Below are positions 1 through 64,000 of a DNA stretch of 64,000 bases, piece after piece. Under the pieces are notes generated by a model, which worked only from the letters and a program-made list of their open reading frames with translations, ran no database searches and was not told where the DNA came from. Positions within the stretch are counted from its first letter, which is position 1; each line of letters begins with the position of its first letter. The stretch is from an uncultured Acidobacteriota bacterium. GTDB lineage: Bacteria > Acidobacteriota > B3-B38 > Guanabaribacteriales > CAZYAF01. Location of the stretch: contig CAZYAF010000010.1 in NCBI GenBank assembly GCA_964645975.1, positions 67,682 to 131,681 of the forward strand, given 5' to 3'. The position numbers and the translations under genes were made by a program.

Positions 1-193
1 TTTGACATCTTAGTAAAACTAAAATATAGTTAAAGCCGTGAAATACCAAATGCTGTTAAAAGAACGGTTGATTAACAACAAAATGAAGCAGACACCCATC
101 TTTTCCTCAATAAGATTATTAATGGCTTATAACAATCACCACTAACAAGGCTTACAGCAATGAGAGCAATAATATTATAAAAGGAGGGTGAAA

Positions 194-1717
194 ATGAGCG
201 TTTTGAGAAAAGCTTTTTCCCTATTAATCGCACTCTTATTTTGTATCCTATTAACCCAGAGCCTGTTCGCCGAGAACAAGGGCGTGGAACACGGCAAGCG
301 CTACGACCGCCTGGTGATACGCAATGTCATCATCATTGACGGCAACGGCACACCGGCCAAGGGACCGGCGGACGTCATCGTCGAAGGCAACAAGATAGCC
401 TCCGTCGACGCACCCAAGAAAGAGGCCGACGCTTACAAGGATGAGGAGCACATCATCGACGGCAGCGGCATGTACATTCTTCCCGGCCTCATCAACCTCC
501 ATGCCCATATCCACCACGAGCGAGGGGGTGTGCCCATACCCTTCGATTACATCTATAAGCTCTGGCTGGCTTCCGGCATCACCACTATCCGCGATGTGGG
601 CAGCAATTACGACAAAACCCTAAACGAGCGCAGCAAGAGCCATAAGGGCGAAATCACCGCCCCCCGCATCTTCATCTATATGGTGGTGCGCGGTAATACC
701 CCGGAAGAAGGGCGCAAGAACGTGCAGGAAGCCAAAAAGCGCGGCGCCGACGGCATTAAGCTTTTCCGCATGGACCGCGACATCCTGCAGGCCATTCTGG
801 ACGAAGCGCACAAACAGGGCCTGCGCTCCGCCATCCACGTGGGTGTGGTGGAGACCGACGCCCGGGACTGCGCCGAGTTCGGTATCACCACCATGGAGCA
901 CTGGTACGGCGTGCCCGATGCCGCCCTGCACGGCTCGCAGAACTTCCCTGCGGACTACAACTACTGGATAGAAAACCACCGCTTCCGCTATGCCGGCCGC
1001 CTCTGGCGAGAGACCGACCCGGTCAAGCTCCAAAAGGTGCTCCAGACCATGATTGAAAAAGGAGTGGCCTGGGACCCTACCTTCGCCATCTACGAAGCCA
1101 ACCGCGACCTGATTCGAGCTCAGAATCAGCCCTGGTTCAAGGATTACCTGCATCCCGTGCTGGAGGAGTATTTCAGGCCCAATCCGGCTCACCACGCTTC
1201 CTATTTCTGGAAATGGACCACCACCGATGAGGTTTTCTGGCGAGAGAATTATAAGATATGGATGAATGCAGTCCAGGATTTCGCCAGGATGGGCGGACTG
1301 GTGGGCACCGGCGAAGATGCCGGCTATCTCTACCAGATGTACGGCTTCACCTACATACGAGAACTGGAGCTGCATCACGAAGCCGGTTTCCATCCTATCG
1401 ACGTCATCCAGCACGCCACCGGCAATGGCGCCAAAATCCTGGGCAAGGAAAAAGAGCTGGGCCGAGTTCGTCAGGGTTTCCTGGCCGACCTCATCCTCAT
1501 CGATGCCAATCCGCTGGATAACCTGAAGTACCTCTACCCCACAGGTGTCTATGAACCGGAATTCCAGGAAGGAAAATTAGCTACCGGGGCAGAGTCCTTA
1601 TATAAAGGCGGGGTGGAATGGACTATTAAAGACGGCATCGTCTATCATGCACCGACCCTGCTCTACGACGTGAAAGAGATGGTTTCCACCGCGCGAAAGG
1701 AACTGGCAGGCGAATAA
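194..1717 (+). CDS. Secreted metal-dependent amidohydrolase family protein. The ORF track starts at a GTG at 188; the ATG at 194 with an AAAGGAGGG RBS is more likely.
   Basis: N-terminal signal peptide. Amidohydrolase-like motifs are present: LINLHAHIHH (metal-binding His cluster) and DLILIDANPLDN (typical C-terminal aspartate region). Strong RBS AAAGGAGGGTGAAA precedes the ATG. Confidence 0.7.
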   Translation: MSVLRKAFSLLIALLFCILLTQSLFAENKGVEHGKRYDRLVIRNVIIIDGNGTPAKGPADVIVEGNKIASVDAPKKEADAYKDEEHIIDGSGMYILPGLINLHAHIHHERGGVPIPFDYIYKLWLASGITTIRDVGSNYDKTLNERSKSHKGEITAPRIFIYMVVRGNTPEEGRKNVQEAKKRGADGIKLFRMDRDILQAILDEAHKQGLRSAIHVGVVETDARDCAEFGITTMEHWYGVPDAALHGSQNFPADYNYWIENHRFRYAGRLWRETDPVKLQKVLQTMIEKGVAWDPTFAIYEANRDLIRAQNQPWFKDYLHPVLEEYFRPNPAHHASYFWKWTTTDEVFWRENYKIWMNAVQDFARMGGLVGTGEDAGYLYQMYGFTYIRELELHHEAGFHPIDVIQHATGNGAKILGKEKELGRVRQGFLADLILIDANPLDNLKYLYPTGVYEPEFQEGKLATGAESLYKGGVEWTIKDGIVYHAPTLLYDVKEMVSTARKELAGE

Positions 1718-1863
1718 AGATAACAGAACGATACATCGTCGTTAAAAACAGGTCGAAAAAAACAATCGTTCTGCTCCTTACAGGGGAACCTTTTTCCACT
1801 ACAATCAGTCTATACTATTAAAGACAGCTCAGTATTATTGTGTCTTATTATGGGGGAGTAACA

Positions 1864-3375
1864 ATGAAAAGATTGAGAGCATTTACATTTTTCATTATTT
1901 TAGCTTCACTTATACTTATAACCTTGAGCTGTGCCAGGGAAAAAGCGGAAAAAGAGGAGACCTCTGCTCATGCACTAAAAACCGAGGTGCCCAAGGAAGC
2001 GCTGATAGCCGAACTGGAGCAGCAGATTCCTCAGCTCATGGAGAAAGCCATGATTCCCGGGCTCTCCATCGCTGTTATCCGCGACGGAGAAATCCTCTGG
2101 GCTAAAGGTTTTGGCGTTAAGCATGTCGAAACCCAAGAGCCGGTGGATGAATCCACCGTATTTCAGGCAGCTTCCTTGAGCAAGCCGGTCTTTGCTTATG
2201 CCGTGCTGCAAATGGTGGAGCGCGGGGAGCTGGAGCTGGACAAGCCGCTCATTGAGTATGTACCCGAATCCTACATCGAAAAGGAATTTCTCAAGGGAAA
2301 AATAGAGGATGAGCGCTTGAGGAAAATCACCGCTCGCCATGTGCTCACCCACAGCCCCGGATTCCCCAACTGGAGGCCTCGGGATAAGGCTCTGACCATC
2401 CAGTTCGAGCCGGGGGAGAAGTTCAGCTATTCCGGCGAGGGATTCGTCTATCTGCAAAAGGTGGTGGAGAAGATGACCGGCCTTCCTCTCAATGAGTTTG
2501 CGAATAAGCATGTATTTGAGCCGCTGGGAATGGAAAACAGCAGCTATGGGTGGCAGGACAGATATGATGATGTCTTTGCTGAACACCATAATGCTCTTAT
2601 GAGTACGGGAGAACGCTGGAAATATAAAGAGGCCAATGCAGCCGCCAGCCTGCACACAACTGCCAGCGATTACGCCAGATTCATGAATGCCGTGCTGAAC
2701 CATCAGGGACTCAAAGTAGAGAACATGCGAAACTTTTTGAATCCGCACATCAAAACTTCCTTGGAAAACGACGAAGCGCTATTCTGGGGCCTGGGCATTG
2801 GGCTGCAGCAGTCGGATAATGGCTGGGCCTTCTGGCACTGGGGCGACAATGGAGAATACAAATGCTTTGCCCTCGCCTTCAGAGAGCAGAAGATAGGTGT
2901 GGCATATTTCACCAATAGTTACAACGGACTGACCATCAGCAAGGATATCGTTCAGCTCGCTGTGGGTGGTGAGCATCCGGTTTTTGCTGCCAGCGTGATG
3001 ACCCGTTACGGCACCTACGACTCACAGGAGATGCAGTTCGTAAAGATTTACAAAAATGAGGGATTGAACCCAGCACTGGATTATTACCATGAGCTGAAGG
3101 AAAAGAGCCCGGAGGAGAAGATATTTGATGAAGATGTAGTGAACGGTTTCGGCTATATATTACTGCGAGCGGAGAAAGTGGATGATGCCATTGCCATTTT
3201 TAAAATGAATGCGGAAGCTTATCCCGATTCCTCCAATGTCTACGACAGCCTGGCAGAAGCCTATATGAAAAAAGGCGAGAAAGACCTGGCCATCAAGTAT
3301 TACCAGAAATCCCTGGAGCTCAACCCAGAAAACGCCAACGCCACCGAAAAACTGAAGCAACTCCAACAAAACTAA
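1864..3375 (+). CDS. Serine beta-lactamase-fold hydrolase / penicillin-binding-protein-like lipoprotein with C-terminal TPR repeats
   Basis: S-x-x-K active-site motif in AASLSKPVFAY. Lipobox-like LITLSC signal. The C-terminus has TPR-like repeats (AEAYPDSSNVYDSLAEAYMKKGEKDLAIKYYQKSLELNP). Likely start is MKRLRAF at 1864 (track gives 1840). Confidence 0.7.
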   Translation: MKRLRAFTFFIILASLILITLSCAREKAEKEETSAHALKTEVPKEALIAELEQQIPQLMEKAMIPGLSIAVIRDGEILWAKGFGVKHVETQEPVDESTVFQAASLSKPVFAYAVLQMVERGELELDKPLIEYVPESYIEKEFLKGKIEDERLRKITARHVLTHSPGFPNWRPRDKALTIQFEPGEKFSYSGEGFVYLQKVVEKMTGLPLNEFANKHVFEPLGMENSSYGWQDRYDDVFAEHHNALMSTGERWKYKEANAAASLHTTASDYARFMNAVLNHQGLKVENMRNFLNPHIKTSLENDEALFWGLGIGLQQSDNGWAFWHWGDNGEYKCFALAFREQKIGVAYFTNSYNGLTISKDIVQLAVGGEHPVFAASVMTRYGTYDSQEMQFVKIYKNEGLNPALDYYHELKEKSPEEKIFDEDVVNGFGYILLRAEKVDDAIAIFKMNAEAYPDSSNVYDSLAEAYMKKGEKDLAIKYYQKSLELNPENANATEKLKQLQQN

Positions 3376-3484
3376 CCACTGACAACCGACGACTGACAAC
3401 TGAAAACCGACCACTGACGACCGACAACTGATTACTGACAACCGGCAACTAATAACTGACCACTGATAACCGACCACTGAATTG
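3376..3484. repeat. Tandem heptanucleotide repeat, about 15 units of YGACNAC (TGACAAC/CGACGAC/TGAAAAC and variants), immediately after the stop codon of the upstream gene
   Basis: The 7-nt periodicity is visible by direct reading. The spurious minus-strand ORF 3160-3477 translates it as SVISCRLSVISCRSSVVGFQLSVVGCQ. Confidence 0.8.
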
Positions 3485-3764
3485 TGGCATTATTAATCAA
3501 TAATTTAATAAAAGTTGTGTCCAGAATTTTCTGTAAATTTATCTCCAACATACTTCTTATACCAAGCAATTCATAGAATAATTAGGCTTTCCGATTTGCT
3601 GAAACACTATCATATTCAGATATCGATTTCCATCAATACTACTATTTTTCAAAAAAATCAATTCCCAGAGAATTTGTAGTTTTAACTTTTACAATTTTAT
3701 AGTAGTATTTAGTTAAGGAATGGCCATTATAAACTTTAAACCTAAATATTAAGGGAGGGTGAGA

Positions 3765-6700
3765 ATGAAGTATTATTGTAATCCTTATCAAATTTTTACC
3801 AAAACAGTGAGGAGACGCATTTGTGTTACTGCTCTTCATCTGCTGATAGCCGTTTCGGTGATGCTCTTCATGGTGCATCCCATATCCTTAGCGCAGGAAA
3901 AAGAAGCAGCAAAAATTGACCCTGCCATATTCAAGAACATCACCTGGCGCAGCATCGGACCAGCTATTATGGGCGGTCGGCTGACGGATATCGAAGCGGT
4001 GGCGGATAATCCCGATGTTATCTACTTTGGCACTGCTTCCAGCGGATTGTGGAAGAGCACCAACGGAGCCATCACCTGCAAGCAGGTCTTCGGCAAGCAG
4101 CCGGTTCATTCTATTGGCGACCTGGCTATTGCTCCCTCTAATCCCGGTGTGATTTACGTTGGCACAGGAGAGGATAATCCAAGAAATTCCATCTCTTACG
4201 GCAACGGAGTTTACAAATCCACTGATGGAGGTGAAACCTGGCAGCATATGGGATTGGAAGACAGCCGTCACATCTCGCGCGTGATGGTTCATCCGACGAA
4301 TCCGGATATTGTTTATGTTGCAGCTCTGGGTCATGTATGGGGCACCAACAAAGAGCGCGGTGTATTCATGACCGTTGATGGCGGAAAGAACTGGAAGCAG
4401 GTTCTTTACATAGATGAAAAAACCGGAGCTTCCGACCTTGACATGGACCTATCGAATCCCAACATCCTCTATGCCGGCATGTGGACATTTCAGCGCAATC
4501 CCTGGGATCATACCAGCGGCAGCGAAAAGGGCGGCATCTACAAATCGATAGACGGCGGCTTGACCTGGAAAAAAGTAGAAGAAGGTCTCCCAAAGCTCAT
4601 CGGTCGCATCGGAGTAAAAGTAGCGCAGAGCAATCCGAATGTGGTTTATGCCATTACGGAGGCGAAGGAAGGCACACTCTATCGCTCCGATGACCAAGGC
4701 GAAAGCTGGAAGAAAGTCACTAATGACTTCAATATCGTAAGCAGAGGTTTTTATTATACCGAGCTGCGAGTTGACCCGAAGAACGAGAACCGCCTCTATG
4801 CCATTGCTGGCAGTTTGCAGCTCTCAACAGACGGAGGGCATAACTGGCACCGCATAGCCACCTCGGTGCACGGCGACCACCACACCCTTTGGATTAGTCC
4901 CCATAATCCCAATTTCCTTCTCAATGGAAATGATGGTGCTATTGGTATCTCGAGAGATGGTGGGGAGACCTGGGAAAATCTCAACACACTTCCTACCGGA
5001 CAGTTTTATCAGATAACCGCCGATAATCAGGTTCCCTTCTATAGAGTCTACGGCGGGCTTCAGGATAATGGCTCCTGGGGCGGCCCGGGACGGAGCAGAA
5101 CCGCCAGTGGTATTATCAATGCCGATTGGTTCCGCATTGGTGGTGGGGACGGTTTCTTTGTGGTGGTTCACCCGGAAAAACCGCATCTGGTTCTGTGCGA
5201 ATCTCAGGGAGGATATATCCAGCGAGTTGATACTCGAACCGGCCATACCCAGAGCCTATCACCACAGCCGGAGCCTATGAGCGGAGCGGGAGCGGGAGTC
5301 CACGAGTACCGCTTCGACTGGAATGCTCCCATTGTGCTTTCTCCTCACGATGCTGATACTGTTTATCTGGGGGGAAATGTCCTCTTCAAATCTACCAATT
5401 TTGGAAAACAATGGGAAGCCATCAGCCCTGACCTCAGCACCAATGATCCGAAAAAGCTCGAATCGGCAGGTGGTCCGGTGCGACACGAGAATACGGTAGC
5501 AGAATATCACTGCGTTATCATAAGTGTCTCCGAATCACCTATTCAAGAGGGAGTAATATGGGTAGGCACTGATGATGGGCAGGTGCAATTAACCCAGGAT
5601 GGAGGTGAAAACTGGACAAACCTCACCAAGAATGTCAAAGGTTTACCTCCCGATGGATTCATCAGCCATGTGGAGACCTCTAAGACCGCAGCAGGTGCGG
5701 CTTATATGACCGCTGATCGGCATATGCTTGACGATCTCAATCCCTATGTATTCAGGACCATGAATTCTGGCAAAACCTGGGAAAACATCACCGGTAATCT
5801 GCCGGCTCATGCCTACGTTCATGTAATCCGAGAAGACCCTCGTAATGCAAAAATACTGTATGTTGGAACAGAAATTGGCCCTTTTATTTCCTTCACCGGG
5901 GGAAAAGAATGGTATCCTTTTAAATTGAAGAATCTTCCTACCGCAGCAGTTCACGACATTTATCTCCATCCAAAAACTAATGACTTAATCATTGGCACCC
6001 ATGGTTATAGTATCTGGATTCTTGACGATATGGCCTTCTTGCAGCAGCTTTCTTCCGACGTAACGAATTCTGATGTTTACCTATTTGAGCCTCAAAAGGC
6101 ATGGCGTTATCCGATATGGAGGAAAAAGTCATCGCTGGGCGAAAAGCAATTTAAAGGAACTAATCCAGCATACGGTGCACTTATTACCTATTATCTAAAG
6201 GCTGAACCTGAAAAGAAAACACCCGTCAAAATACAAATCCTCGATTCTCAGGAGAAAATCATTCGTGAAATCAAGGGAACCAAGGATGTCGGTATTAATC
6301 GGGTAGTCTGGCGCCTGCAGCATGAAGCACCGAAATCACGGAGCCCGGAAGAAGCACAGAGAGAGCAGCGTTTCCGGCTCTATGGGCCGCAAGCAGTTCC
6401 TGGTGAATATACTGTAAAATTGATGGTAGGTGATAAGACTCAGAGCAAGAAGCTTCAGGTTGCTCTCGATCCCGCTCTGGAGGTTACTGAAGCTGAGATT
6501 AAGGCTCAATTTGATGCTTCAATGCAATTGCGGGATATGCTCTCTTCCCTGAATTTATCTTTGCGGGCACTGGATGGAATTGAACTCCAGATAAAGAATC
6601 TGAAAGAGACCATTAAGCGAGAAAAAAGCGAGATCCCGCAGGAGGTCAGCGATTCATTTAAGGATATGTTCAATAAGGTAGCTGATCTTAAAAAGATGAT

Positions 6701-6956
6701 GGTAAGGGATAGGGAGGCGAGAATATACCTTGCTCCCAGGTTGTTGGATAAGGTGGGCAGTTTATATGGAACAGTTGAACGTGGAATGGCAGCTCCAACC
6801 AAACATCAGATGGATTATTTAGAAAAATTAAAAGGAGAGTACAAAGAAGCCATCCAGAAAGTTAACTCTTTGATTACAAAAGACTTACCGGCTCTAAATG
6901 ATATGCTCCAGAAGAACAACTTCCCTGCACTTTTTAGGCCACATTTGATCGAGTAA
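3765..6956 (+). CDS. Secreted BNR/Asp-box repeat protein (sortilin/VPS10-like, glycoside-hydrolase-associated beta-propeller) with a C-terminal coiled-coil region
   Basis: Multiple S-x-D-x-G-x-T-W Asp-box repeats are present: STDGGETW, SIDGGLTW, STDGGHNW, SRDGGETW, TQDGGENW, MNSGKTW. Signal peptide. The last ~250 aa are a heptad-like charged coiled coil. RBS AAGGGAGGGTGAGA precedes the ATG at 3765. Confidence 0.7.
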   Translation: MKYYCNPYQIFTKTVRRRICVTALHLLIAVSVMLFMVHPISLAQEKEAAKIDPAIFKNITWRSIGPAIMGGRLTDIEAVADNPDVIYFGTASSGLWKSTNGAITCKQVFGKQPVHSIGDLAIAPSNPGVIYVGTGEDNPRNSISYGNGVYKSTDGGETWQHMGLEDSRHISRVMVHPTNPDIVYVAALGHVWGTNKERGVFMTVDGGKNWKQVLYIDEKTGASDLDMDLSNPNILYAGMWTFQRNPWDHTSGSEKGGIYKSIDGGLTWKKVEEGLPKLIGRIGVKVAQSNPNVVYAITEAKEGTLYRSDDQGESWKKVTNDFNIVSRGFYYTELRVDPKNENRLYAIAGSLQLSTDGGHNWHRIATSVHGDHHTLWISPHNPNFLLNGNDGAIGISRDGGETWENLNTLPTGQFYQITADNQVPFYRVYGGLQDNGSWGGPGRSRTASGIINADWFRIGGGDGFFVVVHPEKPHLVLCESQGGYIQRVDTRTGHTQSLSPQPEPMSGAGAGVHEYRFDWNAPIVLSPHDADTVYLGGNVLFKSTNFGKQWEAISPDLSTNDPKKLESAGGPVRHENTVAEYHCVIISVSESPIQEGVIWVGTDDGQVQLTQDGGENWTNLTKNVKGLPPDGFISHVETSKTAAGAAYMTADRHMLDDLNPYVFRTMNSGKTWENITGNLPAHAYVHVIREDPRNAKILYVGTEIGPFISFTGGKEWYPFKLKNLPTAAVHDIYLHPKTNDLIIGTHGYSIWILDDMAFLQQLSSDVTNSDVYLFEPQKAWRYPIWRKKSSLGEKQFKGTNPAYGALITYYLKAEPEKKTPVKIQILDSQEKIIREIKGTKDVGINRVVWRLQHEAPKSRSPEEAQREQRFRLYGPQAVPGEYTVKLMVGDKTQSKKLQVALDPALEVTEAEIKAQFDASMQLRDMLSSLNLSLRALDGIELQIKNLKETIKREKSEIPQEVSDSFKDMFNKVADLKKMMVRDREARIYLAPRLLDKVGSLYGTVERGMAAPTKHQMDYLEKLKGEYKEAIQKVNSLITKDLPALNDMLQKNNFPALFRPHLIE

Positions 6957-6995
6957 ATTTAGTACAAGATATTTTTTTTAACTATATAATAATGT

Positions 6996-7029
6996 GGAGG
7001 CGGAAAATTTTTCCGTCTCCTTTTTTTTG
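6996..7029 (+). terminator. Rho-independent terminator after the BNR-repeat gene
   Basis: GGAGGCGG-(aaaattttt)-CCGTCTCC is an 8-bp stem with one G-U pair, followed by TTTTTTTT. Confidence 0.6.
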
Positions 7030-7253
7030 TTAAATTCTTAAAATCCAAGCTCAGATAATGGTTTTCTATTTATTATTTTTTGAATGAATATTTAAATGAA
7101 AAGTAAAAATAATATTTAACTTTTTCAAACTGCTTTTATTATTTTATTTTACAAAAATTGGCTATTATGATATAATATAGTGTTAATATTTACTACTTAG
7201 CATTAACACATAATCAATCAAAAAGAGAATTCTATTATCTGTAAGGAGATGAA

Positions 7254-10200
7254 ATGAAAAAGAAGCTTTTTATACTTATTTTAATCATCTGCTTTATCAC
7301 TATCAGCTCATCAGTCACTATTGGATGCAAAAAGAGAGAAGGTACTGAGAAAGAGAGCAAAAAAAGTACGAAACTCGCACAAAAAACAGGAGATACCAAG
7401 GTTACAACTGCCACTCAAACTGAAGAATTAGAGGAAACACAAGAATCAGCTTCTGAAAAGTGGCAATTGATGCTGGCTACTGATATGGAAACGCTGCAAA
7501 CTCAAGAAATAAAAATCGGGAAAGAAAAGGTTTATGTGGTTTCCTATCACCCTCAGGGTCAAACAAGAAATGTTGATGAAGTTGATGAAGTCAACATTAC
7601 CTTCTCAGAACCCGTTGCTCCTCTTGAAAAAATAGAAAAAGACACACCTTCTCTTATTGAGATTGAGCCTTTTGTAAAAGGAGAAGGATACTGGAAAAGC
7701 TCCATTACGTATTGCTATCGAATAGATGAGAAGGTGAAATTATCCACCAGATACACAGTTAAATTTAAAGGATATTCATCATTTAGCGGTAAGGAAATTG
7801 CTGAAAAACAATGGGAATTTATTACCCCAACGATTAAAATAGTAGATTCCATTCCTCGACATAACACAAAGTGGCAAACACTGGACCAGAAGGTTCTGAT
7901 CGAATGCTCGCAACCTGTTAATCCCGGCCAAATTAAGGATTACATAAAAATTCTTTCCTCTGAAGGAAGATATGATTTTGAAATAAGGTATGCCACCAAA
8001 CAAGAAAGAGAGTTAAAGTGGCGCTGGGAAAGATTAAAAGATGACAATAATCGGATAATTACCATTGTTCCCAAAGAAAATTATCCCATAGCTACAGACA
8101 TTACAGCTCAGTTTCTTGCGGGATTACCTTCTTCTGAAGGAAATATTGGACTTTTACACATAAGGGAAATTAGATTCAGAACTTTTGAGATATTCAAGAT
8201 AATTAGTGTCTCTAAACAATTTAGACCGGATGATGGAATTTCTATCAAATTTTCAAACCCTGTTCCTGTTCAAGATTTTGTAAAAAAAGTCGTTTTTGAG
8301 CCTCCAGTCAAATTGGATGAATCCTGGAATCGGAATTCCCACAACTTCTCCATTCATGGAAAATTTAAGCCCAGTGAAACCTATGCGATGATTGTCCCTG
8401 CAGACGTTCAAGACCAATTTGGTAATGAATTGGAAGAAGAAAAGAAATTTACTATCAAAAGCCTGGACTATACTCCTTTCCTTTATCCTCCATCCCATCA
8501 CCATTTTGTCATGGAAGATTATCTAGAGAAGAGCATTCCCGTTCAAGTGAGAAATGTTTTCGAAACAGAAGTGTTATATAGAGAAATGGAGCTGGATGAT
8601 TTTAAACTGCTCAGCAAAACCCACTATCCAAAAAAAGAAGATCTGAATCTAAAAGACTGCGACACTTATTTATGGAAGATTCCCATTAAAAAGAATCTAA
8701 ATTACACCTTGGGTTTTAACCTTGAAAAAATTCAGTTCACAAAACCGGGATTTTACTATATATATTTCAAAAATTTTTCGCGTTCTGCTTATCGCGGTCA
8801 TTTCATTCAACTAACCGACATCGCTCTGGTGGCCAAGTTCAGCCCAACACAAATTTTTCTAATGCCCTTCAATATGAGAAGTGGTGAGCCTGTACCTCAT
8901 TTAGATTTTTCGATTCACGATCCCGAGGGTTCATTTTTTGACTGGAATGGATTTGCAAATGTTAAGGGTGATAAAGATGGCATTGCCGTCTACCAGCCGC
9001 CGCTTAAAGTTCTGGAAAAGCATAAGCTGCGAGATTGTTTTGTCCTCTCCGAATCCCGAAAAAGCTTTGTTTGGGGTAGAAAAAACGATATGTTCGATAT
9101 GTGGGATTACAGGTATCGCTACAATCTGAATTATAACCAGAGACCAGAAAATTACTATAATCATCTTCTACTCTTTACGGATAAATATCTCTATAAAGCA
9201 GGACAGACAGTTAGATTTAAAGGTATTTTAAGGCAGGTGTTTTCAGGGATAATGAGGATACCTACCTTAAAAAATATTAAAGGAAAAGTATTCAACTCCC
9301 GTAATGAAAATATTCATGAATTCGAATTAAAAAGCGATGATTTTACCTCATACGGCACGTTTGCTGGAGAGTTTAAGCTACCGGATGAAGCACCTACTGG
9401 ATTCTACAGAATTGACTTTGAGGTGGAATTAGAGAAATCTTCCTTTTCCAAAAGCCTGAAATTCTCCGTAGAAGAATATAAGCCGGCAAAATTTGAAGTT
9501 AACGTTGCTCTTGACCAGAAAGAACTTATTGCCGGCCAGAAGTTTTCCGGCCATATCAACGCAAAGTATCTTTTCGGCACTCCCATGGTGGATGCAGAAG
9601 GAAACTGTGTGTGGACAATTCAAAATACTTATTTCGCTCCTCAAGGTTGGGATTCATACTCTTTTGGAACTTATGAATCCTCCTATCGGGATACTATTTT
9701 TAAAAAGGAATTCAAACTTGATAATAAAGGTAACTATAAATTCAGTGAAGAAAGAATCTCGCTCCCCGGGAAGAACTCAGGCCGTTTGACTGTTTATGGT
9801 GAAGTCAAGGATAAAGATAACAGTCGTATTGGCAGCAAAAATTCAGTGATTATTCACCGAGGAGAATATTATATCGGTTTAAAAGCAGAGTCGTACTTTT
9901 TCGAAAAGAACAAACCGGGGAAGATTTCCCTCTTGACCGTCTCTCCACAAGGAGACCTATTCAAAAAAACAGCTCTAACAGTCAAAATTAACAGAAATGA
10001 ATGGAAATCCTTCCAGAAAAAGGATGCTTCGGGAGCGTTACGATGGGAATGGAAGCATATAACTGAGGATATTTTAGAAGAAGAGGTCTCGCTTCCCAAC
10101 GGCAAAATTGAAAAGGAATATACCTTCGAAAAAGCAGGATATTATAATATTGTCCTGACAGGCACTGATAGCCTTGGCAATACCATTACCACATCCGGAC

Positions 10201-13016
10201 ACTTCTATGTAACCGGCAGCGGATACGTAAGCTGGGGAGTTAATGAGGGTCGGATAATAGACTTAGTCACTAATAAAGAAGAATACAAACCCGGCGAAAA
10301 AATTGAGCTTCTGATTAAATCACCTTTTGAAACCTCCACAGCCCTCATTACAATTGAAAGAGAGAACGTGATCTGGTCTAAAGTTATACGAATGGAAGGT
10401 AATGCCGATACCGTAAAGATACCGATTACGAAAGCGTTTGTGCCAAATGTCTTTGCAAATGTCATCATTTTGAAGGAGAGAACGGAAGTTAAGTGGGACG
10501 AGTACGGAAACGATATCGGAAAACCTGAGTTTTATTCCGGTTATAAAGAGATAAAGATTGACGCTTCCGAAAACGAATTGAATATCAAAATATCGGCTGA
10601 CAAGAAATCTTACGAACCAGGGGAAAAAGCAACTCTTGATATTAAAGTAACTGATAAAAGAGGTAAACCCGTTGAATCTGAAATTTGCCTGTCTGTTGTT
10701 GATAAGGGAGTCCTGAATCTTGTCGGTTATGAACTTCCCAATCCTCATGACTTTTTCTGGGAAAATAGAGCTCTCGATGTGAAAACTGTCTCTACATTAG
10801 GAGATGTTCTGGGAAGAAAAAAGTTTCAGGAAAAGGGCGAAGAGCCTGGTGGCGGTGTAGGTACCTCTCCTTTCGGAAGTGTTGTTGTGAGAAAAAAATT
10901 TAAGGAGAGCGCATATTACTCCGCCTTCATCAATACAGATAAGAAAGGGCAGGCAAAAATATCCTTTGACTTGCCGGAGAATTTGACCACCTTCAAAGCT
11001 ATGGCAGTTGCAGGAGATACTGACAAAAAATTTGGTAAAGGCACTATTGATATTCTGGTAAAAAAGAACCTTATTTTAAAGCCCGCTCTTCCTGATTTTA
11101 CGAGAATTGGTGACCGCTTTTCCGGAGGAGTAACGGTAACCAATAATTCAGATAAAAAGCTCAATATCTCAGTAAAGGTGGAATATGAAAATATCATAAA
11201 AACCAAAGATGTGCCAGATATACAGAAGATTACCCTCAAACCTGCGGAGACTCAACCCGTGTGGTACACGTTTGAAGTTGATTCCCTCAAGACAGCTAAA
11301 TTAACCTTTAAAGCCGTAGCGGGAAAGTATCAGGATGGCCTCTATCAGGAAATTCCGGTGCGAATGCCTAAATTTATTGAAGCAATAGCTAATTATGGCC
11401 GTGTTGATAAAAAACCCATAAGGGAACAAATAATAGTTCCCAAAGATACATTCAGAGATCTCGATAACTTAGAGGTTACTCTTGCTTCCTCGGCCATGGT
11501 TGGGGTGAAAAGGAATTTTGATATCCTCCAGGAATTCCCTTACGATTGTCTGGAACAAAGACTCTCAAAGCAATATCCCTTATTAGGAGCCGGGGAATTT
11601 CTCCTCACTTATGGTCTGCTCGATATGAGCCGAGATGAAATTAATAGTCGCATTCAGAGTCTTTTAGATCTCATGCCCAAGTATCAGGGGCAAAATGGAG
11701 GATTTAAATATTATCCCGATTCAATCTGGGTGAGTGAGTACCTGAGCTGTTATGCTACTGAGTTCATCCTCGAAGCAAAAAAACGAAAATTCAAAATAGA
11801 CAACAAAATGCTTGAGAGGGCTGAAGAGTACCTGAAAAACGTCGCCGCAAAAAAGATTGACTCCAGATATCCCTATTCGAGAAATGTTTATCTCCTGGTT
11901 CAATCGTATGCAGTATATGTGCTTTCGATGGATAATATACTATTAAAAGACGTGGTGAATAATCTATTTGAAGTAAGAGATCGAATCCCCTTTTCCGGGC
12001 TTGCCTATCTGGTTAAAGCACTTGAGGTTAAAAACGATCTACCGGATTATATGCAGCCTGTCCTGGCAAAAACAATATTAAATAAAATGAAAGTTGAACC
12101 CACTATGGCGCACTTTGAAAATAACCGGGAAGACAGAATTTCCTGGTGGTGGGTGCACGAATCCAATATTAAAACTACCGCCATTGTCCTGGACACCTTT
12201 CTATCTGTCTATCAGAAATTCCCCCAGGCAGAGAAAATTGCCCGCTGGCTAACCTATACCACAAATCAAAAACGATATATGTCAACGCAGGAACACATAA
12301 AACTTTTCATGGCCTTTGAGCAGTATTTCAGAGTTTTTGAGAGTGAGACACCCAATTTTGTTGCTGAGGTTCTCTTTAATGATGAATTGAAAATCAAAGA
12401 AGCATTCCTGGGACGGGAATTAAAAGCCAGAGAACATCACATCCTCCTTAATCAATATTCGCCGGGAGAGAAAATTGATGTCACACTGCGCAAAGATGAT
12501 AAAGGGGAAGGAATGCTTTATTATTTACTGCGGGTCAAATATTTTCCCATGGGAGAGGTTGAAGCAATTGATCGAGGCTTTTCAGTTGAAAAAGTCTTTA
12601 AAACATTAAATGGTGAAGTAGTAACAGCTAATACCTTCAAAGCAGGGGAAAAATACATAGTAGAACTTAAAGTGACCACAAAACAGGAAAGGCCTTTTGT
12701 CATCCTGGATGACCCCGTACCTTCCGGAATGAAGGTTCTAAATCCACGATTTAAAACTACTGCCTCCCTTGATATGGAACAAGCCAGCTATGATAGCAAA
12801 TGGAGAGGTTATTGGGGTAATTTTTATAGAAGTGAATATTATTTCGATAGGGTCGAACTTTTTTCCGATTACTTGAGAAAAGGAACTCACACCTGGACCT
12901 ATTTAGTTGTTGCTACCAATGGAGGTACGTTCACTGTTCCTAATACGGTAGTAATGGAAATGTACAACCCGGAGGTTTTTGGCAGAAATGAAAATAGGAA
13001 AATTGAGATTAAATAA
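7254..13016 (+). CDS. Bacterial alpha-2-macroglobulin family lipoprotein (large periplasmic protease-trap homologue)
   Basis: 1920 aa. Lipobox SSSVTIGCKK. CLEQ thioester motif in EFPYDCLEQRLSK. It sits immediately upstream of a PBP1C gene, the canonical bacterial A2M-PbpC pair. Confidence 0.85.
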   Translation: MKKKLFILILIICFITISSSVTIGCKKREGTEKESKKSTKLAQKTGDTKVTTATQTEELEETQESASEKWQLMLATDMETLQTQEIKIGKEKVYVVSYHPQGQTRNVDEVDEVNITFSEPVAPLEKIEKDTPSLIEIEPFVKGEGYWKSSITYCYRIDEKVKLSTRYTVKFKGYSSFSGKEIAEKQWEFITPTIKIVDSIPRHNTKWQTLDQKVLIECSQPVNPGQIKDYIKILSSEGRYDFEIRYATKQERELKWRWERLKDDNNRIITIVPKENYPIATDITAQFLAGLPSSEGNIGLLHIREIRFRTFEIFKIISVSKQFRPDDGISIKFSNPVPVQDFVKKVVFEPPVKLDESWNRNSHNFSIHGKFKPSETYAMIVPADVQDQFGNELEEEKKFTIKSLDYTPFLYPPSHHHFVMEDYLEKSIPVQVRNVFETEVLYREMELDDFKLLSKTHYPKKEDLNLKDCDTYLWKIPIKKNLNYTLGFNLEKIQFTKPGFYYIYFKNFSRSAYRGHFIQLTDIALVAKFSPTQIFLMPFNMRSGEPVPHLDFSIHDPEGSFFDWNGFANVKGDKDGIAVYQPPLKVLEKHKLRDCFVLSESRKSFVWGRKNDMFDMWDYRYRYNLNYNQRPENYYNHLLLFTDKYLYKAGQTVRFKGILRQVFSGIMRIPTLKNIKGKVFNSRNENIHEFELKSDDFTSYGTFAGEFKLPDEAPTGFYRIDFEVELEKSSFSKSLKFSVEEYKPAKFEVNVALDQKELIAGQKFSGHINAKYLFGTPMVDAEGNCVWTIQNTYFAPQGWDSYSFGTYESSYRDTIFKKEFKLDNKGNYKFSEERISLPGKNSGRLTVYGEVKDKDNSRIGSKNSVIIHRGEYYIGLKAESYFFEKNKPGKISLLTVSPQGDLFKKTALTVKINRNEWKSFQKKDASGALRWEWKHITEDILEEEVSLPNGKIEKEYTFEKAGYYNIVLTGTDSLGNTITTSGHFYVTGSGYVSWGVNEGRIIDLVTNKEEYKPGEKIELLIKSPFETSTALITIERENVIWSKVIRMEGNADTVKIPITKAFVPNVFANVIILKERTEVKWDEYGNDIGKPEFYSGYKEIKIDASENELNIKISADKKSYEPGEKATLDIKVTDKRGKPVESEICLSVVDKGVLNLVGYELPNPHDFFWENRALDVKTVSTLGDVLGRKKFQEKGEEPGGGVGTSPFGSVVVRKKFKESAYYSAFINTDKKGQAKISFDLPENLTTFKAMAVAGDTDKKFGKGTIDILVKKNLILKPALPDFTRIGDRFSGGVTVTNNSDKKLNISVKVEYENIIKTKDVPDIQKITLKPAETQPVWYTFEVDSLKTAKLTFKAVAGKYQDGLYQEIPVRMPKFIEAIANYGRVDKKPIREQIIVPKDTFRDLDNLEVTLASSAMVGVKRNFDILQEFPYDCLEQRLSKQYPLLGAGEFLLTYGLLDMSRDEINSRIQSLLDLMPKYQGQNGGFKYYPDSIWVSEYLSCYATEFILEAKKRKFKIDNKMLERAEEYLKNVAAKKIDSRYPYSRNVYLLVQSYAVYVLSMDNILLKDVVNNLFEVRDRIPFSGLAYLVKALEVKNDLPDYMQPVLAKTILNKMKVEPTMAHFENNREDRISWWWVHESNIKTTAIVLDTFLSVYQKFPQAEKIARWLTYTTNQKRYMSTQEHIKLFMAFEQYFRVFESETPNFVAEVLFNDELKIKEAFLGRELKAREHHILLNQYSPGEKIDVTLRKDDKGEGMLYYLLRVKYFPMGEVEAIDRGFSVEKVFKTLNGEVVTANTFKAGEKYIVELKVTTKQERPFVILDDPVPSGMKVLNPRFKTTASLDMEQASYDSKWRGYWGNFYRSEYYFDRVELFSDYLRKGTHTWTYLVVATNGGTFTVPNTVVMEMYNPEVFGRNENRKIEIK

Positions 13017-15237
13017 AAAGCATCTGGTAATAATCATTTTAATTGTTATCGTTATTTCATGCTTCTCCCTATATTTCTGCTCTTTTGATGAAGAGGTCTT
13101 CAAGAACCGTTCCTGTTCAACTGAATTCTATGATCGAGATGGGCAATTGCTCAGAACCTTTTTATCAGAAAAAGAGACCTACTCGGAATGGTGCCGCCTG
13201 GCAGAAATCTCTCCTCATTTCTTAAGAGCCATTGTTCTCATAGAAGACAGAAAATTTTATTCTCATCATGGAATTGTTGCGAGTTCGCTCTTCCGTGCTC
13301 TTTTACAAAATCTCCAGGAAGAGAGAATCGTGTCTGGTGGTTCCACCATTACCATGCAACTTGCCAAGCTGGTGTATGGTCATAAAAAAAGAACTATAAT
13401 AAATAAAGTCCTTGAAATCTTTGCTGCGTTGAAGTTTGATCTGCATATTTCAAAGACAGAAATTCTGGAAGAATATGTCAACCGATTGCCTTTTGGGAAT
13501 ATGATTTACGGTATCAAAGAAGCCTCTCATTTTTATTTTGACAAGGACCCCTCTCAATTATCTTTAAATCAGGCAATTCATCTGGCTCTGCTTCCAAAAT
13601 CACCTTCAAGATATAATCCCAAAAAACATATGGATACCTTACATAGAAGGTGGAAAATAGTTCTTGAAATATTTAAAGAAAATCATTACATCAACCCGGA
13701 TGAATACCAGAGAGCTGTAAACGAGGGGATTACATTTCAGATGAAAGATTATCCATTTTTAGGTCCTCATTTTATTGACCTTATCAAAGAGAAATATTTT
13801 CAAAAAGAGCTGCCGGAAAAGGTTCATACTACTTTGGACTACTCTGTACAGAAAGAGTTGGAAGGCATTATTCGAGGACATCTTGTCCGTCTAGCAAACT
13901 ACAATGTTAGATCAGCCGCAGCTATTATTATCGATAATCATACACATGAAGTTATCGGATTTATGGGCTCGCCAGATTATTTCGACCATAATATTTCAGG
14001 ATTTGTTAATCTGGCAACTTCCCTTCGGCAACCGGGATCGAGTTTGAAGCCCTTTGTTTATGCTCTGGCTTTGGAAAATGGCTATACACCTGCCACAATA
14101 ATACCGGATATTAAATTTCCCGCTAAAGGTGGATTTTTCCCTAAAAATCATGATGGGAAGGAGCACGGCCCCCTGCGATTAAGAATTGCCCTGGCATGTT
14201 CATACAATATTCCTGCTTTCTACCTGGCTATGAAATTAAAGCCGCAACAAGTAATTAAAAAGCTGAGACAAGCTGGATTTTCTTATATACGCAATGATCC
14301 GGGATTTTATGGAGAAACTATCGCCCTGGGCTCCGGTGAAGTAACCCTGCTTGATCTGGTTACTGCATATTCAGCTTTTGTTAACAAAGGGAGCCTCTAT
14401 TTACCTGTTTTTATAAAAAGCCAACCTATTAAAAGCCAACCATTATTTGATGAGAAAGTTGCCTTTTTAATCTGGGATATTCTGGCCGATCCGTCGGCAA
14501 GATTTGCCAGTTTCGGCTATAATTCCTCCATGAATCTTCCATTTCCTCTGGCCATAAAAACCGGCACATCTAAAGGATTCAGAGATAATTGGGCTATTGG
14601 AGTCAATTCCGAATACACAATTGGTGTATGGATTGGGAATCCCAATGGTGACAATATGAAAAACATAATACAGGTAGGAAATGCATCAACAATCCTGAGG
14701 GACATTTTTCTTGCAGTGCAAAAAGATTGGACAAAAGGCGATATTGAAATACCTGCTGGAATTGTCAAAAGAACCGTATGTCCACTATCGGGAGAATTGG
14801 TTACAGATAGATGCCCGGATGCTGTGGAAGAGTTTTTTGGCGAATATAATGTGCCGGTGAAACAATGTTCCTATCATATAAAAGAAAATGGAGAACTTAA
14901 AATAAAATACCCGGAGCTGTTTAAGCAATGGGCTTTAAGGAATAATCCTGAGATTAATATCACCATCAAGAAAGACAGAAAAAAATGGATTTCCTTCCCC
15001 CAAAACGGTGACTTTTTTTACATATCTGATGCTATTTCAATGAAAGACCAGCAAATTACTTTCGAAGTCATGGGGTATCGGCCTGGAGAATCTGTAGATT
15101 TTTTCCTTGACAATACACTATATGCAAGCATTATTTATCCTGAAACCATTCTTTGGACATTGCAAAGAGGGGAGCATACTCTCGCCCTAAAATCAAATGG
15201 GAAAGATATAGATAACATTAAATTCTTTGTTAGATAA
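12979..15237 (+). CDS. pbpC: Penicillin-binding protein 1C (bifunctional glycosyltransferase/transpeptidase)
   Basis: GT51 transglycosylase motifs EDRKFYSHHG and GGSTITMQLAK. Transpeptidase motifs SSLKPF (SxxK) and KTGTS. N-terminal TM anchor. Overlaps the A2M gene by 38 nt. Confidence 0.85.
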   Translation: MAEMKIGKLRLNKKHLVIIILIVIVISCFSLYFCSFDEEVFKNRSCSTEFYDRDGQLLRTFLSEKETYSEWCRLAEISPHFLRAIVLIEDRKFYSHHGIVASSLFRALLQNLQEERIVSGGSTITMQLAKLVYGHKKRTIINKVLEIFAALKFDLHISKTEILEEYVNRLPFGNMIYGIKEASHFYFDKDPSQLSLNQAIHLALLPKSPSRYNPKKHMDTLHRRWKIVLEIFKENHYINPDEYQRAVNEGITFQMKDYPFLGPHFIDLIKEKYFQKELPEKVHTTLDYSVQKELEGIIRGHLVRLANYNVRSAAAIIIDNHTHEVIGFMGSPDYFDHNISGFVNLATSLRQPGSSLKPFVYALALENGYTPATIIPDIKFPAKGGFFPKNHDGKEHGPLRLRIALACSYNIPAFYLAMKLKPQQVIKKLRQAGFSYIRNDPGFYGETIALGSGEVTLLDLVTAYSAFVNKGSLYLPVFIKSQPIKSQPLFDEKVAFLIWDILADPSARFASFGYNSSMNLPFPLAIKTGTSKGFRDNWAIGVNSEYTIGVWIGNPNGDNMKNIIQVGNASTILRDIFLAVQKDWTKGDIEIPAGIVKRTVCPLSGELVTDRCPDAVEEFFGEYNVPVKQCSYHIKENGELKIKYPELFKQWALRNNPEINITIKKDRKKWISFPQNGDFFYISDAISMKDQQITFEVMGYRPGESVDFFLDNTLYASIIYPETILWTLQRGEHTLALKSNGKDIDNIKFFVR

Positions 15238-15474
15238 ACCATCCAGGAGGGGATTTTAAAAAATTGGAAATAAGATAGCTTTTTCTTCGACTGGCATAAA
15301 AATTTTATGCAATCTTGTTATTATCAAACTTTGAATTATGATTGCACCATTTAATTTAACTCTGCTATACTATTTTTCAAGATATTTCCTCGTACACTAC
15401 TAACAAGGATTTGCTATTAATGTTAATAGAGGAAAGGGTTAAATCATTAGGAAGCATATGCGGTACGGATTAAA

Positions 15475-16161
15475 ATGCCTAATCAAGATTTAAAAATTAC
15501 TGTTGTTATCCCCGCTATGAATGAAGAGAAAACAATTGGGGAAATTATAAAGAGATGCCAGTCTTCTGCCGATGAAATTATAGTAGTAGATGGACACTCC
15601 ACTGATAAAACCAGAGAGATTGCGGAGCAATTGGGCTCAAAAATAATATTAGACCACAAAAAAGGCAAAGGCGAAGCCATGCGCAGCAGCATTCCACATA
15701 TTAACGGTGAAATTACGGTCTTCCTCGATGCCGATGGCTCCCATGATCCCAATGATATTGCGCGTCTTATAGAACCAATTTTAAAAGATGAAGCTGACCA
15801 TGTTACCGGCTCTCGCCTTACCGGAGGCTCCAGCGAACTCCATGGCGGATTCGATGAATGTTTTCGATTAATGGGGAGTTCTTTTATCACTGCTTGCATC
15901 AATTGGCGATACAAAGTACGGTTGAGCGATAGTCAAAACGGATTTCGAGCGATAAAAACCCCCGTGCTAAAAGCGCTTGACTTGAAGGAGAATAAGACTA
16001 CAATTGAGCAAGAGATGATAATGAAGACTTTAAAGAAAGGTTATCGGATAACGGAAGTGCCTACACATGAATACAAACGGAAACATGGAGATTCTCATAT
16101 AAAGCTGTGGAAGCATTCCTTGAGATATATTTATTCATTAATAAAATATCTGTTTTTTTAA
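15475..16161 (+). CDS. GT2 glycosyltransferase, Dpm1/ArnC-like polyprenyl-phosphate sugar synthase
   Basis: 228 aa GT-A protein with VVIPAMNEEKTIGEII and a DADGSHDP DxD-type motif. Size and motifs fit polyprenol-phosphate hexose synthases. Confidence 0.7.
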   Translation: MPNQDLKITVVIPAMNEEKTIGEIIKRCQSSADEIIVVDGHSTDKTREIAEQLGSKIILDHKKGKGEAMRSSIPHINGEITVFLDADGSHDPNDIARLIEPILKDEADHVTGSRLTGGSSELHGGFDECFRLMGSSFITACINWRYKVRLSDSQNGFRAIKTPVLKALDLKENKTTIEQEMIMKTLKKGYRITEVPTHEYKRKHGDSHIKLWKHSLRYIYSLIKYLFF

Positions 16162-16224
16162 TGTGCATATTCGATATGGATTCAAAATACCTCTATAATA
16201 TAGTGTCAAAATAGCATTAATAAA

Positions 16225-17661
16225 ATGAAAATTTTACTTCTAAACCCCCCCAGCAAAGATAACAAAAAATTCATCCGAGAAGGAAGATGCACGCAGGAAA
16301 GTAGTTTATGGACTACTGTATGGCCCCCCATATCATTGGCTACCATAGCTGCATTACTGGAAAATGATGGGCATATCGTAAAGGTCAACGATTGTTCTGC
16401 TGAAGCAATCAATCATTCTTCATTAAAAAAGATAATATATGCTTTCTCTCCTCATATAATTATCTGGAGCTCAGGCACACCTTCGATTCAAAGCGATTTG
16501 GAATTATCAAGCTTTATCAAGGCTCTTGACAGCTCAATAAAAACAGCCACTTTTGGCACCCATGTAACTGTGTTCGCGGAGGATTGTTTGCAAGAACATC
16601 CTGATCTGGATTTTATTATTAGAAACGAACCGGAATATACCATAAGGGAATTGGTCTTTGCATTGGAAAAAAGCAGAGGATACAGAACGATTAATGGACT
16701 TAGCTATAGGGATTCTGATAATCATATTATCCACAATCCGGATAGAGCGTTCATAGAAAATATAGATAAGCTTCCCATGCCAGCATGGCATCTTGTCAAC
16801 CTGGATTGCTATAGAATGCCGCTTAAAGGGCATCGTTTTTTAATCGTCTCTCCTCTACGGGGATGTCCTTATGAATGCACGTTTTGCACTACCCAGACAT
16901 ATTATGGGAATAAGGTGCGGAAACGTTCGCCTGAGCGAGTTGTGGAGGAAATAGAATATAATGTTGAGAACTATAATATTAAAAATTTCTTCTTCTGGGC
17001 GGATACGTTTACCCTGGACAAAAAATATGTTAAGAATCTCTGCAGATTGATTATGGATAGGGAATTAAACATTTCGTGGGTATGCAACAGCAGGGTTGAC
17101 ACCGTGGACGAAGAAATGTTAAAAAATATGGCTGATGCCGGCTGCTGGATGATTAGCTATGGCATAGAATCAGGCTGTCAAAAGATACTCGACATTTGTA
17201 AGAAAAAAATTACTGTGGAACAAACAAAAAAAGCAGTTGAATTAGCCAGAAATATGGGGATTAAAACAGTAGGCCATTTTATTATCGGTCTACCAGGCGA
17301 AACAATTGAAACAGCTCAAGAAACTATCAACTTTGCTCATTCCTTACCTTTAGATTTTGCTCAATTTTATTCAGCAGTACCATTTCCCGGTTCAAAGTTG
17401 TATGAGATGGCAAAACAGAATCAATGGATTGAAAATGATAACTGGGAAAAATTTAATCAAACCAGAGTGATAATGAATCTGTCAGATTTAAAACCTCATG
17501 AAGCAGATAAACTTATCAAAAAGGCTTACAAATCTTTCTATTATAGACCCCAAAAAATCTCTGCTGCACTTAAGATGATTCGATTCTCCACCATATGGAA
17601 TTCATTGGTGCAAGCTAATCATTTTATTAAATCTCTCTTAACAAAACAGGAAAGAAGCTAA
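16225..17661 (+). CDS. B12-binding domain radical SAM enzyme (class B radical SAM; candidate methyltransferase)
   Basis: CPYECTFCTT is a CxxxCxxC radical SAM cluster. The N-terminal Rossmann-like B12-binding domain begins MKILLLNPP. A paralogous N-terminus is present at 63894. Confidence 0.8.
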   Translation: MKILLLNPPSKDNKKFIREGRCTQESSLWTTVWPPISLATIAALLENDGHIVKVNDCSAEAINHSSLKKIIYAFSPHIIIWSSGTPSIQSDLELSSFIKALDSSIKTATFGTHVTVFAEDCLQEHPDLDFIIRNEPEYTIRELVFALEKSRGYRTINGLSYRDSDNHIIHNPDRAFIENIDKLPMPAWHLVNLDCYRMPLKGHRFLIVSPLRGCPYECTFCTTQTYYGNKVRKRSPERVVEEIEYNVENYNIKNFFFWADTFTLDKKYVKNLCRLIMDRELNISWVCNSRVDTVDEEMLKNMADAGCWMISYGIESGCQKILDICKKKITVEQTKKAVELARNMGIKTVGHFIIGLPGETIETAQETINFAHSLPLDFAQFYSAVPFPGSKLYEMAKQNQWIENDNWEKFNQTRVIMNLSDLKPHEADKLIKKAYKSFYYRPQKISAALKMIRFSTIWNSLVQANHFIKSLLTKQERS

Positions 17662-17666
17662 AATCA

Positions 17667-19361
17667 ATGTATACATTAGGCATTTGGGATGGCCACGATT
17701 CTGGTGCTGCTCTGCTTAAGGGAGATAAAATTCTGTTTGCCATTAATGAAGAGAGATTAACCCGAAGAAAGTTGGAGGTAGCTTTCCCCCAGAACTCAAT
17801 TGAAGCATGCTTGACCTATTGCAATTTAGCTCCTGAAGATATCAATCACATTGCCATTTCCACGTACGATTTTGCCAAAACCTTAGCCAGGCTTTTCCCC
17901 TCATTTAAAGAGGAATACTATTTGATTCGACGAAGAAAAAAAATGCCAAAAGGATTTACCTATCTCAAGAAGAAGGTGAAATATAAATTAACCGAATATA
18001 AACCGAATGGTTTTTATGAATTCATCAGCAAGCTTGTGGTAGCAAAAAAGTTAAAACAATTAGGATTTGGCGACTTTCAATTACTTTTCCTCAATCACCA
18101 TCTGTGCCACGCAGCAAGCGCTGCCTTCTGCAGCGGTTTTGACGAATGTATTGTGCTCACAATAGATGGCATTGGTGACGGTTTATCAGGAACCATCAGC
18201 ACTTTTCGAGATAATAAACTCAATCTCATTTCATCCATTTCCGGGAAGGATTCCTTCGGAATATTCTTTGAGCATGTCACCAATTTGATGAACATGAGGG
18301 AGCTTGAAGATGAAGGAAAGGTTATGGCTCTGGCCAATTACGCCTATCCCATCGATGATGAAGACAATCCTTTGATGGATTTTTTCCGCGTTGAAGGTTT
18401 AAATATTAAAGCCAAATACAGCACGTTGCAGATATACGACAGGCTCAAGAAAATCCTCTGGAAATATCCTTCTGAACAGTTTGCCTATATGGCGCAGAGA
18501 GTGTTAGAAGCGAAGATAGTTGAGTTAGTTGAAAATATAACCAAAGATACCGCCCTCCGAAAGATAGCGCTTTCCGGTGGAGTCTTTTCAAATATTAAGG
18601 TTAATATGAAAATAAAGGACCATCCACAGATTGAAGATTGCTTTGTCTTTCCGCATATGGGTGATGGTGGCTTGGCGCTGGGTGCCGCTATGTTGGCGAA
18701 TTACGAGCTTAATAGTATTTCTTCCTATAATCTTAGCGATTTATATCTCGGCCTGGAATATACTGACGAGGAAATCAAAAATACATTGGAAAAGCACACT
18801 CTTCATTTTACGCAGGTAAAAGATATCTGGAAGGAGGTTGCACAATTAATAACTCAGGGGAGCATAGTGCTGTGGTTTCAGGGAAGGATGGAAGCTGGAC
18901 CGCGAGCCTTGGGTGCTCGAAGTATTGTAGCAATGTCCGACTCTGAGAAAATCAAGGATAACTTAAATCTTAAGCTTAAAAAAAGAGTGTGGTATCAACC
19001 CTTTTGTCCCACTATGTTGGATAAAGATGCACGAGATTTGCTGCAAAATTATAATAGCAGATCGAATAAATTCATGACTATGGCTTATACGGTCAGAGAA
19101 GATATGCGAGAAGTGGTTAAAGGTGTTATAAACATAGATGGTTCCTGCCGTCCGCAGATTCTTGATAGTAATGAGACATCCTATGAAAAACTTTTGCATG
19201 AAATAAAGAAGCTAACTGGTCACGGAGTCATACTTAATACCAGTTTTAATATTCACGGTGACCCCATTGTTTGTTCCCCAGAGGATGCAGTCAAAACATT
19301 GATTAAATCGAAAGCCGATTATCTGGCAATAGGTAACTATATTGTTAAGGGGGTGGAATGA
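17667..19361 (+). CDS. NodU/CmcH family carbamoyltransferase
   Basis: N-terminus MYTLGIWDGHDSGAALLKGDKILFAINEERLTRRK is characteristic of the Carbam_trans_N family. About 560 aa, typical for O-carbamoyltransferases. Confidence 0.8.
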   Translation: MYTLGIWDGHDSGAALLKGDKILFAINEERLTRRKLEVAFPQNSIEACLTYCNLAPEDINHIAISTYDFAKTLARLFPSFKEEYYLIRRRKKMPKGFTYLKKKVKYKLTEYKPNGFYEFISKLVVAKKLKQLGFGDFQLLFLNHHLCHAASAAFCSGFDECIVLTIDGIGDGLSGTISTFRDNKLNLISSISGKDSFGIFFEHVTNLMNMRELEDEGKVMALANYAYPIDDEDNPLMDFFRVEGLNIKAKYSTLQIYDRLKKILWKYPSEQFAYMAQRVLEAKIVELVENITKDTALRKIALSGGVFSNIKVNMKIKDHPQIEDCFVFPHMGDGGLALGAAMLANYELNSISSYNLSDLYLGLEYTDEEIKNTLEKHTLHFTQVKDIWKEVAQLITQGSIVLWFQGRMEAGPRALGARSIVAMSDSEKIKDNLNLKLKKRVWYQPFCPTMLDKDARDLLQNYNSRSNKFMTMAYTVREDMREVVKGVINIDGSCRPQILDSNETSYEKLLHEIKKLTGHGVILNTSFNIHGDPIVCSPEDAVKTLIKSKADYLAIGNYIVKGVE

Positions 19362-21055
19362 AAGAAAAAGGAAAATACAAAACCAAATTAGTCATCATTT
19401 TTAGCTGTATTCTTTGGCTTGCTATTTTGTATTTATGGATTACGCATTATGAGAATTGGCAGCTCAAAGAACAGCTAAAGTTTATCTCTCCTTTATTTCT
19501 GGCAATAAATTTTTTTCTTATACTATTTTTGGCAATTCTAAATTATAAATCTATCAAAGAACTCTTCACCAATCTTCCCAGGCACATACGTATCATCGTT
19601 ATTGTAATAGCTGTTTTGGGAGCTTTAATGTCAGGGCTAATTCCTGCAAGGACCCACCGCATCTACTATGACGAAACCATCTATCAACATATCGGTCAAA
19701 ACATAGCATATCTGAATAAAGCTCAGATGTGCAATTATGGGGATATAGATTACGATGAGTTCTACTGCCACCAGAGCGAGTATAACAAAGAACCCAATGG
19801 ATACCCCTTTCTATTGAGCATTGCTTACAGGCTGTTTGGCTGCCATGAGAGTGTCTCCTATATAATGAACAATTTGATTTATGGTTTATCTCTACTAACA
19901 ATCTTCTTTATTGCATCAATCTTATTCGAAAGCCACATCGCCGGCATCTACGCATCTCTTATCTTCTGTTTCATCCCGGTAAACCTGATCTGGTCGAACA
20001 ACACCTCAGCCGAGCTGTGCTCCTCGTGCTTCGCCGGGCTCGCCCTTTTAACTATGCTTCTATTTATAAAGAAATCCAAAGTTTTGCTGTTTGTATTAGC
20101 CATCGCAATGCTCGCATTTGCCATTCAGTTCCGCCCCGAATCACCAATGATTATATTTATTGTATTTCTCTCTTTACTCCTGTTTAAAAAAGATATTTTA
20201 AAAGATGAAAAATATTTTCTCTACACTATCATCTCCCTTGTTCTGGTACTACCAGTTGCAGTGCATTTTTATGCCATGAGTGGCGAAGCCTGGGGGGCTA
20301 CTACCAGTAGTAAATTAGCCCTGAAGTATTTTTCGCATAACATCAAAACCAACGGTCTTTTTTATCTCGATAACGTAAAATTTCCCTTGTTATTTTCCAT
20401 TCTCTTTTTCATTGGCATATTCTTTCCTAAAAAATGGAAGGAGAAGTCCGTTATATTCCTGTGGTTCTTTCTATTTTGGGGAATATTCGTCATCTTCTAT
20501 GCTGGAAGCTACGAATATGGAGCGGATGTCCGCTTTTCCCTGGTATCTTATATGCCTCTGGCATTATTAGCAGGCTTTGGACTCAAGCATATGGAGGATA
20601 TCACTTCGAAATTAACCAAGCCCTTTTATCTGAGAACACTGATTGTACTTATATTAATCATAACCTTGCTTAACTTTCTTCCCTATGTCCGTGCTGTGGG
20701 TCAGGAAGCCTGGGGAGCGCGGGCGGATTATGATTATGCAAAAGAGATGGATGAATTGCTGCCTGTGGATTCCTTGATTGTGTCTCATAATCCCAATATG
20801 TTTTTCTTATGGGGAAAAAATGCTGCACAGGCATCCATGGCGACCTATGATAAGCCCCTTTTAGACAGTCTCTTTAATAGATATACCGGAGGGATTTATT
20901 TTCATTACAGCTTCTGGTGCAATGTTCCCGATAAGGTGCAAAATGAATTCTGCGAGAATATCATATGTAATTACAAAACCACCCTGATCAAGGAATATAA
21001 AGAGAAATATTACAGATATGCCCTCTATAAAATCGAAAAGAAAGAAAATGGATGA
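19358..21055 (+). CDS. GT-C fold membrane glycosyltransferase, GT39/PMT_2 (ArnT/protein O-mannosyltransferase-like)
   Basis: Polytopic membrane protein with a YYDE acidic motif in the first extracytoplasmic loop (RTHRIYYDETIYQHIG). Its start overlaps the stop of the upstream gene by 4 nt. Confidence 0.65.
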   Translation: MKEKGKYKTKLVIIFSCILWLAILYLWITHYENWQLKEQLKFISPLFLAINFFLILFLAILNYKSIKELFTNLPRHIRIIVIVIAVLGALMSGLIPARTHRIYYDETIYQHIGQNIAYLNKAQMCNYGDIDYDEFYCHQSEYNKEPNGYPFLLSIAYRLFGCHESVSYIMNNLIYGLSLLTIFFIASILFESHIAGIYASLIFCFIPVNLIWSNNTSAELCSSCFAGLALLTMLLFIKKSKVLLFVLAIAMLAFAIQFRPESPMIIFIVFLSLLLFKKDILKDEKYFLYTIISLVLVLPVAVHFYAMSGEAWGATTSSKLALKYFSHNIKTNGLFYLDNVKFPLLFSILFFIGIFFPKKWKEKSVIFLWFFLFWGIFVIFYAGSYEYGADVRFSLVSYMPLALLAGFGLKHMEDITSKLTKPFYLRTLIVLILIITLLNFLPYVRAVGQEAWGARADYDYAKEMDELLPVDSLIVSHNPNMFFLWGKNAAQASMATYDKPLLDSLFNRYTGGIYFHYSFWCNVPDKVQNEFCENIICNYKTTLIKEYKEKYYRYALYKIEKKENG

Positions 21056-21283
21056 AAGTCCGGACAAACAGCCAGATAGGCTGCGCATATATCGCTAAAA
21101 TAAGGCAATATTATTCTGATAAATAAACACAACCGGAGAATGTTGTTTCTATAATTTCAGGATTAATAAGAAATACCAATAAGCTTTTTTTACATAATTT
21201 CTATTATTTTTGATCCTGGATTAAATGGTGGACGAGCGAGAATTAAAAAAAATTAATTTTTTTGTGAAAGATACCTGAAATAA

Positions 21284-21292
21284 TGGTATAAT
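21284..21292 (+). promoter_or_regulatory. Extended -10 promoter element TGGTATAAT upstream of paralog 1
   Basis: TGnTATAAT consensus lies about 80 nt upstream of the ATG at 21370. Equivalent elements sit upstream of paralog 2 (TGATATAAT, 22899-22907) and paralog 3 (TGGTATAAT, 23928-23936). Confidence 0.5.
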
Positions 21293-21369
21293 GCAAATAT
21301 TATCTTGTTACCATCATTTATTAGAAGAAGTTTATGATGTTTTGTTAATCATTTAAAGGGTAAGACTAT

Positions 21370-22212
21370 ATGAAAATATTATTTTTTCGTAAAGTCAAAG
21401 CTTATAGAGTTTTTATCGTCGGTTTCATCATTCTATTAGGAGCCGTAGCTTTTTATTTGAGCTGCCAGTCGAAATCTCCTACCGATGCTGCCGTACCTTC
21501 GACGGAATCCCTTGCAGCCAGGGATGCGAAAGGTACCACTCAAACAACTACTTCCTCAAGCACAACGACGACGATAAAGCCATTGAGCTCAGCTTCTATC
21601 TCCACGACCATCATCACTTCGCGTAACCTGACCACTACCTCTACCACATCTACTACTACATCAACAACTTCAATTCCAGGTGCCACTACCTCAATAATTC
21701 ACCCGGCTAATGTGAAATTTTGCTATATTATTGGAGTTTATAAACTCATGTGGGATGGTGTTGGCACGCAGCGCGCAAAAGGAGTGTCAAAGGTACCAAA
21801 ACAGATAACCATTTACAATGGCGATACTGTGCACATTCCCTGGGAATATTGCTTGAGCTTAAATTTCTACGTTCATAATGTTGGTGGTTCTCCGGCAGAA
21901 AATGTTAAGATTATTCCTCTATCCGGGCTAGCAACTTCTCAAAATATTTACAGAGGAGTATCTGGTGATCCTACAATTCCTATGCCTGTACTTCCTGAGA
22001 TAGCATTTCTTGCAAATGATGGCGTATGTGTAAAGCATCCACTTAGTTCTTTTTATCAATGCAAGAAAATTCAACTAAATACAGTAACCTCTCAAACTAC
22101 TATTGCCTGTGTGGTGAACAAATTTAAGTTGGACTGGAAAGATGCGAGATGGGATTCAGAATTCAGTTTTACTCAGTGTTATGGATATCCGAATAATTCC
22201 GTTCCCCATTAG
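21370..22212 (+). CDS. Secreted/membrane-anchored mucin-like protein, paralog 1: signal-anchor, Ser/Thr-rich linker, Cys-containing CARDB-like C-terminal domain
   Basis: YLSCQSKSPTDA lipobox-like N-terminus. The TTQTTTSSSTTTTIKPL low-complexity S/T tract is conserved at the nucleotide level with paralog 2. C-terminal NVGGSPAENVKIIP motif. Confidence 0.7.
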   Translation: MKILFFRKVKAYRVFIVGFIILLGAVAFYLSCQSKSPTDAAVPSTESLAARDAKGTTQTTTSSSTTTTIKPLSSASISTTIITSRNLTTTSTTSTTTSTTSIPGATTSIIHPANVKFCYIIGVYKLMWDGVGTQRAKGVSKVPKQITIYNGDTVHIPWEYCLSLNFYVHNVGGSPAENVKIIPLSGLATSQNIYRGVSGDPTIPMPVLPEIAFLANDGVCVKHPLSSFYQCKKIQLNTVTSQTTIACVVNKFKLDWKDARWDSEFSFTQCYGYPNNSVPH

Positions 22213-22424
22213 TATTATCCTTTCTCAAGTGCAAAGGGCTCGATAGTTTGCTAAAACTTGAACAGAAACTATGAATAGTTATTCATAGCAAGCGGATATA
22301 TTCTGTTTAACTTCCGTGCGTTTTTAATGAGAAAGATGTGCTATTTTATTAGTGCATTTTAGAATAGCTTCCATCAGCAATAAAGTTTAAAATCTCCTTT
22401 TATTCATTCAAGTAACTAAGTTAG

Positions 22425-22690
22425 ATTGTGAAAAAGGGATGTTTGTGAACAGGGAAAATTTCTATAAATTTTTTCCTTCCTTGTATTATTCTTCTCTTAG
22501 GTAAGTGTAGTAGCCATCTATTTAAGCTGTACATCCAAATCTCCTGCAGATGCTACTGCACCTTGAAGTGAGACTTTGGCAGCCAAGGGTGCAAATAATA
22601 CAACACAAACAACCTCCTTAATCATCAAAACGACCACCGCACGGCCATCGAGCTCAGCAGCTACTTCCAGTTTACAATTTGTGTTCAGGT
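22425..22690 (+). pseudogene. Decayed fourth copy of the mucin-like paralog family. Start codons are mutated to GTG, there is an in-frame TGA, and the C-terminal domain is lost.
   Basis: Nucleotide similarity to the 5' regions of paralogs 2 and 3. Translation VAIYLSCTSKSPADATAP*SETLAAKGANNTTQTT matches the family. The upstream region is also paralogous. Confidence 0.65.
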
Positions 22691-22979
22691 GGTAGATTAA
22701 TCTTATCTTTGCGGTTGCTAAAATTTTATGAGCTCCAAAAAGAAAAAATATATTCATATAAATATCTTAGACACGATCTTGTTTTCGACTCAGAAGAAAG
22801 ACGCTCGGTATTATTTATTCCTGAACATTGCGAATTTATTTGTTGCAAAATATTTTTGGTACGTTCTCATATTTTTTTATGAAAAAAATATGTTATGGTG
22901 ATATAATATATTTTATATATAAATAGATTTTTAAAAAAGTGAGATAAACATTTTCAACCTTCAAGTAGGAGGGTATATT

Positions 22980-23792
22980 ATGAAGGATAATATTATTATA
23001 GGAAAGAAAAATTACAGCTATTGTATTTTATGTTTTATTCTTCTTATAGGAATTTTAGTTTTTTATTTAAGTTGTGAATCCAAATCTCCCACTGATGCTA
23101 CTGCAGCTTCAACTGAAACCCTGGCAGCCAGAGGTACGAAAGGCACTACTCAAACAACTACCTCCTCCAGCACAACGACGACGATAAAACCCTTGAACCC
23201 GGCTGCTACCGCCAGTACTATCGTCACCTCTCGAAACCTTACTACCACCACTATTGGCGTGCTACCGACGACTACTACAACAATAAGCCAATTACCTGAT
23301 GTGCAGTTTTGCGATATTATGGTACTTTATGAAAGGCGGAATTTTCCAATTCTTAATTCAAAGGGAGTTGTGCCACCAGAAGATCTGCCACATAAATTGT
23401 TTATTAAAAATGGTGGCACCATTAGGATTCCTATCCAGGGGTACTGCGTGAAAATATATGTCCGGGTTAAAAATGTTGGTGGTGCTCCGGCAAATAATGT
23501 TAAGGTTATTCCTGAAAACCTAATTAGTACAAAATATTTTGACAGGCGAGCTATGAATCATTTTGAACCTCCTGTGATTCACACCCTCCCAAATGATAGT
23601 TATTGTAGAGAGCATCCTGTTAGTAATATATTTTGGTATGGCTGTTGGGCTCGGGACGCTGGGCAAATTATAAAATCAACTATATTTTTACCAGAGTGCA
23701 TTGATATTTATTTGAAGCTGCAATGGCAGGGTGCAACGCATGAGCCAAAATTCCAATTTAAAATTTGTTTTTATTGGCCGTATGATGATTAA
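22980..23792 (+). CDS. Mucin-like secreted protein, paralog 2
   Basis: Same N-terminus and S/T linker as paralog 1 (FYLSCESKSPTDATAASTETLAARGTKGTTQTTTSSSTTTTIKPL). The C-terminal domain is diverged and retains KNVGGAPANNVKVIP. Confidence 0.7.
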   Translation: MKDNIIIGKKNYSYCILCFILLIGILVFYLSCESKSPTDATAASTETLAARGTKGTTQTTTSSSTTTTIKPLNPAATASTIVTSRNLTTTTIGVLPTTTTTISQLPDVQFCDIMVLYERRNFPILNSKGVVPPEDLPHKLFIKNGGTIRIPIQGYCVKIYVRVKNVGGAPANNVKVIPENLISTKYFDRRAMNHFEPPVIHTLPNDSYCREHPVSNIFWYGCWARDAGQIIKSTIFLPECIDIYLKLQWQGATHEPKFQFKICFYWPYDD

Positions 23793-24016
23793 TATCATCA
23801 TTTCCCAGTTGCAAAAGATTCGATAAAAAGCTAAAGCTTGAATAAGAGCCATAAATAGCTTTTCGCAGCTATTAAATATATTCTGCTTAGTTCATGTACA
23901 TTATTTAATGAAAAAAATGTGCTAACGTGGTATAATATATATTGCATCTAAGAATTGCCAACCGAAGAAATAGAAAAAAAGCCACTTTTTACTCCTCTAA
24001 GTAGTCAAATTAGATT

Positions 24017-24739
24017 ATGAAAGAGGAATATATGAACAGGCAAAATTTCCACTGGTATTTTATTCTTTGTTTTATTCTTATCTTGGCTGTTGTAGCTTTT
24101 TATGTAAGTTGTAAATCGAAGTCTCCTACAGAATCCACATCAGCATTGAATGGGCAGGTCGCAGGACAGAATGCGAATAGCACCACTCAGACCACCACCT
24201 CTTCCAGCACCACAACTACTGTCAAACCGGAAAGTTCACCTACCAACACCACCACTCTCATTACTTCCAGAAACCTGACAACTACCTCCACTTCTACATC
24301 CACCACAACCTCTATACCAACAACCACTACAACCACAAAAAGACCAACCACTACATCAATAGGAAATCCCTTGTTGAAATGGTGCTCTGTTACGATTAAT
24401 GGAATACCAAGAGGAGAAGTTTATGATATACCACCTAATTCAAAGAAATTAACTATTGGTATTTCCATTAAAAATGTTGGAACAGCTCCTGCAAAAAAAG
24501 TAGCTGCTAACCTATATATTGAAGATCCCTCGGATAATATATTTCCAGTATCTGATGGTTATGAATATCTGGGAACGATTCCGGCTGATAATAAGTGTTA
24601 TGGTTCATCATCAGCTTTTTATATGGAAGTCGTCGGCACTCCTTCGGATGACTGGTGCTGGATTCATATAGTAATAAACGTCCCCGGTTGTAAAAACTGC
24701 TCCATCGATTATTATATTTATATTGATGTAATATACTGA
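24017..24739 (+). CDS. Mucin-like secreted protein, paralog 3
   Basis: FYVSCKSKSPTES followed by an S/T tract and TSRNLTTTS. The C-terminal domain is diverged and Cys-rich, with KNVGTAPAKKVAANLYI. Confidence 0.7.
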   Translation: MKEEYMNRQNFHWYFILCFILILAVVAFYVSCKSKSPTESTSALNGQVAGQNANSTTQTTTSSSTTTTVKPESSPTNTTTLITSRNLTTTSTSTSTTTSIPTTTTTTKRPTTTSIGNPLLKWCSVTINGIPRGEVYDIPPNSKKLTIGISIKNVGTAPAKKVAANLYIEDPSDNIFPVSDGYEYLGTIPADNKCYGSSSAFYMEVVGTPSDDWCWIHIVINVPGCKNCSIDYYIYIDVIY

Positions 24740-25126
24740 TGCAGATTAAATTAATTGAGAAATAGCTTTAACTCTCCAGCGGAACTTTTCGCATCAATTT
24801 AACAACAAAGGAAAGGAAAATAATCTTTAATATATCTTTTTATTAAAACTCAATAATCAGGAGTCTGCTTTAACTAACCGCGTGATTTTAAAGCGTATTT
24901 TTCTTGTCCTCCCCAAACCTGCATAAGAATTTATACTTTCGCCAAAAATGAATCTTCAATATCTATAAGATTTTTTTTATTTAAGGTTATGCGAAATTGC
25001 AAATAGAAAGCAAAAATTGGGTGAACTTTTTTTAAGTATAAAATGGAAGCTATTTCTGGTCATATAAAGTAGGGACAGGCGGCAAAGCCACTTCATTATA
25101 TCAAGCACACAAAGGGCATCCGTGTA

Positions 25127-25164
25127 GGGACAGGGCTTGTCCCTGTCCGAAGCAGCTTTTCGGA
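25127..25164. other. GC-rich pair of overlapping, mutually exclusive hairpins in an AT-rich intergenic region
   Basis: GGACAGGG-cttgt-CCCTGTCC is an 8-bp stem. GTCCGAA-gcagctt-TTCGGAC is a 7-bp stem. The two share the 4 nt GTCC. Confidence 0.4.
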
Positions 25165-25386
25165 CAACCACGAGGGCTGTCTCTACAAAGTATTCCTTCG
25201 TAGAGAAAGAGCTTGATCTTAATGCACAGCAATCTCAAGGCTTGCCATTTTTAGAGGAACCGCAGCATAAGAAATCCTTTACATGAAGAATCTTTTGCGG
25301 TAATTTATAAGTTGTGAATTCAGGTATTTTTCATTTCAAGGTAGTCCCATTATTCTTAGTAATATTAAGGACGACTATTAAGTAAA

Positions 25387-27441
25387 TTGAAGCAAAATAT
25401 TAGAAGCCGTTTTTCTGGTTTTACCCTCCAGGGGAAGCAGCTTCGATTTAGTCAGCACATAGGTATAATTATCTGTTTGCTCCTTGTGGGAGTTATGATT
25501 CGCCTTTATTTTTTCTCCGGCTTTGTGCTGGGGGATGATCCCACCTATGCGCAGTACGTGTCCCTTATCCTGAAGGGAAATTATCCTAAGATTGATGAGT
25601 TTGCCGTTTTTGCCTGTCGCCCAGTGCTTCTTTTTGTTACTGCCATCCCTGTTTATCTGTTCGGCTGGCAGGAGTGGAGCTTCGTGCTCCCCATATTAAT
25701 AGCCTCTCTGCTCAATATTGTAATAATCTATTTAGCAGGCAACAGGTTCCACAGCCCACTGGCCGGAATCCTGGGAGCTCTGGCGTATCTCATCTTTCCC
25801 CTGGATGCGGTTAACGCAACAACATATAGCAATGATATTCTGCTCTCCACCTTTGTCTGGGGTGGGGGGCTTTTGCTTCTTTTCTCTTATAAGAAATTTC
25901 ATCAAAAAAAATATCTCATTTTTACTTTTTTATTAGGCTTCATTGTTGGTGCATCCGTAGGGATTAAGCTCAACGCTCTCGTAGCAGTTGTGCTCTTTTC
26001 AGGAGTTTTGGCTTTCACTTTATGGAAACAATTAAGAAAAGGAGCTTATAAGTCTCTCGTTGCCTGGAGTGTCGGATGGCTTGGAGCCAATCTTTTGCTG
26101 TGCCTTTTCTTTTTCTATCAAAGCGGGAGTTTTCTCGCACATTACCACATTGAAAAAAGGTTCAATTTAGTCCATAAGCCTTCCGGATTTATTCCCGAAG
26201 CAAGCAGCTTAAAATCATTTCTCCTGGTCTATCCAAAATTGATGCTGGGCATAGGGAAAGAAGGTCATTCAGGCTATTTCTTTCTTCCCTATGGCTACTT
26301 TTTTCTATTTTTCCTCTGCTGCTTACCCTTCGCCTTTTCCAAACGTTTCAAAGCATCCAGGTTGCCCATAGTTCTCAGCCTATTCTACTTATTCGTCATG
26401 GAATTTGCCCCCTTACAGTTGCTTCCGCATTATATTCCCATCCATCGGCTGCCGCGTTTTCTGCATATCGCCTCGATGCCCGCAGCAATGGCTATTGGCA
26501 TTACCTTTGCCGTGTTAATAAGGTTTCGCAGCAAAGTTATAAAAATATCTTCCGGGATAATTTTTCTATTCTTAATTATTTCGTCAGTTTATTGGGTTTG
26601 GACGAAAGCTTATTTTTATCAGGATTGCGCTCAGGATAGAAGATGGACCTGGGACACTATCAAGTATCTCTCAGGGAGAGAAATAATAATAGACCCGGAG
26701 ATGTTGAGCTATCTGGAGTTTCGTTCCGGTTATCAACCGGTCATACCTATAAGATTTTTGGAGCAGATGCCCAGGGCATTTTCAAAAGCTACTATAGTAA
26801 TTCTGGATGGGGCCAGGAGACCGGACCTGTATCCCGGGTATGCCAAGGCCTGGAGAAAAGACAAGTATCCTGAGGAAAAGTATATTATCGCCGAAGCGCG
26901 CTTTCCGCTCAAATCCTGGAGACAATCAAATGTGAAAATTTATTATTTGCCTCCTAATATCTCGAATGCATATCATCATACGTCAATAAAGGATATGGAA
27001 AAAATTGGCGAGCTCGATATTGGAAATCCTGACTCTGAAAGGGAGTTTGATTATACCATTGACTTGCAGACCTGGCAGGGATCCAGGGAATTTTCTTATC
27101 CGGGTAGCATTCTTTGCGAGGATGATGGAAGAGCATTCCGTGGAAAAGAAGAATTCACGCTGAACCAGCTATTTCCCAATCGATCACTCATTATTTTAAA
27201 ACGTTATGATCCTGCGGTTCGAAACCAGGAGGTAAAGGTATATTTTAATGATCAATTTATTGGCAGGTGGAAATTTGAAGAAACTCCTCTACACGGAAAG
27301 TGGAGAGAAAGTACGTTTATCATCCCTTCAGATCAGATAAAACACAAAAAAGGTACTCTCAGCTTCTTTTTTCTAAAAAGCGCTTTTGATATTAACAGTT
27401 TTTACTACTGGTTTTACCAGCCAAAGATATCTTCTCAGTGA
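25387..27441 (+). CDS. Second GT-C-type polytopic membrane glycosyltransferase-like protein (GT39/GT83-like), with a C-terminal soluble domain
   Basis: About 12 predicted TM helices. Acidic loop-1 motif FSGFVLGDDPTYAQY. C-terminal ~250-aa periplasmic-type domain. The start is uncertain: a TTG at 25387 in the track, with the first ATG at 25495 falling inside TM1. Confidence 0.5.
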   Translation: MKQNIRSRFSGFTLQGKQLRFSQHIGIIICLLLVGVMIRLYFFSGFVLGDDPTYAQYVSLILKGNYPKIDEFAVFACRPVLLFVTAIPVYLFGWQEWSFVLPILIASLLNIVIIYLAGNRFHSPLAGILGALAYLIFPLDAVNATTYSNDILLSTFVWGGGLLLLFSYKKFHQKKYLIFTFLLGFIVGASVGIKLNALVAVVLFSGVLAFTLWKQLRKGAYKSLVAWSVGWLGANLLLCLFFFYQSGSFLAHYHIEKRFNLVHKPSGFIPEASSLKSFLLVYPKLMLGIGKEGHSGYFFLPYGYFFLFFLCCLPFAFSKRFKASRLPIVLSLFYLFVMEFAPLQLLPHYIPIHRLPRFLHIASMPAAMAIGITFAVLIRFRSKVIKISSGIIFLFLIISSVYWVWTKAYFYQDCAQDRRWTWDTIKYLSGREIIIDPEMLSYLEFRSGYQPVIPIRFLEQMPRAFSKATIVILDGARRPDLYPGYAKAWRKDKYPEEKYIIAEARFPLKSWRQSNVKIYYLPPNISNAYHHTSIKDMEKIGELDIGNPDSEREFDYTIDLQTWQGSREFSYPGSILCEDDGRAFRGKEEFTLNQLFPNRSLIILKRYDPAVRNQEVKVYFNDQFIGRWKFEETPLHGKWRESTFIIPSDQIKHKKGTLSFFFLKSAFDINSFYYWFYQPKISSQ

Positions 27442-27480
27442 GCACAGAATAATTTATTGATTCTGTAATAATTTGGAAAA

Positions 27481-28311
27481 CTACTTGAGTTTCCTGCGCA
27501 TCAGATTAAGTAAGTCAATTCTATTCTTGCTGTTAATTGTTGGTGCATTAAGGATTTGCATTTCATCAAATGCAGCGGGGATTACCTGTTCATCACTTAC
27601 CTTCTGGATAACAAATGTTTGCCCGGTAAAGCCACTTTGATAGAATCTTCCATCAATTCTATCAAATAACTTATTCGGCTCCGCTTCAATAATAACCGCT
27701 GTATACATTCTCCTTTTATCAGCCCACATCATGTCAATAGTATCGTCAGTTTTATATCTACCGGTAATCTCATCATTATAGATTGTGTGACCTTTATATT
27801 TCCAGATTACTTCGCCGCTCAGGTCTCTGTCCTGCTGAAGCAAATATAACTTCAACGCAACGTCTTCTCCATCCCAATTGAGCCAACCAGTCCAGCCTCC
27901 AGTTAACGCTCTTACAGTAATCGTTTTTGATGAGCTGGTTTCTGTTCCATTATTATCAGTAACGGTTAACGTTGCCTGGAATGCTCCAGCGGACCTATAG
28001 ATGTGGTTTACTATTTTGCCCTGTTTGGAATTCCCGTCTCCAAAATCCCATTTATAGCTGGCGATGGATTTGCTGCTCAACGATTGGCTTTTAAGAGTGC
28101 CACTGGTGTCGCTGGAGCCGCTGGCATCGAATTGTACTTTAAAAGGACAATTGCCTTTTGCAGCACTAACAGCGAAGGTGGATGTTGGGGGTGTATTGGG
28201 TTGTGTAGGGCTTGCAGGAGATGATTCTTTATCATCACAAGCAATGAAGGCAAGCAGTGAAAGGAGACAAATTAATAATAGCTTAATATACCTCATGTCC
28301 CTCCCTTTCAT
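27481..28311 (-). CDS. PKD-domain lipoprotein
   Basis: Lipobox LAFIACDD. PKD signature YKWDFGDGNSKQG...ATLTVTDNNG. AAGGGAGGG RBS near the internal ATG at 28296. Confidence 0.7.
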   Translation of the reverse strand: MKGRDMRYIKLLLICLLSLLAFIACDDKESSPASPTQPNTPPTSTFAVSAAKGNCPFKVQFDASGSSDTSGTLKSQSLSSKSIASYKWDFGDGNSKQGKIVNHIYRSAGAFQATLTVTDNNGTETSSSKTITVRALTGGWTGWLNWDGEDVALKLYLLQQDRDLSGEVIWKYKGHTIYNDEITGRYKTDDTIDMMWADKRRMYTAVIIEAEPNKLFDRIDGRFYQSGFTGQTFVIQKVSDEQVIPAAFDEMQILNAPTINSKNRIDLLNLMRRKLK

Positions 28312-28622
28312 ACGTTAAAAATGGATACTGTTTTTATTATATATACCAATTTGAAAATCGAAAAAAAACCTAACATAAATGCCTTGCTGCTTGGCATTAT
28401 TTAATACACACCGTGTTGAATTATTCCAATGATACTATTTAATTTTAGTCTATGTTAAAATTAAATTTTATAAAAGTCAAGATTTTAAATTTAAAAATAA
28501 TGATTTGATGAATTGAAGATTTACCCAGAGATATTAACGAGATTATAATAACTGCTTGATTTGACAATTAATAGCTACCAAGATAATTTGCAGGTTGATA
28601 GGAAGTAAGTTGTTAAAAACAA

Positions 28623-28672
28623 TGGCACGCCCAGAGGGATTCGAACCCCCGACCTTCTGATCCGTAGTCAGA
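28623..28672 (-). tRNA. Partial tRNA-Arg(ACG), 3' half only: anticodon arm, variable loop, T-arm, 3' acceptor strand and CCA. The D-arm and 5' acceptor strand are absent.
   Basis: Minus-strand sense reads TCTGA-CTACGGA-TCAGA (anticodon arm, anticodon ACG), AGGTC, GGGGG-TTCGAAT-CCCTC (T-arm), TGGGCGT-G-CCA. No complementary ACGCCCA strand or D-arm is found in the next 50 nt. Confidence 0.7.
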
Positions 28673-28998
28673 ACAAGGGATTTTTTAAGATATCTGTAAA
28701 CTATTGAAAAATAAGCTAACTCTCTTATCACGCAACTATTTACAAGGATTTTAGATTCTCTCACTTTTCCTCATTTTTCCTCACTTTTCATTTCAATTAC
28801 CACACTTTTACCACACTCAGTAAATGCATAGGTTTTAATATTAATATTATTGTCTATAAATTATGTTATATAGAATAGATATCTCTAATTAAAAAATAAT
28901 TACAGGAAGGCAATGTTTGATGTTATGGTAAAAAACCACTTGCTGATAGAATATATATTAATATATCTGGAAAGGAATTTTTGAATATTAGATGCTCA

Positions 28999-30825
28999 TT
29001 ATTTTAGGTTCATTTTATTGAGCAATGAAGTGAAGCGAGGATCCGAGCGCAAGCTATCGAAACTTGGACTTGTTTTGATCATAAGTAGTCTTGGATCACG
29101 CTCTCTGTATGCTTTTTCTAACCATTCAAAAGCAAGGTCCTTTTTATTTAGCCCAGTATAAATTAATGCTATTGAAACCGGAGGGAGATATTTAACCTTA
29201 GATAACTCTAATGATTCGTTAAGCAGCTTTTTAGCTTCAGCTTGCTTTCCTGCAAAGGCATATCTGATTGCCAGAAGTGGTTTTAAAGAAAAATTCGATT
29301 TTTCTGTTAATTGCTGTGCTTTCTGTATCTCTACAATAGCTGTCTCTTCTTTTCCCAACTTTGAATAAATAATCCCTAAATACCAATAAGCTACCCAAAA
29401 ATGAGGATCAAGTGAAAGAACCTCCTGCAATTTTTCTATTGCTTGGTCATATTTACGTGCATAATAAAAAAGAATAGCAGCATCTGCTCCTATAATGAGA
29501 GACAAAGGATCGAGCATTTGGGCATATTCAATTTCTTCAATGGCTTCCTCGATTCTTCCCATATTTGTTAAATACCATGCATACCAATGATGAGCAAAAG
29601 AATAATTTGGATTTAATTCAATTGCTCGTTTAAATTCTCTCTCAGCCTTTGGAAAGTTCCAATCATAATTTTTGTAAACAAATGCCAAGGAAGCATGAGC
29701 TTCAGCAATCCGGCTATCAATTTCTAAAGCTTTTATTGCTGCAGATTTTGCCTTGGGAAAAACTTGCTTCGGTGATTGAAAAGCATAATCTGCAAGCAAA
29801 TTATAGCTATCTGCTATTCCTACGTAAGCAAGTGCAAATTTTTTTTCTTTTTCAAGTGCCTTTTTGTAATATTCTATGCTGTTATTTATTCCTGCTTCTG
29901 TTCTTTTGTTCCAGAAATAGCGTCCTTTTAGATAGAGATTATAAGCTTCTGTATTACGAGGGCAATTATTTACTAATAAATCTCTCTGTTCTTTTTTAAG
30001 TTCTATATTCAACTCACGAGCAATTTCCTGCGCAATTTCATCTTGAATAATAAAAATACCTTTAAGCTCCTTATCATAAGTTTTTGACCAGATTTGCGAA
30101 GCATCTTTTGTATTAATTAGATGCACAATAACACGAATGTCATTGTTTTCTTTTTGAATACTGCCTGTGAGAATTGTTTCTACTCCAAGTTCTTTGCCCA
30201 TTTCTTCAATGTTTTTATCAGTTTCTTTATAATGTATTACTGATGTCAGAGAAATCACTTTAAGCTCTTGTATTCTTGCAAGCTTACTAATAATTGTCTC
30301 AGCTATTCCATTACAGAAATACTCCTGATTTTTTTGAGGGCTTAAATCTTTAAAGGGTAATACAGCGATAGATGTTTTATCTTTTCCTAGTATTGATATG
30401 TTAGTTGCTTTTTCTGTCATAAAAATACGATAAATAATGATAGCTAATACTATTACGCATATTGATGTTAGAGCAACAAATAGTTTCTTACGTATTTTCA
30501 AATATTTTTTTGGAGAAGTTAATTTCATCTTTTCTTTTGTTTTGCTTAAATCCTTCTCTTTTTGTCTTCTTTTTTCTGGCTCTTTTTCAGGTTGAATTTT
30601 GGAGGTTTCTTCGCTCCTGGTTTTTAGATAAGGTTCTCCTTCCCCTGTTAGCAGCCAATTAATATTTATATTTTTAGCTTTAGATAGTTTATCTAAAAAG
30701 TCTGCTTTGGGAATTCTACCCTTAAGATAATTGTCTAAGGTCTGACGATGTATACCTAATTCGCGAGCAAACTGGGCAACATTCTCTCCTACAATTTCTT
30801 TTAATCTATCAGCGATATTTGACAT
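28999..30825 (-). CDS. Membrane-anchored one-component regulator: N-terminal XRE-type HTH, a basic linker, one TM helix, a TolB_N-like domain and C-terminal TPR repeats
   Basis: HTH QFARELGIHRQTLDNYLKG. TM LFVALTSICVIVLAIIIY. IAVLPFKDLSPQKNQEYFCNGIAETIISKLARI is a TolB-N-like motif. Multiple TPR-like repeats run to the C-terminus. Confidence 0.65.
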   Translation of the reverse strand: MSNIADRLKEIVGENVAQFARELGIHRQTLDNYLKGRIPKADFLDKLSKAKNININWLLTGEGEPYLKTRSEETSKIQPEKEPEKRRQKEKDLSKTKEKMKLTSPKKYLKIRKKLFVALTSICVIVLAIIIYRIFMTEKATNISILGKDKTSIAVLPFKDLSPQKNQEYFCNGIAETIISKLARIQELKVISLTSVIHYKETDKNIEEMGKELGVETILTGSIQKENNDIRVIVHLINTKDASQIWSKTYDKELKGIFIIQDEIAQEIARELNIELKKEQRDLLVNNCPRNTEAYNLYLKGRYFWNKRTEAGINNSIEYYKKALEKEKKFALAYVGIADSYNLLADYAFQSPKQVFPKAKSAAIKALEIDSRIAEAHASLAFVYKNYDWNFPKAEREFKRAIELNPNYSFAHHWYAWYLTNMGRIEEAIEEIEYAQMLDPLSLIIGADAAILFYYARKYDQAIEKLQEVLSLDPHFWVAYWYLGIIYSKLGKEETAIVEIQKAQQLTEKSNFSLKPLLAIRYAFAGKQAEAKKLLNESLELSKVKYLPPVSIALIYTGLNKKDLAFEWLEKAYRERDPRLLMIKTSPSFDSLRSDPRFTSLLNKMNLK

Positions 30826-30843
30826 AATTTATTTACCCATATT

Positions 30844-30898
30844 AAAAGCAACAAATAGTTGATTTACTCTTGACAAAGCAACAAACAGTTTATATAAT
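30844..30898 (+). promoter_or_regulatory. Consensus sigma70-type promoter (TTGACA-N17-TATAAT) flanked and interrupted by a 15-16 nt direct repeat AAGCAACAAAYAGTT, a candidate operator
   Basis: TTGACA is at 30870-30875 and TATAAT at 30893-30898. Repeat copies are at 30845-30860 and 30876-30891. The site lies between the divergent regulator gene and the downstream genes. Confidence 0.55.
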
Positions 30899-30986
30899 TA
30901 AAATTCTTAGCCGTCAATTTAAATTCGTTGAGGAAAAGAACTAGTGAATAATTATAAAGAACATTGCGAGATCTTTTTTTAAATAA

Positions 30987-31070
30987 AGGAGGCTGCGAGC
31001 TTAGATCAAAAAACGTTGGCTAACCAATAAGCAAACGAATTTAACTTCTAAAGTACACAGCCTCCTTTTG
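30987..31070 (+). ncRNA. Candidate structured leader or small RNA ending in a terminator-like hairpin
   Basis: AGGAGGCTG at 30987-30995 pairs with CAGCCTCCT at 31058-31066 and is followed by TTTT. It lies downstream of the consensus promoter. No ATG follows the AAGGAGG within a usable distance. Confidence 0.3.
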
Positions 31071-31165
31071 TATATTATTATAAATTTCATAATATTTCAA
31101 TAAAAAAATCACATGTAAATAAATAATTAATTTTTGTTAACTAAAGCTTAATTTAAGGAGCTGAT

Positions 31166-31663
31166 ATGAATTTGCAACAAAAAATTTATGTGAAACTGCT
31201 GGCAACTTTTTTATCGGTTTCTATGATCTTAATGACAGTTTCAATTCCCCAAATATCAGCAGATCCAAATGTTGGTTCAGTTGTTGGAATGGTTGTTGCG
31301 GAAAATTTTTCTACTCCAATAAAGGGAGCTGTGGTTAAGCTTTATGATCCAGTAACAGAGAAGTTCTATTCCAGTCGACCAACTGATGAATATGGTCTTT
31401 ATGCCATAAATAATGTTCCAGTGGGAGAATATAACATAGTTGTAATTACTAAAGAGGGTGATATCCAAAGCGATATGATGGTTACAGTCAGGGCTGATCT
31501 TCCAACACCTCTTTCACTATCTTTAAAGCCAGACAAAGTATCGCCTGAGGATCCTGATAAGAAAAAGAAAAAGAGGCGTTGGTTGGCAGTGATAATTATT
31601 GGTGCGGCTGCTGGTGCAGGATATGGAATTTATAAGGCAGTTGCCAGTCCAGAAAAGTCTTAA
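31166..31663 (+). CDS. Small secreted protein with a carboxypeptidase-regulatory-like (beta-sandwich) domain and a C-terminal basic patch plus TM anchor
   Basis: Signal peptide. GAVVKLYDPVTEKFYSSRPTDEYGLYAINNVPVGEYNIVV resembles CarbopepD_reg-like folds. C-terminal KKKKKRRWLAVIIIGAAAGAGYGIY anchor. Confidence 0.5.
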   Translation: MNLQQKIYVKLLATFLSVSMILMTVSIPQISADPNVGSVVGMVVAENFSTPIKGAVVKLYDPVTEKFYSSRPTDEYGLYAINNVPVGEYNIVVITKEGDIQSDMMVTVRADLPTPLSLSLKPDKVSPEDPDKKKKKRRWLAVIIIGAAAGAGYGIYKAVASPEKS

Positions 31664-31827
31664 AATAAAGATTTTTAACTAATTATTTAAAAAGGGATGG
31701 TAATAGGGAAGCGACCTTGTATGTTTGTTTACTCCTTCTACTATTAAAAAGATAGAAGCATTTTTTTCTATTCTATGATTAATAGATAGAATTGCAATCT
31801 TTGCTATCGCATTTATTATTAATAAAA

Positions 31828-33081
31828 ATGAAAAGCAAAAGCATTTTCTTGTTATTTTATTTGTTAGTAATACTATTAGCTTTTAGCATTTACTCTACTC
31901 ATGCATTGGTCTTAGAAAATAAGAAGCAAAAAAAGAAGTCAAAGCAGAATGATTTGCCTCTAGGTGCCTATTCCGCTGATTTGAAGATTGGGCCCTTCAG
32001 AATACAGCCATTTTTTTCCATAAAGAATGTGGGTTACGATAGTAATATTTTCTATTCTCCTACCGAACCTGTTGCAGACTTTACAGCTACACCTACAGGG
32101 GGACTAAGGTCAATTGTCCTGCTTGGAAGAAGAGGTTTTCTCAGCTTTGGAGGTGAATTAGGTTACCTTTGGTTTCGCCGAACTAGCTCTCAGAATTTTC
32201 TTAATAGATATGCTGATGCCCATCTCGAAATCGATTTTTCGCGCTTCTCTCTATTTATAGAGGAAGGTTTCGCTCATGTTAGAGATCGATATGGTTGGGA
32301 AATTGATATAAGAACACGCCATACAACAAACAGCGCAGCTTTTGGCATTAAATATGAACCTTCAAAGAAAACTTCGCTGAACCTAGTATTATCGCAAGAG
32401 TTGTTAAAGTATGATTCAGAAGCTATTTTCAGGGGATATAAATTAGGGGAAATTTTGAACCATCAAGAGACTTCAGGGAAGCTTACATTTGATTTCCAAA
32501 TGCTTCCGAAAACAAGAGCTCTTTTAGAAATCAATTATACAGATAATAGTTTTGATAATCCTACATCTGATTTAAACTCCACTTCTTATAAGGCTTTATT
32601 CGGCGCAGAGTTTGATTCCAGCGCTTTAATTCAAGGAACTTTTAAGATTGGCTATAAATATTTATTGTTTACTTCACCTGAGATTGAAAATTTTTGGGGC
32701 TTAGCCGGCTCTGCATCGTTAGGATATAAATTTATAGATCGTTTTTCTATTATATTTGACTACGAACGAGATACTAATTTTTCCTATTTTGCTCATTACT
32801 ATATTACTGATTTATACAGGAGTATGCTTAATTTTTATTTGACCTATAAATTTGGAATTGATTTAGGAGCTACTGTTATTAACAATAAGTACCCATTGAA
32901 AGAAGCAGAAGGAGATGAGATCATGCTCCAGCGCATTAATATATATCAATTAGGTTTTAGATATAAGTTGCTGGAGGGGTTGAGTACTGGAATCGGGGGA
33001 GCATACCGGGTCAGGACTACGAACATAGGTTACGATATGGACGGATTTACTATCTATAGTAACTTAAGTTATGAATACTAA
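31828..33081 (+). CDS. Putative outer-membrane beta-barrel protein of the polysaccharide locus, possibly a Wzp-like partner of the export machinery
   Basis: Signal peptide MKSKSIFLLFYLLVILLAFSIYS. Alternating amphipathic beta-strand pattern. C-terminal aromatic terminus SNLSYEY typical of OM barrels. Confidence 0.5.
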   Translation: MKSKSIFLLFYLLVILLAFSIYSTHALVLENKKQKKKSKQNDLPLGAYSADLKIGPFRIQPFFSIKNVGYDSNIFYSPTEPVADFTATPTGGLRSIVLLGRRGFLSFGGELGYLWFRRTSSQNFLNRYADAHLEIDFSRFSLFIEEGFAHVRDRYGWEIDIRTRHTTNSAAFGIKYEPSKKTSLNLVLSQELLKYDSEAIFRGYKLGEILNHQETSGKLTFDFQMLPKTRALLEINYTDNSFDNPTSDLNSTSYKALFGAEFDSSALIQGTFKIGYKYLLFTSPEIENFWGLAGSASLGYKFIDRFSIIFDYERDTNFSYFAHYYITDLYRSMLNFYLTYKFGIDLGATVINNKYPLKEAEGDEIMLQRINIYQLGFRYKLLEGLSTGIGGAYRVRTTNIGYDMDGFTIYSNLSYEY

Positions 33082-33084
33082 TCC

Positions 33085-33264
33085 ATGCATAATTTTGAGA
33101 TAAATGTACCTATTGGCAAAGAGATTAAGCAATGGGAGCAACTTACAATCCTTCAAGCTGTTGCTCAAGCTGGTGGCTTTTCTGAACAAGTAGCTAAGAC
33201 AAAGGTGAATGTGGTCCGCCAGACCAGGATAAGGAGGAAAAAAGCCTTCAAGATAAATATGTAA
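33085..33264 (+). pseudogene. 3' remnant (59 codons) of a Wza/OPX-family polysaccharide export protein
   Basis: Translation MHNFEINVPIGKEIKQWEQLTILQAVAQAGGFSEQVAKTKVNVVRQTRIRRKKAFKINM matches the C-terminal SLBB-domain region of OPX proteins (TLLQAIAQAGG...V.V.R). It is not in the ORF track, being shorter than the cutoff. Confidence 0.55.
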
Positions 33265-33388
33265 AGATATTATCAAAGGAAAAACAAACAATATAGCATT
33301 GCAAAAAGAAGCTGTAATTGTGGAGTCAGAAGCATTTCTTTAATAGCTATAAGAAAAATTCAGATTCTTTTGGCTTGAGGTAATCCTG

Positions 33389-35623
33389 ATGGAAGATACA
33401 GAAAAGAGGGAAATAGATATTCGAGAATACTGGCATGTCATTAAAAAGGGGCGCTGGACTATTATTAGCGTTTTAATAATTTTAGTTTCAATAGTAACTT
33501 TAGCTTCCTTTTTTATTGAACCAACTTATAGGGCTACTGCAAGGGTACAAGTCAAAAGAGAGAATCCCAAGATATTATCATTCGAGGAAATATATTCCAT
33601 TGATGCCTCTCAGCAGACCTTTTACCAAACTCAAGTAGAGCTTATAAAAAGCAGGTCTTTAGCCAGGGAAGTAATTGATAGCCTTAGTTTGAATAAGCAT
33701 CCTGAATTTTCTGGAGCCGGGAAAAATAATTGGAAGAAAAGGATAAAAAAAATATTCAACTTAGGTTCCACTAATAAAAGTAAATCAGAAATTGACCCTC
33801 TTTTAATAAACGCATTTTTAAAAAGATTAGTTGTGGAGCCGGATAGGAATAGTCAAATAATAAACATTTCTTTTATATCCCATAATGCTGAGATGGCTGC
33901 TTATGTAGCTAATGAGGTGGCTAATCATTTTATTGAGTCTCGATTAGAAGCAAAATATGTTTCTGCAAAGCGGGCTTATAGTTTTTTAAATAAGCAGATC
34001 AAGGAGCTCATGAATGATATTGCAGACAAAGAGCGTGAAATGCAGAAATATGCTCAAGACAAGGAAATATTTGCCTTGAAGGATGACGAGGATATAGTTG
34101 TTAAACAATTAACAGACATCAACACAGAATATACCAGGGTAAAAGCAAAACGCATAGAAAAAGAAGCCATGTATAGAAGCGTAATGAATGTGTCAGTTGA
34201 TTCCATTCCAGAGGTTATCAGGAACCCACTGATCCAACGGCTAAAGGAAGAGTACGCTGGGTTAGAAAGGGAGTATGCAGAGAAATCAAAAAAGTTTAAA
34301 GAGGAATATCCTGAAATGATTCAGCTCAATTCAAAACTTGCCCAGGCAAAGCAGCGATTGGATAAGGAGGTAAAAGATATTATTAATAAAGTCAGAAACT
34401 CCGCCATGGCTGAATATCAAGCAGCTTTAAAGCAGGAACAATCGATAAAAGAGATGCTTAACCAACAAAAAGAGAAAGCTGTAATACTATATAAAGATGG
34501 AATTATTTATAATAATTTAAAGGTAGAGTTAGATAATAAAAGAGCTCTGCTGCAGGAATTAACCAAAAGACAGAATGAGGTTGGGGTATCTGCTGATATA
34601 AAAGAATTAGGCAGCACCTATGTCCATATTGTTGATAAAGCTGATATACCCCAAAACATATATAAGCCCAATAAAAAGATAAATATCCTCCTGAGCATTG
34701 TAGTTGGTTTAATACTGGGAATAGTATTAGCTTTTTTCTTTGATTATTTGGATAACAGTCTCAAGAATAGAGATGATGTGGAAAGGTATATTAATTTACC
34801 TACTATAGGAATTATTCCAGCATTAGATGGAATAAATAGGAGCGCTCCTTATGCATATGATTCTACAAAGCATTTGGGAAACAGAAGGGAAATATTACCT
34901 AAATCTATAGAAAAAATCGTTCATACCCACACTAAATCTATCATCTCTGAAGCCTATGGAGCTTTGAGAACATCAATTTTACTTTCTTCAGCTAATTCGC
35001 CTCCAAAGACTATCTTAGTAACCAGCAGCCAGCCAGAAGAGGGCAAAACAGCAACTGCTATAAATATTGCTATAACTTTAGCTCAATTGGGTGAAAAGGT
35101 CCTTCTCCTTGAAACAGATCTCAGAAGACCAAGGATTGCAAAAATTTTCAAAATATATAATAAATTTGGCATCTCAAATTTCTTAGCAGGTAATACAGAT
35201 GATAGAGAAGCTATCTTTAGTACAGAAATTCCAAATCTGTCTGTCATGCCAAGCGGTCCTATCCCGCCAAATCCAGCGGTACTTTTAACTACAACTAAAC
35301 TGGATAAACTATTAGAAGACTGGAAGAAATCTTTCAGCTTTATAATAATGGATTCTCCTCCCATGCTATCAGTCACGGATGCCCAACTCTTAGCTAGCAA
35401 AGTTGATGCAGTAATGATCGTAGTTCGTGGGGGAACGACCCCCAGGGATCTGGTGAAGTTATGCAAGGAAAGGCTAAGAGGTTCTAACATAATTGGAGTT
35501 GTTTTAAATCGAATCAATTTGGATAAGCATGATTATTATTATAAGCATTATTACTATTATTATAGTAAGAAGAGCCGAATGCACGATAAGAAGTTAGCCA
35601 TTCGGATTGGAAATAAGAGGTAA
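33389..35623 (+). CDS. Polysaccharide co-polymerase / BY-kinase (Wzc/GumC family) with a C-terminal tyrosine-rich tail
   Basis: N-terminal Wzz-like domain with two TM helices. Walker A SQPEEGKT, Walker A' LLLETDLRRP, Walker B IIMDSPP. Poly-Tyr cluster HDYYYKHYYYYYSKK. Confidence 0.85.
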   Translation: MEDTEKREIDIREYWHVIKKGRWTIISVLIILVSIVTLASFFIEPTYRATARVQVKRENPKILSFEEIYSIDASQQTFYQTQVELIKSRSLAREVIDSLSLNKHPEFSGAGKNNWKKRIKKIFNLGSTNKSKSEIDPLLINAFLKRLVVEPDRNSQIINISFISHNAEMAAYVANEVANHFIESRLEAKYVSAKRAYSFLNKQIKELMNDIADKEREMQKYAQDKEIFALKDDEDIVVKQLTDINTEYTRVKAKRIEKEAMYRSVMNVSVDSIPEVIRNPLIQRLKEEYAGLEREYAEKSKKFKEEYPEMIQLNSKLAQAKQRLDKEVKDIINKVRNSAMAEYQAALKQEQSIKEMLNQQKEKAVILYKDGIIYNNLKVELDNKRALLQELTKRQNEVGVSADIKELGSTYVHIVDKADIPQNIYKPNKKINILLSIVVGLILGIVLAFFFDYLDNSLKNRDDVERYINLPTIGIIPALDGINRSAPYAYDSTKHLGNRREILPKSIEKIVHTHTKSIISEAYGALRTSILLSSANSPPKTILVTSSQPEEGKTATAINIAITLAQLGEKVLLLETDLRRPRIAKIFKIYNKFGISNFLAGNTDDREAIFSTEIPNLSVMPSGPIPPNPAVLLTTTKLDKLLEDWKKSFSFIIMDSPPMLSVTDAQLLASKVDAVMIVVRGGTTPRDLVKLCKERLRGSNIIGVVLNRINLDKHDYYYKHYYYYYSKKSRMHDKKLAIRIGNKR

Positions 35624-35631
35624 AATAATTA

Positions 35632-36420
35632 ATGATAGATATCCATTCTCACATTCTTGCTGGATTTGATGACGGCGCATCGTCTTTAGAAGAATCTATG
35701 GAGATGTGCCGTATTGCAAAAGCGGACGGAATTGAAGCTATTGTAGCTACACCTCATATCTTAAAAGGAATCTATAGAAACGAAGATCCGCAGATTATCC
35801 TGAAAGAAATTGAAGAGTTAAAAGCCAAATCACCTGATGGGATTAAAATCTTTCCAGGAAGCGATGTGCATTTTCAGCACGATATTATTCATCGGATAAT
35901 TGATCAGAAATCAATAATTCCACTGAATAATGAATGCTATTTTCTTATTGAATTCCCCTTTAATTTTATACCTTTGGGCACAAAAGAAGTTTTTCGCAGG
36001 TTATTATCCAATGGTTACAAACCTATAATAACTCATCCGGAAAGGAATCTTGAGTTTATGCAAAGCCCTAAACTGCTGTTTGAGCTAATACAAGCAGGCG
36101 CTTTAGCTCAGATCACAGCTATGAGCATAATCGGAGAATTTGGTGCTGATATCAAGGAAGTTTCCCATCTTTTTCTTAAACATAACTTAGTTCATGTTAT
36201 TGCATCGGATGCTCATGATGCTTATTGGAGAACTCCAACCTTAAGGGAAGCAGTTGCAGAAGCAGCCAAGATAGTTGGAACTGAAAAAGCAGAGGCCATG
36301 GTTGAGGATAATCCAAGAGCAATTTTAAAGGGAGAGGAGCTCCCCTTTTTTGAAAATCCGATATTTCCAAAAACTAATAAAGCATGTATGCCTTTAGGTA
36401 GCAAGATAAAAATCTTTTAG
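35632..36420 (+). CDS. PHP-family protein-tyrosine phosphatase (CpsB/YwqE type)
   Basis: MIDIHSHILAGFDDGASSLEES...ATPH are the metal-binding His/Asp motifs of CpsB-like phosphatases. It is adjacent to the BY-kinase. Confidence 0.85.
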   Translation: MIDIHSHILAGFDDGASSLEESMEMCRIAKADGIEAIVATPHILKGIYRNEDPQIILKEIEELKAKSPDGIKIFPGSDVHFQHDIIHRIIDQKSIIPLNNECYFLIEFPFNFIPLGTKEVFRRLLSNGYKPIITHPERNLEFMQSPKLLFELIQAGALAQITAMSIIGEFGADIKEVSHLFLKHNLVHVIASDAHDAYWRTPTLREAVAEAAKIVGTEKAEAMVEDNPRAILKGEELPFFENPIFPKTNKACMPLGSKIKIF

Positions 36421-36423
36421 TTT

Positions 36424-36783
36424 ATGAAAATGATTGAAAGAATTGATAATTACTGGGGTTTGGAATTTATATTTGAGAAAAATGAACTATATCAAGCTAG
36501 CATACTTCATCTCTTGAAAAACCAAAAATATGATTGCAATAACAGCGAAAATGAGGTGAGGACTATTTTCGTAAACAAAGGAATTTTGAAATTAAAAATA
36601 AATAAAAGGGGAAAAATTATTGAAAAAACATTAAAGCCTGGGATGACTTTTAGAGCAGATTTTGAAGCTAATTATAATGTATTTACCCTTGATGAATGCG
36701 AATTAATTGTATTAACCGCTTTCGCTAATAGTCAAAAAAATATAGGAGCAAGGAATTTAGAAGATTATCAAGCGGATTATTAA
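36424..36783 (+). CDS. Hypothetical small protein
   Basis: 119-aa ORF, operonic with its neighbours. No recognisable motif. Confidence 0.35.
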   Translation: MKMIERIDNYWGLEFIFEKNELYQASILHLLKNQKYDCNNSENEVRTIFVNKGILKLKINKRGKIIEKTLKPGMTFRADFEANYNVFTLDECELIVLTAFANSQKNIGARNLEDYQADY

Positions 36784-36827
36784 TTTTTGCACGAGCACTT
36801 AAGATAGTTCTTATTTCTTTAAAGTAG

Positions 36828-38255
36828 ATGGTTATGGAAACAAAATCTATAAAAGTTTGCAATCATATTATTGAAAAGGGGCTGATATCTTTAATAATAT
36901 TTGCTCCCTTAGCCTTTGGTTCAGTAGAAGTTTGGGGCTATTCCATTATTATCCTAAGTGCTGTTGCTTTGACTTTAGTTTGGCTCATAAAAGTATGGCT
37001 AAAAAATAGATTGAAATTCACTATATTTAAAAAAGAGCCCATTGCTTTCAAGCTCGGATATCTTAAAACACCGCTGAATTTACCAATCATCATTTTTATT
37101 GTTTTGATTATCATCCAATTAATTCCTTTACCTGAGAGTGTAGTTCGATTTATCTCACCTAATACTTGTAATATCTATGCTGAAAGCTACAAAGCATTAG
37201 AAGCATCAGTAATAGCCAAAAATCCCTTAAACACTTCTTATTCCCTTTCTCTTTGTCCCAATGCCACTAAAGATGAGCTTTTTAAAATCATAGGGTACGC
37301 TCTTATTTTCTTCCTGGTAATTAACAATATCAAAAGCAAGGTTCAATTGAAAAAGCTAATACTCACCATCGTAATAGTAGCGTTTTGTCTTTCTATTTTT
37401 GGAATAATTCAAAAGGCATTCTGGAATGGAAAGATTTATTGGTTTAGGGAACTAAGATATGGAGGAACTCCTTTTGGCTCCTATGTTAATCGGAATCATT
37501 ATGCTGGATTTATGGTGATGGCTATTCCTCTTGCACTTAGTGCTATCGCTATTACCAAGAGTATAAATAAAAAAATAATATTAAGCTATATGGCATTGAT
37601 TATGGCTTCGACTATATTTATTTCTTTATCTCGAGGAGGGATGCTGGCTTTTCTTGGTTCTTTCTTATTTATTTTATTGAGCTTTTTATTTCATAAAACT
37701 TTAAAGAAACATATATCCTTTATTATCATGCTATTAATGGGCATTGTTATATTCATCCTCTATCTACAGCTCTTTTCTGTAGTAGCTGACAGGTTATTGA
37801 CTGTAATAGACCCTGATGAACTCCTTTCTCAAAAGCGCTTCTTAGTTTGGAAAGATAGTTTAAATATTGTATCAGATTTTCCTTTATTAGGATCAGGTCT
37901 TGGAACATTCAGGTATATTTTTCCAAAATATAAGACCTTTTATAATCGGCTTATTTTTCAATATCCAGAAAATGACTATTTACAATTGTTAACTGAAACA
38001 GGCATTATCGGGTTTTTGATAATTATATGGGGATTATTAGCTTTTTTGATAGCATCTTTTAAACTTATGGCAAAGAATAAAATTTTAATTTTCTTCATTG
38101 GAAGTATTTTTGCAATATTAATTCATAGCTTTTGTGACTTTAATCTTCATATCCCAGCTAATGCTTTAATATTTTCGATTATATTGGCGTTGACTATCAG
38201 GTTTGGATACGAAGTGCAAGGTATTGAAAGAGGAGAAGACGCTGTAAATATATGA
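36828..38255 (+). CDS. O-antigen ligase/polymerase family membrane protein (Wzy_C domain)
   Basis: About 10-12 TM helices with a periplasmic loop containing SLSRGGMLAFLG, the Wzy_C signature region. Confidence 0.7.
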   Translation: MVMETKSIKVCNHIIEKGLISLIIFAPLAFGSVEVWGYSIIILSAVALTLVWLIKVWLKNRLKFTIFKKEPIAFKLGYLKTPLNLPIIIFIVLIIIQLIPLPESVVRFISPNTCNIYAESYKALEASVIAKNPLNTSYSLSLCPNATKDELFKIIGYALIFFLVINNIKSKVQLKKLILTIVIVAFCLSIFGIIQKAFWNGKIYWFRELRYGGTPFGSYVNRNHYAGFMVMAIPLALSAIAITKSINKKIILSYMALIMASTIFISLSRGGMLAFLGSFLFILLSFLFHKTLKKHISFIIMLLMGIVIFILYLQLFSVVADRLLTVIDPDELLSQKRFLVWKDSLNIVSDFPLLGSGLGTFRYIFPKYKTFYNRLIFQYPENDYLQLLTETGIIGFLIIIWGLLAFLIASFKLMAKNKILIFFIGSIFAILIHSFCDFNLHIPANALIFSIILALTIRFGYEVQGIERGEDAVNI

Positions 38256-38273
38256 TTTAATGGAAATAAGTAA

Positions 38274-39635
38274 TTGAGCTATATAGAGGCGAGTAATTAC
38301 TTGAATATATTAATTGTTAAAAAAAGAGTTATTATAAAAAATAGATTGTGCTTGTTTGTTCTCTGCATAGCAGCTGTGTTATTATCATCAATTTTTGTTT
38401 CATCAATTTTTCGAAATTTTATAGCAGACTTTTATTATCAAAAATACATAAATACTATATATAATTCAACCATCGATCAGCAATTTGAATATATCAGTAA
38501 AATGGTATCATTGAATGAGACGAATCCAGAATATCTTTATGAATTTGGGAAATTATTTTATGAAGCCAATTGGGAAAAATATCTCTATGCTAATGTTGAT
38601 TCCAGTTTAATAGGAGATAGGGATGAAAATAGATTACTCCTTCAATCCTTCCTGAAGGTGGCAGATGGCAATCCTAAATTAATACCAATTGTAGCATTAA
38701 AGGAATCAATACGCCATAATCCTCTTAATTCTGAAGTATATCTTGAATTAGCATTAATGTATGCGACTTTAGAGCATACGGAAAATATTGATCTCCTATT
38801 TAAAAGGGCAATCATAATGGACCCCTCAAATATTTTTCTCCATTACTATATTGGAATTTATTCTCTTGGGAACCAAAATTTAGAAAAAGCCTTAGATGAA
38901 TTTAGAAAGGTTTTTGTAATATCAAACTCTTCAGGCATTTTCTTGAGTAATCTATTTCTTAATATAGTAGAACGAGTGTATTTATTCAATTCTGGATATT
39001 ATACTTTAGCGAAAATAAATCCATCATCTTATAAAGCTCTTTCATCATTAGCAAACTTTTTAAGGAATAAAAACCGTTGGGGTGATAGCAAAAAAGCTTT
39101 TTATAGGAGCATCAAATTAGCTCCTACAGATAAGAAAGTTGACATAATTTATAAATTTGCAGCAGCATCGGCTTCCAACAAGGATTGGCAGGAGCTTAAT
39201 AAAATCAATGAGAAATTTAATAATTGCATCTCCGCAAATAAGGAAGTTAATAAATCATTTAATCTACTGCTTATTAGAAGTTCCTATTCTCAAAAGGATT
39301 ATGTTGAGGTATTAAAAAGAGCAGAATTATTAATTGAATCTTGTCCTTATGATTATCAACCTTATTATTATAAAGGCCTATCCTTGTTAAGGTTGGGAAG
39401 GAAAGGGGAAGGATTCTACAATTTAGAGAAAGCAGCTAAGCTTTCTCCAGAAAATATTGGTCTCCATAGAACGCTTGCTTTCTCATATGAATCAGTAAAA
39501 CAGTATGATGGAGCACTGGCTAAATGGAAGCTCGTCTTAGAATTAGCAAAAGCTAATGGGAAAAATGAAAAACAATATTCCGATGCTCTTGATAACATCG
39601 TAAGAATAAAGACAAAATTAGAAATGTCTAATTAA
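38274..39635 (+). CDS. TPR-repeat protein with N-terminal TM anchor
   Basis: TM LCLFVLCIAAVLLSSIFVSSIF. Repeated TPR-like helices with conserved Y/A/L spacing. Start uncertain. Confidence 0.5.
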   Translation: MSYIEASNYLNILIVKKRVIIKNRLCLFVLCIAAVLLSSIFVSSIFRNFIADFYYQKYINTIYNSTIDQQFEYISKMVSLNETNPEYLYEFGKLFYEANWEKYLYANVDSSLIGDRDENRLLLQSFLKVADGNPKLIPIVALKESIRHNPLNSEVYLELALMYATLEHTENIDLLFKRAIIMDPSNIFLHYYIGIYSLGNQNLEKALDEFRKVFVISNSSGIFLSNLFLNIVERVYLFNSGYYTLAKINPSSYKALSSLANFLRNKNRWGDSKKAFYRSIKLAPTDKKVDIIYKFAAASASNKDWQELNKINEKFNNCISANKEVNKSFNLLLIRSSYSQKDYVEVLKRAELLIESCPYDYQPYYYKGLSLLRLGRKGEGFYNLEKAAKLSPENIGLHRTLAFSYESVKQYDGALAKWKLVLELAKANGKNEKQYSDALDNIVRIKTKLEMSN

Positions 39636-39671
39636 ATTTAATTAAGGTATTTAAACAGTGACAGGCTCAAA

Positions 39672-40202
39672 ATGAACCAAATAGTTGACATAAAAAAGGA
39701 TGAAAATAATTTTAAATGGTATGCCATTTATACACGGAGCCGACATGAGTTTAAAGTCAACAAAGAATTATCTCGAAAGCAATTTGACACATTCCTTCCC
39801 GTAGCTAATTCTTTACGGCGCTGGAAAGATAGAAAAAAGTATATAGAAACTCCCTTATTTCCCGGTTATTTATTCATAAATTGTCAGATGGATAATTATA
39901 AACATTTAGAGATTCTGAAGACTAAAGGTGTGGTGCGAGTTTTGGGGATAAATAAAAAGGAGTTATCTACCATCCCGCATGAAGAGATAGAATCGATCAG
40001 GATATTAACCGAGAATAACGCCACCATTAACTCCCATCCCTATGTGAAAGAGGGGAGTAGCGTAGAGATAATAAGCGGACCTTTAGCTGGCGCTAAGGGG
40101 ATTTTGATCGAAAAGGACGTGTATAAATCCACCATAGTTGTATCTATTCACCTTTTAGGAAGAAGCATCTCGGTGGAAGTAGATAGCTGTGATATCAGGT
40201 AA
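39672..40202 (+). CDS. NusG-family specialised paralog (UpxY/LoaP-like transcription antiterminator), copy 1
   Basis: NGN domain KWYAIYTRSRHEFKVNKEL...FPGYLFIN. C-terminal KOW-like segment GSSVEIISGPLAGAKGILIEK. Confidence 0.75.
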   Translation: MNQIVDIKKDENNFKWYAIYTRSRHEFKVNKELSRKQFDTFLPVANSLRRWKDRKKYIETPLFPGYLFINCQMDNYKHLEILKTKGVVRVLGINKKELSTIPHEEIESIRILTENNATINSHPYVKEGSSVEIISGPLAGAKGILIEKDVYKSTIVVSIHLLGRSISVEVDSCDIR

Positions 40203-40565
40203 TAGTGTGCTAATTGCAAGGGAAATAATCCCTTTTTGATATAGTAAAGTTTGATTGAGAGATTTGTTAATTTTAGATATGAAAGAGGCCAATGTAACTA
40301 AGAGTGCGAAGCTGTGTATATTTTAAATAGAAAATAATAATTGCAGTTAAAAATTTATCTTAAAAGTAACTTAGAATGTAATTAAGTCAATTAGAACCAG
40401 ATATAAAAATTGTTGAATTTGCTCAAGAATTTGGCAAAAAATATTCTTTATACACTCTTGAAAAAAATCCAGAAGAACAACACCCCATCAATAATTTTAA
40501 TAAGAGCTTGATCTTATCCATGAAAACATCAGTAATATGCACTAATAGACTATGAGAAGACCCCA

Positions 40566-41102
40566 ATGAATTCCACGATATGCAATCAAGAATTAGATAA
40601 ATCTCTTAAATGGTATGCTATATATACCCGAAGTAGACATGAATTTAAGGTAAATCAGGAATTAGCTCGAAAGCAATTTGACACCTTTCTGCCGGCAGTT
40701 AAATCTCTGCGACGTTGGAAAGATAGAAAAAAATACATAAATATCCCTTTGTTCCCCGGATACTTATTCCTCCATTGTCAAATGGATGATCATAAATATC
40801 TAGAGATTCAGAAGACTAATGGTGTGGTAAAAGTTCTAGGGAAAAATAAAAGGGAATTGTTCTCTATTCCAGATGAAGAGATAGAATCGGTCAGGATATT
40901 AACCGAGAATAAAACAACCATTAAGCATCATCCCTATGTGAAAGAGGAAAATAGTATAGAGATAGTAAATGGTCCTTTAGCTGGAACAAAGGGAATTCTA
41001 ACAGAGAAGGACTCGCATAAATCCACCATAGTTGTAACTATACACCTTATAGTAAAAAGCATCTCATGTGAAGTTGATAATAGCGATATTGAACCTTGTT
41101 GA
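40566..41102 (+). CDS. NusG-family specialised paralog (UpxY/LoaP-like), copy 2, a tandem duplicate
   Basis: About 70% aa and about 80% nt identity to copy 1 over the NGN and KOW regions. Confidence 0.75.
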   Translation: MNSTICNQELDKSLKWYAIYTRSRHEFKVNQELARKQFDTFLPAVKSLRRWKDRKKYINIPLFPGYLFLHCQMDDHKYLEIQKTNGVVKVLGKNKRELFSIPDEEIESVRILTENKTTIKHHPYVKEENSIEIVNGPLAGTKGILTEKDSHKSTIVVTIHLIVKSISCEVDNSDIEPC

Positions 41103-41307
41103 AATGCTTATAAATAAGGTCTGTTCTGGCTGCAGAGCCAGAAGTTGATTAAACATTAAATAATATGGCTATGAAAAGGAGTTAATGCATCAGATAGGGG
41201 GAAGAGGTAAATTGATATTAAAAAGAGCGATATTCATTTGATCTCTTTTATAAACCTAAGCTTACTAATGGTAAGTTAAATATTTTAAATCTAAAGGAGA
41301 AACATAA

Positions 41308-42477
41308 ATGCTCGATGCTTTAATTGTCGGTTCAGGACCTGCTGGAAGTCATGCTGCATATCTATTAGCTAACATGGGATACGAGGTAATGCTATTAGAG
41401 GGTAAAAAGACTCCAAAGAAATTCATAAACTGCACCGGCATACTCGGCTTCGAAGCCTTTCAGAAATTCAACCTCTGGGATGTTCCTATTCTAAATCGCA
41501 TTAATAAAGTCAAATTTATATCACCACGCGGCAAAACCTTTGCCTATCATTCCGATTCAGATTTAGCTTATGTGGTAGAACGCATAGGATTTGATTCTTA
41601 TCTAATAGATAGAGCGATAAATGCAGGAGCTTCTTTTATGGACAACAGCTGGGTTAATAAGATATCAATAAATGGAGACGGAGTGAGAGCTGAAATATCC
41701 TCCAAAGACCAATCAATAAAATTAGATGCGAAGGTAGCGATTATCGCTGCCGGATTTGGTTCCCATTTAATCGAGATAGCGGGTCTTAAGAATCCTCCCG
41801 GATTCATCGAGGCTGCTCAAGCAGATGTCTATGGTTCAGGCTTTGATACAACCGAAGTATATCTTGGAAGTGAAGTTGCCCCCGGTTCTTTTGCCTGGTT
41901 TGTGCCTTTAGGAGAGGAAAGAGCCTTAGTGGGACTTACCACAAAAAAGGAGTGCACAAAGTATCTGAAGAAATTGCTAAATAAGATAAAAACTGAAAAA
42001 GATATTACAGAGACAAAAAATTTGCAATGCAGCCATCTTCCATTAGCTGTAATTCCTAAAGGATATTCTGAAAGAGTCCTTGTCGTAGGAGAAGCAGCCG
42101 GTCAGGTAAAAACCACCACTAACGGTGGTATCTACTATGGGATGATCGGTGCAGACTTTGCCGCTCAAGTTTTGCATAAAACCTTTCAGCAGAACCGCTT
42201 CGATGAAGAAATCTTAAGTAAATACGATCAACTATGGAAAGCTAAGCTTGCTCCAGAGATTAATACCGGTCTAAGACTAAGGGAATTATATTCCGGTCTA
42301 TCGGATTCTAAGATAAATCTTCTCTTAAGCATTATAAGTATGAACGGAATCATGCCGCTCATAAGGAAAAACCTCAACTTCGATTGGCACCAAGGATTAA
42401 TTTCATCCCTGATAACTAATCCTTTAATCGATCGGTTTTTTAGCTCCAAAATGCAAAGTGAAAATGTAAAACACTAA
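41308..42477 (+). CDS. FAD-dependent oxidoreductase, geranylgeranyl reductase family
   Basis: GxGxxG motif in LIVGSGPAGSHAAYLLANMGYEVMLLE. About 390 aa, typical of the GGR/FixC-like family. Confidence 0.7.
   Translation: MLDALIVGSGPAGSHAAYLLANMGYEVMLLEGKKTPKKFINCTGILGFEAFQKFNLWDVPILNRINKVKFISPRGKTFAYHSDSDLAYVVERIGFDSYLIDRAINAGASFMDNSWVNKISINGDGVRAEISSKDQSIKLDAKVAIIAAGFGSHLIEIAGLKNPPGFIEAAQADVYGSGFDTTEVYLGSEVAPGSFAWFVPLGEERALVGLTTKKECTKYLKKLLNKIKTEKDITETKNLQCSHLPLAVIPKGYSERVLVVGEAAGQVKTTTNGGIYYGMIGADFAAQVLHKTFQQNRFDEEILSKYDQLWKAKLAPEINTGLRLRELYSGLSDSKINLLLSIISMNGIMPLIRKNLNFDWHQGLISSLITNPLIDRFFSSKMQSENVKH
42266..42420 (+). repeat. Direct repeat copy A: last ~155 bp of the geranylgeranyl-reductase-family gene
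   Basis: About 80% identical to 43415-43562 (CCGGTCTAAGACTAAGGGAATTATATTCC...AACCTCAACTTCGA...TCATCCCT). Confidence 0.8.
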
Positions 42478-42573
42478 TTCACTTTACATCAATTTCAAAC
42501 ATCGATGAAGAAAACAAGAGATTTATTAGCATATAAGCAATCGTTTTCTATAGAATAATAAAGATATCGCCAA

Positions 42574-42759
42574 ATGAAGAAATTGAAGATTTTAATAATT
42601 ACTGGAATTTTTCCCCCAAATATTGATAGACCAGCAACATATGTCTCTCAGATAGTAAATTTCTTAGCAAAACATGGCCATAAAATCACTATTTTTGCTC
42701 TGAGTGAAAGTTTAGACTATGCTCATAATAGAAAAAACCGAGAAAGTGCTGTGGAATAG
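42574..42759 (+). pseudogene. N-terminal fragment (61 codons) of a GT4-family glycosyltransferase
   Basis: MKKLKILIITGIFPPNIDRPATYVSQIVNFLAKHGHKITIF is a typical GT4 N-terminal domain start. The ORF terminates after 61 aa. Confidence 0.55.
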
Positions 42760-42767
42760 CTCCAATC

Positions 42768-43394
42768 TTGCAAGAGGCAAAGATGAGTTATAATCCTGAT
42801 GTAATCCTTGAAGTTATCCCCAGCGGAACTGGATATGTTCTTGAATTAGGAGGAGCAAAAGGGATACTGCGACCATACCTTCAGGAACGCGGCTACAACT
42901 ATATTAACGTAGATATTAAATGTTTCGAGAATGGAGAACCAACGCTTATTGGTGATGCGCAAAATCTTCCTTTCAAAGATAGTGTTTTTGATATAATAGT
43001 AGGCAAGGATACCTTGGAGCATTTCATAGAACCATGGACGGTTGCCGAAGAAGCTTTTCGTATTCTGAAGCCAGGTGGATTATTCATTATATATGTGTCA
43101 TTTATGTATGGCTTTCCTGGGAACGATTTTTATCGGTATAGCTCTTTAGGTTTTCAGCACCTGTTGAAAGATTTTGAAATAGTTTTGTTAGATGGTTGCC
43201 AATGGATATTTACATTGATTGGTCAGATAGTTATTGGAGGACTTAAACAGCTTCATCTTGGATTTTTAGAACCATCTATCAAGAAGCCATGCTATTGGTT
43301 GGACAAGCTCTTTACTCGGAACCGTAAGCGTCCTGCAAATTTTGCAGCAGCTTATCGAGTTGTGGCCCGTAAACCAAGCAAGCAATCCGCATAA
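42768..43394 (+). CDS. Class I SAM-dependent methyltransferase
   Basis: Motif I VLELGGAKG. Post-I acidic residue. LKPGGLFIIYV motif. Confidence 0.7.
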   Translation: MQEAKMSYNPDVILEVIPSGTGYVLELGGAKGILRPYLQERGYNYINVDIKCFENGEPTLIGDAQNLPFKDSVFDIIVGKDTLEHFIEPWTVAEEAFRILKPGGLFIIYVSFMYGFPGNDFYRYSSLGFQHLLKDFEIVLLDGCQWIFTLIGQIVIGGLKQLHLGFLEPSIKKPCYWLDKLFTRNRKRPANFAAAYRVVARKPSKQSA

Positions 43395-43414
43395 ATATGG
43401 GAATGCTGCTCAAA

Positions 43415-43562
43415 CAGGTCTAAGGTTAAGGGAATTATATTCCCATCTAACCGATTACAAAATAAATCTCCTCTTCAGCATAATAAATATGAACGGAATT
43501 ATACCACTTATAAAGAAAACCTCAACTTCGACTGACATAGAGGATTAATATCATCCCTAATA
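43415..43562 (+). repeat. Direct repeat copy B: a degenerate duplicate of the 3' end of the geranylgeranyl-reductase-family gene
   Basis: Translation TGLRLRELYSHLTDYKINLLFSIINMNGIIPLIKK matches residues TGLRLRELYSGLSDSKINLLLSIISMNGIMPLIRK of the gene at 41308-42477. Confidence 0.8.
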
Positions 43563-43721
43563 AAAAAGCACGCTATTCAAAAATTTTTAGGTATTAAGTT
43601 TTAAAGCTTAAATAAGACCATTTGTGCTTGATTTTTTTTATTTCACAATATAGAAAGAAAAATTAAAACTTTTAATATAGAAGTGTTGGAAACTAAAGAG
43701 AGTAGATAAGGAGGCTATGAA

Positions 43722-44705
43722 ATGTCATTTTGGACAAATAAGGAAGTATTAGTAACCGGAGGAGCTGGTTTTATTGGTTCACATCTGGTTGAATTTTTAT
43801 TAGAAGAAGGGGTAAAAGTTAGCATTGCGGATAATCTGGAAAGAGGTAAATTTGAAAATTTGAGAAATGTAGAAAAAGATATTAACTTTATTAATATTGA
43901 TTTACGAGAGTTTGATAATTGTAAGAAAGCTTGCAAGGGACAAGAGGTTGTATTTAATTTAGCAGCTAAAGTTACTGGAATTGAGTATAACAGAACCCAT
44001 CAAAGGGAAATGTTTGAAAATAATATGTTACTCCAGCAGTATCCCCTAAAAGCTGCCACTGAAATGGGTGTAAATAGGTTTTGCCAGGTAAGCACTGCCT
44101 GTATCTATCCTCATGATGCCATTGTTCCAACCCCGGAAAGTGAAGGCACTCGAGGCGAACCAGAGCCGACAAATGGTGGCTATGGATGGGCAAAAAGGAT
44201 GGGCGAGAGACTAGCAGAATATTATGCGCAAGAAACAGATATGGAAATTGTAATAGTCAGACCCTTTAATGCCTATGGTTCACGAGATTATTATGATGAA
44301 AAAACCTCCCATGTAATTCCAGCACTAATAAAGAAGGTAATGGATGGAAATAACCCAGTTGTTGTGTGGGGAAGCGGAAATCAAAGTCGAGTGTTTATTA
44401 ATGCAAAGGATATTGCCAGAGGAATGATGTTGGTTACGGAAAAATATTCAAAAGTAGATCCAGTAAATTTAGGTCATAATGAAGAGATAAAAATTAAGGA
44501 TTTATTGAAAATAATTCAGGAGATGACTGGAATTCATAATGAAGTATTCTATGATACATCAAAGCCCGAGGGATACCCAAGGAGAGCTGCAGACACATCA
44601 AAATTAAAAAAGGTAACAAATGGCTTTATACCTTCCATATCATTAGAAGAAGGTATAAAAGAAATGATCAAATGGTATGAGAACCAGAAAAGCATTGGTA
44701 ACTAA
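43722..44705 (+). CDS. NAD-dependent nucleotide-sugar epimerase/dehydratase (SDR family)
   Basis: VLVTGGAGFIGSHLVEFL Rossmann motif. YxxxK catalytic region GGYGWAKRMGE. Confidence 0.75.
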   Translation: MSFWTNKEVLVTGGAGFIGSHLVEFLLEEGVKVSIADNLERGKFENLRNVEKDINFINIDLREFDNCKKACKGQEVVFNLAAKVTGIEYNRTHQREMFENNMLLQQYPLKAATEMGVNRFCQVSTACIYPHDAIVPTPESEGTRGEPEPTNGGYGWAKRMGERLAEYYAQETDMEIVIVRPFNAYGSRDYYDEKTSHVIPALIKKVMDGNNPVVVWGSGNQSRVFINAKDIARGMMLVTEKYSKVDPVNLGHNEEIKIKDLLKIIQEMTGIHNEVFYDTSKPEGYPRRAADTSKLKKVTNGFIPSISLEEGIKEMIKWYENQKSIGN

Positions 44706-44718
44706 AATAGCAGATTTT
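44583..44718 (+). repeat. Direct repeat copy A: last ~135 bp of the epimerase gene
   Basis: About 88% identical to 45982-46116. Confidence 0.8.
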
Positions 44719-44895
44719 TGTGGGTTCAAAGGAAAAATAATTCAGGATACCAGCAAGCCTGATGGGCAACCGAGAAGAGGGCTTGATACTTATTGAGCCG
44801 AAAAGGAATTCGGCTTTAGATCCGGGATAAATTTTGATGAAGGTCTAAAAAAGACAATTAATTGGTGCAGAAAATATAGAAATCAACTAAGTTAA
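44711..44895 (+). pseudogene. 3' remnant of a GDP-L-fucose-synthase-like (fcl-type) epimerase/reductase with an in-frame TGA
   Basis: Translation [57 protein letters not shown] matches fcl C-termini (DTSKPDGTPRKLLD...LGW...EGL). Confidence 0.55.
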
Positions 44896-44975
44896 TCTAA
44901 GAAAGTTTCATTCCATCTTTTAACAGTTAGTATTATTCCTTCTGTTTAATTGAATGAGGAAAAGCTTTCAATTGT

Positions 44976-45962
44976 ATGAGTTCAAAAGATCAGAGACTTA
45001 AGCTAATATGCCCAAATTGCCATGCTGACTTAAGCGAGCAGAAAGGTTTATTTTTATTTTGTAATACATGCATGAATAAATATCCTATTATAAAAAGAAT
45101 TCCTTCATTTATAGAAAAAGAAAAAACTTACGGCGGAGGTCAGGGACAATTTAATCAACTTTTTAAAGGAAAACTTGTAGAAGAAAAAAATTTAATAATA
45201 AAATTATATAACAAAATTTCGTGTTCCCAAAATAGAATTGCTTTCATTAAAAAACATTTAAAGAAATATTCTGGTTCAAAAATATTAGATATAGGATGTG
45301 GGGGAGGGGGATTAGCCTTTTTATATAAAAAGTACTCAAATATATTAATAGGATTAGATGTTAGTTTAGATTCGTTAATGCAGGCGAGAAAATTTGATAT
45401 ATATGATTTATTAATTCATTCCTCAATTGAAAGCAATCCATTTCCTGAAAATTATTTTGATGTAATTGTTAGTTCAGATGTATTAGGGCATACTTTTTTA
45501 AAAACAAAAGAAGAAGCATATCATGAAATGTGGAGAATTCTAAAACCCCAAGGTGCGATGATTCATGTTATCGAAACAGATAGCACAAACTTTTGGATTA
45601 GAATTGCTAAGAAAAACCCACAATTATATAAAACAAACCATATAGATAAACATGGCCATATAGGAATGGAATTGCCTAGCATTATTATAAAAAGATGCAA
45701 AAAAATCGGTTTTAAAATTATTGATACTTCTAAAATACATGCTATTATTCTGCCGCCAGAAGTTATAATTTCTTGGTTTGATGGAGATTTTGATCGACCT
45801 TTTTTTATAGATTTTTTTCTATATTTTTCAAAAATTACCTGTTCAAGCAAATATTTTAATTTCTTAATAAATTTTATTCTTGGCATGATTGAAAAACCTC
45901 TAAATAAAATTATACCTATCGACTGGACCACAGGGCTTTTGCTTTGTGCTCAAAAAAAGTAA
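44976..45962 (+). CDS. SAM-dependent methyltransferase with an N-terminal Trm112-like zinc-ribbon
   Basis: CPNCHADL...CNTC four-Cys ribbon. Motif I LDIGCGGGGLAF. Confidence 0.65.
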   Translation: MSSKDQRLKLICPNCHADLSEQKGLFLFCNTCMNKYPIIKRIPSFIEKEKTYGGGQGQFNQLFKGKLVEEKNLIIKLYNKISCSQNRIAFIKKHLKKYSGSKILDIGCGGGGLAFLYKKYSNILIGLDVSLDSLMQARKFDIYDLLIHSSIESNPFPENYFDVIVSSDVLGHTFLKTKEEAYHEMWRILKPQGAMIHVIETDSTNFWIRIAKKNPQLYKTNHIDKHGHIGMELPSIIIKRCKKIGFKIIDTSKIHAIILPPEVIISWFDGDFDRPFFIDFFLYFSKITCSSKYFNFLINFILGMIEKPLNKIIPIDWTTGLLLCAQKK

Positions 45963-45981
45963 TCCTGAAAGCTATCTCATA

Positions 45982-46116
45982 AGAGCTGCTGATACATCAA
46001 AATTAAAGAAAGTAACAAATGGTTTTATTCCTTCCATAGCTTTAGAAGAAGGTCTAAAAGAAATGATCAAATGGTATGAAAACCAGAAAAGCATTGGTAA
46101 TCAAAATAGCTGATTT
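45982..46116 (+). repeat. Direct repeat copy B: duplicate of the epimerase 3' end
   Basis: Translation SKLKKVTNGFIPSIALEEGLKEMIKWYENQKSIGN matches the C-terminus of the gene at 43722-44705. Confidence 0.8.
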
Positions 46117-46171
46117 ATATAAATTAAAATTAAAAATTTTCAGTATTAGAATTTTATGCCATTGGTTTTAA

Positions 46172-47755
46172 ATGAATAAAGCAGGTGAAGGACATAAGGT
46201 ATTAGTATTAAATGACAAAGAGCCTAAGGAAACTTTAGAACAGCTAACTAAACAAATTGCCAAAGGAGGGAGTATTGCTTCTATTGGCAGCATGATCGGA
46301 AAAGCTCTTGGCTTTGGATTGCATATTCTATTGGGAAGGATACTGGGACCTGCACAATATGGGCTTTATGCGTTGGGGCGTAGCGTGATGGGTATTACCC
46401 AATCTATAGCTACTTTAGGTTTGAACCAAGGAGTCGTTCGATATGGAGCAATATACCGTGGTGAGAGGGATAATGCTCGAGTGAAAGGAACAATTCTTTC
46501 CGCACTTGGGATTTCTATGGTCTTCAGCATTCTTATTAGCGCTTTATTGGTCCTCTTCTCCAGTTTCATCGCTCAGAGGATCTTTAAAGAGCCTGAACTT
46601 ATAAAGGTGCTTCAGGTCCTTGCTTTAGCGCTTCCCTTCTATGTGCTTATGGGTATAACAACCTCATTTGCGCAGTCGTTCCGAAGAATTTGGTATCAGC
46701 AAGGAGTTCTAAAAATCTTTAACCCAATAGTCCACTTTCTCTTGGTTGGAATAGCCTTCCTACTTGGTTTTCGACTTGCTGGCGCAGTCTATGGATTTTT
46801 GATTTCTGGAGTACTTAGTGCCGGTTTGGGATTTTATTTCTTATGGAAGATCTTTCCCGAGGTTAAGTCGCTTCTTGCACCATCATATAATATTAGGCAG
46901 TTGCTTTTCTTTTCCCTTCCGACTTTTTTCATTGGCATTTCATATTTATTACTGAATTATACTGATCGAATAATGCTGGGATATTTTAGAGCAGCCAGCG
47001 ATGTAGGTATTTATAGCGCCGCATCTACTACATCTTTACAAATGGCTATATTTTTAGCTGCTTTTATCACAATTTTCTCACCCATAGTATCTAATTTATA
47101 CAATCAAGCAAAACGTAAAGAATTGGAAAATTTGTTCAAGGTTGTAACCAGATGGGTATTTACCTTAACACTACCACTATTTATTATAATAGCGATATTC
47201 TCAAAAAGCATTATGCTCATATTCGGTTCAGAGTTTGTAGCAGGTTGGATAGTATTAATTATTCTTGCCTTTGCTCAGCTGGTCAATGTTGGGACAGGCC
47301 CAGTTGGTATGCTGCTGCAAATGACAGGTAAACAATATATTGATTTCGCCAATGGATGGGGACTTTTTCTTTGCAACATTGGCTTAAATTTGTGGTTAAT
47401 CCCAATTTATGGTGCTTTAGGAGCAGCATTAGCAACTGGAATATCCTTGATGCTCATTCATATAGCAAGGTTGGTGGAAGTTTTAAAAATCTTATATATA
47501 ACTCCTTATGATAAGCGCTTTATTAAGCCAATTTTAGCCGGACTTATTATGGCAATAGGAGCCATATTTTTTAAATTAATTATTCGAAGCTTTACAAGCT
47601 GGATTTGGATTTTTTTAGGTTTAAGTCTTTTGGTGATTGTTTACATTGCAATCCTTTATGCAATAGGCTTAGATCAGGAGGATAAGATTGTATTGTCGGC
47701 AGTTAAGAGAAAGCTTTTAAAGACAAATTTTAGTTTATTTCGACAAAAGCTTTAG
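46172..47755 (+). CDS. Oligosaccharide flippase (Wzx, MOP superfamily polysaccharide biosynthesis protein)
   Basis: About 12-14 TM helices. Typical polysacc_synt N-terminal region. Size fits the family. Confidence 0.7.
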   Translation: MNKAGEGHKVLVLNDKEPKETLEQLTKQIAKGGSIASIGSMIGKALGFGLHILLGRILGPAQYGLYALGRSVMGITQSIATLGLNQGVVRYGAIYRGERDNARVKGTILSALGISMVFSILISALLVLFSSFIAQRIFKEPELIKVLQVLALALPFYVLMGITTSFAQSFRRIWYQQGVLKIFNPIVHFLLVGIAFLLGFRLAGAVYGFLISGVLSAGLGFYFLWKIFPEVKSLLAPSYNIRQLLFFSLPTFFIGISYLLLNYTDRIMLGYFRAASDVGIYSAASTTSLQMAIFLAAFITIFSPIVSNLYNQAKRKELENLFKVVTRWVFTLTLPLFIIIAIFSKSIMLIFGSEFVAGWIVLIILAFAQLVNVGTGPVGMLLQMTGKQYIDFANGWGLFLCNIGLNLWLIPIYGALGAALATGISLMLIHIARLVEVLKILYITPYDKRFIKPILAGLIMAIGAIFFKLIIRSFTSWIWIFLGLSLLVIVYIAILYAIGLDQEDKIVLSAVKRKLLKTNFSLFRQKL

Positions 47756-47873
47756 CTATTAACTTAGATGTAGAAGATTGGCGTGCGGTAATACTGCTAA
47801 TTCATCAAAGTTTGTGCAGTGTTAAATGGGATTTGTTTGAAACTTAAACATTTATTTTTTTCATTGAATAAAA

Positions 47874-48845
47874 ATGAAAAATATTATTTTCATTTTTTCT
47901 TTACCAAGATCTGGTTCTACTTTACTACAAAAAATATTAATGTCTCATAGCAAGATTGATTCTGTATCAGAACCTTGGATTCTTCTACCATTCCTTTATA
48001 CATTAAAACCCGAAGGAGTTTTTACAGAATATGATGCTGGAACTTGCTATCGAGCAATTCAGGATTTTATTAGTAACATGCCTAACAAAGAGCAAGATTA
48101 TATAAATGCGATAAGATCCTTTGCAATTTCTTTGTATGATAAAATATGTGATCCTAATGCGAGGTATTTTCTTGACAAAACCCCTCGCTACTATTTGATC
48201 ATTCAATTAATAGCTGATCTATTTCCCAATGCAAAATTTATATTTTTATTTCGCAACCCTTTGGAAGTATTGGCATCAATTATCAAAACCTGGGGAAAGG
48301 GAAAATTTAAAATTTATCATAGCTATTTGGATCTTTACGAAGGACCGAAGCTCTTAGCACAAGGGTATCGTCAATTTAAAGAAAGAAGCCTTAAAATAAG
48401 ATACAACGATTTAGTAATTTCGCCGGAGGCCACACTTCGTAAAATATTCGAATATTTAGAATTAGAATACAAAGTGGATGTTATAAATTATTTTAGCAAA
48501 ATAAAATTAAAGGGAAGAATGGGTGATCCTTATAATTATAGATACATTAAAATTGAAAAAAAAAGCTTAGAAAATTGGAAGAAGATTTTATGTTTTAGAT
48601 TTAGACGATTTTTTGCTAAAAGGTATCTAAAATATTTAGGTGAATCCATACATAATACCTTTGGATTTGATATTAATGATTTACTCAGTCAATTAAAATC
48701 CCTAAAAGTTTCCAATAGGCATATATTTTCAGACATTTTGAACTATTATGGGGGTGCTCTCAGTCGCATTTTGGAATTGCCCATGCAAAAAAAAAGGCTC
48801 AGAAATTTGATTACAAGAAATGAAAGATTATATCTGCATTCTTGA
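47874..48845 (+). CDS. Sulfotransferase family protein (PAPS-dependent)
   Basis: 5'-PSB-like P-loop FIFSLPRSGSTLLQKIL. 3'-PB-like region FIFLFRNPLEVLAS. Confidence 0.7.
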   Translation: MKNIIFIFSLPRSGSTLLQKILMSHSKIDSVSEPWILLPFLYTLKPEGVFTEYDAGTCYRAIQDFISNMPNKEQDYINAIRSFAISLYDKICDPNARYFLDKTPRYYLIIQLIADLFPNAKFIFLFRNPLEVLASIIKTWGKGKFKIYHSYLDLYEGPKLLAQGYRQFKERSLKIRYNDLVISPEATLRKIFEYLELEYKVDVINYFSKIKLKGRMGDPYNYRYIKIEKKSLENWKKILCFRFRRFFAKRYLKYLGESIHNTFGFDINDLLSQLKSLKVSNRHIFSDILNYYGGALSRILELPMQKKRLRNLITRNERLYLHS

Positions 48846-49035
48846 TTCCACGGACTTTGACGAGAAGATTTTTTAAGGTGCTACTTCATTAAAAGTAATC
48901 ATATTAAATTGCCAGCATATTACATAGTGTAAAAAATTATTGAATATATAGGCAGAATGTACTTTATTAATATTTTTGTATAAAAAAACTGAATAAATTT
49001 TAAATCAATAATATTTATATATAGTAAAGATAGTT

Positions 49036-50328
49036 ATGCAGTCAAAGAGACAGATTTCTACAATTATATTCATTTGGCTTTGTTTAATAATTTTCCTTTT
49101 ACCTATATTTACTACTGGAACGTTCAGAGTTCCATTTTTTTCTAAATTTAAAACTGACTTTTTAATTTTGTTATCTGTGTATTTAATACCTGTTACTATA
49201 TTAATTGAAAAATCAAAAATCCCTTATTCATTCTCTGATTTATTTATTTATTCGCTTTTTATTTTAATCCTATCATTATTTTATATTGCATCTTTTTGGA
49301 TATCAAAATCTACTGATATCTCAATTCAATATTGGAAAGCATTAATAATTCATTGTTTATTTTCAATAATGATATTATTAACATTAAGAAATTATTATCG
49401 ATATAAAACAATTTGTAATTTAATGGTATTAGGTAGCATAATTGTAAGTCTTGTCTCATTAGCAAAATTAGTTGGTATCATCCCCCTAGAATACCCAGTA
49501 CCAGAAAAACAATATCTTGATCTTAATATTTATATTCAAAGCAATATAATGTATGGCATAAAAACAAATTATGGTACATTTTTTACTTCAGGACGATTTT
49601 CAATGTGGCAGAGTTTTGGTTTATGTTTTCTTTCTTATATTTTAATATTTGAAAAAAGACATTATTTAAAAAAGTTTTTGTGTTTAATAGGGTGTGTTAT
49701 GATTATTAGTTCAATCATAATTGCACTTTCTAGAAATGCAATATTAGTATCATCTGTAGGGATAATTATTTTATTATTTATAAAGATCCATAGCAGTTGG
49801 AAAAGAAGCAGCTTATATGGCAGAGTTTTAATTAGTTGTCTTTTTTCAATTTTTCTATTTTTATGCATTTTATATGGAATCAAAATATTCTATTTTGCTG
49901 AAAGCGTAAGAGGTTTCGAAGGACGCTTTGATCAATGGAGGCTAGCTTTCTTTTTGCTGCAGGACCATTGGTTTTTTGGGATAGGTCCAGGTGTTTTCTC
50001 TTTATTTGCGGTTCTCAATCCATTTATGCATAATACTTATTTACAGATTTGGCTTGCTTCTGGATTTATCAGCCTTATTTTATTCATATTTCTATTTCTG
50101 TTTCCTATCATTCATATTTTCAAATTTTTAAAAATTAATTATAGTATAAAAAATTTGTCTTCTCCTGGTGTTTATTCATTAACAATTTGCATGATAGTTG
50201 TGAATGCTTGTTGGATGTTAGCATTGCTGTTCTTTCCAGGATTGCACATTCATGAAGTTTGGCTAGCAATTGGGTTAATTTCCTCTTTGCCTAATCTGAT
50301 TAGAAATGAAAAGCTTTTGACCTCGTAA
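49036..50328 (+). CDS. O-antigen polymerase-like polytopic membrane protein (second Wzy-type candidate)
   Basis: Very hydrophobic with about 10-12 TM helices. Large loop with LSRNAILVSS similar to the Wzy_C loop. Confidence 0.5.
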   Translation: MQSKRQISTIIFIWLCLIIFLLPIFTTGTFRVPFFSKFKTDFLILLSVYLIPVTILIEKSKIPYSFSDLFIYSLFILILSLFYIASFWISKSTDISIQYWKALIIHCLFSIMILLTLRNYYRYKTICNLMVLGSIIVSLVSLAKLVGIIPLEYPVPEKQYLDLNIYIQSNIMYGIKTNYGTFFTSGRFSMWQSFGLCFLSYILIFEKRHYLKKFLCLIGCVMIISSIIIALSRNAILVSSVGIIILLFIKIHSSWKRSSLYGRVLISCLFSIFLFLCILYGIKIFYFAESVRGFEGRFDQWRLAFFLLQDHWFFGIGPGVFSLFAVLNPFMHNTYLQIWLASGFISLILFIFLFLFPIIHIFKFLKINYSIKNLSSPGVYSLTICMIVVNACWMLALLFFPGLHIHEVWLAIGLISSLPNLIRNEKLLTS

Positions 50329-50335
50329 ATATGGG

Positions 50336-51214
50336 ATGAAAATGAATATTAAAGCAAATAATGATAAATCATTATTATATAAAGATATGCTGTCTCAGAA
50401 AGATCAATATTGGCCAAAAATGTCAATTATTACTCCTTCTTTTAATCAGGGAGGATTTATCGAAAAGACCATTTTAAGTGTTTTGAATCAGGATTATCCC
50501 TATATTGAGTATATTGTGATGGATGGCGGCTCAACGGATAATACATTATTAATACTGAAGGAATATGAAGACAGAATTATTTGGAAATCAGAGGCGGACA
50601 AAGGGCAATCAGATGCTGTCAACAAGGGCTTTGAGCTGGCGACTGGAGAGATTTTAGCCTGGCTTAATTCGGATGATACTTATAAGCCAGGATGCATAAG
50701 AACAGTAGCGAATCACTTTCTTAATAATACTAAATTAGATGTTTTGTTTGGGGATTGTAATCTTATCGATGAGTTTGATGAGCAAATTGGCATATATAAA
50801 GCTGGGCCCATCAATTTTAATAAATGGTTATATCGTGGAGAAATTTATGTGGCTCAACCAAGTGTTTTTTTTCGAAAATCAATTATAGAGAAAATTGGCA
50901 GACTTGATAAAGCTTTGCATATTAATATGGATCATGATTTTTGGATTCGTATGGCAAAAGCCGGATTGAATATGAAATATATTAATGTAACACTTTCTAA
51001 TTTTCGCTTTCATAAAAGCTCGAAAACTACACAAGCCATCAGTAAACATAGAATTTATCATTTGCGTCTCTTAAAAAAATATGGAATTGGACCGTATCTC
51101 TTTTATTTTATTCGATACATTTTTCTTCTAAAAATAAAGAAAATTCTATTTGGGGAGAAAAAGATTTTAAAGAGAAAACCGCAAAAGCTTGGTAATATTT
51201 TTTGGGAGAGATAA
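50336..51214 (+). CDS. GT2 family glycosyltransferase
   Basis: MSIITPSFNQGGFIEKTILSVLNQ...MDGGSTDNT are GT-A motifs. Confidence 0.75.
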   Translation: MKMNIKANNDKSLLYKDMLSQKDQYWPKMSIITPSFNQGGFIEKTILSVLNQDYPYIEYIVMDGGSTDNTLLILKEYEDRIIWKSEADKGQSDAVNKGFELATGEILAWLNSDDTYKPGCIRTVANHFLNNTKLDVLFGDCNLIDEFDEQIGIYKAGPINFNKWLYRGEIYVAQPSVFFRKSIIEKIGRLDKALHINMDHDFWIRMAKAGLNMKYINVTLSNFRFHKSSKTTQAISKHRIYHLRLLKKYGIGPYLFYFIRYIFLLKIKKILFGEKKILKRKPQKLGNIFWER

Positions 51215-52368
51215 AAAACATACTATTTATTCATAATACGGCTCAACTTGGAGGAGCTTCAAATGCCTTGTTGGATATATTATCCTATTTGGAAAAAAAA
51301 GAGTTTAATCCAGTTGTCCTTTTAAATAGACGAGGTCCATTAGGAAAAATTCTTAAAGAAAGAGATATTAAAACATATGAATCAAGATTCTCTGTATTGG
51401 CCTGCTATGAATATGCTCCGCTTAATTTTTCTATCTTCACTATCAAGAAATTGTTGACTTTCTTTATTTTTCTCCCAAAGACATTAATCACACTACTCAT
51501 TATTTTAAAACGAGAAAACATTAACCTTTTATATTTAAATACAAGCGGCCTTATTGGATGCGTTTTTCCTGCTCGAATTTTTAGTGTACCGATTATCACT
51601 CACATCCGTGAAATGCCATATCATAACTGGATAGGCAAGATAATATTTAAGACGTTAAGAATTTTTTCCAAAGAAATTTTTTGTAATTCATTAGAAACTA
51701 AAAAAGCAGCTGATATGATGGTAAAGAACAGCAAACTAGTTTATGATTGGGTGGATGCTGATAAATTTTCTCCTTTATCCCCTGAAGAAGCTAAAAAATC
51801 CTTAAATATTTCAAATAATCAAATTTGTATAGGAATGGCAAATCAGCTTCTAAAAGAGAAAGGGATATTTGTATTCTTTAAGGCAGCAGAAACTATTTTA
51901 TCTAAAAATTATCAGTGTAAATTTTTTTATATTGGGAAATTTACCCGAAATAAAGATCGAGTATGTTTAATGCAAATGATAGAAAAATCAGGTTTCAGCG
52001 AAAAATTCGTATTTACTGGCATGCTCAAGGATATAAGTAAACATTTAGCAGCTATGGATATTGTCATTTCACCAAATATAAGAGCAGAAGGCTTTGGTAA
52101 GACAATTATTGAGGCTCAAGCTATGGAAAGGTGTTTGATAGCTTCTGACATAGGCCCAACTGATGAGTTAGTTAGATCTGGAATTACATCAGAACTAATT
52201 GAGCCAAACAATCCAAAAGCATTAGCAGATTCTATTGAATATTTTCTTAATAATCCTTTAAAAAGAGAGCAATTTGGAAAGAATGGAAGACAGTTTGTAA
52301 TAGAAAAATTCAGCCACATAAAATGGATTGATGAGATATTTACTACTATAGATTGTATTTTAAATTGA
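51202..52368 (+). CDS. GT4 family glycosyltransferase (GT-B)
   Basis: EGFGKTIIEAQAMERCLIASDIGPTDELV is the EX7E region. Confidence 0.7.
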   Translation: MGEIKNILFIHNTAQLGGASNALLDILSYLEKKEFNPVVLLNRRGPLGKILKERDIKTYESRFSVLACYEYAPLNFSIFTIKKLLTFFIFLPKTLITLLIILKRENINLLYLNTSGLIGCVFPARIFSVPIITHIREMPYHNWIGKIIFKTLRIFSKEIFCNSLETKKAADMMVKNSKLVYDWVDADKFSPLSPEEAKKSLNISNNQICIGMANQLLKEKGIFVFFKAAETILSKNYQCKFFYIGKFTRNKDRVCLMQMIEKSGFSEKFVFTGMLKDISKHLAAMDIVISPNIRAEGFGKTIIEAQAMERCLIASDIGPTDELVRSGITSELIEPNNPKALADSIEYFLNNPLKREQFGKNGRQFVIEKFSHIKWIDEIFTTIDCILN

Positions 52369-52545
52369 TAAAATTGAAAAAAGTATGCGAAATACTTAAA
52401 AATGCTTGATAGAAATTCTATTTCTCATAAATGTTTATAGCATTATTATTTTCCAAAATATTTCGTACTTTTTGAAGTATAAGCTACTATATTGGTTATT
52501 TATGATGATGCTTACATTAAAGAATATAGGAAAAATAGTGAAAAG

Positions 52546-53496
52546 ATGAAAATACTAGTAGTTGGTGGAGCTGGTTATATTGGTGGTAATGTAACGGATG
52601 TTTTATTAAAAAGGAGGATTCCTTTTACCGTATATGATAACCTCCTTTATGAATACCATTATTTGAAGCCTGTGGAATTTATCTGGGGAGATGTTAGAGA
52701 TACAAAAAAGTTGAAAAAATTATTACCAGATTATACACACATAATATGGTTAGCTGCAATAGTAGGTGATGGAGCATGTCAGATAAAGCCAGAATTAACT
52801 ATTAATGTCAATCAAGAATCAATTAGATGGCTTGCGCAAAATTATTATGGCAGAATTATATTTGCATCCACTTGTTCTGTATATGGTAAAGCTGAAAGTG
52901 AGGTGTATGAATCCTCACCTTTAAATCCTATATCGCTCTATGCTCAAACAAAGGCGGAAGCGGAGAAAATTCTTATAGAAAAAGATAGTTTGATTTTTCG
53001 TCTAGGAACAGTTTTTGGAATTTCAGATAAATACTCTCGATTGAGAATGGATTTAGTTGTCAATTATATGACAGCTAATGCCATTGTTTACGGTAAATTA
53101 TCAGTTTATGGAGGAACTCAATGGCGACCTTTAATTCATGTGCATAATATCGCAGAAGCAATTGTAAATAGCTTAGATCAGGATGTTAGAGGAATATATA
53201 ACCTCGCAACTTTTAATTATCAAATCAAAGATTTAGCTAAAGAGATTAGTGAATATATAGGCTGTAAAATAATGTTTGTCAAGCAAAAATTTCAAGATCA
53301 GCGCAATTATCATGTAAATGTTAACAAGGCTAAAAATGAAGGATTATTAAATTTCGAAAAAATTTATACTATTTCTGATGGAGTGAAAGAGCTGTCTAAT
53401 CTAATAAATTCTGAAAGAATAAAATATACAGAAAATGATATTTATTTTAATGAAAGACACATTTCTAATTTAAATAATCATGGAAAATTTATCTAA
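52546..53496 (+). CDS. NAD-dependent epimerase/dehydratase family protein
   Basis: MKILVVGGAGYIGGNV Rossmann motif. YAQTK catalytic YxxxK. Confidence 0.7.
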   Translation: MKILVVGGAGYIGGNVTDVLLKRRIPFTVYDNLLYEYHYLKPVEFIWGDVRDTKKLKKLLPDYTHIIWLAAIVGDGACQIKPELTINVNQESIRWLAQNYYGRIIFASTCSVYGKAESEVYESSPLNPISLYAQTKAEAEKILIEKDSLIFRLGTVFGISDKYSRLRMDLVVNYMTANAIVYGKLSVYGGTQWRPLIHVHNIAEAIVNSLDQDVRGIYNLATFNYQIKDLAKEISEYIGCKIMFVKQKFQDQRNYHVNVNKAKNEGLLNFEKIYTISDGVKELSNLINSERIKYTENDIYFNERHISNLNNHGKFI

Positions 53497-53938
53497 CAAG
53501 CCAGTATTGATCGAAGGCGGCATTGCCATCGATGATAGGGGACGGCTAATATTTGTTAACGATTTTGATTTTAAAGGTGTCAAACGTTTTTATATGATAG
53601 AAAATCTTTCAACAGATGTAATCCGAGCGTTTCACGGGCATCGTAAAGACGCGAAATATATATTAGTTATATCCGGATCAGCCATTGTTGCTGCTGTAGA
53701 AATGAATGATTGTCGTCACCCCAACAAAAACAATAAGGTTTACCGATTTGTTCTCTCATCAAGAAAGCCATGCATTTTATATATTCCTTCATCTTATGCT
53801 AATGGTTTCAAAGCCCTAGAACAAAATACGAAAATAATATTTTTTTCTACTTCATCCTTAGAAGAATCAGAAAATGATGACTTCCGTTTTCCATATGATT
53901 ATTGGGGGAAAGCTATTTGGGAAGTTGATAATCGTTGA
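53480..53938 (+). CDS. WxcM/FdtA-like cupin (dTDP-sugar 3,4-ketoisomerase-like)
   Basis: FVNDFDFKGVKRFYMIENLSTDVIRAFHGHRK resembles the FdtA/QdtA/WxcM domain core. Confidence 0.5.
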   Translation: MENLSNKPVLIEGGIAIDDRGRLIFVNDFDFKGVKRFYMIENLSTDVIRAFHGHRKDAKYILVISGSAIVAAVEMNDCRHPNKNNKVYRFVLSSRKPCILYIPSSYANGFKALEQNTKIIFFSTSSLEESENDDFRFPYDYWGKAIWEVDNR

Positions 53939-53963
53939 ATATCAATAAAGGACAAAAGGAATA

Positions 53964-54842
53964 ATGAAGAAGGTTTTAATATTTGGTGCGACAGGAATGC
54001 TTGGGAATGCAGTTTACGGAGTTTTAAAGGATAAGTATAATCTGGTTTTAACAGTAAGAGACTTGGATAAAATCAAGCTTTTAGAGAAAGCTTATGGGAG
54101 AATAAAAAATCATTTAGTAGTTACGTTTGATGTCTGCAATATTTATCAAGATTTTTTAAATAAAAAGGGCCATCCAGGGATTTATCTTCAATCTTTCTTA
54201 GATAAATTTGAGAATGTTGATTATGTTATTAATGCTATTGGCATTACTATCCCCTTTTCTTTGCAAGATTCAGCTATGACTTTTTTCATTAATAGTGCAT
54301 TTCCGCATATATTAGCAAAGCTTTTTGGTGACAAGCTAATTCACATTGCGACAGATTGTGTATTTAATGGTAAAGAAGGATTTCCCTACCATGAAAATTC
54401 TCCTAAAACTCCAGTAGATATATATGGTTTATCAAAAAGTTTAGGAGAACCAGAAAATTGTCTAACTTTAAGAACCTCGATAATTGGCAGAGAGTTAGAA
54501 GATTATACCGGTCTTTTGGAATGGTTTCTTCAGCAAGATAGAAAGCAAATCAATGGATTTGTTGAGCATTATTGGAATGGTATTACAACAAAACAGTTTG
54601 GAATAATATGTGATAAGATTTTTGAACAGCCCCAAAAATATTATAAACCGGGAGTTTATCATATATTTTCCAATATAGTTACAAAGTATGAAATGTTAAT
54701 GAAATTCAAAAAGAAATACAGGATAAACTGTAATATAAAATCTGATCATGAAAACAAATTGAATAGAACTCTTTCGACAGTTTTTAATTTAAATAAAAAG
54801 TTACAAATTCCTTCTTTTGACGAAATGTTGGAGGAACTATAA
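53964..54842 (+). CDS. RmlD-like SDR (dTDP-4-dehydro-6-deoxyhexose reductase family)
   Basis: MKKVLIFGATGMLGNAV Rossmann start. YGLSK catalytic motif. Confidence 0.6.
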   Translation: MKKVLIFGATGMLGNAVYGVLKDKYNLVLTVRDLDKIKLLEKAYGRIKNHLVVTFDVCNIYQDFLNKKGHPGIYLQSFLDKFENVDYVINAIGITIPFSLQDSAMTFFINSAFPHILAKLFGDKLIHIATDCVFNGKEGFPYHENSPKTPVDIYGLSKSLGEPENCLTLRTSIIGRELEDYTGLLEWFLQQDRKQINGFVEHYWNGITTKQFGIICDKIFEQPQKYYKPGVYHIFSNIVTKYEMLMKFKKKYRINCNIKSDHENKLNRTLSTVFNLNKKLQIPSFDEMLEEL

Positions 54843-54848
54843 GTTTAT

Positions 54849-56063
54849 ATGAGAAAATTTAAGCTTATTACATTGCTTGGAATTCGACCTGATTATATTC
54901 GGTTGTTTAAGTTAATTCAGCTTTTAGATAATAGCAAAAATGATTTAGAACACTTGTTAGTTCATTCTGGACAGCATTATAATGAGGAACTTTTTGGCAT
55001 TTTCTTGAAAGAACTTGGCATACGTTATCCAGATATTGATTTAGGGATTGGAAAGACTCTCAGAAATTATGATAAAAACAACCATGCCTCACAACTGGCT
55101 TTACTTTCAGAACGGATATCTGAGCTGATTGAAAAAGAAAAACCTGATGCTGTTATGTATTTAGGCGATACCAATACAGTCCTGTCCTCCGTAGTTGTAG
55201 CAAGAAGTCGTGTGCCGGTCATTCATGTTGAGGCAGGAGGAAGAAGTTTTGATTGGCGAATGCCTGAAGAAAAAAATAGAATTATTATTGATCACCTTTC
55301 TGATGTTCTCTATGCATATTTAGATCGTTATAAAGAAATTCTTATTTCTGAGGGAATTGAGTCCTTTAGAATTAAAGTTATTGGCAATATTATCTATGAT
55401 GCCATTAATAATTTTATATCCAGAGCTGATGAAAGTAAGATTCTTCAAAAACTTGGCTTATCTGAAAAGAATTTTATGCTCTTTACCCTTCATAGAGAAG
55501 AAAATGCCAGCCAGGACAAAAATATCTTAGCCAACAAAATTTTGGATGTCCTTAAATTTGCTAAAGAAAAAGACATGCCTGTAGTTTTTCCAGTTATGCC
55601 TCGGACTAAAGATGCTATTACACGATTTAATTTAAACGACGTCTTGGATGACTCCTTGTTTATTCAAACTAAACCTCTTGGATTTTTCGAATTCTTAAAA
55701 CTGGAAAAATATGCCAGATTAATTGTATCTGACAGCGGAACAGTTCAAGAGGAAGCATTGATCTTAGGTGTGCCTTGTGTTGTAGCTCGTCGATCTACTG
55801 AAAGACCGGAGACAATTTGGGCTGGCGCAACGATCTTAGAGAAACATGAAGGAAAAAACACACTGTATAATGGCATGGTGGAAGCTTTTGACATGAAAGT
55901 AAATTGGGATAGAGATGTTTTAAATCCTGATGGCGGTAGCCCCAGTGAAAAAGTATACTATGATTTAATTGCGCGAATAGAAATTGATTTTTTTAGTAAA
56001 TCAAGAAGCTTTAAAGTAATTAAAAATAATCCTTTCGCTAAACAAGCTTATGATGAGAAATAA
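54849..56063 (+). CDS. wecB: UDP-N-acetylglucosamine 2-epimerase (non-hydrolysing, WecB family)
   Basis: LITLLGIRPDYIRL...HSGQHY...GDTN...HVEAG are conserved epimerase_2 motifs. Confidence 0.75.
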   Translation: MRKFKLITLLGIRPDYIRLFKLIQLLDNSKNDLEHLLVHSGQHYNEELFGIFLKELGIRYPDIDLGIGKTLRNYDKNNHASQLALLSERISELIEKEKPDAVMYLGDTNTVLSSVVVARSRVPVIHVEAGGRSFDWRMPEEKNRIIIDHLSDVLYAYLDRYKEILISEGIESFRIKVIGNIIYDAINNFISRADESKILQKLGLSEKNFMLFTLHREENASQDKNILANKILDVLKFAKEKDMPVVFPVMPRTKDAITRFNLNDVLDDSLFIQTKPLGFFEFLKLEKYARLIVSDSGTVQEEALILGVPCVVARRSTERPETIWAGATILEKHEGKNTLYNGMVEAFDMKVNWDRDVLNPDGGSPSEKVYYDLIARIEIDFFSKSRSFKVIKNNPFAKQAYDEK

Positions 56064-56116
56064 TATGATTATAGATTAGTTAACTGATAAGTCAGCAAAA
56101 AAAGTGGTATTTCTCA

Positions 56117-57412
56117 ATGAGTAATAACAGCAATTTGGTCAAAGAAAATAATCCTCATAGATCTAAGAAAGAGATGATTGTCTTCATTTCTGTATTAGAC
56201 TTTCCAAATGGATTAGGTAATACCATGCGGATAAAAATGCTGGGAAAGGCCTTTCATAATATAGGTTATAACGTTAAGCTTCTCATACCATACGCACAAG
56301 GCTTAGTAAGCAAAGGATTGAATAAGCTTTCAGAGGGTGATTATGACGGTATTTCATTCAAGTTTTGCAATGGCAGTCCTGAGCCTCTCAAAGGAGTCTT
56401 ATCTTTGTTATATTACAATATTGTGGGACCATTGCTCGTGATTAAAGAAATAGTGCGATTAAATAGAAATACAAAAATAAAGTATTTATATCTTTACGCC
56501 ATACATGGTACTACCATCTATGATGATATACTTTATTTTCTTTTAGCCAAATGGATTAAAGCGCGGATAATAATTGATGTCAATGATACGCTACAGAGAA
56601 GTCTTGCAGAAAGAACAGATTTATCGCTTAAAAGATTTATTTTTAGAAGAGTAAAAGGATTTTTCATAAAAATTAAAGGCTCATTTATCATTTCACACTG
56701 TAATTATATATTTTATGTTTCCCCTTATCTAAAAAACCAAATTGAAAAAATTAAAAAACCTTCAATCCGAATGCTATTTGTGCCAATATTAATCGACTCT
56801 AAAATGATTCAGGGACTTAAGCGAGATGAGCAGAACGAAAGAAAGGTAATTACATATATTGGCAATTTTAGGGAATATGAAGGATTAGATTTTCTATTAG
56901 AATCTATAAAAGAATTAGTATTATTATATCCCAACTTTAACTGCTATCTGTATGGAGAAACTTTAAAAAACAAATACCAGGCACAAAATCTTAAAAGAAC
57001 GATTAATGAGTTAACACTCCAGGAACAAGTATTTGTTAAAAAGTCCGTTCCTCATGATAAATTATTTAAAATTTTGATAAATTCTGATGTCTTAGTAGTG
57101 CCTCGAAAATCAAGTGTTGTTACATTATCAGGATTTTCTCAAAAATTTGGTGATTATTTGCTATCGGGTGTTCCTGTTGTATCTACGAGAGTAGGTGAGA
57201 TCACGAACCTATTGCAAGATGAAGAACATATATTTTTTGTGGATGAAGGTAATCCGGAGGAATTTGCTCAGGCAATCTATAAGGTACTCAAAGAGAAAAA
57301 ACTAGCCCAGAAAGTAGGTCGTAAAGGGCAAAAATATGCGGTGGAAAATTTTGATTACAAAGTAATAGGAGCAAGGATTAAAAACTTTTTAGAGTTAAAA
57401 CATGCAGAATAA
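56117..57412 (+). CDS. GT4 family glycosyltransferase
   Basis: GT-B architecture. C-terminal GFSQKFGDYLLSGVPVVSTRVGE region. Confidence 0.65.
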   Translation: MSNNSNLVKENNPHRSKKEMIVFISVLDFPNGLGNTMRIKMLGKAFHNIGYNVKLLIPYAQGLVSKGLNKLSEGDYDGISFKFCNGSPEPLKGVLSLLYYNIVGPLLVIKEIVRLNRNTKIKYLYLYAIHGTTIYDDILYFLLAKWIKARIIIDVNDTLQRSLAERTDLSLKRFIFRRVKGFFIKIKGSFIISHCNYIFYVSPYLKNQIEKIKKPSIRMLFVPILIDSKMIQGLKRDEQNERKVITYIGNFREYEGLDFLLESIKELVLLYPNFNCYLYGETLKNKYQAQNLKRTINELTLQEQVFVKKSVPHDKLFKILINSDVLVVPRKSSVVTLSGFSQKFGDYLLSGVPVVSTRVGEITNLLQDEEHIFFVDEGNPEEFAQAIYKVLKEKKLAQKVGRKGQKYAVENFDYKVIGARIKNFLELKHAE

Positions 57413-58172
57413 AATTATCTGAGCAGTATATCTTATGACCGAAATAGTGGAAATTCTATCAAGTTGCTTTGTCTAAGCATATAGAGAATTAAGTTATATA
57501 AAAATATAGTTCATTTGATAAATGAGGATCGTAATCGCGTTATAGAAGTTTTATTTCAATAATTGGTTGCTAAAGATTACCTGAAAAAGTAAGCAAATAC
57601 TGATCCAGGGAAATTCTTATGAATTTTCTTAATTAATTGAACTTTTAAGCTCATCAGAATATGAGTTAAATTGAAATATATAAATCGAGCAATTCAATGA
57701 ATTGCATGTCTAATTATTATAAAAATTAGAAAGATATTTAGCATAATATTTTTTGTGCTGCTAATCTTGGGTAAGCAGGAAAAGTGCATAAAGACCTTGT
57801 TAGCAAAAAAGGAATTTTAAAAAAAGCCCCAGATGTGAGGCTTCGCCACTGGATTTTGAAAATATTACCGATAATTTTGCCCAGTGTTTTATGGCAATAT
57901 CGTGCACCCAAAATATTTTTGGCGGAAGAAATTCAAAGAATATGGCTTTGGGTATTTAGGCAACCTCAACTCTTTCATCAAAAGGACTTGTATTGAACTA
58001 GACCCCCAAGATAGGTGGTTTTTTCGATTACTTCTTAAGTTTGAGTATTTAGGAAGAATAGCATATCGCTTTTTAGCTGTAAAACTACTGGGAACTTTAA
58101 TATTTAAAAGAGTTAAATCTACAAGCAATGATAAATTAAAAAATTATTAATTTATATGTTTATAAGGTCCTA

Positions 58173-59168
58173 ATGAAGATTTGCATGATTGGAAAATATT
58201 CTGGCAACCGAGAAGATGAAGGTGTGCGGAATAGCATATATACTTTATATAATCGGTTATCAAACAGGCATGAAATATTGATGTTAAATTTACATGATAG
58301 GAAGAATTTCTATAGGAATTGCTGGAGTCAAATTAGAGCATTTAATCCGCAGATAATTCATTATTTTCATGGACCAACCCTCAGAAGTTTCATACTATCA
58401 AAGTTATTAAGTCTATTTGCAGATAATACGAAAACAATACTGTCAGCTATGAATCCTCGGATAAATAGCTATTCCAAATATGTCGTTCCATTATTTAAAC
58501 CTGATATTATTTTGACCCAGTCATTGAAGACGAGAAGGCTGTTTGAGCAAATGGGCTTAAAAACTGATTTCTTATCTTCTGGTGTTGATTTAAAACAATT
58601 TAGCCCGGTGTCTAATGATGATAAAGAAAAATTAAGAAGAAAATATGGGATCAATAGTAATCAGTTTATAGTATTGCATGTAGGAGCGATTAGAAAAAAG
58701 AGAAATGTAGAAATATTTTCAGAAATACAAAAGATTAAAGAATATCAGGTTATTATAGTAGGGAGTGCTTCATTATCGGCGGAGAAAAATATTATAAAAA
58801 GGCTTGCTCAAAGCGGTTGTATTATATGGAAGAGAATGTTTGATCGCATTGATGAGATATATAAATTATCAGATTGCTATGTTTTCCCAACAAAAGGAAG
58901 CAGAGGCAGTATTGAGATTCCATTGAGTGTTTTAGAAGCGATGGCATGTAATATTCCAGTTATATCAACAAGATATGGAGCTTTGGAGGAAATTATCACC
59001 GAAGGTGATGGATTCTTCTTTGCTGAAACTTTTGATGATATAAAAAAGCATTTAGAAAGCATTTATAATGGTATTAAAGTGAATACAAGAAAAAAGGTGC
59101 TAAATTACTCATGGGAGAACATAGGAAAGGATTTGCTAAGTAAATATGAATCTCTCATTATTCAATAA
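58173..59168 (+). CDS. GT4 family glycosyltransferase
   Basis: EAMACNIPVISTRYGALEEII is the GT-B C-terminal donor-binding region. Confidence 0.65.
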   Translation: MKICMIGKYSGNREDEGVRNSIYTLYNRLSNRHEILMLNLHDRKNFYRNCWSQIRAFNPQIIHYFHGPTLRSFILSKLLSLFADNTKTILSAMNPRINSYSKYVVPLFKPDIILTQSLKTRRLFEQMGLKTDFLSSGVDLKQFSPVSNDDKEKLRRKYGINSNQFIVLHVGAIRKKRNVEIFSEIQKIKEYQVIIVGSASLSAEKNIIKRLAQSGCIIWKRMFDRIDEIYKLSDCYVFPTKGSRGSIEIPLSVLEAMACNIPVISTRYGALEEIITEGDGFFFAETFDDIKKHLESIYNGIKVNTRKKVLNYSWENIGKDLLSKYESLIIQ

Positions 59169-59203
59169 TATTTAGTTTAATGGATAAGGGATAAAAGCAA
59201 TTA

Positions 59204-59881
59204 ATGAAGAAGAGAGGTTATTTTATTTGTTTTTCAGGTATAGATGGTTCTGGTAAGACCACGCTTGCTAAAAGATTAGAAAATACTATGCAGAATGTTT
59301 GTATTGATTTTAAATATAAGTATAGTAATTATGAGCCATTCATTATTAAACTCTTTAAGATAATCGGAAAGTTATTATTTCTAAAAGAAAGGGATTCTGC
59401 TAAGAATTATCAGCAATATTGTAATGGGAAAAGAAAAAGTTTTAAAAAACATTCCTTTCTTACCTGGTTATATAGAAGCATTCATTTTATAGATTATTTT
59501 TTGCAGATACTTTTTAAAATATCTATCCCATTAACCATAGGCAGAAATATCATAAGCGATAGGTATTTCTATGATGTTATCATTAACTACTCATTTAATT
59601 ATAATTACACTTTTGAGAAAATAGATGAAACGATTAAAAGCTATCTCAGATTTTTCCCGAAACCCGATCTACTTTTTTTTATAGAAGTACCAGAAGACGT
59701 TGCGTTTAAAAGGAAGGATGATACTCCTACTCTTGAGTATTTAAAAGATCGTAAAGCAATTTATAGAGAATTAAGCAAAAAATATAGCATCCCTATGTTA
59801 GATGGAACAACTAATTTGGACAATTTATTGAATAAAATAGGTGAACAAGCAATAAAAAACTATAAACACTTGCGGGAGTAA
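59204..59881 (+). CDS. Thymidylate-kinase-like P-loop nucleotide kinase
   Basis: P-loop FSGIDGSGKTTLAKRL. DRYFYDV is a DRY-type motif. Confidence 0.5.
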   Translation: MKKRGYFICFSGIDGSGKTTLAKRLENTMQNVCIDFKYKYSNYEPFIIKLFKIIGKLLFLKERDSAKNYQQYCNGKRKSFKKHSFLTWLYRSIHFIDYFLQILFKISIPLTIGRNIISDRYFYDVIINYSFNYNYTFEKIDETIKSYLRFFPKPDLLFFIEVPEDVAFKRKDDTPTLEYLKDRKAIYRELSKKYSIPMLDGTTNLDNLLNKIGEQAIKNYKHLRE

Positions 59882-59885
59882 ATAA

Positions 59886-61544
59886 TTGTCTTCAAAAGCA
59901 GACAAACTGAAATTATTAGTTATAGGTCTTGATGGAGCCACGTTCAATATTATAAATCCGCTTATTAATAAAGGTGTGCTACCAAACCTCAAGTATCTTA
60001 TTGATAATGGTTGTTCGGGAGTACTAAAATCAACTATCCCGCCTCTTTCTCCTCCAGCATGGATTACCTTTCTCACCGGGAGCAATCCAGCAAAACATGG
60101 AATCTTTGGTTTTAGAACCTATGACCTTTCAAAATATACTTGTTTTGCAGAAAAATTCATCACATCAAAAAGTTATGCTGGAAACACTATAGTAGATATT
60201 TTAGGAAATGCTTATAGAATAGCATCACTCTCTGTCCCCATGACATTCCCACCATGGGAAATTAATGGACATATGATTTCAGGATTTCCAGCACCTGATT
60301 TTAAAATTTATTCCTATCCTCCAGAATTAAATCGTGAATTAGGTATAAAAGTGTTAAGTGCCTCTGGGAACTATCACACCAAGAGTACATCAAAAAAAAT
60401 GAGATTAACATTCGAAATATTAAAGAATAGAAAAGAATTAGCCTTAAAGTATTTAAAAAGCAATGAATATGATGTCATCTTTATCGTGTTTAACAATACT
60501 GACGATGTTAATCATCATTTCTTGCGTTTTATTGATAAGACTAATCCTCATTATACAGATTCAGAACACAAACGATATGGTAATACTGTAGAACAAATCT
60601 ATATGAAATGTGATGAAGCAATCGGTGAATTTTTTGAATACCTATCAGACGATTGTATCATCATGATTATGTCTGATCATGGGGGAGAACCTACTCCTAA
60701 AAAATACTTTAATACTAATAGATGGTTAAAAGAAATAAAACTTTTAGAAATGAAAGAAGATGCTTTTTCTTCATTTCATTCTTTCAGGCGAAAGACCGTT
60801 TTTTATTTGAAAGATCATATCCCATTTAAGGAGAATATAAGAAGAATATTACCTGAAAAGATGCTTGCTAAGATGAGCGCATCCATACAAAATACAAATT
60901 TGATTAATTGGAATAAAACATATGCTTATAGAGTTCCCATGATCTATCCTTTTGATGGTATAAATATAAATCTTTTGGGTAGACAATCCTTGGGTATAGT
61001 AAAAGATGAAAAAGAATACGAGGAAACAAGGGCATTTATCATAAAAAAGATTGAATCTCTGAATCAGCTTAATGATTTTAAAATAGTCGATAAGGTATAT
61101 AAAAAAGAAGAGATTTATAATGGTCAATACCTGAATAATGCTCCCGATTTAGTATTGCACCTTTGTGATGGAATCATGGGCGGTAATTATTTGGATAAAG
61201 AAATTATAAGCCTGGTGGAAAGTTCTTATCTAAAAGTATGGGGTGGTATTCATAATATGAATGGTATTTTTATTTCCACAGGATCATCCATAAAGCAAGG
61301 AGTTGAGATAAAAGATGCAAAAATTGCCGATATTGCACCAACCATATTATATTCTTTAAAAATGTCTATACCTGACTATATGGATGGGAATGTTTTAAAA
61401 GGCATCTTTACAAAAGAATTTACTCAAAACAACCCTATCATTAGGAAAAAAGCTGAATATATCTCAAAAGATAAATCTTATGCTCTAGCCGAAGAAGAAG
61501 AAAAGAAGATGAAAGAAAACTTGAAGGGTATGGGATATCTATGA
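59886..61544 (+). CDS. Alkaline-phosphatase-superfamily protein (type I phosphodiesterase/nucleotide pyrophosphatase-like)
   Basis: LLVIGLDGATFNIINP N-terminal metal-site motif. MSDHGG later. Confidence 0.6.
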   Translation: MSSKADKLKLLVIGLDGATFNIINPLINKGVLPNLKYLIDNGCSGVLKSTIPPLSPPAWITFLTGSNPAKHGIFGFRTYDLSKYTCFAEKFITSKSYAGNTIVDILGNAYRIASLSVPMTFPPWEINGHMISGFPAPDFKIYSYPPELNRELGIKVLSASGNYHTKSTSKKMRLTFEILKNRKELALKYLKSNEYDVIFIVFNNTDDVNHHFLRFIDKTNPHYTDSEHKRYGNTVEQIYMKCDEAIGEFFEYLSDDCIIMIMSDHGGEPTPKKYFNTNRWLKEIKLLEMKEDAFSSFHSFRRKTVFYLKDHIPFKENIRRILPEKMLAKMSASIQNTNLINWNKTYAYRVPMIYPFDGININLLGRQSLGIVKDEKEYEETRAFIIKKIESLNQLNDFKIVDKVYKKEEIYNGQYLNNAPDLVLHLCDGIMGGNYLDKEIISLVESSYLKVWGGIHNMNGIFISTGSSIKQGVEIKDAKIADIAPTILYSLKMSIPDYMDGNVLKGIFTKEFTQNNPIIRKKAEYISKDKSYALAEEEEKKMKENLKGMGYL

Positions 61545-61556
61545 ACCTGAGGAGTT

Positions 61557-62648
61557 ATGTCCGAGAAATCTTTTAAGAATGATTTACTTCTATTAATCAG
61601 GATTATTGGATCACCATTTTTTTTTCGTTCAAATCGAGAAAAATTTACAGAAGCCAAAGAACTTTATAATCTTGCCTTTAAAAATAGAGTCGCTCTTCTT
61701 TACCTGTATACACTCAAAAAAAATAGAAAGTTAAATAAATTACAACCACAATATGAGCAGCTTGAATATCGATCACAAGAAACTTTAGCCACTGCAGCAC
61801 GAATAGCAAAAGTACTTAACGAGGCTCAGATAGAATATGCAATCCTTAAAACTATTCGTCCTTACCCAGCAACTCCCAATGATACGGACATAATTTGCTT
61901 AGAACCAAATGACAAATATAAAGATGCTCTGGTTTTATTAATGAAGTCAGGTTATAGTAAATTGGGCGAAACAGCAATGCAAGTTCTTTTATCAGATCCA
62001 AGAGGAGCAGGAATTGCTAAAGGAGATAAAAGTGGAGGGATTTATTATATAGATTTTTATAAACAATTGGCAGTAGATTATATTATCTATGTAAGCAAAA
62101 AGAAGCTAAGCAAGCATCTTATCTCGATTGAGGTCGCTGGTTATAATAAGGTAAAGGTGTTGCGTCCTGAAGCTGAGTTAGCTGTTATACTTATGCATTC
62201 TGTTTTTCCTGAAATGACCTATGCATTAGAAAATTTTTTCACCACACTGCACTATTTTAGAGATTGGGAAGAGATGAATTTTGAATGGTTTGTTAAGTTT
62301 ATCAAGAATAATTATATTACATTACCTTTAAGAGCAAACCTTTCTGTAACGGCATTTTTGCATATGGAAGCATTTGGTAATATCCCAGAAAAATTGCTTC
62401 ATATTCTTGATAGATTGGGAGGTATATACTGGTCTGAGATTAAAAGAATTAAGAAAAAACAATTTAGTTTACCATTTAAATTTTCCTTTACAACATTTCT
62501 AAAATCATTTTCATGTAAACTAGTTGAGCTCAGTACTTTTAATAGTTTAATAGTACAATTTTTGCATATGTTAAACCCATTTTTCACATTGGATGTATTG
62601 AAAAGTCTCCATAACCGATTAAAAAAAGAAACCTATAAACATATGTAG
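61557..62648 (+). CDS. Hypothetical protein
   Basis: 363-aa ORF inside the glycosyltransferase block with no recognisable motif. Possibly a nucleotidyltransferase-fold protein (weak). Confidence 0.35.
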   Translation: MSEKSFKNDLLLLIRIIGSPFFFRSNREKFTEAKELYNLAFKNRVALLYLYTLKKNRKLNKLQPQYEQLEYRSQETLATAARIAKVLNEAQIEYAILKTIRPYPATPNDTDIICLEPNDKYKDALVLLMKSGYSKLGETAMQVLLSDPRGAGIAKGDKSGGIYYIDFYKQLAVDYIIYVSKKKLSKHLISIEVAGYNKVKVLRPEAELAVILMHSVFPEMTYALENFFTTLHYFRDWEEMNFEWFVKFIKNNYITLPLRANLSVTAFLHMEAFGNIPEKLLHILDRLGGIYWSEIKRIKKKQFSLPFKFSFTTFLKSFSCKLVELSTFNSLIVQFLHMLNPFFTLDVLKSLHNRLKKETYKHM

Positions 62649-62654
62649 TTTGCT

Positions 62655-63854
62655 GTGAACGTTCTTTTTCTTGACTATATCAAAGAAGAAATTGGTGGGG
62701 GACACTTTGTATTAGCTCGACTTGCCAACTATTTTCAGAAAAATCCCTACTTAGAAGTAACGCCCATTGTGTTTTTAAATAATTATAATAGATTTATTGA
62801 TAGATTTATAGATGGCAAAGTTGCTATTTATGAATATAAAATACCTAATAAAATTCTCAGCCTCGATAGAAATATTACTAAATTTAAGGCATTTATGCAT
62901 AGTTGGTTTCTTATAGTATTTTGGTTTCGGTTTAGCAAAATACTTATTCAATATTGTAAGAAAAATGAGATTGATATTATTCATGTCAATAGTATGAGAG
63001 TTTTTATATTATCCTCTATTTCCTCTATATTTTTTAAAAAAACTAAAGTTGTTTTTCATCTACATGATGCTCTTATCTCCCAAGAAAAAGGCGGGAATGT
63101 TAACCAGCTCGCGTCGAAGCTAGTTGTATTCTGTATTAAATATTTTGCAGATAAAGTTATAGCAGTTTCCAAATTCGTCAAAGATTCAGTATTAGAAAGA
63201 GGCATAAAGAAACATTTAGAAAAAAAAGTACATGTTATCCATAATGGAGTAGAACTATGTTTTTCAAAAAATAGTGATTCATCAATAGATAAGAAGAGAA
63301 TAAAAAACGAAATAAAGCTATTAAGCTTCGGTGTCCTTAGCGAAAGGAAAGGATTTCATCTTAGTATTGAGGCAGTACATTTGCTCAAGCAGCATTATTC
63401 TATGAACATAGAATATAAAATATTAGGCGATGGTCATTACAAACCAAAACTGATTGATTTAACAAAAAAGTTTGGTCTTCAAAAAGAAGTAGAATTTTTA
63501 GGGTTTAAAAAAGATGTTCATCCTTATATCAAACAGGCTGATCTCATAATTATACCATCAGTGTGGCAAGATCCTTTACCATTAACAGTGATCGAATCAA
63601 TGCAAGACCAAAAAGTAGTTATTGCTACAAATGTAGGTGGAATTCCAGAAATGATAGATGACGGTATTAATGGCTTTTTAGTTCCACTAGAAAATGCGCC
63701 AGAAGAAATTGCAAAAAAGGTGGCCCATTTTGCAGCACATCCTGAATTAATGGAAAAAGTAGCTAAAAAGGCTGCTCAACGGGTTAAAGAGTATTTTAAT
63801 ATTGAAAGGATGGCTCGAGAGATCGCTCAAATATATTTATCAGTAATATGTTGA
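62655..63854 (+). CDS. GT4 family glycosyltransferase
   Basis: VIATNVGGIPEMIDDGINGFLV is the EX7E-type motif region. Confidence 0.7.
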   Translation: MNVLFLDYIKEEIGGGHFVLARLANYFQKNPYLEVTPIVFLNNYNRFIDRFIDGKVAIYEYKIPNKILSLDRNITKFKAFMHSWFLIVFWFRFSKILIQYCKKNEIDIIHVNSMRVFILSSISSIFFKKTKVVFHLHDALISQEKGGNVNQLASKLVVFCIKYFADKVIAVSKFVKDSVLERGIKKHLEKKVHVIHNGVELCFSKNSDSSIDKKRIKNEIKLLSFGVLSERKGFHLSIEAVHLLKQHYSMNIEYKILGDGHYKPKLIDLTKKFGLQKEVEFLGFKKDVHPYIKQADLIIIPSVWQDPLPLTVIESMQDQKVVIATNVGGIPEMIDDGINGFLVPLENAPEEIAKKVAHFAAHPELMEKVAKKAAQRVKEYFNIERMAREIAQIYLSVIC

Positions 63855-63893
63855 AATCAGTTTTTCCATAAATACTTTCATGAGAGATTCATC

Positions 63894-64000
63894 ATGAAGG
63901 TTCTTCTATTAAATCCCCCCTTTAAAACAGAATATGGTCGTTTCTCTAGGACTTCAAGAAGTCCAGCTATTTCTAAGGGCGGTACTATATATTATCCCTT
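63894..64000 (+). CDS. B12-binding radical SAM protein, 5' partial (truncated by the window edge)
   Basis: N-terminus MKVLLLNPPFKTEYGRFSRTSRSPAISKGG parallels MKILLLNPPSKDNKKFIREGRC of the gene at 16225. Confidence 0.5.
   Translation, partial: MKVLLLNPPFKTEYGRFSRTSRSPAISKGGTIYYP

Follow-up and report, generated by a model that had tools for sequence, protein, structure and literature searches.

A conserved four-gene cassette predicted to build a carbamoylated, radical SAM-tailored sugar on a lipid carrier and transfer it to the cell envelope

Four genes at 15475-21055 of the window, by which we mean the whole 64-kb stretch of DNA analysed, combine two glycosyltransferases with a radical SAM enzyme and a carbamoyltransferase, and they lie beside genes for Ser/Thr-rich, mucin-like proteins. 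This arrangement raises the question of what the four enzymes make together and to which acceptor the product is attached. Judging from the sequences, they probably assemble a carbamoylated, radical SAM-tailored sugar on a lipid carrier in the membrane and link it to a component of the cell envelope. We lean, if only modestly, towards regarding the module as a previously undescribed form of polyprenyl-phosphate-sugar three-component (Arn/Gtr/Ppm-Pmt-like) periplasmic glycosylation, with a widely conserved envelope component as acceptor. The cassette consists of the following genes.

15475..16161, + strand: GT2 of the polyprenyl-phosphate sugar synthase class, 228 aa (PF00535, 93 bits)
16225..17661, + strand: class B radical SAM enzyme (rSAM) with a B12-binding domain, 478 aa (PF02310, 44.9 bits; PF04055, 119.5 bits)
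17667..19361, + strand: TobZ/NodU/CmcH-type O-carbamoyltransferase (CT), 564 aa (PF02543, 136 bits; PF16861, 187 bits)
19358..21055, + strand: GT-C1, a GT-C fold membrane glycosyltransferase, 565 aa (PF13231, 47.7 bits)

An ORF check of the window located the genes of the cassette and its neighbours where a preliminary description had placed them, and the Pfam search recovered every domain set it had predicted. That description also had the four genes tightly packed with overlapping start and stop codons; an overlap is present between CT and GT-C1 only (4 nt), whereas 63 nt separate GT2 from rSAM and 5 nt separate rSAM from CT. A pbpC gene is located 238 nt upstream of the cassette, and the 64-kb window holds no flippase gene.

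The GT2 carries a DAD motif and a hydrophobic or amphipathic C-terminal tail without a TM domain. Full-length matches were obtained to the NCBIfam models of AglJ (160 bits), PpgS and Dol-P-hexose transferase, and the ArnC model gives 50.6 bits, its cut-off being 529. All NCBIfam scores of this protein fall under the equivalog cut-offs, so that both the identity of the sugar and the use of a polyprenyl-phosphate acceptor are putative. The best PDB sequence matches are the P. furiosus Dol-P-Man synthase (6.9e-17) and ArnC, and identity to the cassette loci of other phyla is 53-71%. The CT matches TobZ at 1e-64 and is 44-64% identical across phyla.

The rSAM displays the Cx3Cx2C motif as CPYECTFC. 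Its best NCBIfam model is HpnJ (296.6 bits, cut-off 577.6), followed by BchE (224.6 bits), and its best PDB match is AprD4 (7.7e-30). B12-type enzymes were found in 38 related loci and SPASM-type rSAMs in 16, and no locus has both; this mutual exclusion indicates that a radical step is probably integral to the pathway. The earlier proposal that the sugar is C-methylated does not follow, since the nearest families include the non-methylases HpnJ, BchE and AprD4 and the SPASM-type enzyme stands in for the B12-type at those 16 loci. C-methylation is just one option for the putative reaction, and it has a precedent in MoeK5, which belongs to the same Fom3/MoeK5/HpnJ similarity cluster and methylates moenomycin at its first, lipid-phosphate-linked sugar (PMC9204698; PMC3814723).

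GT-C1 is modelled with a confident GT-C fold and a periplasmic, Cys-containing C-terminal domain, and its conserved Cys pairs fall in loops predicted to be extracytoplasmic. The loop-1 DE motif noted earlier corresponds to D105 and E106 in the periplasmic sequence RIYYDE and is invariant in 24 homologues. The protein matches the broad PMT_2 model and not PF02366 in Pfam, and its profile found no PDB sequence at E <= 1. Because the structure is equidistant from ALG12, AglB, Pmt4, ArnT and STT3, placing the protein in GT39 or with ArnT finds no support; as a fold match, ArnT does not surpass OST, PMT and ALG enzymes.

Co-conservation of the four genes had been set beforehand as a test of the proposed system, and it holds. 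We collected 80 GTDB loci, every one a MAG or uncultured draft, of which 57 species-representative loci extend 5.5 kb or more beyond the GT-C on its upstream side. Among these 57, the CT gene accompanies the GT-C gene in 54, directly upstream of it, and a GT2 is present in 45, a B12-rSAM in 29 and a SPASM-rSAM in 16; the exact order GT2-rSAM-CT-GT-C is found in 28. Eight loci have CT and GT-C without a nearby GT2 or rSAM, and three have the GT-C alone. Unsupervised clustering of the neighbouring ORFs at 82 loci returned the cassette families as the only recurrent ones (78, 69, 46, 38 and 16 loci), against 7 for the next cluster. Uncultured bacteria of at least nine phylum-level groups carry the cassette, and because the arrangement recurs across phyla it is far beyond chance, which supports the four genes as a probable functional unit. 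Our literature search found no paper describing this cassette or gene combination, in line with the earlier remark that it was unfamiliar from bacterial protein glycosylation.

The families of the four enzymes fit a route of lipid-linked sugar synthesis, cytoplasmic tailoring and periplasmic transfer by a GT-C enzyme. As family membership suggests, the short DPMS/ArnC-class GT2 would transfer a monosaccharide from a nucleotide sugar to polyprenyl phosphate at the cytoplasmic face, and the TobZ-type CT would O-carbamoylate a sugar hydroxyl at the expense of ATP and carbamoyl phosphate. Carbamoylation would have to be cytoplasmic, on either the nucleotide sugar or the lipid-linked sugar. The rSAM, of the B12 type in this lineage and of the SPASM type in others, would perform a second tailoring step, with C-methylation (as by MoeK5), ring contraction (HpnJ) and dehydration or oxidation (AprD4) as options. 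After flipping by a putative flippase, GT-C1 would use its DE-loop active site to transfer the tailored sugar to a periplasmic acceptor.

The candidate acceptors nearest at hand are encoded downstream of GT-C1, ahead of a further GT-C gene.

21264..21292, + strand: promoter-like site with a TG-extended -10, about 80 nt upstream of Ser/Thr gene 1 (consensus scan)
21370..22212, + strand: Ser/Thr-rich probable lipoprotein 1, 280 aa (signal peptide, Cys32)
~22440..22700, + strand: Ser/Thr-rich gene remnant, frameshifted and truncated (sequence reading, short ORFs)
22879-22907 and 23908-23936: promoter-like sites upstream of Ser/Thr genes 2 and 3 (consensus scan)
22980..23792, + strand: Ser/Thr-rich probable lipoprotein 2, 270 aa (44% identical to gene 1)
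24017..24739, + strand: Ser/Thr-rich probable lipoprotein 3, 240 aa (weak Pfam Mucin match, sub-cut-off)
25387..27441, + strand: GT-C2, of a different PMT_2 subfamily, 684 aa (PF13231, 32.1 bits)

Of the four mucin-like genes first counted, three are intact and the fourth is the remnant, which retains just the signal peptide, the lipobox and the beginning of the linker; a direct repeat within it (22519-22671) shares 67-71% identity with the 5' portions of genes 1 and 2. The lipoprotein-type anchor ascribed to these proteins is plausible from the lipobox FYLSC (Cys32), although position -3 is non-canonical. Protein 1 has a linker of about 85 aa with 43 Ser/Thr, followed by a C-terminal beta-sandwich domain whose model is all-beta at pLDDT 73, with weak matches to Ig-like folds. 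Protein 2 has the conserved linker motifs TTQTTTSSSTTTTIKP and TSRNLTTT. Across six paralogues the motifs TTQTTTSSSTTTT[IV]KP and TSRNLTTT are invariant despite many synonymous changes; they are apparently under purifying selection, and their invariance suggests a recognised element. All three promoter-like sites have 10/12 consensus matches and sit at a constant offset within their repeat units, and the total of such matches in the region is not above shuffled expectation; each intact gene has a weak candidate promoter of its own, in keeping with an inserted array.

Elsewhere in the window a Ser/Thr tract of such density occurs only as one out-of-frame match (429-518), so that the clustering beside two GT-C genes is real in this genome. 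The genes are kept between the two GT-Cs in three related genomes with varying copy number: two in L095, three in the window besides the remnant, and three or more in L090. A further relative, L092, whose GT-C is 69% identical, has none, and its GT-C2 gene follows GT-C1 immediately; the array is therefore best explained as a recent, lineage-specific insertion that came to lie between the two GT-C genes in a single sublineage. Homologues are absent at all 80 GTDB loci and in the other relatives fetched, and a search of 5.8 billion protein clusters gave 8 relatives of the family. By all appearances these lipoproteins are a young, fast-evolving family.

The second GT-C-like protein suspected at 25387-27441 is borne out by its PF13231 match. 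GT-C2 carries an extracytoplasmic C-terminal extension of about 240 aa and shares only 24% identity with GT-C1 across the N-terminal half. Homologues lie immediately 3' of GT-C1 in L092 (64% identity) and L015 and within the cassette in L019 and L093; GT-C2 accompanies the cassette as a recurrent accessory. In this lineage it would probably transfer the tailored sugar as well. Some sources name GT-C2 relatives 'Ara4N transferase-like', these being automatic names only.

The acceptor separates the possible readings. We consider it unlikely that the cassette is a Ppm1/Pmt-like protein O-glycosylation system in which the GT-Cs modify Ser/Thr-rich linkers and the adjacent mucin-like lipoproteins serve as dedicated substrates or as the most strongly modified among a wider range of substrates. 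The position of all three intact genes of the window between two GT-C genes, the retention of this arrangement in three genomes and the purifying selection on the linker motifs argue for such a system; against it stand the absence of Ser/Thr-rich homologues near the cassette at the 80 loci and in other relatives, a family of 8 where the GT-C family has at least 459 relatives among protein clusters, and the relative with both GT-Cs and no such gene. A lipobox-like gene directly follows the GT-C at 4 of 28 loci, the background frequency being 22 of 456; three of the four hits (L027, L031 and L033) represent a single Ignavibacteria family, L005 being unrelated. The GT-C is, moreover, no nearer to PMTs than to ALG12, AglB, ArnT or STT3, and PF02366 is unmatched. 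The Ser/Thr-rich proteins, initially seen as the probable substrates, may be opportunistic or additional ones, as their adjacency would allow. Equally doubtful to us is an ArnT-like pathway that places the carbamoylated sugar on lipid A phosphates or core sugars and thereby alters surface charge or resistance. The succession of GT2, tailoring enzyme and GT-C parallels ArnC/ArnD/ArnT, the named host lineages belong to phyla that we take to be diderm, as is generally held, and the automatic Ara4N labels point the same way. However, no ArnT-specific model matches, ArnC is far below its cut-off, the ArnT fold is not preferred, and neither arnA/B/D/E/F nor lpx genes recur near the cassette in the ORF clustering of 82 loci. 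Known LPS carbamoylation, that of the Pseudomonas core heptose, is a modification of the core at the cytoplasmic face and is not known to need a GT-C.

That the product is a free phosphoglycolipid like the moenomycin head group, or has another non-transfer role, with a different part for the GT-C and with relevance of the proximity of pbpC, strikes us as very improbable. MoeK5 and the carbamoyltransferase MoeM5 do work on the same first sugar of moenomycin, and PbpC homologues are encoded about 6 kb upstream in L038 and L068, besides the pbpC gene near the cassette in the window. This adjacency is missing, however, at 77 of the 80 loci and in the close relative L090. The GT-C is the most constant cassette member, with its catalytic DE loop intact, whereas moenomycin clusters, to our knowledge, have no GT-C and instead several further GTs and prenyltransferases, which are not recurrent here. 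We thus return to transfer onto a shared envelope component: the cassette occurs in at least nine phylum-level groups and no conserved acceptor gene neighbours it at these loci, so that the primary acceptor is likely common to them. Most likely it is a widely shared component such as LPS/lipid A-core or another envelope glycan and not the adjacent lipoproteins, the case for a non-protein acceptor coming solely from the lack of conserved neighbours, which general protein O-glycosylation would share.

Several known systems share parts of this logic. Actinobacterial Ppm1/Pmt (GT39) O-mannosylation has in common with the cassette a Dpm1-like GT2, a GT-C whose loop 1 carries a DE motif and, in this lineage only, Ser/Thr-rich secreted proteins nearby; it has no counterpart of the CT and rSAM genes, and the cassette differs from it in a GT-C that matches PMT_2 instead of PF02366 with a fold equidistant from PMT, ArnT, OST and ALG, and in its presence in presumably diderm phyla without conserved Ser/Thr-rich neighbours. 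Moenomycin unit F, modified by the B12-rSAM C-methyltransferase MoeK5 and by MoeM5, is the only precedent known to us for carbamoyl and rSAM modification on one lipid-phosphate-linked monosaccharide. MoeK5 clusters with Fom3 and with HpnJ, the best family match of the cassette rSAM; moenomycin itself is a secreted antibiotic on farnesyl-phosphoglycerate made by a large Streptomyces cluster without the GT-C that the cassette has. The hopanoid side-chain pathway (HpnI, a GT2; HpnK; HpnJ) likewise places a sugar on a lipid by a GT2 and remodels it by a class B rSAM. The HpnJ score of the cassette enzyme is nevertheless about half of the equivalog cut-off, the cassette neighbourhoods showed neither hpn nor shc genes, and the cassette has a GT-C and a CT that the hopanoid pathway lacks.

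The Arn pathway (ArnC, a GT2; ArnD, a deformylase acting on the Und-P-linked sugar; ArnT, a GT-C) and the analogous Francisella FlmF2/NaxD/FlmK and Bordetella LgmA/C/B systems follow the same course of synthase, cytoplasmic-face tailoring and periplasmic GT-C, and ArnC and ArnT rank among the best sequence and fold matches of the cassette. Their tailoring enzyme is a deformylase or deacetylase in place of a TobZ-type CT and an rSAM; no Arn-specific model scores above cut-off, and the cassette is without arnA/B/E/F. Three-component systems (GtrA/GtrB/Gtr-type, and the PPPRS, flippase and GT136 GT-C of C. youngae with an auxiliary epimerase; PMC11127046) share a lipid-linked monosaccharide donor and a GT-C. 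They differ in that the window has no flippase gene and the GT-C family is distinct, and our literature search found no description of carbamoyl plus radical SAM tailoring in them. The likeness extends to a GtrA/DPMS_TM protein (PF04138, 77 bits) that flanks the cassette in five related loci, and to a carbohydrate-binding module on an associated membrane protein in some relatives (NPCBM in L036). In these systems, as the cassette is predicted to do, auxiliary enzymes tailor and thereby diversify the lipid-linked sugar (PMC11127046).

The four-gene cassette encoding a glycosyltransferase (GT2), a B12-binding class B radical SAM enzyme (rSAM), a TobZ-type carbamoyltransferase (CT) and a GT-C membrane transferase (GT-C1) is real, widespread, compact and experimentally tractable. 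Its sugar chemistry is probably new, and its architectural logic is familiar. The core idea of the preliminary description, a unit that decorates a lipid-linked sugar by unusual tailoring and then transfers it, is supported by our analysis. All the ORFs it listed are present, and a Pfam scan returned every expected domain in the cassette and in a second GT-C membrane protein (GT-C2) downstream of it:

15475-16161, GT2, PF00535
16225-17661, rSAM, PF02310 (44.9 bits) and PF04055 (119.5 bits)
17667-19361, CT, PF02543 (136.2 bits, cut-off 24) and PF16861 (187.3 bits, cut-off 27)
19358-21055, GT-C1, PF13231 (PMT_2, 47.7 bits)
25387-27441, GT-C2, PF13231

The cassette genes had been described as overlapping, which holds for CT and GT-C1 (4 nt) but not for GT2 and rSAM or for rSAM and CT, which are separated by gaps of 63 and 5 nt. 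Contigs of JGI metagenomes carry the window sequence, as does one NCBI assembly.

GT-C1 has at least 459 relatives, typically 42-51% identical over the full length, the few named ones being MAG proteins of Desulfobacteraceae, Deltaproteobacteria/Thermodesulfobacteriota and Ignavibacteria. A profile of 24 GT-C1 homologues scanned against one genome per GTDB species yielded 161 loci, the best 80 of which were compared. These 80 derive without exception from MAGs or uncultured drafts of Thermodesulfobacteriota, Nitrospirota, Magnetococcales, Ignavibacteria, Chlorobiota, Acidobacteriota/Aminicenantes, Planctomycetota and Spirochaetales. Neighbouring genes were identified by tblastn with the window proteins and counted in the 57 loci whose sequence extends 5.5 kb or more upstream of the GT-C gene. 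CT lies near GT-C in 54 of the 57, B12-rSAM in 29 and GT2 in 45, genetically linked to the transferase within the cassette; the exact order GT2-rSAM-CT-GT-C is found in 28. Identity to the window proteins across loci is 53-71% for GT2, 44-64% for CT, 45-55% for rSAM and 34-48% for GT-C.

Unsupervised all-against-all clustering of the neighbouring ORFs of 82 loci recovered, as widely recurrent families, only those of the cassette (GT-C in 78 loci, CT in 69, GT2 in 46, B12-rSAM in 38) and a SPASM-type radical SAM enzyme of about 356 aa (16 loci); the next commonest cluster occurs in 7/82. Thus the co-conservation on which the preliminary description had staked its proposal is clearly present by both tblastn and clustering. 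Planctomycete and Spirochaete-type loci follow the order CT, GT-C1-like paralogue, SPASM-rSAM, GT2, GT-C. A class II aldolase encoded upstream of CT in one locus (L022) is an L-fuculose-phosphate aldolase, scoring above cut-off, and probably an unrelated neighbour; it probably represents a cluster of ~220-aa ORFs in that position in six loci. Many carriers are magnetotactic, comprising Magnetococcales, Ca. Magnetominusculus and Nitrospirae MTB bins (loci L043, L044, L058, L063, L064, L066, L069, L072, L073 and L084), which may reflect sampling bias in MAG collections or a real ecological association.

GT2 matches AglJ, PpgS, a haloarchaeal Dol-P-hexose transferase, the P. furiosus Dol-P-Man synthase (5mlz) and ArnC over its full length, all below equivalog cut-offs. 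It has a DAD motif, a hydrophobic C-terminal tail and no TM domain, and we infer that its acceptor is a lipid. CT combines a Carbam_trans_N (Kae1-like) with a Carbam_trans_C (YrdC-like) domain, both above gathering thresholds, and matches TobZ at 1e-64; GdmN and NovN are also matched. Assignment as a NodU equivalog was rejected (118 bits against a cut-off of 1000). Characterised enzymes of the TobZ/NodU/CmcH family use ATP and carbamoyl phosphate to carbamoylate hydroxyls, in many cases those of sugars, and CT must therefore act in the cytoplasm.

The rSAM carries the Cx3Cx2C motif (CPYECTFC) and an N-terminal B12-binding domain in a class B architecture, and is predicted to bind cobalamin. 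Its best family match is HpnJ, followed by BchE, and its closest solved structure is the diol dehydratase AprD4. The HpnJ score (296.6 bits) lies under the NCBIfam cut-off of 577.6, and the enzyme was rejected as an equivalog of HpnJ in hopanoid cyclitol-ether ring contraction. A review of class B enzymes places Fom3, MoeK5 and HpnJ in one cluster, HpnJ being a ring contractase acting on lipid-linked glucosamine and MoeK5 the moenomycin C-methylase (PMC9204698); MoeK5 reportedly acts at the earliest monosaccharide intermediate (PMC3814723). The sugar had been proposed to be C-methylated. With relatives of the HpnJ and AprD4 type being non-methylating, methylation is possible and no better placed than other radical SAM reactions. 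B12-rSAM and SPASM-rSAM are mutually exclusive, the latter occurring in 16 loci (including L027, L031, L048 and L052) and never together with the former. The radical SAM step therefore seems integral to the pathway and suppliable by two unrelated enzyme types, and the exchange resembles the non-orthologous displacement of one enzyme from a conserved pathway. We know of no SPASM-type methylase; if the two enzymes are isofunctional, their exclusive replacement argues for a non-methylating radical reaction.

GT-C1 has a predicted structure (pLDDT 87.6) with a GT-C fold that matches GT-C structures, and its first extracytoplasmic loop carries an acidic DE motif (D105-E106) that is invariant in 24 homologues. 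This fold and motif are common to many GT-C families. The GT39 label given to the protein found no support: only the broad PMT_2 model (PF13231) matches, PF02366 does not, and 'GT39' in automatic annotations only reflects that broad model. Structural comparison placed GT-C1 as near to other GT-C families as to PMTs, and the profile of 24 homologues matched no PDB chain at E <= 1. The analogous lipid A route is not supported by the family assignments, the ArnT model being absent among the NCBIfam matches of both GT-C1 and GT-C2, the ArnC model giving 50.6 bits for the cassette GT2 against a cut-off of 529, and no arn-like family recurring in the 82 neighbourhoods. Judged by these profile and fold comparisons, GT-C1 is a distinct, uncharacterised GT-C family.

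GT-C2 is not a close paralogue of GT-C1, sharing 24% identity over the N-terminal half only. Its homologues recur with the cassette: one (64% identical) lies ~300 nt after GT-C1 in L092, another directly follows GT-C1 in L015, and others lie inside the cassette in L019 and L093. GT-C2 is thus most parsimoniously a recurrent accessory of the cassette. The second GT-C of the Planctomycete loci is a GT-C1-like paralogue and not a GT-C2. Gene callers dispute the start of GT-C2, placing it at a TTG at 25387 (684 aa, L002) or at an internal ATG at ~25495 (648 aa, L001); the first transmembrane helix is kept only in the 684-aa form.

Between the two GT-C genes lies an array of mucin-like, Ser/Thr-rich (S/T) genes, described as four in number. 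Three are intact paralogues and the fourth is a remnant:

21370-22212, intact S/T-rich gene
~22440-22700, frameshifted 5' part of an S/T-rich gene
22980-23792, intact S/T-rich gene
24017-24739, intact S/T-rich gene

The hydrophobic N-terminus of each intact protein closes with an invariant FY[LV]SC (Cys32); it is followed by a linker of ~85 residues containing 35-49 Ser/Thr and by a Cys-containing C-terminal domain predicted by modelling to be all-beta. In the putative lipobox F28, Y29, S31 and C32 are invariant across six paralogues, with L or V at position 30; the Tyr at -3 is non-canonical. Elsewhere in the window, a tract of like Ser/Thr density occurs in the reading frames only as one out-of-frame match (429-518). 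A similar promoter-like site, a consensus-level match, lies ~80 nt upstream of each gene. A fold search with the C-terminal domain gave weak generic Ig-like matches only (E >= 0.009) and no functional lead.

The products of these genes had been regarded as the probable substrates of the neighbouring cassette, and the distribution of the genes does not bear this out. By tblastn, homologues of the S/T proteins, of the alpha-2-macroglobulin (A2M) and of the PKD protein encoded in the window are absent from the best 80 of the 161 loci. For the C-terminal domain, no more than 8 relatives turned up in 5.8 billion clusters and 6 representatives in 1.84 billion, all belonging to close relatives of the organism. 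Copy number is three plus the remnant in the window, at least three in L090 (GT-C 87% identical), two in L095 and zero in L092 (GT-C 69% identical), and the array was most parsimoniously inserted between the two GT-C genes within one sublineage. That GT-C genes are generally followed by a lipoprotein gene, which would speak for protein substrates encoded next door, was likewise considered (4/28 against a background of 22/456, three of the four matches coming from a single Ignavibacteria family) and rejected as a general pattern.

Within that sublineage a functional link between array and cassette is favoured by two points, the placing of the array precisely between the GT-C genes and its invariant linker motifs. 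The motifs TTQTTTSSSTTTT[IV]KP and TSRNLTTT are invariant across six paralogues despite numerous synonymous differences, which argues for selection on the linker sequence itself. The linker peptides are nearly identical even though DNA identity among the 5' halves of the three genes (21397-21643, 23007-23253 and 24044-24290) is 63-74%, and differences inside the motifs are mostly synonymous. This pattern points to purifying selection on the low-complexity linker rather than recent gene conversion.

The remaining genes of the window provide context. Directly upstream of the cassette, at 7254-15237, a 1920-aa alpha-2-macroglobulin lipoprotein and a 752-aa PBP1C-type penicillin-binding protein, overlapping by 38 nt, form a classical bacterial A2M-PbpC pair. 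In other genomes this pair is not found beside the cassette, and it was rejected as part of the system. Positions 1-6500 have a GC content of 46-51%, against 30-40% in the remaining window, which may point to horizontal acquisition or to a junction in the assembly. This high-GC end is protein-coding rather than rRNA: its three long ORFs, all starting with GTG, encode an amidohydrolase, a TPR-containing beta-lactamase-fold protein and a Sortilin/BNR protein of 1065 aa. Rfam and tRNA scans covering the window gave no matches. Downstream follow, in order, the PKD lipoprotein, an HTH-TPR protein and a Wzx/Wzy-type polysaccharide locus:

28999-30825, - strand, 608-aa HTH-TPR protein: N-terminal CI-repressor-type HTH, transmembrane segment, C-terminal TPR repeats
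31166-63854, polysaccharide locus: Wzz-tyrosine kinase, CpsB phosphatase, two Wzy_C proteins, Wzx flippase, sulfotransferase, several GT2 and GT4 enzymes, RmlC/D-like enzymes, UDP-GlcNAc 2-epimerase
31792-33081, beta-barrel porin family gene
39672-40202 and 40566-41102, tandem NusG paralogues

The HTH-TPR protein, encoded between cassette region and polysaccharide locus, may serve as a regulator anchored in the membrane, and the NusG paralogues may be locus-specific antiterminators. The porin gene suggests a diderm host.

From the family-level assignments of the enzymes, we propose that GT2 would make a polyprenyl-phosphate monosaccharide and that CT and rSAM would tailor the sugar in the cytoplasm, as nucleotide sugar or in lipid-linked form. 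A flippase would then export the tailored sugar, and GT-C1, here probably together with GT-C2, would transfer it to a periplasmic acceptor. No GtrA-like ORF that could be a dedicated flippase was found by tblastn in the 64-kb window. Proteins of the GtrA/DPMS_TM family, which is associated with the handling of polyprenyl-phosphate sugars, flank the cassette in only five related loci of Planctomycete/Spirochaete type, as small membrane proteins (PF04138):

L052, 11650-12090
L054, 7888-8367
L057, 8609-9037
L062, 2402-2830
L065, 7116-7535

LPS/lipid A, another glycan and a dispersed protein set are all compatible with the data as acceptor. We favour a generic envelope component, because the lineages that share the cassette are usually counted as diderm and no conserved acceptor gene adjoins the cassette. 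In one locus (L036) the gene between CT and GT-C (7533-9935) encodes a multi-pass membrane protein of 800 aa whose C-terminal domain is of the carbohydrate-binding NPCBM type, and related membrane proteins of 650-800 aa follow GT-C in L043, L045 and L073; the acceptor in these lineages may accordingly be a glycan. The most far-reaching reading is that a widespread, hitherto unrecognised bacterial pathway places an O-carbamoylated, radical-SAM-remodelled monosaccharide, possibly carbocyclic or C-branched, on extracytoplasmic targets that here include the mucin-like lipoproteins, which would amount to a new kind of bacterial protein O-glycosylation with a GT-C family and a sugar chemistry that are both new; taken as a whole, we consider it rather improbable.

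If the model of lipid-linked tailoring and transfer is right, an unstudied envelope decoration is common to Thermodesulfobacteriota, Nitrospirota, Acidobacteriota (including Aminicenantes), Planctomycetota, Ignavibacteria, Chlorobiota, Spirochaetota and Magnetococcales, many carriers being uncultured anaerobes from sediment or groundwater and magnetotactic bacteria. It would provide envelope glycobiology with a carbamoylated, radically tailored sugar building block without described counterpart, found a new GT-C family, and give radical SAM enzymes of class B and SPASM type a new sugar substrate. Being compact and very well conserved, the four genes lend themselves to direct heterologous-expression tests.

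In the literature that could be searched, we came across no GT2-rSAM-carbamoyltransferase-GT-C cassette. Tailoring of a lipid-linked monosaccharide before GT-C transfer is known from ArnD, NaxD and LgmC, and moenomycin unit F offers a chemical precedent in which carbamoylation and radical SAM modification fall on one lipid-phosphate-linked sugar. Auxiliary epimerases tailor the lipid-linked sugar in pentofuranose three-component systems (PMC11127046). The present cassette would extend this repertoire beyond deformylation, deacetylation and epimerisation. It shares the working logic of the Arn, Gtr and Ppm/Pmt pathways, whereas its GT-C transferase does not qualify as a member of the GT39 or the ArnT family.

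Follow-up and report, generated by a model that had tools for sequence, protein, structure and literature searches.

In the genome of an uncultured Baltic Sea sediment bacterium, a tandem set of envelope-protein genes is situated between two genes encoding membrane glycosyltransferases, and this arrangement raises the question of what the array proteins do and whether the neighbouring enzymes act upon them. Analysis of the window, that is, the full 64,000-nucleotide stretch of DNA surrounding the array, leads us to favor, on balance, the interpretation that these are lipid-anchored proteins of a lineage-restricted family, in which a stalk, putatively O-glycosylated in the periplasm, presents a diversifying head. 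We infer glycosylation from gene neighbourhood and from analogy with characterized systems.

Organization of the array and architecture of its products

Positions 21370 to 24739 of the window hold three intact paralogs (280, 270, and 240 aa), all encoded on the + strand, and one old pseudogene. The first paralog, c1 (21370–22212; 280 aa), comprises a signal peptide (21370–21462), a lipobox Cys codon (21463–21465), a stalk (21463–21702), and a beta-sandwich head (21703–22209), and has orthologs in the related metagenome loci L007, L008, and L010. The second, c2 (22980–23792; 270 aa), has its lipobox Cys codon at 23073 and its head from approximately 23292, and its product is identical to P0015. 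The third, c3 (24017–24739; 240 aa; lipobox Cys codon at 24110), carries a short head from approximately 24365, groups with family members dispersed elsewhere in the genome, and is not present in L007 or L008; an alternative ATG start at 24032 (235 aa), preceded by an AGAGGA ribosome-binding site, is where the JGI gene call begins. Array copy number varies among related metagenome loci, a variation that the first-pass annotation of this DNA had proposed looking for.

The products share a common layout in which a signal peptide is followed by an invariant lipobox-like cysteine (FY[LV]SC), an invariant SKSPT sequence, a Thr/Ser-rich, disordered stalk of 70–90 aa, and a Cys-containing beta-sandwich head of 125–170 aa. 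Alignment of 32 family members, all metagenomic and drawn from approximately 35 in total, identified S31, C32, S34, S36, and P37 as well as a TSRxLT motif as invariant, and no Pfam or NCBIfam family was found for any of the 32. In AlphaFold2 models, a helix at the N-terminus leads into a low-confidence stalk (pLDDT below 50) and then into a beta-sandwich core modelled at pLDDT 85–97; stalk residues ~39–101 of c1 and 37–107 of c3 (pLDDT <50) are without secondary structure and consist predominantly of Thr and Ser. The trypanosomatid mucin-like glycoprotein model (PF01456) scored at best 28.6 bits (c3) against a cut-off of 34.7 bits, and matched the biased stalk only.

All 32 members begin with MK..K/R, approximately 20 hydrophobic residues, and then FY[LV]S-C, as expected of lipoproteins, and by this predicted lipobox the array proteins are classed as lipoproteins, with lipidation and signal peptidase II cleavage being putative. 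Other lipoboxes within the window are ITLSC (a beta-lactamase-like protein), TIGC (an alpha-2-macroglobulin), and FIAC (a PKD protein), with hydrophobic regions of 14–20 residues. The Tyr at position -3 of the array lipobox is non-canonical and violates PROSITE lipobox rule PS51257, and the hydrophobic region, at ~21 residues, is long enough for an uncleaved anchor.

The heads of the family carry 2–8 cysteines, and those of c1 and c2 type contain long loop insertions. The cysteine patterns had been described as different between copies, which holds in part; four Cys columns (C118, C220, C231, and C247) align in all three, and c1, c2, and c3 all carry the NVGxxPAxxV core. Consistent with a shared fold, the AlphaFold heads of c1 and c3 are beta-sandwiches that match the same Ig-like PDB folds, the best match of the c3 model being TRAP-beta (8e-4). 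The array heads appear to resemble the CARDB, DUF11, and TRAP-beta Ig-like (E-set) domains in their seven- to nine-strand beta-sandwich and in the strand-turn motif xKNxGxxPAxNV, but differ from them in scoring below threshold in Pfam, in bearing cysteines, in the loop insertions of the c1 and c2 types, and in occurring as one head on a stalk rather than as tandem repeats. Specifically, c3 reached 14.4 bits (E=0.045) against the PF07705 gathering score of 22.7, c1 and c2 gave no match, and family-wide only 2 of the 32 members matched, both below threshold (best E=0.024), while a head-domain profile reached multi-repeat CARDB/DUF11 proteins only at E-values of 1e-4 to 1e-5. The CARDB or adhesin-fold resemblance reported earlier does not extend to Pfam membership, and kinship of the heads with CARDB, for which these data are weak, would be remote at most.

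Between c1 and c2 lies the pseudogene remnant (~22440–22690; + strand), which retains signal, lipobox, and stalk only, ends after the linker, and is disrupted by a 4-nt insertion near 22501 and a TGA at 22564–22566. This pseudogene is old, since two relatives, L007 and L008, carry the remnant with the same frameshift; their identity over this spacer is ~87%. The two 50-mers quoted in the first-pass annotation are both present, as are the extended -10 elements that it assigned to individual copies, TGGTATAAT at 21284 and 23928 and TGATATAAT at 22899. The corresponding + strand promoter-like sites, for c1 (21264–21292; GTGAAA, 17-nt spacer, TGgTATAAT; consensus match only), c2 (22879–22907; ATGAAA, 17-nt spacer, TGaTATAAT; conserved in L007 and L008), and c3 (23908–23936; ATGAAA, 17-nt spacer, TGgTATAAT), were the only + strand extended -10 sites that a promoter scan placed at homologous positions, and the total of promoter-like sites was no higher than in shuffled sequences (19 vs. 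16.4). No intrinsic terminators were found between the array genes. The intergenic segments are paralogous in part. Copies c1 and c2 share 67% identity in their 3' flanks (z=25.6), and c2, c3, and the pseudogene share 65–68% in their 5' flanks (z ~10); neither the segment 5' of c1 nor that 3' of c3 is significantly similar to the other flanks.

Divergence and selection along the array proteins

The four-copy layout and the measured identities confirm the earlier description of three intact genes and one decayed gene in which a conserved N-terminus and linker contrast with diverged C-terminal domains. Nucleotide identity in the stalk is 78% between c1 and c2, 64% between c1 and c3, and 62% between c2 and c3, compared with 53, 43, and 46%, respectively, in the C-terminal domain, and across the 32 members identity averages 66% in the stalk, 43% in the signal peptide, and 25% in the head. 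Together these data support an envelope-protein family that is diversifying in its heads and keeps its anchor and linker conserved.

Separate dN/dS estimates, another comparison proposed earlier, show the head to be elevated relative to both stalk and flanking genes: values are 0–0.25 for stalks, 0.30–0.94 for ortholog heads, and 0.04–0.20 for flanking genes, with 0.28–0.33 for whole-gene c2 orthologs. When nonsynonymous and synonymous differences (Nd:Sd) in head and stalk of the same gene pair were compared, p ranged from 1e-4 to 9e-9 in seven of nine pairs (p=0.008 and p=0.067 in the others), and within the heads loops vary more than strands (p=0.007). Recent paralogs in L010 have head dN/dS values of 1.46, 1.83, and 2.21 (p=0.20, 0.021, and 0.008), and values significantly above 1 are limited to comparisons involving the L010 copy c1c, so that positive selection on the heads is suggested rather than robust. 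The c1c head has lost 4 of 6 cysteines and may be decaying.

Nucleotide conservation of the stalk is attributable to purifying selection on the protein, given its low dN/dS. Homogenization of the linker by gene conversion, raised as a possibility in the first-pass annotation, is not supported, because stalk silent sites are as diverged as any others: at 4-fold silent sites, c1 and c2 have diverged by 0.57 in the stalk vs. 0.33 in the head, the stalk range across c1, c2, and c3 is 0.57–0.76 and thus near saturation, and within-genome paralogs are no closer in the stalk than between-genome paralogs. Orthologous c1 stalks exceed the flanks in silent divergence (0.41 vs. 0.20; p=0.002), an excess that could reflect patchy exchange with other family members, and signal-peptide types are combined with several head types across the family.

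The flanking glycosyltransferase cassette and its distribution

Upstream of the array, all on the + strand, are genes encoding a GT2 glycosyltransferase resembling polyprenol-phosphate-sugar synthases (15475–16161; 228 aa; Pfam Glycos_transf_2, 2.6e-26), a B12-binding radical-SAM enzyme (16225–17661; 478 aa; Pfam Radical_SAM and B12-binding; closest to HpnJ, 3.4e-88, below cut-off), a NodU/CmcH-type carbamoyltransferase (17667–19361; 564 aa; Pfam Carbam_trans_N and Carbam_trans_C; NodU 4.6e-34, below cut-off), and the GT-C glycosyltransferase PMTa (19358–21055; 565 aa; Pfam PMT_2, 47.7 bits vs. a cut-off of 26.1). NCBIfam matches of the GT2 protein include AglJ (9e-47), PpgS, and dolichyl-P-hexose transferase, all under curated cut-offs, and, weakly, PgfS (3.8e-8); its PDB sequence matches include dolichol-P-mannose synthase 5mlz (7e-17) and ArnC (6e-13). 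No flippase gene was identified in the cassette. Downstream, a second GT-C enzyme, PMTb (25387–27441; + strand; 684 aa with an extra C-terminal domain; PMT_2, 32.1 bits vs. 26.1), is followed by a gene on the opposite strand for a PKD-domain lipoprotein (27481–28311; - strand; lipobox FIAC) that has a short S/T/P-rich linker after the Cys and keeps its position in the window, L007, and L008.

Judged by sequence, both PMTa and PMTb qualify as GT-C enzymes, each having multiple membrane spans, a family-model match, and an acidic motif in the first periplasmic loop, and neither has a sequence-detectable relative among solved GT-C structures. In PMTa, the motif H100-R-I-Y-Y-D105-E106 is invariant in 22 homologs, and at least 458 homologs (42–51% identity) occur in several phyla. 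PMTb has a DD motif (G-D-D) after TM1 and 46 homologs, the most distant of which also carry PF02366 (PMT); JGI annotates PMTb homologs as ArnT-like.

The order GT2, radical-SAM enzyme, carbamoyltransferase, PMT_2, array, PMT_2, and PKD protein is common to four lineages, and a family member in L015 lies directly 3' of a third PMT_2 gene; members in L004, L012, L013, and L014 have no adjacent GT-C gene. Locus L016 is without the array, with PMTa and PMTb directly adjacent, and the neighbour of PMTb there is a gene for a membrane protein that has a related head (hhalign 86%, E=5.5e-6) and two stalks rich in Thr. Furthermore, Thermodesulfobacteriota and Ignavibacteriaceae MAGs contain the GT2, radical-SAM, carbamoyltransferase, and PMT_2 cassette without any Thr-rich protein. 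The array represents a lineage-specific insertion that separates two GT-C genes of an older, widespread cassette, and because the cassette is conserved without Thr-rich proteins, its ancestral acceptor is something else.

Candidate functions and comparable systems

By sequence, the array proteins combine two attributes of a glycosyltransferase substrate, namely an extracytoplasmic Ser/Thr-rich disordered region and genetic linkage to GT2 and GT-C genes. Given the position of the array between genes for two membrane glycosyltransferases, its stalks probably carry sugars, and of the roles proposed in the first-pass annotation, which made no use of the flanking GT-C and GT2 genes, it is because of these genes that the putative role of glycosylation carrier fits best. 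Under this proposal, export and lipidation would come first, after which one or both of the flanking GT-C (PMT_2) enzymes would O-glycosylate the stalk from the periplasmic side. The donor would be a polyprenol-phosphate-linked sugar supplied by the upstream GT2 enzyme, on which the carbamoyltransferase and the B12 radical-SAM enzyme may also act. The outcome would be a stiff, protease-resistant, mucin-like stalk keeping the variable head off the membrane. Conservation of the stalk may then reflect recognition by the glycosylation machinery, lipoprotein sorting, or both. In this reading, heads diversify through tandem duplication, fast, loop-concentrated amino-acid substitution, copy gain and loss, and exchange of array genes between related lineages.

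Several other readings bear on the proteins themselves. That assembly error produced the array, or that its ORFs are decaying and non-functional, might be suggested by the pseudogene and by the missing cysteines of L010 c1c, but is scarcely credible: three assemblies (two JGI, one Logan) agree at 100% identity over the same 17.7 kb, heads only 43–53% identical between paralogs are too diverged for mis-collapse, and the ORFs are intact in four lineages, with the constrained c2 dN/dS given above and stalk values near 0.1–0.2. It is unlikely that the N-terminus is instead an uncleaved signal anchor, making the products bitopic inner-membrane proteins (N-in, C-out) with the invariant Cys at the membrane interface. 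Such an anchor would accommodate the length of the hydrophobic region, modelled as one continuous helix (residues 3–33), and the rule-breaking Tyr, and in L016 an internal TM helix serves to anchor the protein with the related head; on the other hand, in 32 of 32 members the hydrophobic region ends in Cys preceded by Ser (-1) and by Leu or Val (-2), the alpha-2-macroglobulin and beta-lactamase-like protein of the same window have hydrophobic regions of 17–20 residues ending in IGC and LSC, and an Ignavibacteriaceae neighbour protein has the lipobox FFSC. The linker conversion and the adhesin and decoy roles raised in the first-pass annotation lead to a model of an antigenic-variation style array, in which gene conversion homogenizes the linker and heads are positively selected as adhesins or as phage or predator decoys. 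A constant N-terminal module joined to variable heads, dN/dS above 1 between recent paralogs, the pairing of several head types with signal-peptide types, and the possible patchy exchange in c1 stalks accord with such a model, which is nevertheless very unlikely given the near-saturated stalk silent sites, the lack of within-genome homogenization, and the presence of a promoter-like site at each gene in place of a switching device. No tandem or simple-sequence repeats, invertible-promoter repeats, or silent cassettes that could serve for switching were found in the array, where Tandem Repeats Finder detected nothing beyond a weak periodicity of 9 and 15 nt in the stalk of c3 and inverted repeats were limited to short, chance-level matches; PADLOC and PHROG searches returned no matches.

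A further alternative concerns the acceptor, and here the stalk would be a flexible spacer that carries no glycan, or would be a target of enzymes whose genes lie elsewhere; the cassette would decorate a conserved acceptor other than protein (for example lipid A, LPS core, or another glycolipid), and the array would simply have landed in a permissive intergenic spot. We regard this as possible though doubtful. It draws on the distant phyla whose cassettes are without a Thr-rich protein, on the contiguity of PMTa and PMTb in L016, on the excess of well-conserved PMTa homologs over stalk-head family members, on the half of dispersed members that have no neighbouring GT-C gene, and on the ArnT-like annotation of PMTb homologs. 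Weighing against it are three separate associations of GT-C genes with Thr-rich stalks (the array, L015, and L016), the expectation that a pure spacer would keep composition and not 66% identity and invariant motifs, and the direct succession of membrane anchor and S/T-rich stretch, which matches known substrates of GT-C protein O-glycosyltransferases (PMC12041528; PMC12586580).

Stalk glycosylation, the reading we prefer, has a precedent in the S. mutans cnm-pgfS-pgfM1-pgfE-pgfM2 locus, where one GT-A and two GT-C enzymes modify the Thr-rich region of an adjacent gene product outside the cytoplasm, stabilizing it against proteases (PMC5856776; PMC12041528). The two loci are alike in that a Thr-rich substrate gene adjoins one GT-A/GT2 and two GT-C membrane glycosyltransferase genes. 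The Pgf system, however, belongs to a Gram-positive host and acts on a single LPxTG wall-anchored adhesin with C-terminal Thr-rich repeats, whereas the window encodes a diversifying array with a conserved, non-repetitive stalk directly after the lipobox; moreover, an epimerase in the former is replaced by a carbamoyltransferase and a B12 radical-SAM enzyme in the latter. Similarly, in streptococci GtrB and PgtC2 add glucose to disordered, Ser/Thr-rich segments of membrane proteins and of lipoproteins such as PrsA, which protects these proteins from proteolysis (PMC12041528). The likeness lies in a polyprenol-P-sugar synthase and a GT-C enzyme acting on extracytoplasmic S/T-rich disordered regions, although there such regions are appended to housekeeping proteins whose genes are unclustered with the enzymes and which include no variable head family.

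The Vlp/Vsp proteins of Mycoplasma and the Vsp/Vlp/Mlp proteins of Borrelia are likewise paralogous lipoproteins encoded in tandem arrays, in which the 5' region and signal peptide are conserved and the mature part is hypervariable. The array of the window differs from these in its conserved 80-residue Thr-rich stalk, in a promoter-like site for each copy, and in the lack of detectable variation machinery. In the actinobacterial Ppm1/Pmt (GT39) system, a GT2 polyprenol-P-mannose synthase and a GT-C enzyme O-mannosylate S/T-rich stretches of exported proteins and lipoproteins. GT39 PMT enzymes occur in more than 3,800 bacterial genomes (PMC11727336). PMTa and PMTb differ in matching PMT_2 (PF13231) and not PMT proper, with PF02366 found only in distant PMTb homologs, and the window organism is a diderm with extra sugar-modifying enzymes.

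An extension of stalk glycosylation, decidedly unlikely as it stands, would make the Thr-rich stalk the dedicated recognition tag of an uncharacterised glycosylation pathway (GT2, B12 radical-SAM, carbamoyltransferase, and GT-C enzymes) widespread in anaerobic sediment bacteria and recruited in this lineage, by way of a second GT-C enzyme, for placing a carbamoylated or radical-SAM-modified sugar on proteins, and would make the stalk-plus-head genes, some with a double-hairpin element, a mobile head-swapping display exchanged between lineages. The element in question is a GC-rich double-hairpin repeat at 25069–25203 (+ strand; at least two copies), with a predicted fold of -50.7 kcal/mol (z = -3.4), and its covariance-model matches in 250 kb of searched sequence lie solely beside c3-type family genes.

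Conserved stalk and variable Ig-like head

Alignment of c1, c2 and c3, the three intact paralogs of the array, with 29 relatives reveals a common plan in all 32 members. Specifically, a basic n-region and ~20 hydrophobic residues lead into FY[LV]S-C, the Cys is followed by an invariant S-K-S-P-T, and the Thr/Ser-rich stalk contains the conserved blocks TTQTTTSSSTTTT[IV]KP and NTTT[LI]ITSR[NT]LTTTS, separated from the C-terminal head by a short variable Thr-rich segment. The head, 125-170 residues in length, starts at a nearly invariant Cys and has the motifs xKNxGxxPAxNV and (L/I)PxDxxC. Because comparable lipoboxes with long h-regions occur in other exported proteins of the window (...ITLSC in a beta-lactamase-like protein, ...VTIGC in an alpha-2-macroglobulin and ...AFIAC in a PKD protein), FY[LV]SC is read as a putative lipobox. 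N-glycosylation at the NLT sequon of the stalk was set aside, as several members have Thr or Tyr in place of the Asn.

An AlphaFold2 model of c1, built on the family alignment, predicts a helix (residues 3-33), a disordered stretch (39-101, pLDDT <50) and a beta-sandwich (115-272, core pLDDT 85-97), and the model of c3 is organised in the same way, its seven-strand sandwich spanning 120-237. In Foldseek searches against the PDB, the Ig-like matches of the c1 head were all weak (E >=0.03), and the c3 head gave borderline matches to TRAP-beta (8e-4), RhoGDI (target-normalised TM 0.6-0.67), PapD-like chaperones and ester-bond adhesin domains; both lists contain RhoGDI, PapD-like and lacto-N-biosidase Ig domains. 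When 1.84 billion representative proteins were searched with a profile of the head domain, just 13 matched at E <=1e-3. Eight of these are short single-domain proteins (P0002, P0008, P0009, P0012, P0016, P0035, P0038 and P0040), the first five being previously found family members and P0035 a truncated relative, and P0037 (283 aa, without a Pfam family) has a single head match (E=2.6e-9). Four are large: P0039, P0041 and P0042 have DUF11/CARDB repeats, accompanied by TRAP_beta in P0039 and P0041 and by NPCBM_assoc in P0041 and P0042, and P0036 carries DUF4082. Taken together, the Foldseek, Pfam and profile results indicate that the heads share an E-set Ig-like sandwich remotely related to CARDB/DUF11. 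The first-pass annotation had likened the core to CARDB/adhesin folds and called for a comparison with Ig folds; both models are indeed beta-sandwiches with recurrent Ig-like matches, and the remote relation stands, but membership of CARDB itself is not established, Pfam CARDB having matched only 2 of the 32 members, each with a sub-threshold score. The RhoGDI and GM2-activator fold matches (target-normalised TM <=0.67, E ~1e-3) are a lead only towards a lipid-binding head.

Composition and distribution of the array

Within the window, c1 (21370-22212), c2 (22980-23792) and c3 (24017-24739) are intact forward-strand open reading frames of 280, 270 and 240 aa, respectively, and the true start of c3 may be 24032, an alternative that is preceded by an AGAGGA site and used in the JGI gene call. 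Between c1 and c2 lies a decayed forward-strand copy (~22440-22690) that retains the signal, lipobox and linker, lacks the C-terminal domain, and is disrupted by a frameshift from a 4-nt insertion near 22501 and by a TGA at 22564-22566. The reported complement of three intact genes and one decayed copy is thus correct, and the sequences and -10 elements quoted at first pass are present where they had been placed. The remnant and its 4-nt frameshift are kept, at ~85-87% identity, in the related loci L007 and L008, and among these three loci the premature TGA is found in the window only. A JGI gene call antisense to the pseudogene (73-79 aa, 22518-22757 on the reverse strand) is probably spurious. 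Since the array region is 100% identical across two JGI assemblies and one Logan assembly (SRR3091743), an assembly artefact, raised earlier as a concern, is very unlikely.

Each intact gene is preceded by one forward-strand promoter-like site (21264-21292 for c1, 22879-22907 for c2, 23908-23936 for c3) consisting of an extended -10 TGnTATAAT with an A/GTGAAA hexamer 17 nt upstream, and L007 and L008 preserve the c2 site. The proposal of individual promoters holds to this extent, but the matches are at consensus level only and the total number of promoter-like sites shows no excess over shuffles; no intrinsic terminators were predicted at the array, and Rfam and tRNA scans of the window returned no RNA genes. 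Flanking DNA was part of the duplicated unit, as claimed for the intergenic segments: the 3' flanks of c1 and c2 are paralogous, as are the 5' flanks of c2, c3 and the pseudogene, but the claim does not extend to the c1 5' and c3 3' flanks, which are not paralogous to the others.

The family is rare. A search of 5.8 billion proteins yielded 32 relatives, all metagenomic, several of them together on one contig and none assigned to a Pfam or NCBIfam family, and the family motif has no occurrence elsewhere in the 64-kb window. It is apparently confined to one uncultured lineage. Syntenic loci from other metagenomes share the order GT2, B12 radical-SAM, carbamoyltransferase, PMT_2, array, PMT_2 and, on the reverse strand, PKD lipoprotein. 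The predicted copy-number variation is evident among these loci: the window contains c1, the pseudogene, c2 and c3, L007 and L008 contain c1, the same pseudogene and c2 without c3, and L010 contains at least three c1-type copies up to the contig end. Additional members are dispersed on other contigs of the same samples (L004, L012, L013, L014 and L015), some of them singly, with a pair at one locus. Provisionally assigned to one genome on the basis of shared samples, GC content and an identical N-terminal module, these contigs and the array copies together make at least eight family members per genome probable.

A GC-rich double-hairpin repeat of ~60-80 nt is found at 25069-25203 (+), with further copies in L014 (1020-1404), L004 (9132-9683) and L015 (9823-9901 and 11033-11092). 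Its core is CCGTGTAGGGACAGG-GCTTG-CCCTGTCC-GAAG-CAGCTTTAGCTGC followed by a T-rich tail, compensatory changes between copies occur in both stems, and Rfam contains no match to it. All 13 hits of a covariance model in the 250 kb searched fall within ~1 kb of a c3-type gene and none in c3-less loci; the element may be REP-/MITE-like and travel with c3-type genes, or may be a terminator or regulatory RNA.

Stalk constraint, head divergence and apparent gene exchange

The family diverges unevenly along its length: mean identity is highest in the stalk (66%, minimum 47%), lower in the signal (43%) and lowest in the head (25%, minimum 9%). With a cut-off of 45% identity, the 32 heads form ~17 clusters. 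Among orthologs in the window, L007, L008 and L010, Nei-Gojobori dN/dS is 0.04-0.20 for six flanking genes, 0-0.25 for the stalk and 0.30-0.94 for the heads, which bears out the expectation of elevated head values relative to the linker. When head and stalk of the same gene pair are compared, their non-synonymous to synonymous ratios differ in seven of nine pairs at p values from 1e-4 to 9e-9 (p=0.008 and p=0.067 in the other two). Within the c1 group, 52 of 61 stalk positions are invariant and predicted loops are more variable than strands (p=0.007). Heads of three recent L010 duplicates reach dN/dS values of 1.46, 1.83 and 2.21 (one-sided Fisher p=0.20, 0.021 and 0.008); because both significant comparisons include c1c, a possibly decaying copy in which four of six head cysteines have been lost, positive selection on the heads is suggestive and not proven.

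The idea that gene conversion homogenised the linker is contradicted by silent sites. At 4-fold degenerate positions c1 and c2 differ at 20 of 35 sites in the stalk (0.57) and 7 of 21 in the head (0.33), the c1-c3 and c2-c3 stalks differ at 0.61-0.76, which amounts to saturation, and stalks of within-genome paralogs are no closer than those of between-genome paralogs. The nucleotide similarity of the stalks is a by-product of amino-acid constraint. Between the window and L008, silent divergence of the c1 stalks is 0.41, compared with 0.12 in the heads and 0.20 in the flanks (p ~0.002), which could reflect patchy exchange with other members or a higher local mutation rate in the ACN-rich tract.

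Exchange of array genes between lineages is indicated by L010 (7127-10045, compared with c1 and its flanks in the window), where c1 heads differ from those of the window and L008 at 0.15-0.19 of 4-fold sites, whereas the flanking GT2, radical-SAM and carbamoyltransferase genes differ at 0.54 (p=7e-5 and 8e-7) and PMTa, the PMT_2 gene upstream of the array, is intermediate. The divergence of the flanks therefore seems to predate the exchange of array genes. Signal-peptide types occur together with several head types. A diversity-generating retroelement was rejected as the source of variation, as the heads are just 43-53% identical with differences over all bases; no reverse transcriptase was found among 30 Pfam-scanned ORFs (of 44 with >=150 aa in the window).

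Putative glycosylation neighbourhood and surrounding window

Upstream of the array, GT2 (15475-16161, 228 aa) matches the P. furiosus dolichol-P-mannose synthase 5mlz (7e-17) and ArnC (6e-13), as well as the NCBIfam families AglJ, PpgS and dolichyl-P-hexose transferase, and thus resembles polyprenol-phosphate-sugar synthases at the sequence level. It is followed by a B12 radical-SAM enzyme, most similar to HpnJ, and by a carbamoyltransferase of the NodU type. The array is bracketed by PMTa (19358-21055) and PMTb (25387-27441), both above the Pfam PMT_2 threshold (GT-C fold); an H-R-I-Y-Y-D-E motif is invariant in PMTa, distant PMTb homologs also match PF02366 PMT, and PMTa matched no solved structure in single-sequence or 22-sequence profile searches. 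The standard set-up for periplasmic-side glycosylation pairs a polyprenol-P-sugar synthase with GT-C enzymes. There is ample documentation of GT-C protein O-glycosylation in Actinobacteria and, from more recent work, in streptococci; in diderm environmental bacteria, to our knowledge, it has scarcely been explored.

The nearest parallel is the S. mutans cnm-pgfS-pgfM1-pgfE-pgfM2 operon, in which the product of the adjacent gene is modified in its Thr-rich region by one GT-A and two GT-C enzymes and is shielded from proteolysis (PMC5856776; PMC12041528). Similarly, streptococcal GtrB/PgtC2 glucosylates Ser/Thr-rich disordered regions of membrane proteins and of the lipoprotein PrsA (PMC12041528). 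S/T-rich substrates encoded beside GT2 and GT-C genes, and variable lipoprotein families, are therefore already known from Gram-positives and pathogens; new here are the occurrence of such a gene arrangement in a diderm sediment bacterium, a low-complexity stalk as the most conserved module, and a diversifying array inside a conserved, uncharacterised cassette with a carbamoyltransferase and a B12 radical-SAM enzyme.

The cassette, for which a literature search found no description, extends well beyond the family. Homologs of PMTa number at least 458 (42-51% identity), and some of them are labelled as Desulfobacteraceae, Thermodesulfobacteriota and Ignavibacteria MAGs. GT2, radical-SAM, carbamoyltransferase and PMT_2 genes occur together in L017 (Thermodesulfobacteriota MAG, 4144-9785), and GT2, carbamoyltransferase and PMT_2 in L018 (Ignavibacteriaceae MAG, 5446-9668), where the neighbouring radical-SAM gene is unrelated to that of the window; the B12 radical-SAM gene is a cassette member in the window (15475-21055), L016 (490-8392) and L017. 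In L016, whose PMTa is 69% identical to that of the window, only 300 bp separate PMTa from PMTb. As the cassette occurs without the array in L016, L017 and L018, the array is a lineage-specific insertion that lies between the two GT-C genes. In L017 and L018 the cassette is followed by small lipoproteins that are unrelated and not rich in Thr, and its primary acceptor in other phyla must be something other than array proteins. PMTb, which is much rarer than PMTa (46 homologs versus at least 458) and absent from L017 and L018, is the better candidate for a protein-directed transferase.

We lean towards a model in which the paralogs would be lipidated at the invariant Cys, and the membrane-proximal stalk O-glycosylated in the periplasm by PMTb and/or PMTa from a polyprenol-P-linked, possibly carbamoylated or radical-SAM-modified, sugar donor, to give an extended, protease-resistant stalk presenting a variable Ig-like head. 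That the stalk is instead an unglycosylated spacer and the location of the array incidental, a reading that the array-free cassettes of other phyla leave some room for, appears doubtful. Against an accidental location, the arrangement is kept in four lineages, and the dispersed member in L015 lies directly downstream of a third, different PMT_2 gene. Moreover, the array-less L016 encodes, adjoining PMTb (8731-9876, -), a TM-anchored protein whose two Thr-rich stalks are separate and whose C-terminal domain shows a relationship to the head of the family (hhalign probability 86%, E=5.5e-6) and has the motifs LRFCY..., KNVGGAPADNVE and IDNNGSC; this protein may resemble an ancestral or alternative family architecture. 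Improbable, and a question independent of stalk glycosylation, is an anchor in which the modelled N-terminal helix is an uncleaved transmembrane segment, set against the lipobox reading of FY[LV]SC.

At this locus, candidate substrates, donor-synthesis genes and two GT-C enzymes lie adjacent in a directly testable system, and the acceptor and sugar of the four-gene cassette found across phyla would be of general interest. The usual expectation for low-complexity linkers is reversed, the linker being constrained and the folded domain free-running, and this points to a specific recognition code within the mucin-like stalk. Diversification of the heads would fit an interaction with partners outside the cell that vary themselves, for example ligands, phages or predators; searches of PADLOC and PHROGs with c1-c3 were negative.

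Several further features were observed in the window. Downstream of PMTb, in a position that is kept, a PKD-domain lipoprotein (27481-28311, -; lipobox FIAC) has a short Ser/Thr/Pro-rich linker directly after the Cys (CDDKESSPASPTQPNTPPTST), and may on this account be another substrate of the same machinery. The known A2M-Pbp1C gene pair is found at 7254-15237 (+), where the genes for a bacterial alpha-2-macroglobulin (1920 aa, lipobox TIGC) and for a PBP1C-type penicillin-binding protein overlap; it lies immediately upstream of the glycosylation cassette in the window and in L007. Downstream of the array region, a large exopolysaccharide locus (33389-63854, +) encodes Wzz/tyrosine-kinase, CpsB, two Wzy_C, a Polysacc_synt flippase, a sulfotransferase and methyltransferases, together with two NusG-like paralogs in tandem (39672-40202 and 40566-41102), which have the motif KWYAIYTRSRHEFKVN in common and resemble locus-specific UpxY-type antiterminators. 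Finally, positions 1-6000, which encode an amidohydrolase, a beta-lactamase-TPR and a BNR/sortilin protein with GTG starts, have a GC content of 0.46-0.51, compared with 0.28-0.41 in the rest of the window, and may be foreign DNA or a differently constrained segment.

Follow-up and report, generated by a model that had tools for sequence, protein, structure and literature searches.

A 50-nt piece of a tRNA-Arg(ACG) gene on the minus strand of the 64,000-nt stretch of DNA analysed here (the window) is, with a probability that we put at about 85%, the attR of a tyrosine-integrase island inserted in a single-copy tRNA-Arg(ACG) gene, between a gene for a PKD-domain lipoprotein and an ATC-hydrolase/AraC gene pair. 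The attP of the element would have brought its own copy of tRNA positions 27-76 with a short trailer, recombination in the shared segment would have restored a whole tRNA at the end near the integrase (attL, which is on another contig), and the host's original 3' part would have been displaced to the distal end, where it now occupies positions 28623-28672. One boundary of a large variable region is in this way fixed to the base (28672/28673), and the division between island and core genes is corrected. Islands in tRNA genes with displaced 3' fragments are textbook knowledge, and the present one is an ordinary case in an uncultured lineage.

The displaced fragment and the unoccupied site

Read along the minus strand from 28672 to 28623, the fragment consists of an anticodon stem-loop with the anticodon ACG (TCTGA-CTACGGA-TCAGA), a 5-nt variable loop (AGGTC), a T arm with one G-U pair (GGGGG-TTCGAAT-CCCTC), the 3' acceptor strand (TGGGCGT), the discriminator (G) and CCA. 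It thus corresponds to positions 27-76 of tRNA-Arg(ACG) in canonical numbering, with the D-arm and the 5' acceptor strand absent, and it reaches the tRNA 3' end, discriminator and CCA included, as do the end fragments of the Islander catalogue. All 50 bases are identical to those of the intact tRNA-Arg(ACG) on two contigs of the same population (L113 and L018) and on contigs of two relatives (L024 and L025), while directly 5' of position 27 the identity to the intact tRNA falls to 0 nt. ARAGORN made no tRNA call across the 64 kb window, and Rfam found nothing there at its gathering score; at a relaxed threshold the Rfam tRNA model scored 20.5 bits, below the gathering score of 29, and aligned to nothing but the anticodon and T arms. 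A search for the 3'-terminal 32 nt gave one match in the window and, in 100 shuffles, none. The preliminary description of this DNA had proposed an orphan 3' half of tRNA-Arg(ACG), and that proposal is borne out; the full-length tRNA that it had named as the contrary outcome was not returned by the tRNA search of the window. A full tRNA with an aberrant D-arm was considered and is ruled out by the ARAGORN and Rfam results together with the loss of identity upstream of position 27. An open reading frame of 73 aa with a GTG start (28543-28764, minus strand) spans the fragment and has been annotated as a gene in some JGI records, almost certainly in error. Neither the window nor the adjoining 16.8 kb on the right showed any similarity to an integrase or excisionase.

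The state of the locus before insertion is seen in the relative L025, in which both flanks adjoin an unoccupied attB. A single contig of this relative carries, in order, radical SAM, carbamoyltransferase, GT-C, two paralogs, GT-C, PKD (minus strand), the intact tRNA-Arg (minus strand), ATC-hydrolase (84% identical) and AraC. Its alignment with the window covers 25472-28672 at 88% identity and ends exactly at the 5' edge of the fragment, and from the tRNA onward L025 aligns instead to the chromosomal flank on L018. In a six-way alignment, the window sequence past the CCA was homologous to the tRNA trailer of L025 (B'), and upstream of position 27 the window was unrelated to the tRNA; the attL sequences, for their part, shared the upstream flank of L025 and parted from it 18 nt past the CCA. 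The window, L113 and L025 therefore stand in the classical relationship of attR, attL and attB.

This comparison also bears on which side of the fragment is island. A 3' fragment lies downstream of its tRNA, and since the fragment is on the minus strand the island should lie at higher coordinates; it starts at 28673, and the inserted DNA fills 28673-64000 of the window, is absent from L025, and runs on to at least window-equivalent position 80,800. To the left of the fragment lie the PKD-domain lipoprotein gene (27481-28311, minus strand), a GT-C/PMT_2 gene, an array of small paralogs, a second GT-C gene, a carbamoyltransferase gene and a radical-SAM gene. The PKD, GT-C and paralog genes had been read previously as island content, an assignment that has to be reversed, because they adjoin the intact tRNA-Arg in the empty-site relative (91% nucleotide identity for the PKD gene, on the B' side) and, with L024 giving the same picture, are conserved chromosome. 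Base composition agrees modestly with an island on the right: GC is 38.0% at 7-28.6 kb, 32.4% at 28.7-64 kb and 30.4% in the next 20 kb, with 36% in the integrase module and 35-37% in the ATC-hydrolase flank. Within the left flank, three paralogous genes of 240-280 aa with low-complexity, mucin-like N-terminal regions occupy 21370-24739; the copy number of this array varies among strains: L025 has two, and in L028 and L029 copies are altered or truncated. Positions 1-7000 have a GC content of 48-53% as against 30-40% elsewhere, with a sharp step near 7 kb; they encode an amidohydrolase, a beta-lactamase-fold/TPR protein and a BNR/sortilin-type protein, and no mobility gene was seen there.

The same site is occupied differently in the relative L024 (JGI 3300034378, Ga0374085_145636). 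By blastn, positions 1-1722 of that contig match window 27101-28825, so that the same arm and fragment are present, with the fragment decayed to 38/51 identity, and the cargo beyond the arm is unrelated. This cargo (L024 1723-9600) is an 8-kb stretch encoding a 1246-aa CARDB/Big_7/Peptidase_C25 protein, a 385-aa protein, a WD40 protein and a 263-aa protein, and next to the intact tRNA of L024 neither an integrase nor the P' motif described below is left. In a scan of GTDB with an alignment of the ATC-hydrolase flank protein, 80 loci were obtained, the best at 56% identity, in Acidobacteriota/Aminicenantes-type and other MAGs; a tRNA-Arg stood beside the ATC-hydrolase homologue in 0 of the 24 GTDB loci checked, so that the scan yielded no synteny and, as to taxonomy, no more than a vague indication. 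Among the strains compared, the tRNA-Arg site is a variable hotspot: L025 has nothing inserted there, L024 has 8 kb of protease/WD40 cargo, and the strain of the window has 64 kb or more.

The integrase-side junction and the att sites

A search of JGI metagenomes with an exact 47-nt piece of the fragment matched a single contig, L008; the same search gave 0 matches in GTDB genomes and 0 in IMG/VR, and the arm motif likewise had 0 matches in IMG/VR. L008 carries an intact tRNA-Arg(ACG) with the ATC-hydrolase gene upstream and, directly downstream on the other strand, the C-terminus of a tyrosine recombinase (LGHSSIEMTERYSHL). It shares with the window 68 nt at 97% identity (tRNA 27-76 plus 18 nt) and, separately, the 23-mer GAGTGTGGTAAAAGTGTGGTAAT at 100%. 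Longer contigs (L018/L112, sample 3300005782) were reached by searching with the ATC-hydrolase protein. On these, the intact tRNA is followed by genes for a 356-aa integrase, a 106-aa HTH protein of the excisionase family (TIGR01764, above the cut-off), a 534-aa protein, a ParB-like protein and a HerA/DUF87 ATPase with small ORFs, and beyond these by a TPR/CHAT protein and then a protein kinase. The contig L113 (Ga0309839_1000070, 105 kb) comes from the same sample as the window, 3300028837; it begins inside the element, has the intact tRNA-Arg at 12285-12361 on the minus strand, and shares 14.3 kb with L112 at 100% identity. On L113, L112 and L018 the end of the integrase gene lies 14 nt from the CCA of the tRNA. 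The preliminary description had named a second copy of the segment as a test and had allowed that the other boundary and the integrase might lie outside the window; all three were found on L113, the second copy being the intact tRNA-Arg beside which the integrase lies. Its view that a displaced tRNA 3' piece is typical of insertion by a tyrosine integrase is backed by the empty site and by an attL that carries such an enzyme.

The integrase, which lies within the interval on the attL contig, matches Pfam PF00589 (3e-37) and phrog_1 (7.5e-80); the L113 copy is full length, with the RKGE, HDLRH, LGH and RY motifs intact. In L011, by comparison, the integrase gene has an in-frame stop and one degenerate copy of the motif is left. 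With the window fragment perfect and the cognate integrase intact, the earlier suggestion that the element had been excised or had decayed finds no support. Pfam detected no arm-binding domain at the integrase N-terminus (residues 1-68 and the whole protein, E<=10), the recognised parts being SAM-like/Int_N and catalytic alone; about 55 N-terminal residues lie ahead of the SAM-like domain, and a divergent domain there is conceivable. In IMG/VR the integrase had one distant match (25% identity) and the HerA-like protein none. The PHROGs matches were to the integrase, the excisionase-type HTH protein and the ParB-like protein and to nothing else, with no capsid, terminase, tail or lysis gene among them, and the element is thus no recognised virus. 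No relaxase, coupling protein or type IV secretion gene was found in the 18.6 kb by the integrase or in the 52 kb by attR; the HerA/DUF87 ATPase has a faint match to VirB4-like models. Deep in the integrase-side module, L112 366-4557 (Ga0079367_1000018) encodes a 290-aa Ser/Thr kinase that PADLOC likens to mad6/PD-T4-6 (2.7e-30) and a 1091-aa TPR/CHAT protein, and the HerA-like ATPase has a weak PADLOC match to mad8; the kinase, CHAT and HerA genes may be defence-type cargo.

The two junctions define the core of the att sites. Between attL on L113 and attR in the window there is a perfect block of 57 nt (28672-28616, minus strand), upstream of which identity is zero; the following 11 nt hold two mismatches, which gives 68 nt at 97% overall. 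The match accordingly comprises tRNA positions 27-76 and the 18 nt beyond the CCA, and these 18 nt (28605-28622, minus strand) form an extended common core, or tRNA trailer, that attB, attL and attR share and that is polymorphic at +8, +11, +14 and +18. Strand exchange must have taken place inside the 57-nt block, which begins at the 5' base of the anticodon stem and so belongs to the anticodon-centred class. The anticodon stem (TCTGA/TCAGA) with its 7-nt loop has the geometry expected for core binding sites around an overlap region, although the T arm would suit equally well; judged by where the identity starts, the crossover most probably lies at the anticodon stem-loop. For this strain the expected attB junction is GATTAGAGCA followed by TCTGAC...GCCATTGTTTTTAACAACTTACTTCC, and the expected attP junction is AAATCCCTTGT followed by TCTGAC...GCCATTGTTTTCAATAACTTACGGCAA; neither of the two was recovered. 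The result is of use for the annotation and binning of these metagenomes and supplies a natural integrase/att pair with a 57-nt core.

On the island side of the core, attR has a P arm of ~153 nt (28673-28825, minus strand) that is 82% conserved in the independent strain L024. It contains, at 28796-28818 on the minus strand, the 23-mer GAGTGTGGTAAAAGTGTGGTAAT, made up of two direct copies of GTGTGGTAA 11 nt apart, and an identical 23-mer stands on the P' arm beside the intact tRNA, within the last codons at the 3' end of the integrase gene. The distance between the GTGTGGTAA doublet and the core is 124-146 nt in attR and 28-50 nt in attL, with no further copy of the doublet within about 400 nt; the attR of L024 keeps both copies. 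Three tandem 10-mers, GAAAAGTGAG, GAAAAATGAG and again GAAAAGTGAG (28760-28789, minus strand), stand between the doublet and the core and are partly conserved in L024. We considered whether the motif upstream of the fragment might be a leftover of the integrase 3' end (a 14-aa tblastn match), but the likeness does not extend beyond the 23-nt motif, no copy of the core precedes it, and the arm from motif to core is conserved as a unit in L024. A 14-nt stretch of the P arm (28720-28733) matches the excisionase gene region of L113 exactly (E about 0.02), probably by chance.

In lambda-type heterobivalent att systems, arm-type sites are present on both the P and the P' arm, and Xis sites lie in the P arm. 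The present att sites resemble these in having a short motif that flanks the core on either side, nearer on one arm than on the other, tandem repeats between the P-arm motif and the core, and an excisionase-family gene upstream of int; they differ in that the integrase has no arm-binding domain known to Pfam, in that the P' motif falls within integrase coding sequence, and in that binding is here deduced from sequence. By this likeness the GTGTGGTAA doublets are candidate arm-type integrase sites, their repetition on both attP arms being what a heterobivalent integrase would call for, and the 10-mers are possible sites for an accessory protein of the excisionase type.

Extent and history of the island

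The window is part of the JGI record Ga0309839_1000032 (175,009 bp; sample 3300028837), with window coordinates equal to record coordinates minus 94,209 in the same orientation. Three samples, 3300005782, 3300008516 and 3300008517, contain contigs that match window 17481-30660 at 100% identity, and in 3300005782 and 3300008517 the attL contig or its flank gene is present as well. A T/C difference at +8 tells the sequence downstream of the core in the window from that on the integrase side. The Logan contig L010, which equals the left flank of the window, ends 30 nt (k-1) before this difference, and L031, which equals the same flank, ends exactly at 28672; such ends are the branch points expected of a 31-mer graph if a second core-bearing junction coexists in the sample.

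From the synteny with L024 and L025 and from this co-occurrence, we infer that the window contig and L113 are contiguous. When the two contigs are placed collinearly, as are the flanks in L024 and L025, the fragment and the tRNA have the same orientation, with the fragment downstream. Read from the fragment, the island would begin with the arm of ~150 nt bearing the GTGTGGTAA doublet and the three 10-mers, continue through the gene of an HTH-TPR regulator and two or more loci for exopolysaccharide, and most likely end with the genes for the HerA-like ATPase, the ParB-like protein, the excisionase-family protein and the integrase next to the intact tRNA. With 52.1 kb on the window contig and 12.3 kb on L113, it would measure at least about 64 kb, and with the sister contigs L115 and L112 (sample 3300005782) probably ~90 kb. 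The window contig has no tRNA and no integrase up to its right end (window-equivalent 80,800).

The first island gene (28999-30825, minus strand) encodes a 608-aa regulator with a CI-type HTH and TPRs in a CadC/HilA-like layout, by Pfam and NCBIfam. It is followed by module 1, with genes for Wzz/tyrosine kinase, CpsB, Wzy, two NusG-like proteins and glycosyltransferases, and with dTDP-sugar genes; a second polysaccharide module occupies the right part of the contig beyond the window, and the sister contig L115 adds only more polysaccharide genes. At a distance of 38 kb on the right, the 608-aa gene has a truncated HTH-TPR paralog encoding 277 aa, so that the copies bracket module 1 and each precedes one module. 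At the nucleotide level they form a direct repeat of 1.3 kb with 82.6% identity (window 29584-30875 and window-equivalent 68849-70138, the latter about 8243-9532 on L012). In four or more other assemblies, contigs stop at these repeats (near 30,660 and near 69,200), and the breaks are attributable to the paralogous HTH repeat. The surface-polysaccharide loci of this uncultured organism thus sit in a tRNA-Arg integration hotspot, the content of which differs by strain.

The perfection of the window copy bears on how the island came to be there. The non-coding DNA next to the fragment is 16-18% different between the window and L024, while the window fragment has undergone zero changes, which suggests, as far as the sequence can tell, recent insertion or continued use; the island may still be able to excise. 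A more far-reaching proposal is that a single island, still excisable and carrying two complete, separately regulated exopolysaccharide loci, extends from 28673 up to the intact tRNA-Arg, a distance of at least 64 kb and probably about 90 kb, and that the perfect attR, as against the decayed L024 copy, reflects ongoing use. This proposal is tentative, and we consider it somewhat doubtful; if it were true, the bacterium could gain, lose or swap its surface-glycan repertoire in one integrase-catalysed step.

A different history, which we regard as unlikely while taking it seriously, is that of tandem accretion, in which the fragment would be the attR of an older, integrase-less polysaccharide element and the integrase/excisionase/ParB/HerA module would have been inserted later into the regenerated tRNA. 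The window fragment would then be a relic, which the present integrase may or may not use. Tandem arrays at tRNA genes are documented (PMC4383910), and the hotspot does hold other cargo behind the same arm in L024, namely 8 kb with a C25 peptidase and WD40 protein and no integrase; the GC content of 30-32% in the polysaccharide modules versus 36% in the integrase module would be in keeping with accretion but fits a single element equally. Accretion is, however, at odds with the negative outcome of a search for internal tRNA-Arg fragments, which covered 52 kb rightward of the window fragment, 18.6 kb leftward of the intact tRNA, and L115, and with the arm motif, which is identical to that beside the present integrase. 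Furthermore, the 50/50 identity of the window fragment versus 38/51 for the integrase-less L024 copy suggests that the window copy is young or in use.

Considerably less probable is a rearranged relic, in which an inversion or translocation would have parted the fragment from its attL and the DNA to the right would be ordinary chromosome. Such a reading draws on the indirect nature of the contiguity and on the several assemblies that break inside the island at the 1.3-kb repeat. Against it, in both relatives that span the site, L024 and L025, a single contig carries the PKD gene together with the tRNA/ATC-hydrolase locus, with no change in their relative orientation, the window and L113 are oriented as simple collinearity would require, and the HTH repeat accounts for the breaks. 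That the fragment is an in-situ pseudogene, a second tRNA-Arg that lost its 5' third by deletion or non-specific insertion and with no site-specific recombination, is hardly credible: the window itself would offer nothing beyond a truncated tRNA without an integrase, but the empty-site relative has one intact tRNA exactly there, the truncation falls at the first base of the anticodon stem as in the commonest attP class, the same arm motifs stand beside attL and attR, and the intact copy has an integrase gene directly next to it.

Relation to known islands

The preferred reading, that the fragment is the attR of an integrase-borne island, places the element beside several large tRNA-borne integrative islands with adaptive cargo, among them those of the clc and PAPI-1 type. 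The 611-kb Mesorhizobium symbiosis island is likewise a large tRNA-borne island (PMC4383910). The present element is similar to these in its length of tens of kb, its insertion at a tRNA 3' end, the genes for a ParB-like protein and a large ATPase near its integrase end, and its non-phage cargo; unlike them, it has no relaxase or type IV secretion genes in the parts seen. Islands in tRNA genes of this kind are catalogued in Islander (Hudson, Lau & Williams 2015, PMC4383910, citing Williams 2002), which takes a full tRNA gene and a cognate end fragment on one replicon with a tyrosine integrase in an interval of 2-200 kb, and filters by configuration for a 3' fragment downstream of the tRNA gene on the same strand. 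The anticodon-centred class is the commonest there, with 2083 of 3919 islands (PMC4383910). The present element shares with the Islander islands the intact tRNA and the displaced 3' fragment, which would have the same orientation if the two contigs are collinear, the integrase by the regenerated tRNA, the start at the anticodon stem and a cargo unrelated to mobility; it departs from them in that its ends lie on two metagenome contigs, in its uncultured sediment host, with a flank protein at about 56% to the nearest genomes, and in its two polysaccharide loci.

Several minor features of the polysaccharide DNA may be recorded here. The tandem NusG-like genes (39672-40202 and 40566-41102) are UpxY-type antiterminator-like paralogs with 79% identity over 474 nt, and the locus also contains short repeats at 42265-42415/43414-43563 and 44583-44748/45982-46146. 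At the right end of Ga0309839_1000032 (L012 20125-20194), the public record contains an assembly artefact, a Nextera adapter (CTGTCTCTTATACACATCTCCGAGCCCACGAGAC...ATCTCGTATGCCGTCTTCTGCTTG) followed by poly-A.

Follow-up and report, generated by a model that had tools for sequence, protein, structure and literature searches.

Can a polysaccharide export locus still deliver polymer once its own OPX gene has been reduced to a fragment? The preliminary description of this locus had found a 59-codon C-terminal piece of an OPX gene between genes for an outer-membrane beta-barrel and a Wzc-type kinase, and offered two readings of it. Either the gene has been truncated and export depends on an OPX encoded elsewhere, or the locus carries a further reduced form of the short-OPX plus beta-barrel arrangement of Myxococcus. 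We examined the locus within the window (the whole stretch of 64,000 nucleotides that was analyzed) and compared it with related loci from genomes and metagenomes. The locus belongs to a known type of system and shows a gene loss specific to its lineage. The explanation that we favor, at a probability of roughly 0.8, joins this locus type with an ancestral deletion of the OPX gene, continued selection on its neighbors, and an OPX supplied in trans.

A Wzx/Wzy-dependent export module of the composite OPX/beta-barrel type

The genes in Table 1 make up a module for Wzx/Wzy-dependent polysaccharide export, of the composite type with a Class-3 OPX and a beta-barrel, and every ORF of the preliminary description was found again at its position. 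The candidate promoter upstream is the sole perfect consensus site, in a region where promoter-like sites in total do not exceed shuffled expectation. The first gene encodes a CarboxypepD_reg-like protein with a hydrophobic N-terminal signal and a C-terminal anchor rich in Lys and Arg. Homologs with 32–42% identity lie immediately 5′ of the barrel gene in the related loci L007, L019–L022, L026, and L029, and the copy in L009 is 93% identical.

Table 1. Features of the export locus and its surroundings, in window positions
Feature	Position	Strand	Description
Candidate promoter	30870..30898	+	TTGACA, 17-nt spacer, TATAAT; 12/12 sigma-70 consensus; ~270 bp 5′ of first gene
CarboxypepD_reg-like small exported protein, 165 aa	31166..31663	+	PF13620, E=2e-7; prealbumin-like fold
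Outer-membrane beta-barrel, BBP2_2/EpsL-like	31792..33081	+	429 aa from TTG; PF10082, E=1.4e-9; intact
OPX pseudogene remnant, piece 1, 59-codon ORF	33085..33264	+	~codons 235–293 of relatives' 319-codon OPX; last SLBB domain
OPX pseudogene remnant, piece 2, +1 frame	33257..33343	+	(IC)KDIIKGKTNNIALQKEAVIVESEAFL then stop; former OPX C-terminus
Wzc-type PCP-2a + BY-kinase, 744 aa	33389..35623	+	Wzz PF02706, GNVR PF13807, AAA_31 PF13614; intact
CpsB/CapC-type PHP tyrosine phosphatase	35632..36420	+	PF19567, E=2.5e-55, profile positions 1–234 of 234
orf119, small ORF, 119 aa	36424..36783	+	same place in L009, 89% identical
Wzy_C/O-antigen-ligase-like polymerase-type membrane protein	36828..38255	+	PF04932, E=1e-22
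TPR-repeat protein, 3′ of Wzy_C	38274..39635	+	45% identical to L015 TPR protein
Two tandem UpxY/LoaP-type NusG paralogs	39672..40202, 40566..41102	+	NF033644, Pfam NusG
Biosynthesis genes	Wzx 46172..47755; second Wzy_C 49036..50328		glycosyltransferases up to window end

The second gene had been described as a 429-aa outer-membrane barrel. Its PF10082 match and an AlphaFold2 model with 18 long strands (mean pLDDT 86) uphold that description, although translation more likely starts at the ATG at 31828, giving the 417 aa found in public gene calls. The protein ends in ...SYEY, and its homologs finish in YEF. We presume that it serves as the porin in a translocon composed of OPX and barrel. All PCP-2a/BY-kinase features tested are present in the Wzc-type protein: transmembrane segments at residues ~21–47 and ~429–456, a P-loop (PEEGKT), Walker A′ (LLLETDLRRP) and Walker B (FIIMDSPP, residues 651–658) motifs, and a C-terminal cluster of eight Tyr within residues 716–725. 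Together with a score of 192.6 bits against the 108-bit cut-off of the tyrosine autokinase model TIGR01007, these motifs confirm the canonical BY-kinase with Walker A, A′, and B motifs and a poly-Tyr tail that had been proposed. The next gene, likewise correctly assigned beforehand as a PHP phosphatase given its full-length PF19567 match, encodes the cognate phosphatase of the BY-kinase.

Further downstream, orf119 matched no Pfam or NCBIfam family. The Wzy_C gene occupies the same position as in L009, L012, and L015. The tandem NusG paralogs (130.9 bits for NF033644, against a 100-bit cut-off) precede the biosynthesis genes, and the ~5 kb that follow the window on its 3′ side encode radical SAM, GT2, and Bac_transf proteins. 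An Rfam scan of the window returned no RNA families.

The OPX remnant and its relatives

The 59-codon ORF is derived from an OPX gene, as proposed, and the remnant is longer than that ORF. The ORF matches the SLBB family (PF10531, E=1.2e-5; 25.5 bits, slightly below the 27-bit cut-off) and keeps the SLBB core motif LTILQAVAQAGGFSE. In tblastn searches, residues 240–293 of the L006 OPX align to 33100–33261 with 54% identity (E=8e-12), the sole OPX match in the window. Beyond the stop codon at 33262–33264 the OPX frame resumes in the +1 frame (33257–33340) as ICKDIIKGKTNNIALQKEAVIVESEAFL, followed by a TAA at 33341–33343, and the frameshift falls between 33257 and 33265. The whole remnant spans 33085–33343 (~85 codons), and its end is the canonical close of the last SLBB domain. 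Similarity to OPX C-termini, on which the preliminary description had staked its identification, is highly significant: once reconstructed, the 86-aa remnant aligns to the C-terminal ends of the complete OPX proteins of L006 (E=2e-24) and L015 (E=2e-22), with 51–52% identity to the last ~82 residues of the relatives' full OPX proteins (E ~1e-22 to 1e-24).

Several features mark this remnant as degraded. Pfam searches found no Poly_export (PES, PF02563) domain in either the 59-aa ORF or the extended remnant, and the N-terminus of the ORF, MHNFEINVPIGKE, has no hydrophobic signal, signal peptide, or lipobox. An OPX protein would combine an intact SLBB domain with an export signal, a combination that the ORF does not offer, its SLBB domain being split by the frameshift. 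The second piece aligns to KDIIKG.K.DI.LQ..DVV.VPETFF of the full OPX and has lost the invariant D, P, and terminal F. Of 44 positions in the retained part with conservation of 90% or more among OPX homologs, 21 are changed. The tail reads ...EAFL and so ends in Leu, compared with Phe in 120 of 120 close OPX homologs. The remnant's own frame also halts right after the last SLBB domain.

Comparison with orthologous loci, which the preliminary description had recommended, places a full-length OPX gene exactly where the remnant lies. The order barrel, full OPX of 280–335 aa, Wzc holds in all nine distinct related loci whose downstream DNA extends far enough (L006, L007/L013, L012, L014 (partial), L015, L019, L026, L028, and L029). 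The OPX gene is missing only in the window and in two ~90% relatives, L036 and L009. These three lineages have a common 5′ deletion junction, directly after the barrel stop codon, yet they do not share their frameshifts and indels, nor an additional deletion of ~200 bp. For example, just 111 bp separate the barrel from Wzc in L009, where most of the 59-codon ORF is deleted, and L036 retains a remnant of similar length with other frameshifts, a lost stop codon, and AAG where the window has ATG. Because a single shared junction is combined with differing frameshifts, indels, and the ~200-bp deletion, which is the pattern of decay, the sequence comparison shows the remnant to be a pseudogene and not a miniature OPX gene. 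The ATG that opens the 59-codon ORF is specific to the window lineage and fortuitous. The claim that the OPX gene was truncated is thus borne out by the full genes at the same site in relatives and by the shared junction, and the 59-aa 'SLBB protein' of the gene calls for several public metagenomes is a pseudogene fragment.

The sequence comparisons show the following history. The ancestral locus, whose order is preserved in relatives, ran from CarboxypepD_reg-like protein through 18-stranded barrel, OPX, Wzc-type PCP/BY-kinase, and CpsB phosphatase to Wzy-like protein; its periplasmic OPX of 280–335 aa comprised Poly_export and two SLBB domains, had no outer-membrane helix, and ended in Phe. 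A deletion of ~700 bp in the common ancestor of the window, L036, and L009 then eliminated the start of the OPX gene and all that follows up to ~codon 234. What was left of the 3′ part has decayed separately in each of the three lineages. In the window, it has suffered the frameshift and a deletion of 10 bp, invariant residues have been lost, and a chance ATG has created the 59-codon ORF.

Selection on the remaining genes and the source of the OPX

Purifying selection acts on the flanking barrel, PCP/kinase, phosphatase, and Wzy-like genes, none of which is disrupted. Between the window and L009, dN/dS for six genes is 0.14–0.35 (dS 0.09–0.53), including 0.14 for Wzc, 0.21 for the phosphatase, and 0.19 for orf119; the barrel has a dN/dS of 0.25–0.28 against L036 and L009. 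Over all three pairs of OPX-less lineages, which are separated by dS of ~0.2–0.5 and all keep full-length barrel and Wzc frames, dN/dS for the barrel and the N-terminal part of Wzc is 0.17–0.28. The OPX-intact control clade gave 0.11–0.20 for the barrel and 0.15–0.24 for Wzc. The higher barrel value in the OPX-less clade could reflect partial relaxation, or merely the lower divergence of that clade. Even with their cognate OPX destroyed, the porin, co-polymerase/kinase, and phosphatase of three lineages have remained subject to purifying selection.

Where might these proteins obtain an OPX? Neither Pfam searches of the 44 ORFs of at least 110 aa nor tblastn with a full OPX found another Poly_export ORF in the 64-kb window. 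A full-length gene just outside the window had been considered beforehand as evidence against truncation; the ~5 kb read past its 3′ end (on a contig of 175 kb) contain no OPX. On another contig, a paralogous module (L015/L016/L023/L024) is complete, with barrel, OPX, Wzc, Wzy, TPR protein (after Wzy, as in the window), WecA-like glycosyltransferase, and Wzx. Its barrel and Wzc are 59% and 62% identical to those of the window. The paralogous locus was found in five of the six overlapping samples that carry the window locus, and its tetranucleotide correlation with the window is 0.98–0.99, a similarity that does not discriminate between genomes because L006, probably from another organism, also scores 0.95–0.98. 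Co-occurrence and composition do not tell one genome from two close populations; that a single genome holds both loci is plausible. A barrel profile scan of GTDB representatives found four loci, none of them from the window's genome, and a scan of metagenomes other than the source sample found eight. A related MAG, JAOUOQ01, carries three barrel paralogs.

We infer that the OPX is most likely provided in trans by the paralogous module. The module in the window would then still be in use, without a periplasmic OPX ring of its own. Two points speak against supply in trans: to our knowledge, loss of the OPX of one pathway in M. xanthus is not rescued by those of the other two, and identity between the two modules here is limited to 59% (barrel) and 62% (Wzc). 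The first reading of the preliminary description therefore holds as regards truncation, and its second half, export through an OPX encoded elsewhere, is plausible in view of the paralogous module.

Four other explanations deserve consideration, two of which concern the remnant itself. The ORF sits at the expected OPX position and keeps the SLBB core motif, as a functional, extremely reduced OPX would, namely a single SLBB peptide that plugs into the barrel. We give this reading almost no credence: signal peptide, lipobox, and Poly_export domain are all absent, the SLBB domain is frameshifted, and the C-terminal Phe is gone. The three-lineage comparison refutes it, the ATG being absent in L036 and the ORF mostly deleted in L009. 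The same evidence separates the two halves of the proposed Myxococcus-like arrangement. The ancestral family is indeed that of a Class-3 OPX beside an 18-stranded barrel; further reduction of a working protein does not stand, given a remnant with no D1 or signal, a frameshift, 21 of 44 conserved positions changed, and an ORF that is not conserved in L036 or L009. Likewise, a sequencing or assembly artefact that conceals an intact OPX gene in the organism could appeal to the general error rate of metagenome assemblies. It is exceedingly improbable, however, as at least five assemblies, drawn from different samples and pipelines (JGI and Logan), agree at 100% identity over the region, and the same deletion junction recurs in two diverged relatives.

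The other two explanations concern the module as a whole. OPX proteins are essential in characterized Class-3 systems (PMC9601211; PMC12819527), and dN/dS of the barrel is somewhat raised in the OPX-less clade relative to the intact one (0.25–0.28 versus 0.11–0.20). Both observations would fit a module that is dead or dying, its barrel, Wzc, and phosphatase genes being leftovers not yet disabled and its biosynthesis genes unused or serving another exporter. We consider this unlikely. Three lineages that have diverged by dS of 0.2–0.36 since the deletion all have full-length barrel and Wzc frames, at dN/dS of 0.14–0.28. In that time the ~250-bp remnant between the two genes was struck by a 200-bp deletion, several indels, and frameshifts, and genes as long as 1.3 and 2.2 kb should likewise have been disrupted had they been evolving neutrally. 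Selection on barrel and Wzc without an OPX in cis would also suit OPX-independent export, in which Wzc passes the polymer to the barrel, either straight or via the CarboxypepD_reg-like or TPR protein, and the OPX became dispensable and was lost. Synthase-dependent systems, which have no OPX, export through similar barrels paired with a TPR partner (PMC9601211), and the locus has genes for a TPR protein and for a small Ig-like protein of the periplasm. Such a route is nonetheless very unlikely: the CarboxypepD_reg-like, TPR, and orf119 genes occur in OPX-intact relatives as well, so none is a new replacement for the OPX, and the ~380-aa periplasmic region of Wzc has no visible extension. A compensating gene unique to the OPX-less lineage was rejected on the same grounds. 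We know of no precedent for OPX-independent export in Wzx/Wzy pathways.

Provided that barrel, Wzc, and phosphatase are indeed functional, composite translocons can either share their OPX among paralogous pathways or do without it, which bears on the specificity of the OPX–porin and OPX–PCP contacts recently mapped in Myxococcus. It is tempting to generalize from supply in trans and to speculate that one Class-3 OPX ring serves at least two paralogous barrel/PCP modules in the same cell or, in a more radical variant, that barrel and PCP export without any OPX. We regard this generalization as doubtful. If it is true, the paralog's OPX would dock on the window barrel and Wzc, which would explain why selection has maintained the module for so long since the deletion, and OPX proteins would be exchangeable adaptors, not strictly cognate parts.

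Comparison with known export systems

Translocons composed of a Class-3 (D1D2/D1D2D2) OPX and an 18-stranded barrel serve the Wzx/Wzy pathways of M. xanthus (EpsY/EpsX, ExoA/ExoB, and WzaB/WzpB) and Vibrio (VpsN/VpsM) (PMC9601211, PMC9603273, PMC12819527). The barrel gene similarly adjoins an OPX gene encoding Poly_export and two SLBB domains in the paralogous locus and in the relatives; there the OPX tail is Phe-Phe or Ile-Phe, a PCP-2a/BY-kinase comes next, and Wzx and Wzy-type genes lie close by. The barrel, predicted to be 18-stranded in the window, stands beside a full OPX in nine related loci and beside the remnant here. Judged by sequence, the OPX proteins of the relatives and the paralog belong to Class 3: they lack a C-terminal outer-membrane helix (Wza_C/D4) and end right after SLBB2 (...VPETFF), and Pfam recorded a Wza_C domain in none of 120 OPX homologs. 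The closest solved structure to the paralog's OPX is that of M. xanthus WzaB (PDB 9N9A, E=7e-28), aligned through the last residue. In WzaB, the C-terminal Phe-Phe is needed for porin binding and secretion (PMC12819527).

There are also differences. In the window, the OPX half of the translocon is a pseudogene without a Phe-Phe-type porin-binding tail. The relatives' OPX proteins (280–335 aa, D1D2D2 type) are longer than EpsY, ExoA, and WzaB (190–217 aa), and the Arg106–Arg107 pair of WzaB aligns to Gln-Asn in the paralog's OPX. The window barrel belongs to Pfam BBP2_2 and is likened to WzpX/S/B by gene context and predicted strand number. Unlike the Myxococcus and Vibrio systems, the locus comes from an uncultured host whose phylum is given as Aminicenantes (Acidobacteriota-related), a phylum known only from metagenomes.

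The locus further resembles the XrtA/XrtB PEP-CTERM loci (EpsL (TIGR03014), EpsE, EpsF, and EpsG): the window barrel scores 37.8 bits against the 23.7-bit cut-off of PF10082, the paralog's OPX matches TIGR03027 and TIGR03028, and Wzc matches the EpsF and EpsG models. However, the NCBIfam scores lie far under the equivalog cut-offs (EpsL, 24 versus 275 bits; EpsE, 155 versus 263), and chain-length determinant and kinase are fused here in one protein. Membership in the PEP-CTERM/exosortase group was rejected, as all TIGR030xx matches are below cut-off and the scanned window ORFs (at least 110 aa) include no exosortase.

With the E. coli group 1 Wza-Wzb-Wzc system, which has a Class-1 OPX, the locus shares a Wzc-type PCP-2a with Walker A/A′/B motifs and a C-terminal Tyr cluster, and D1–D3 of the relatives' OPX proteins align to Wza residues 61–287. 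It differs from that system in the absence of the D4 outer-membrane helix, in its dedicated beta-barrel partner, and, in the window, in the absence of an OPX. Finally, the window phosphatase is of the PHP/CpsB type, as in Gram-positive cps loci, whereas Wzb is an LMW-PTP.

The export locus and its OPX remnant

All ORFs that a preliminary description had placed in the export locus (31166-36420) were recovered at those coordinates (see table); downstream of the barrel and the SLBB-like ORF they include a Wzc-type polysaccharide co-polymerase/BY-kinase (33389-35623) and a PHP phosphatase of CpsB type (35632-36420). That description also reported a surviving 59-codon fragment of the outer-membrane polysaccharide export (OPX) gene; the fragment is present, but its extent was set too short. 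Read directly, the DNA past the TAA of this ORF continues in the +1 frame as KDIIKGKTNNIALQKEAVIVESEAFL to a stop at 33341-33343, so the OPX remnant comprises ∼85 codons, the reading frame shifting somewhere between positions 33257 and 33265. The locus is also found on JGI metagenome contig Ga0309839_1000032 (175,009 bp). At least five other assemblies, made from different samples by different pipelines, match it at 100% identity, which rules out assembly error as the source of the truncation and frameshift. Homologues of the barrel are annotated as Candidatus Aminicenantes.

Features of the export locus and the surrounding window
Feature	Position	Remarks
Amidohydrolase, beta-lactamase-TPR protein, start of sortilin/BNR protein	1-6000
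Alpha-2-macroglobulin and PBP1c-type transglycosylase/transpeptidase	7254-15237	1920 aa (former); genes overlap
HTH-TPR-FlgO regulator	28999-30825	minus strand
Candidate promoter	30870-30898	perfect sigma-70 consensus match: TTGACA, 17-nt spacer, TATAAT
CarboxypepD_reg/prealbumin-like protein	31166-31663	first gene of export locus
BBP2_2 barrel	31792-33081	TTG start; public gene calls use ATG at 31828 (417 aa)
SLBB-like 59-codon ORF	33085-33264	stop TAA 33262-33264
OPX remnant	33085-33343
orf119	36424-36783	119 aa; follows phosphatase
Wzy_C/O-antigen-ligase-like protein	36828-38255	export block
UpxY/LoaP-type NusG paralogues	39672-40202, 40566-41102	tandem
Wzx flippase	46172-47755
Sulfotransferase	47874-48845	PF13469, E=6e-33
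Wzy_C/O-antigen-ligase-like protein	49036-50328	among glycosyltransferases
Thymidylate-kinase-like and phosphodiesterase-family genes	59204-61544

We compared the gene contexts of homologous barrels (62%, 55% and 28% identity) together with loci recovered by scanning GTDB and metagenomes. In nine separate loci the sequence extends far enough past the barrel (L006, L007/L013, L012, L014, L015, L019, L026, L028 and L029), and all nine show the order barrel, full OPX (280–335 aa; Poly_export plus two SLBB domains) and Wzc, with CpsB and a Wzy_C protein as the usual next genes. The reconstructed remnant aligns with the C-terminal ∼82 residues of these full-length proteins, at 51–52% identity to those of L006 (E=2e-24) and L015 (E=2e-22), bearing out the suspected OPX similarity of the fragment. 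With a full OPX as tblastn query, the sole match in the whole window is 33100-33261, and no Poly_export domain was seen among the window ORFs scanned. The ∼5 kb read past the 3′ end of the window encodes only a radical-SAM enzyme, a GT2 and a Bac_transf priming transferase; neither there nor in the window is there a full OPX.

Decay of the OPX gene and selection on its neighbors

Two relatives that also lack an OPX, L009 and L036, carry barrels 89–90% identical to that of the window. A three-way alignment reveals a common junction immediately following the stop codon of the barrel gene, at about OPX codon 235, so a single ∼700 bp deletion took place in the common ancestor of the three lineages. 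Beyond the junction, 10 bp are deleted in the window, which also has a frameshift of its own. The L036 remnant, about as long, carries two different 1-bp deletions and AAG in place of ATG, with ...VIVVPETFF still readable and the stop codon gone. In L009 another ∼200 bp is missing, and the barrel-to-Wzc gap is only 111 bp. Given these separate patterns of decay, the 59-codon ORF is an accident of one lineage. Judged against 120 close OPX homologues, the retained part spans 44 positions conserved to at least 90% and is altered at 21 of them; the losses include a Gly, a Ser, an Ala and two Asp residues that are otherwise invariant, the VP of VPE and the C-terminal Phe found in all 120. Because the remnant also has neither a signal peptide nor a D1 domain, and the ORF is lineage-specific, we rejected a further-reduced functional OPX. 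Of the two alternatives offered previously, truncation of the OPX gene thus holds, given the nine relatives with a full OPX at this position, the shared junction and the decaying remnants; a Myxococcus-like short OPX with a barrel was right as to family, but not as to further reduction, the remnant being a pseudogene. The OPX of the window is a lineage-specific pseudogene in a known type of export system.

The low dN/dS values (Nei-Gojobori) of the flanking genes indicate that purifying selection has kept them since the deletion, while the remnant gathered several indels. Between the window and L009 (dS 0.09–0.53 over the genes compared), dN/dS is 0.35 for the CarboxypepD_reg-like gene, 0.27 for the barrel, 0.14 for Wzc, 0.21 for CpsB and 0.16 for Wzy_C. 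Across the three pairs among the window, L036 and L009, it is 0.25–0.28 for the barrel and 0.17–0.25 for the periplasmic half of Wzc. An OPX-intact control clade (L007, L019, L026, L028 and L029; dS 0.35–0.68) gives 0.11–0.20 for the barrel, 0.12–0.25 for OPX and 0.15–0.24 for Wzc. The somewhat higher barrel values in the OPX-less clade could stem from slightly relaxed selection or from that clade's lower divergence.

Family of the translocon and a possible source of OPX

In the paralogue described below and in the relatives, OPX stops straight after the second SLBB domain, and a Wza_C domain is recorded for none of the 120 homologues. The best solved-structure match of this OPX is PDB 9N9A (E=7e-28), Myxococcus xanthus WzaB, the model Class-3 OPX; the alignment extends through the final residues, where ...VPETFF pairs with ...VPESFF of WzaB. 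WzaB needs Phe203-Phe204 at its C-terminus both to bind the porin WzpB and to support secretion (PMC12819527). An AlphaFold2 model of the window barrel from a 30-sequence alignment has 18 long strands (pLDDT 86, pTM 0.76), as do M. xanthus EpsX, ExoB and WzpB (PMC9601211; PMC9603273); a Foldseek search of the PDB returned generic barrels only, with AlgE at TM 0.47. The OPX terminus, the WzaB match and the strand count therefore identify the ancestral arrangement as the composite D1D2D2/Class-3 OPX and β-barrel translocon, which Schwabe et al. found widespread. Unlike a PEP-CTERM EPS system, the locus matches the EpsL, EpsE, EpsF and EpsG models below threshold only, and no exosortase was seen among the window ORFs scanned. 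Arg106-Arg107 of WzaB, reported essential for binding the polysaccharide co-polymerase (PCP), lie opposite Gln-Asn in the L015 OPX (10001-10960; KYIQNPQV versus RYVRRPQV), so the OPX-PCP contact may be made differently in the Aminicenantes group.

An OPX profile search recovered P0065 (319 aa) within a complete paralogous module (L015/L016) encoding a barrel (420 aa), OPX, Wzc (742 aa), Wzy_C, TPR, Glycos_transf_4, Wzx, a methyltransferase and GT2. It lies on contig Ga0309839_1001826, from a JGI sample that also holds the window locus, and recurs in SRR3091743, SRR3085416, SRR3085435 and 3300008517; of its six samples, five also contain the window locus. In tetranucleotide usage, the correlation between the module and the window EPS region is 0.98–0.99, and the proteins share 59% (barrel), 62% (Wzc) and 64% (Wzy) identity with their window counterparts. 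A related MAG, JAOUOQ01, has a barrel paralogue on each of three contigs, indicating that several modules per genome are normal in the group. Both modules may thus belong to one genome and may be functionally cross-used.

Onto the gene content, the barrel model, the OPX pseudogene and the selection on its neighbors, the Myxococcus model of export (PMC9601211, PMC12819527) can be projected. Repeat units from the downstream glycosyltransferases would be flipped by Wzx and polymerized by a Wzy-type protein; a Wzc octamer, its phosphorylation state cycling via CpsB, would couple chain length to export, and the barrel with its 18 strands would let the polymer out. The likeliest source of the missing OPX ring in the periplasm is the paralogous module, a reading to which we give a probability of roughly 45%. 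Early decay of the module, to which a relaxed barrel would belong, seems unlikely beside the low dN/dS of the flanking genes. The wider interest of the locus is the selection still acting on a porin/PCP pair that has no OPX; that the pair exports without any OPX at all is very improbable.

All three JAOUOQ01 contigs (L020, L021 and L022, considered together with L030 and L031) end within or ∼240 bp past the barrel gene. The probable breakpoint of the assembly is the stretch of conserved OPX/Wzc genes that paralogous modules have in common; if so, OPX genes would be systematically under-counted in such MAGs.

Accessory, regulatory and neighboring genes

The CarboxypepD_reg-like protein carries a signal at its N-terminus and, at its C-terminus, KKKKKRRW with a hydrophobic anchor; its sole NCBIfam match is an anammox S-layer glycoprotein segment. 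In most relatives (L007, L019-L022, L026 and L029) a homologue (32–42% identity) immediately precedes the barrel gene, and the gene is absent from the paralogous locus L015. The protein may be an accessory part of the export module. The candidate promoter falls within the 340-bp gap between the export operon and the divergent regulator gene. The product of orf119 has no family match; its L009 copy is 89% identical (dN/dS 0.19), and L006, L007 and L013 have ORFs of 98–99 aa at a comparable position, position alone being compared.

The tandem NusG paralogues, which match NF033644 (131 bits versus a 100-bit cut-off), separate the export from the biosynthesis genes. Capsule loci of Bacteroides are the best-known setting for UpxY-type antiterminators; to our knowledge, a tandem pair is unusual in Aminicenantes. 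The polysaccharide region encodes two Wzy_C-type membrane proteins, of which one may be the polymerase and the other a ligase-like enzyme. The sulfotransferase gene adjoins Wzx and, with the thymidylate-kinase-like and phosphodiesterase-family genes further downstream, suggests a sulfated or otherwise decorated polymer.

The first ∼6 kb of the window has 46–51% GC versus 30–40% in the rest, with a tetranucleotide correlation to it of only 0.48–0.65, and may represent a horizontally transferred segment, a region of distinct composition or the product of a chimeric join. The alpha-2-macroglobulin and transglycosylase/transpeptidase genes that follow represent the known A2M-PBP1c pair.
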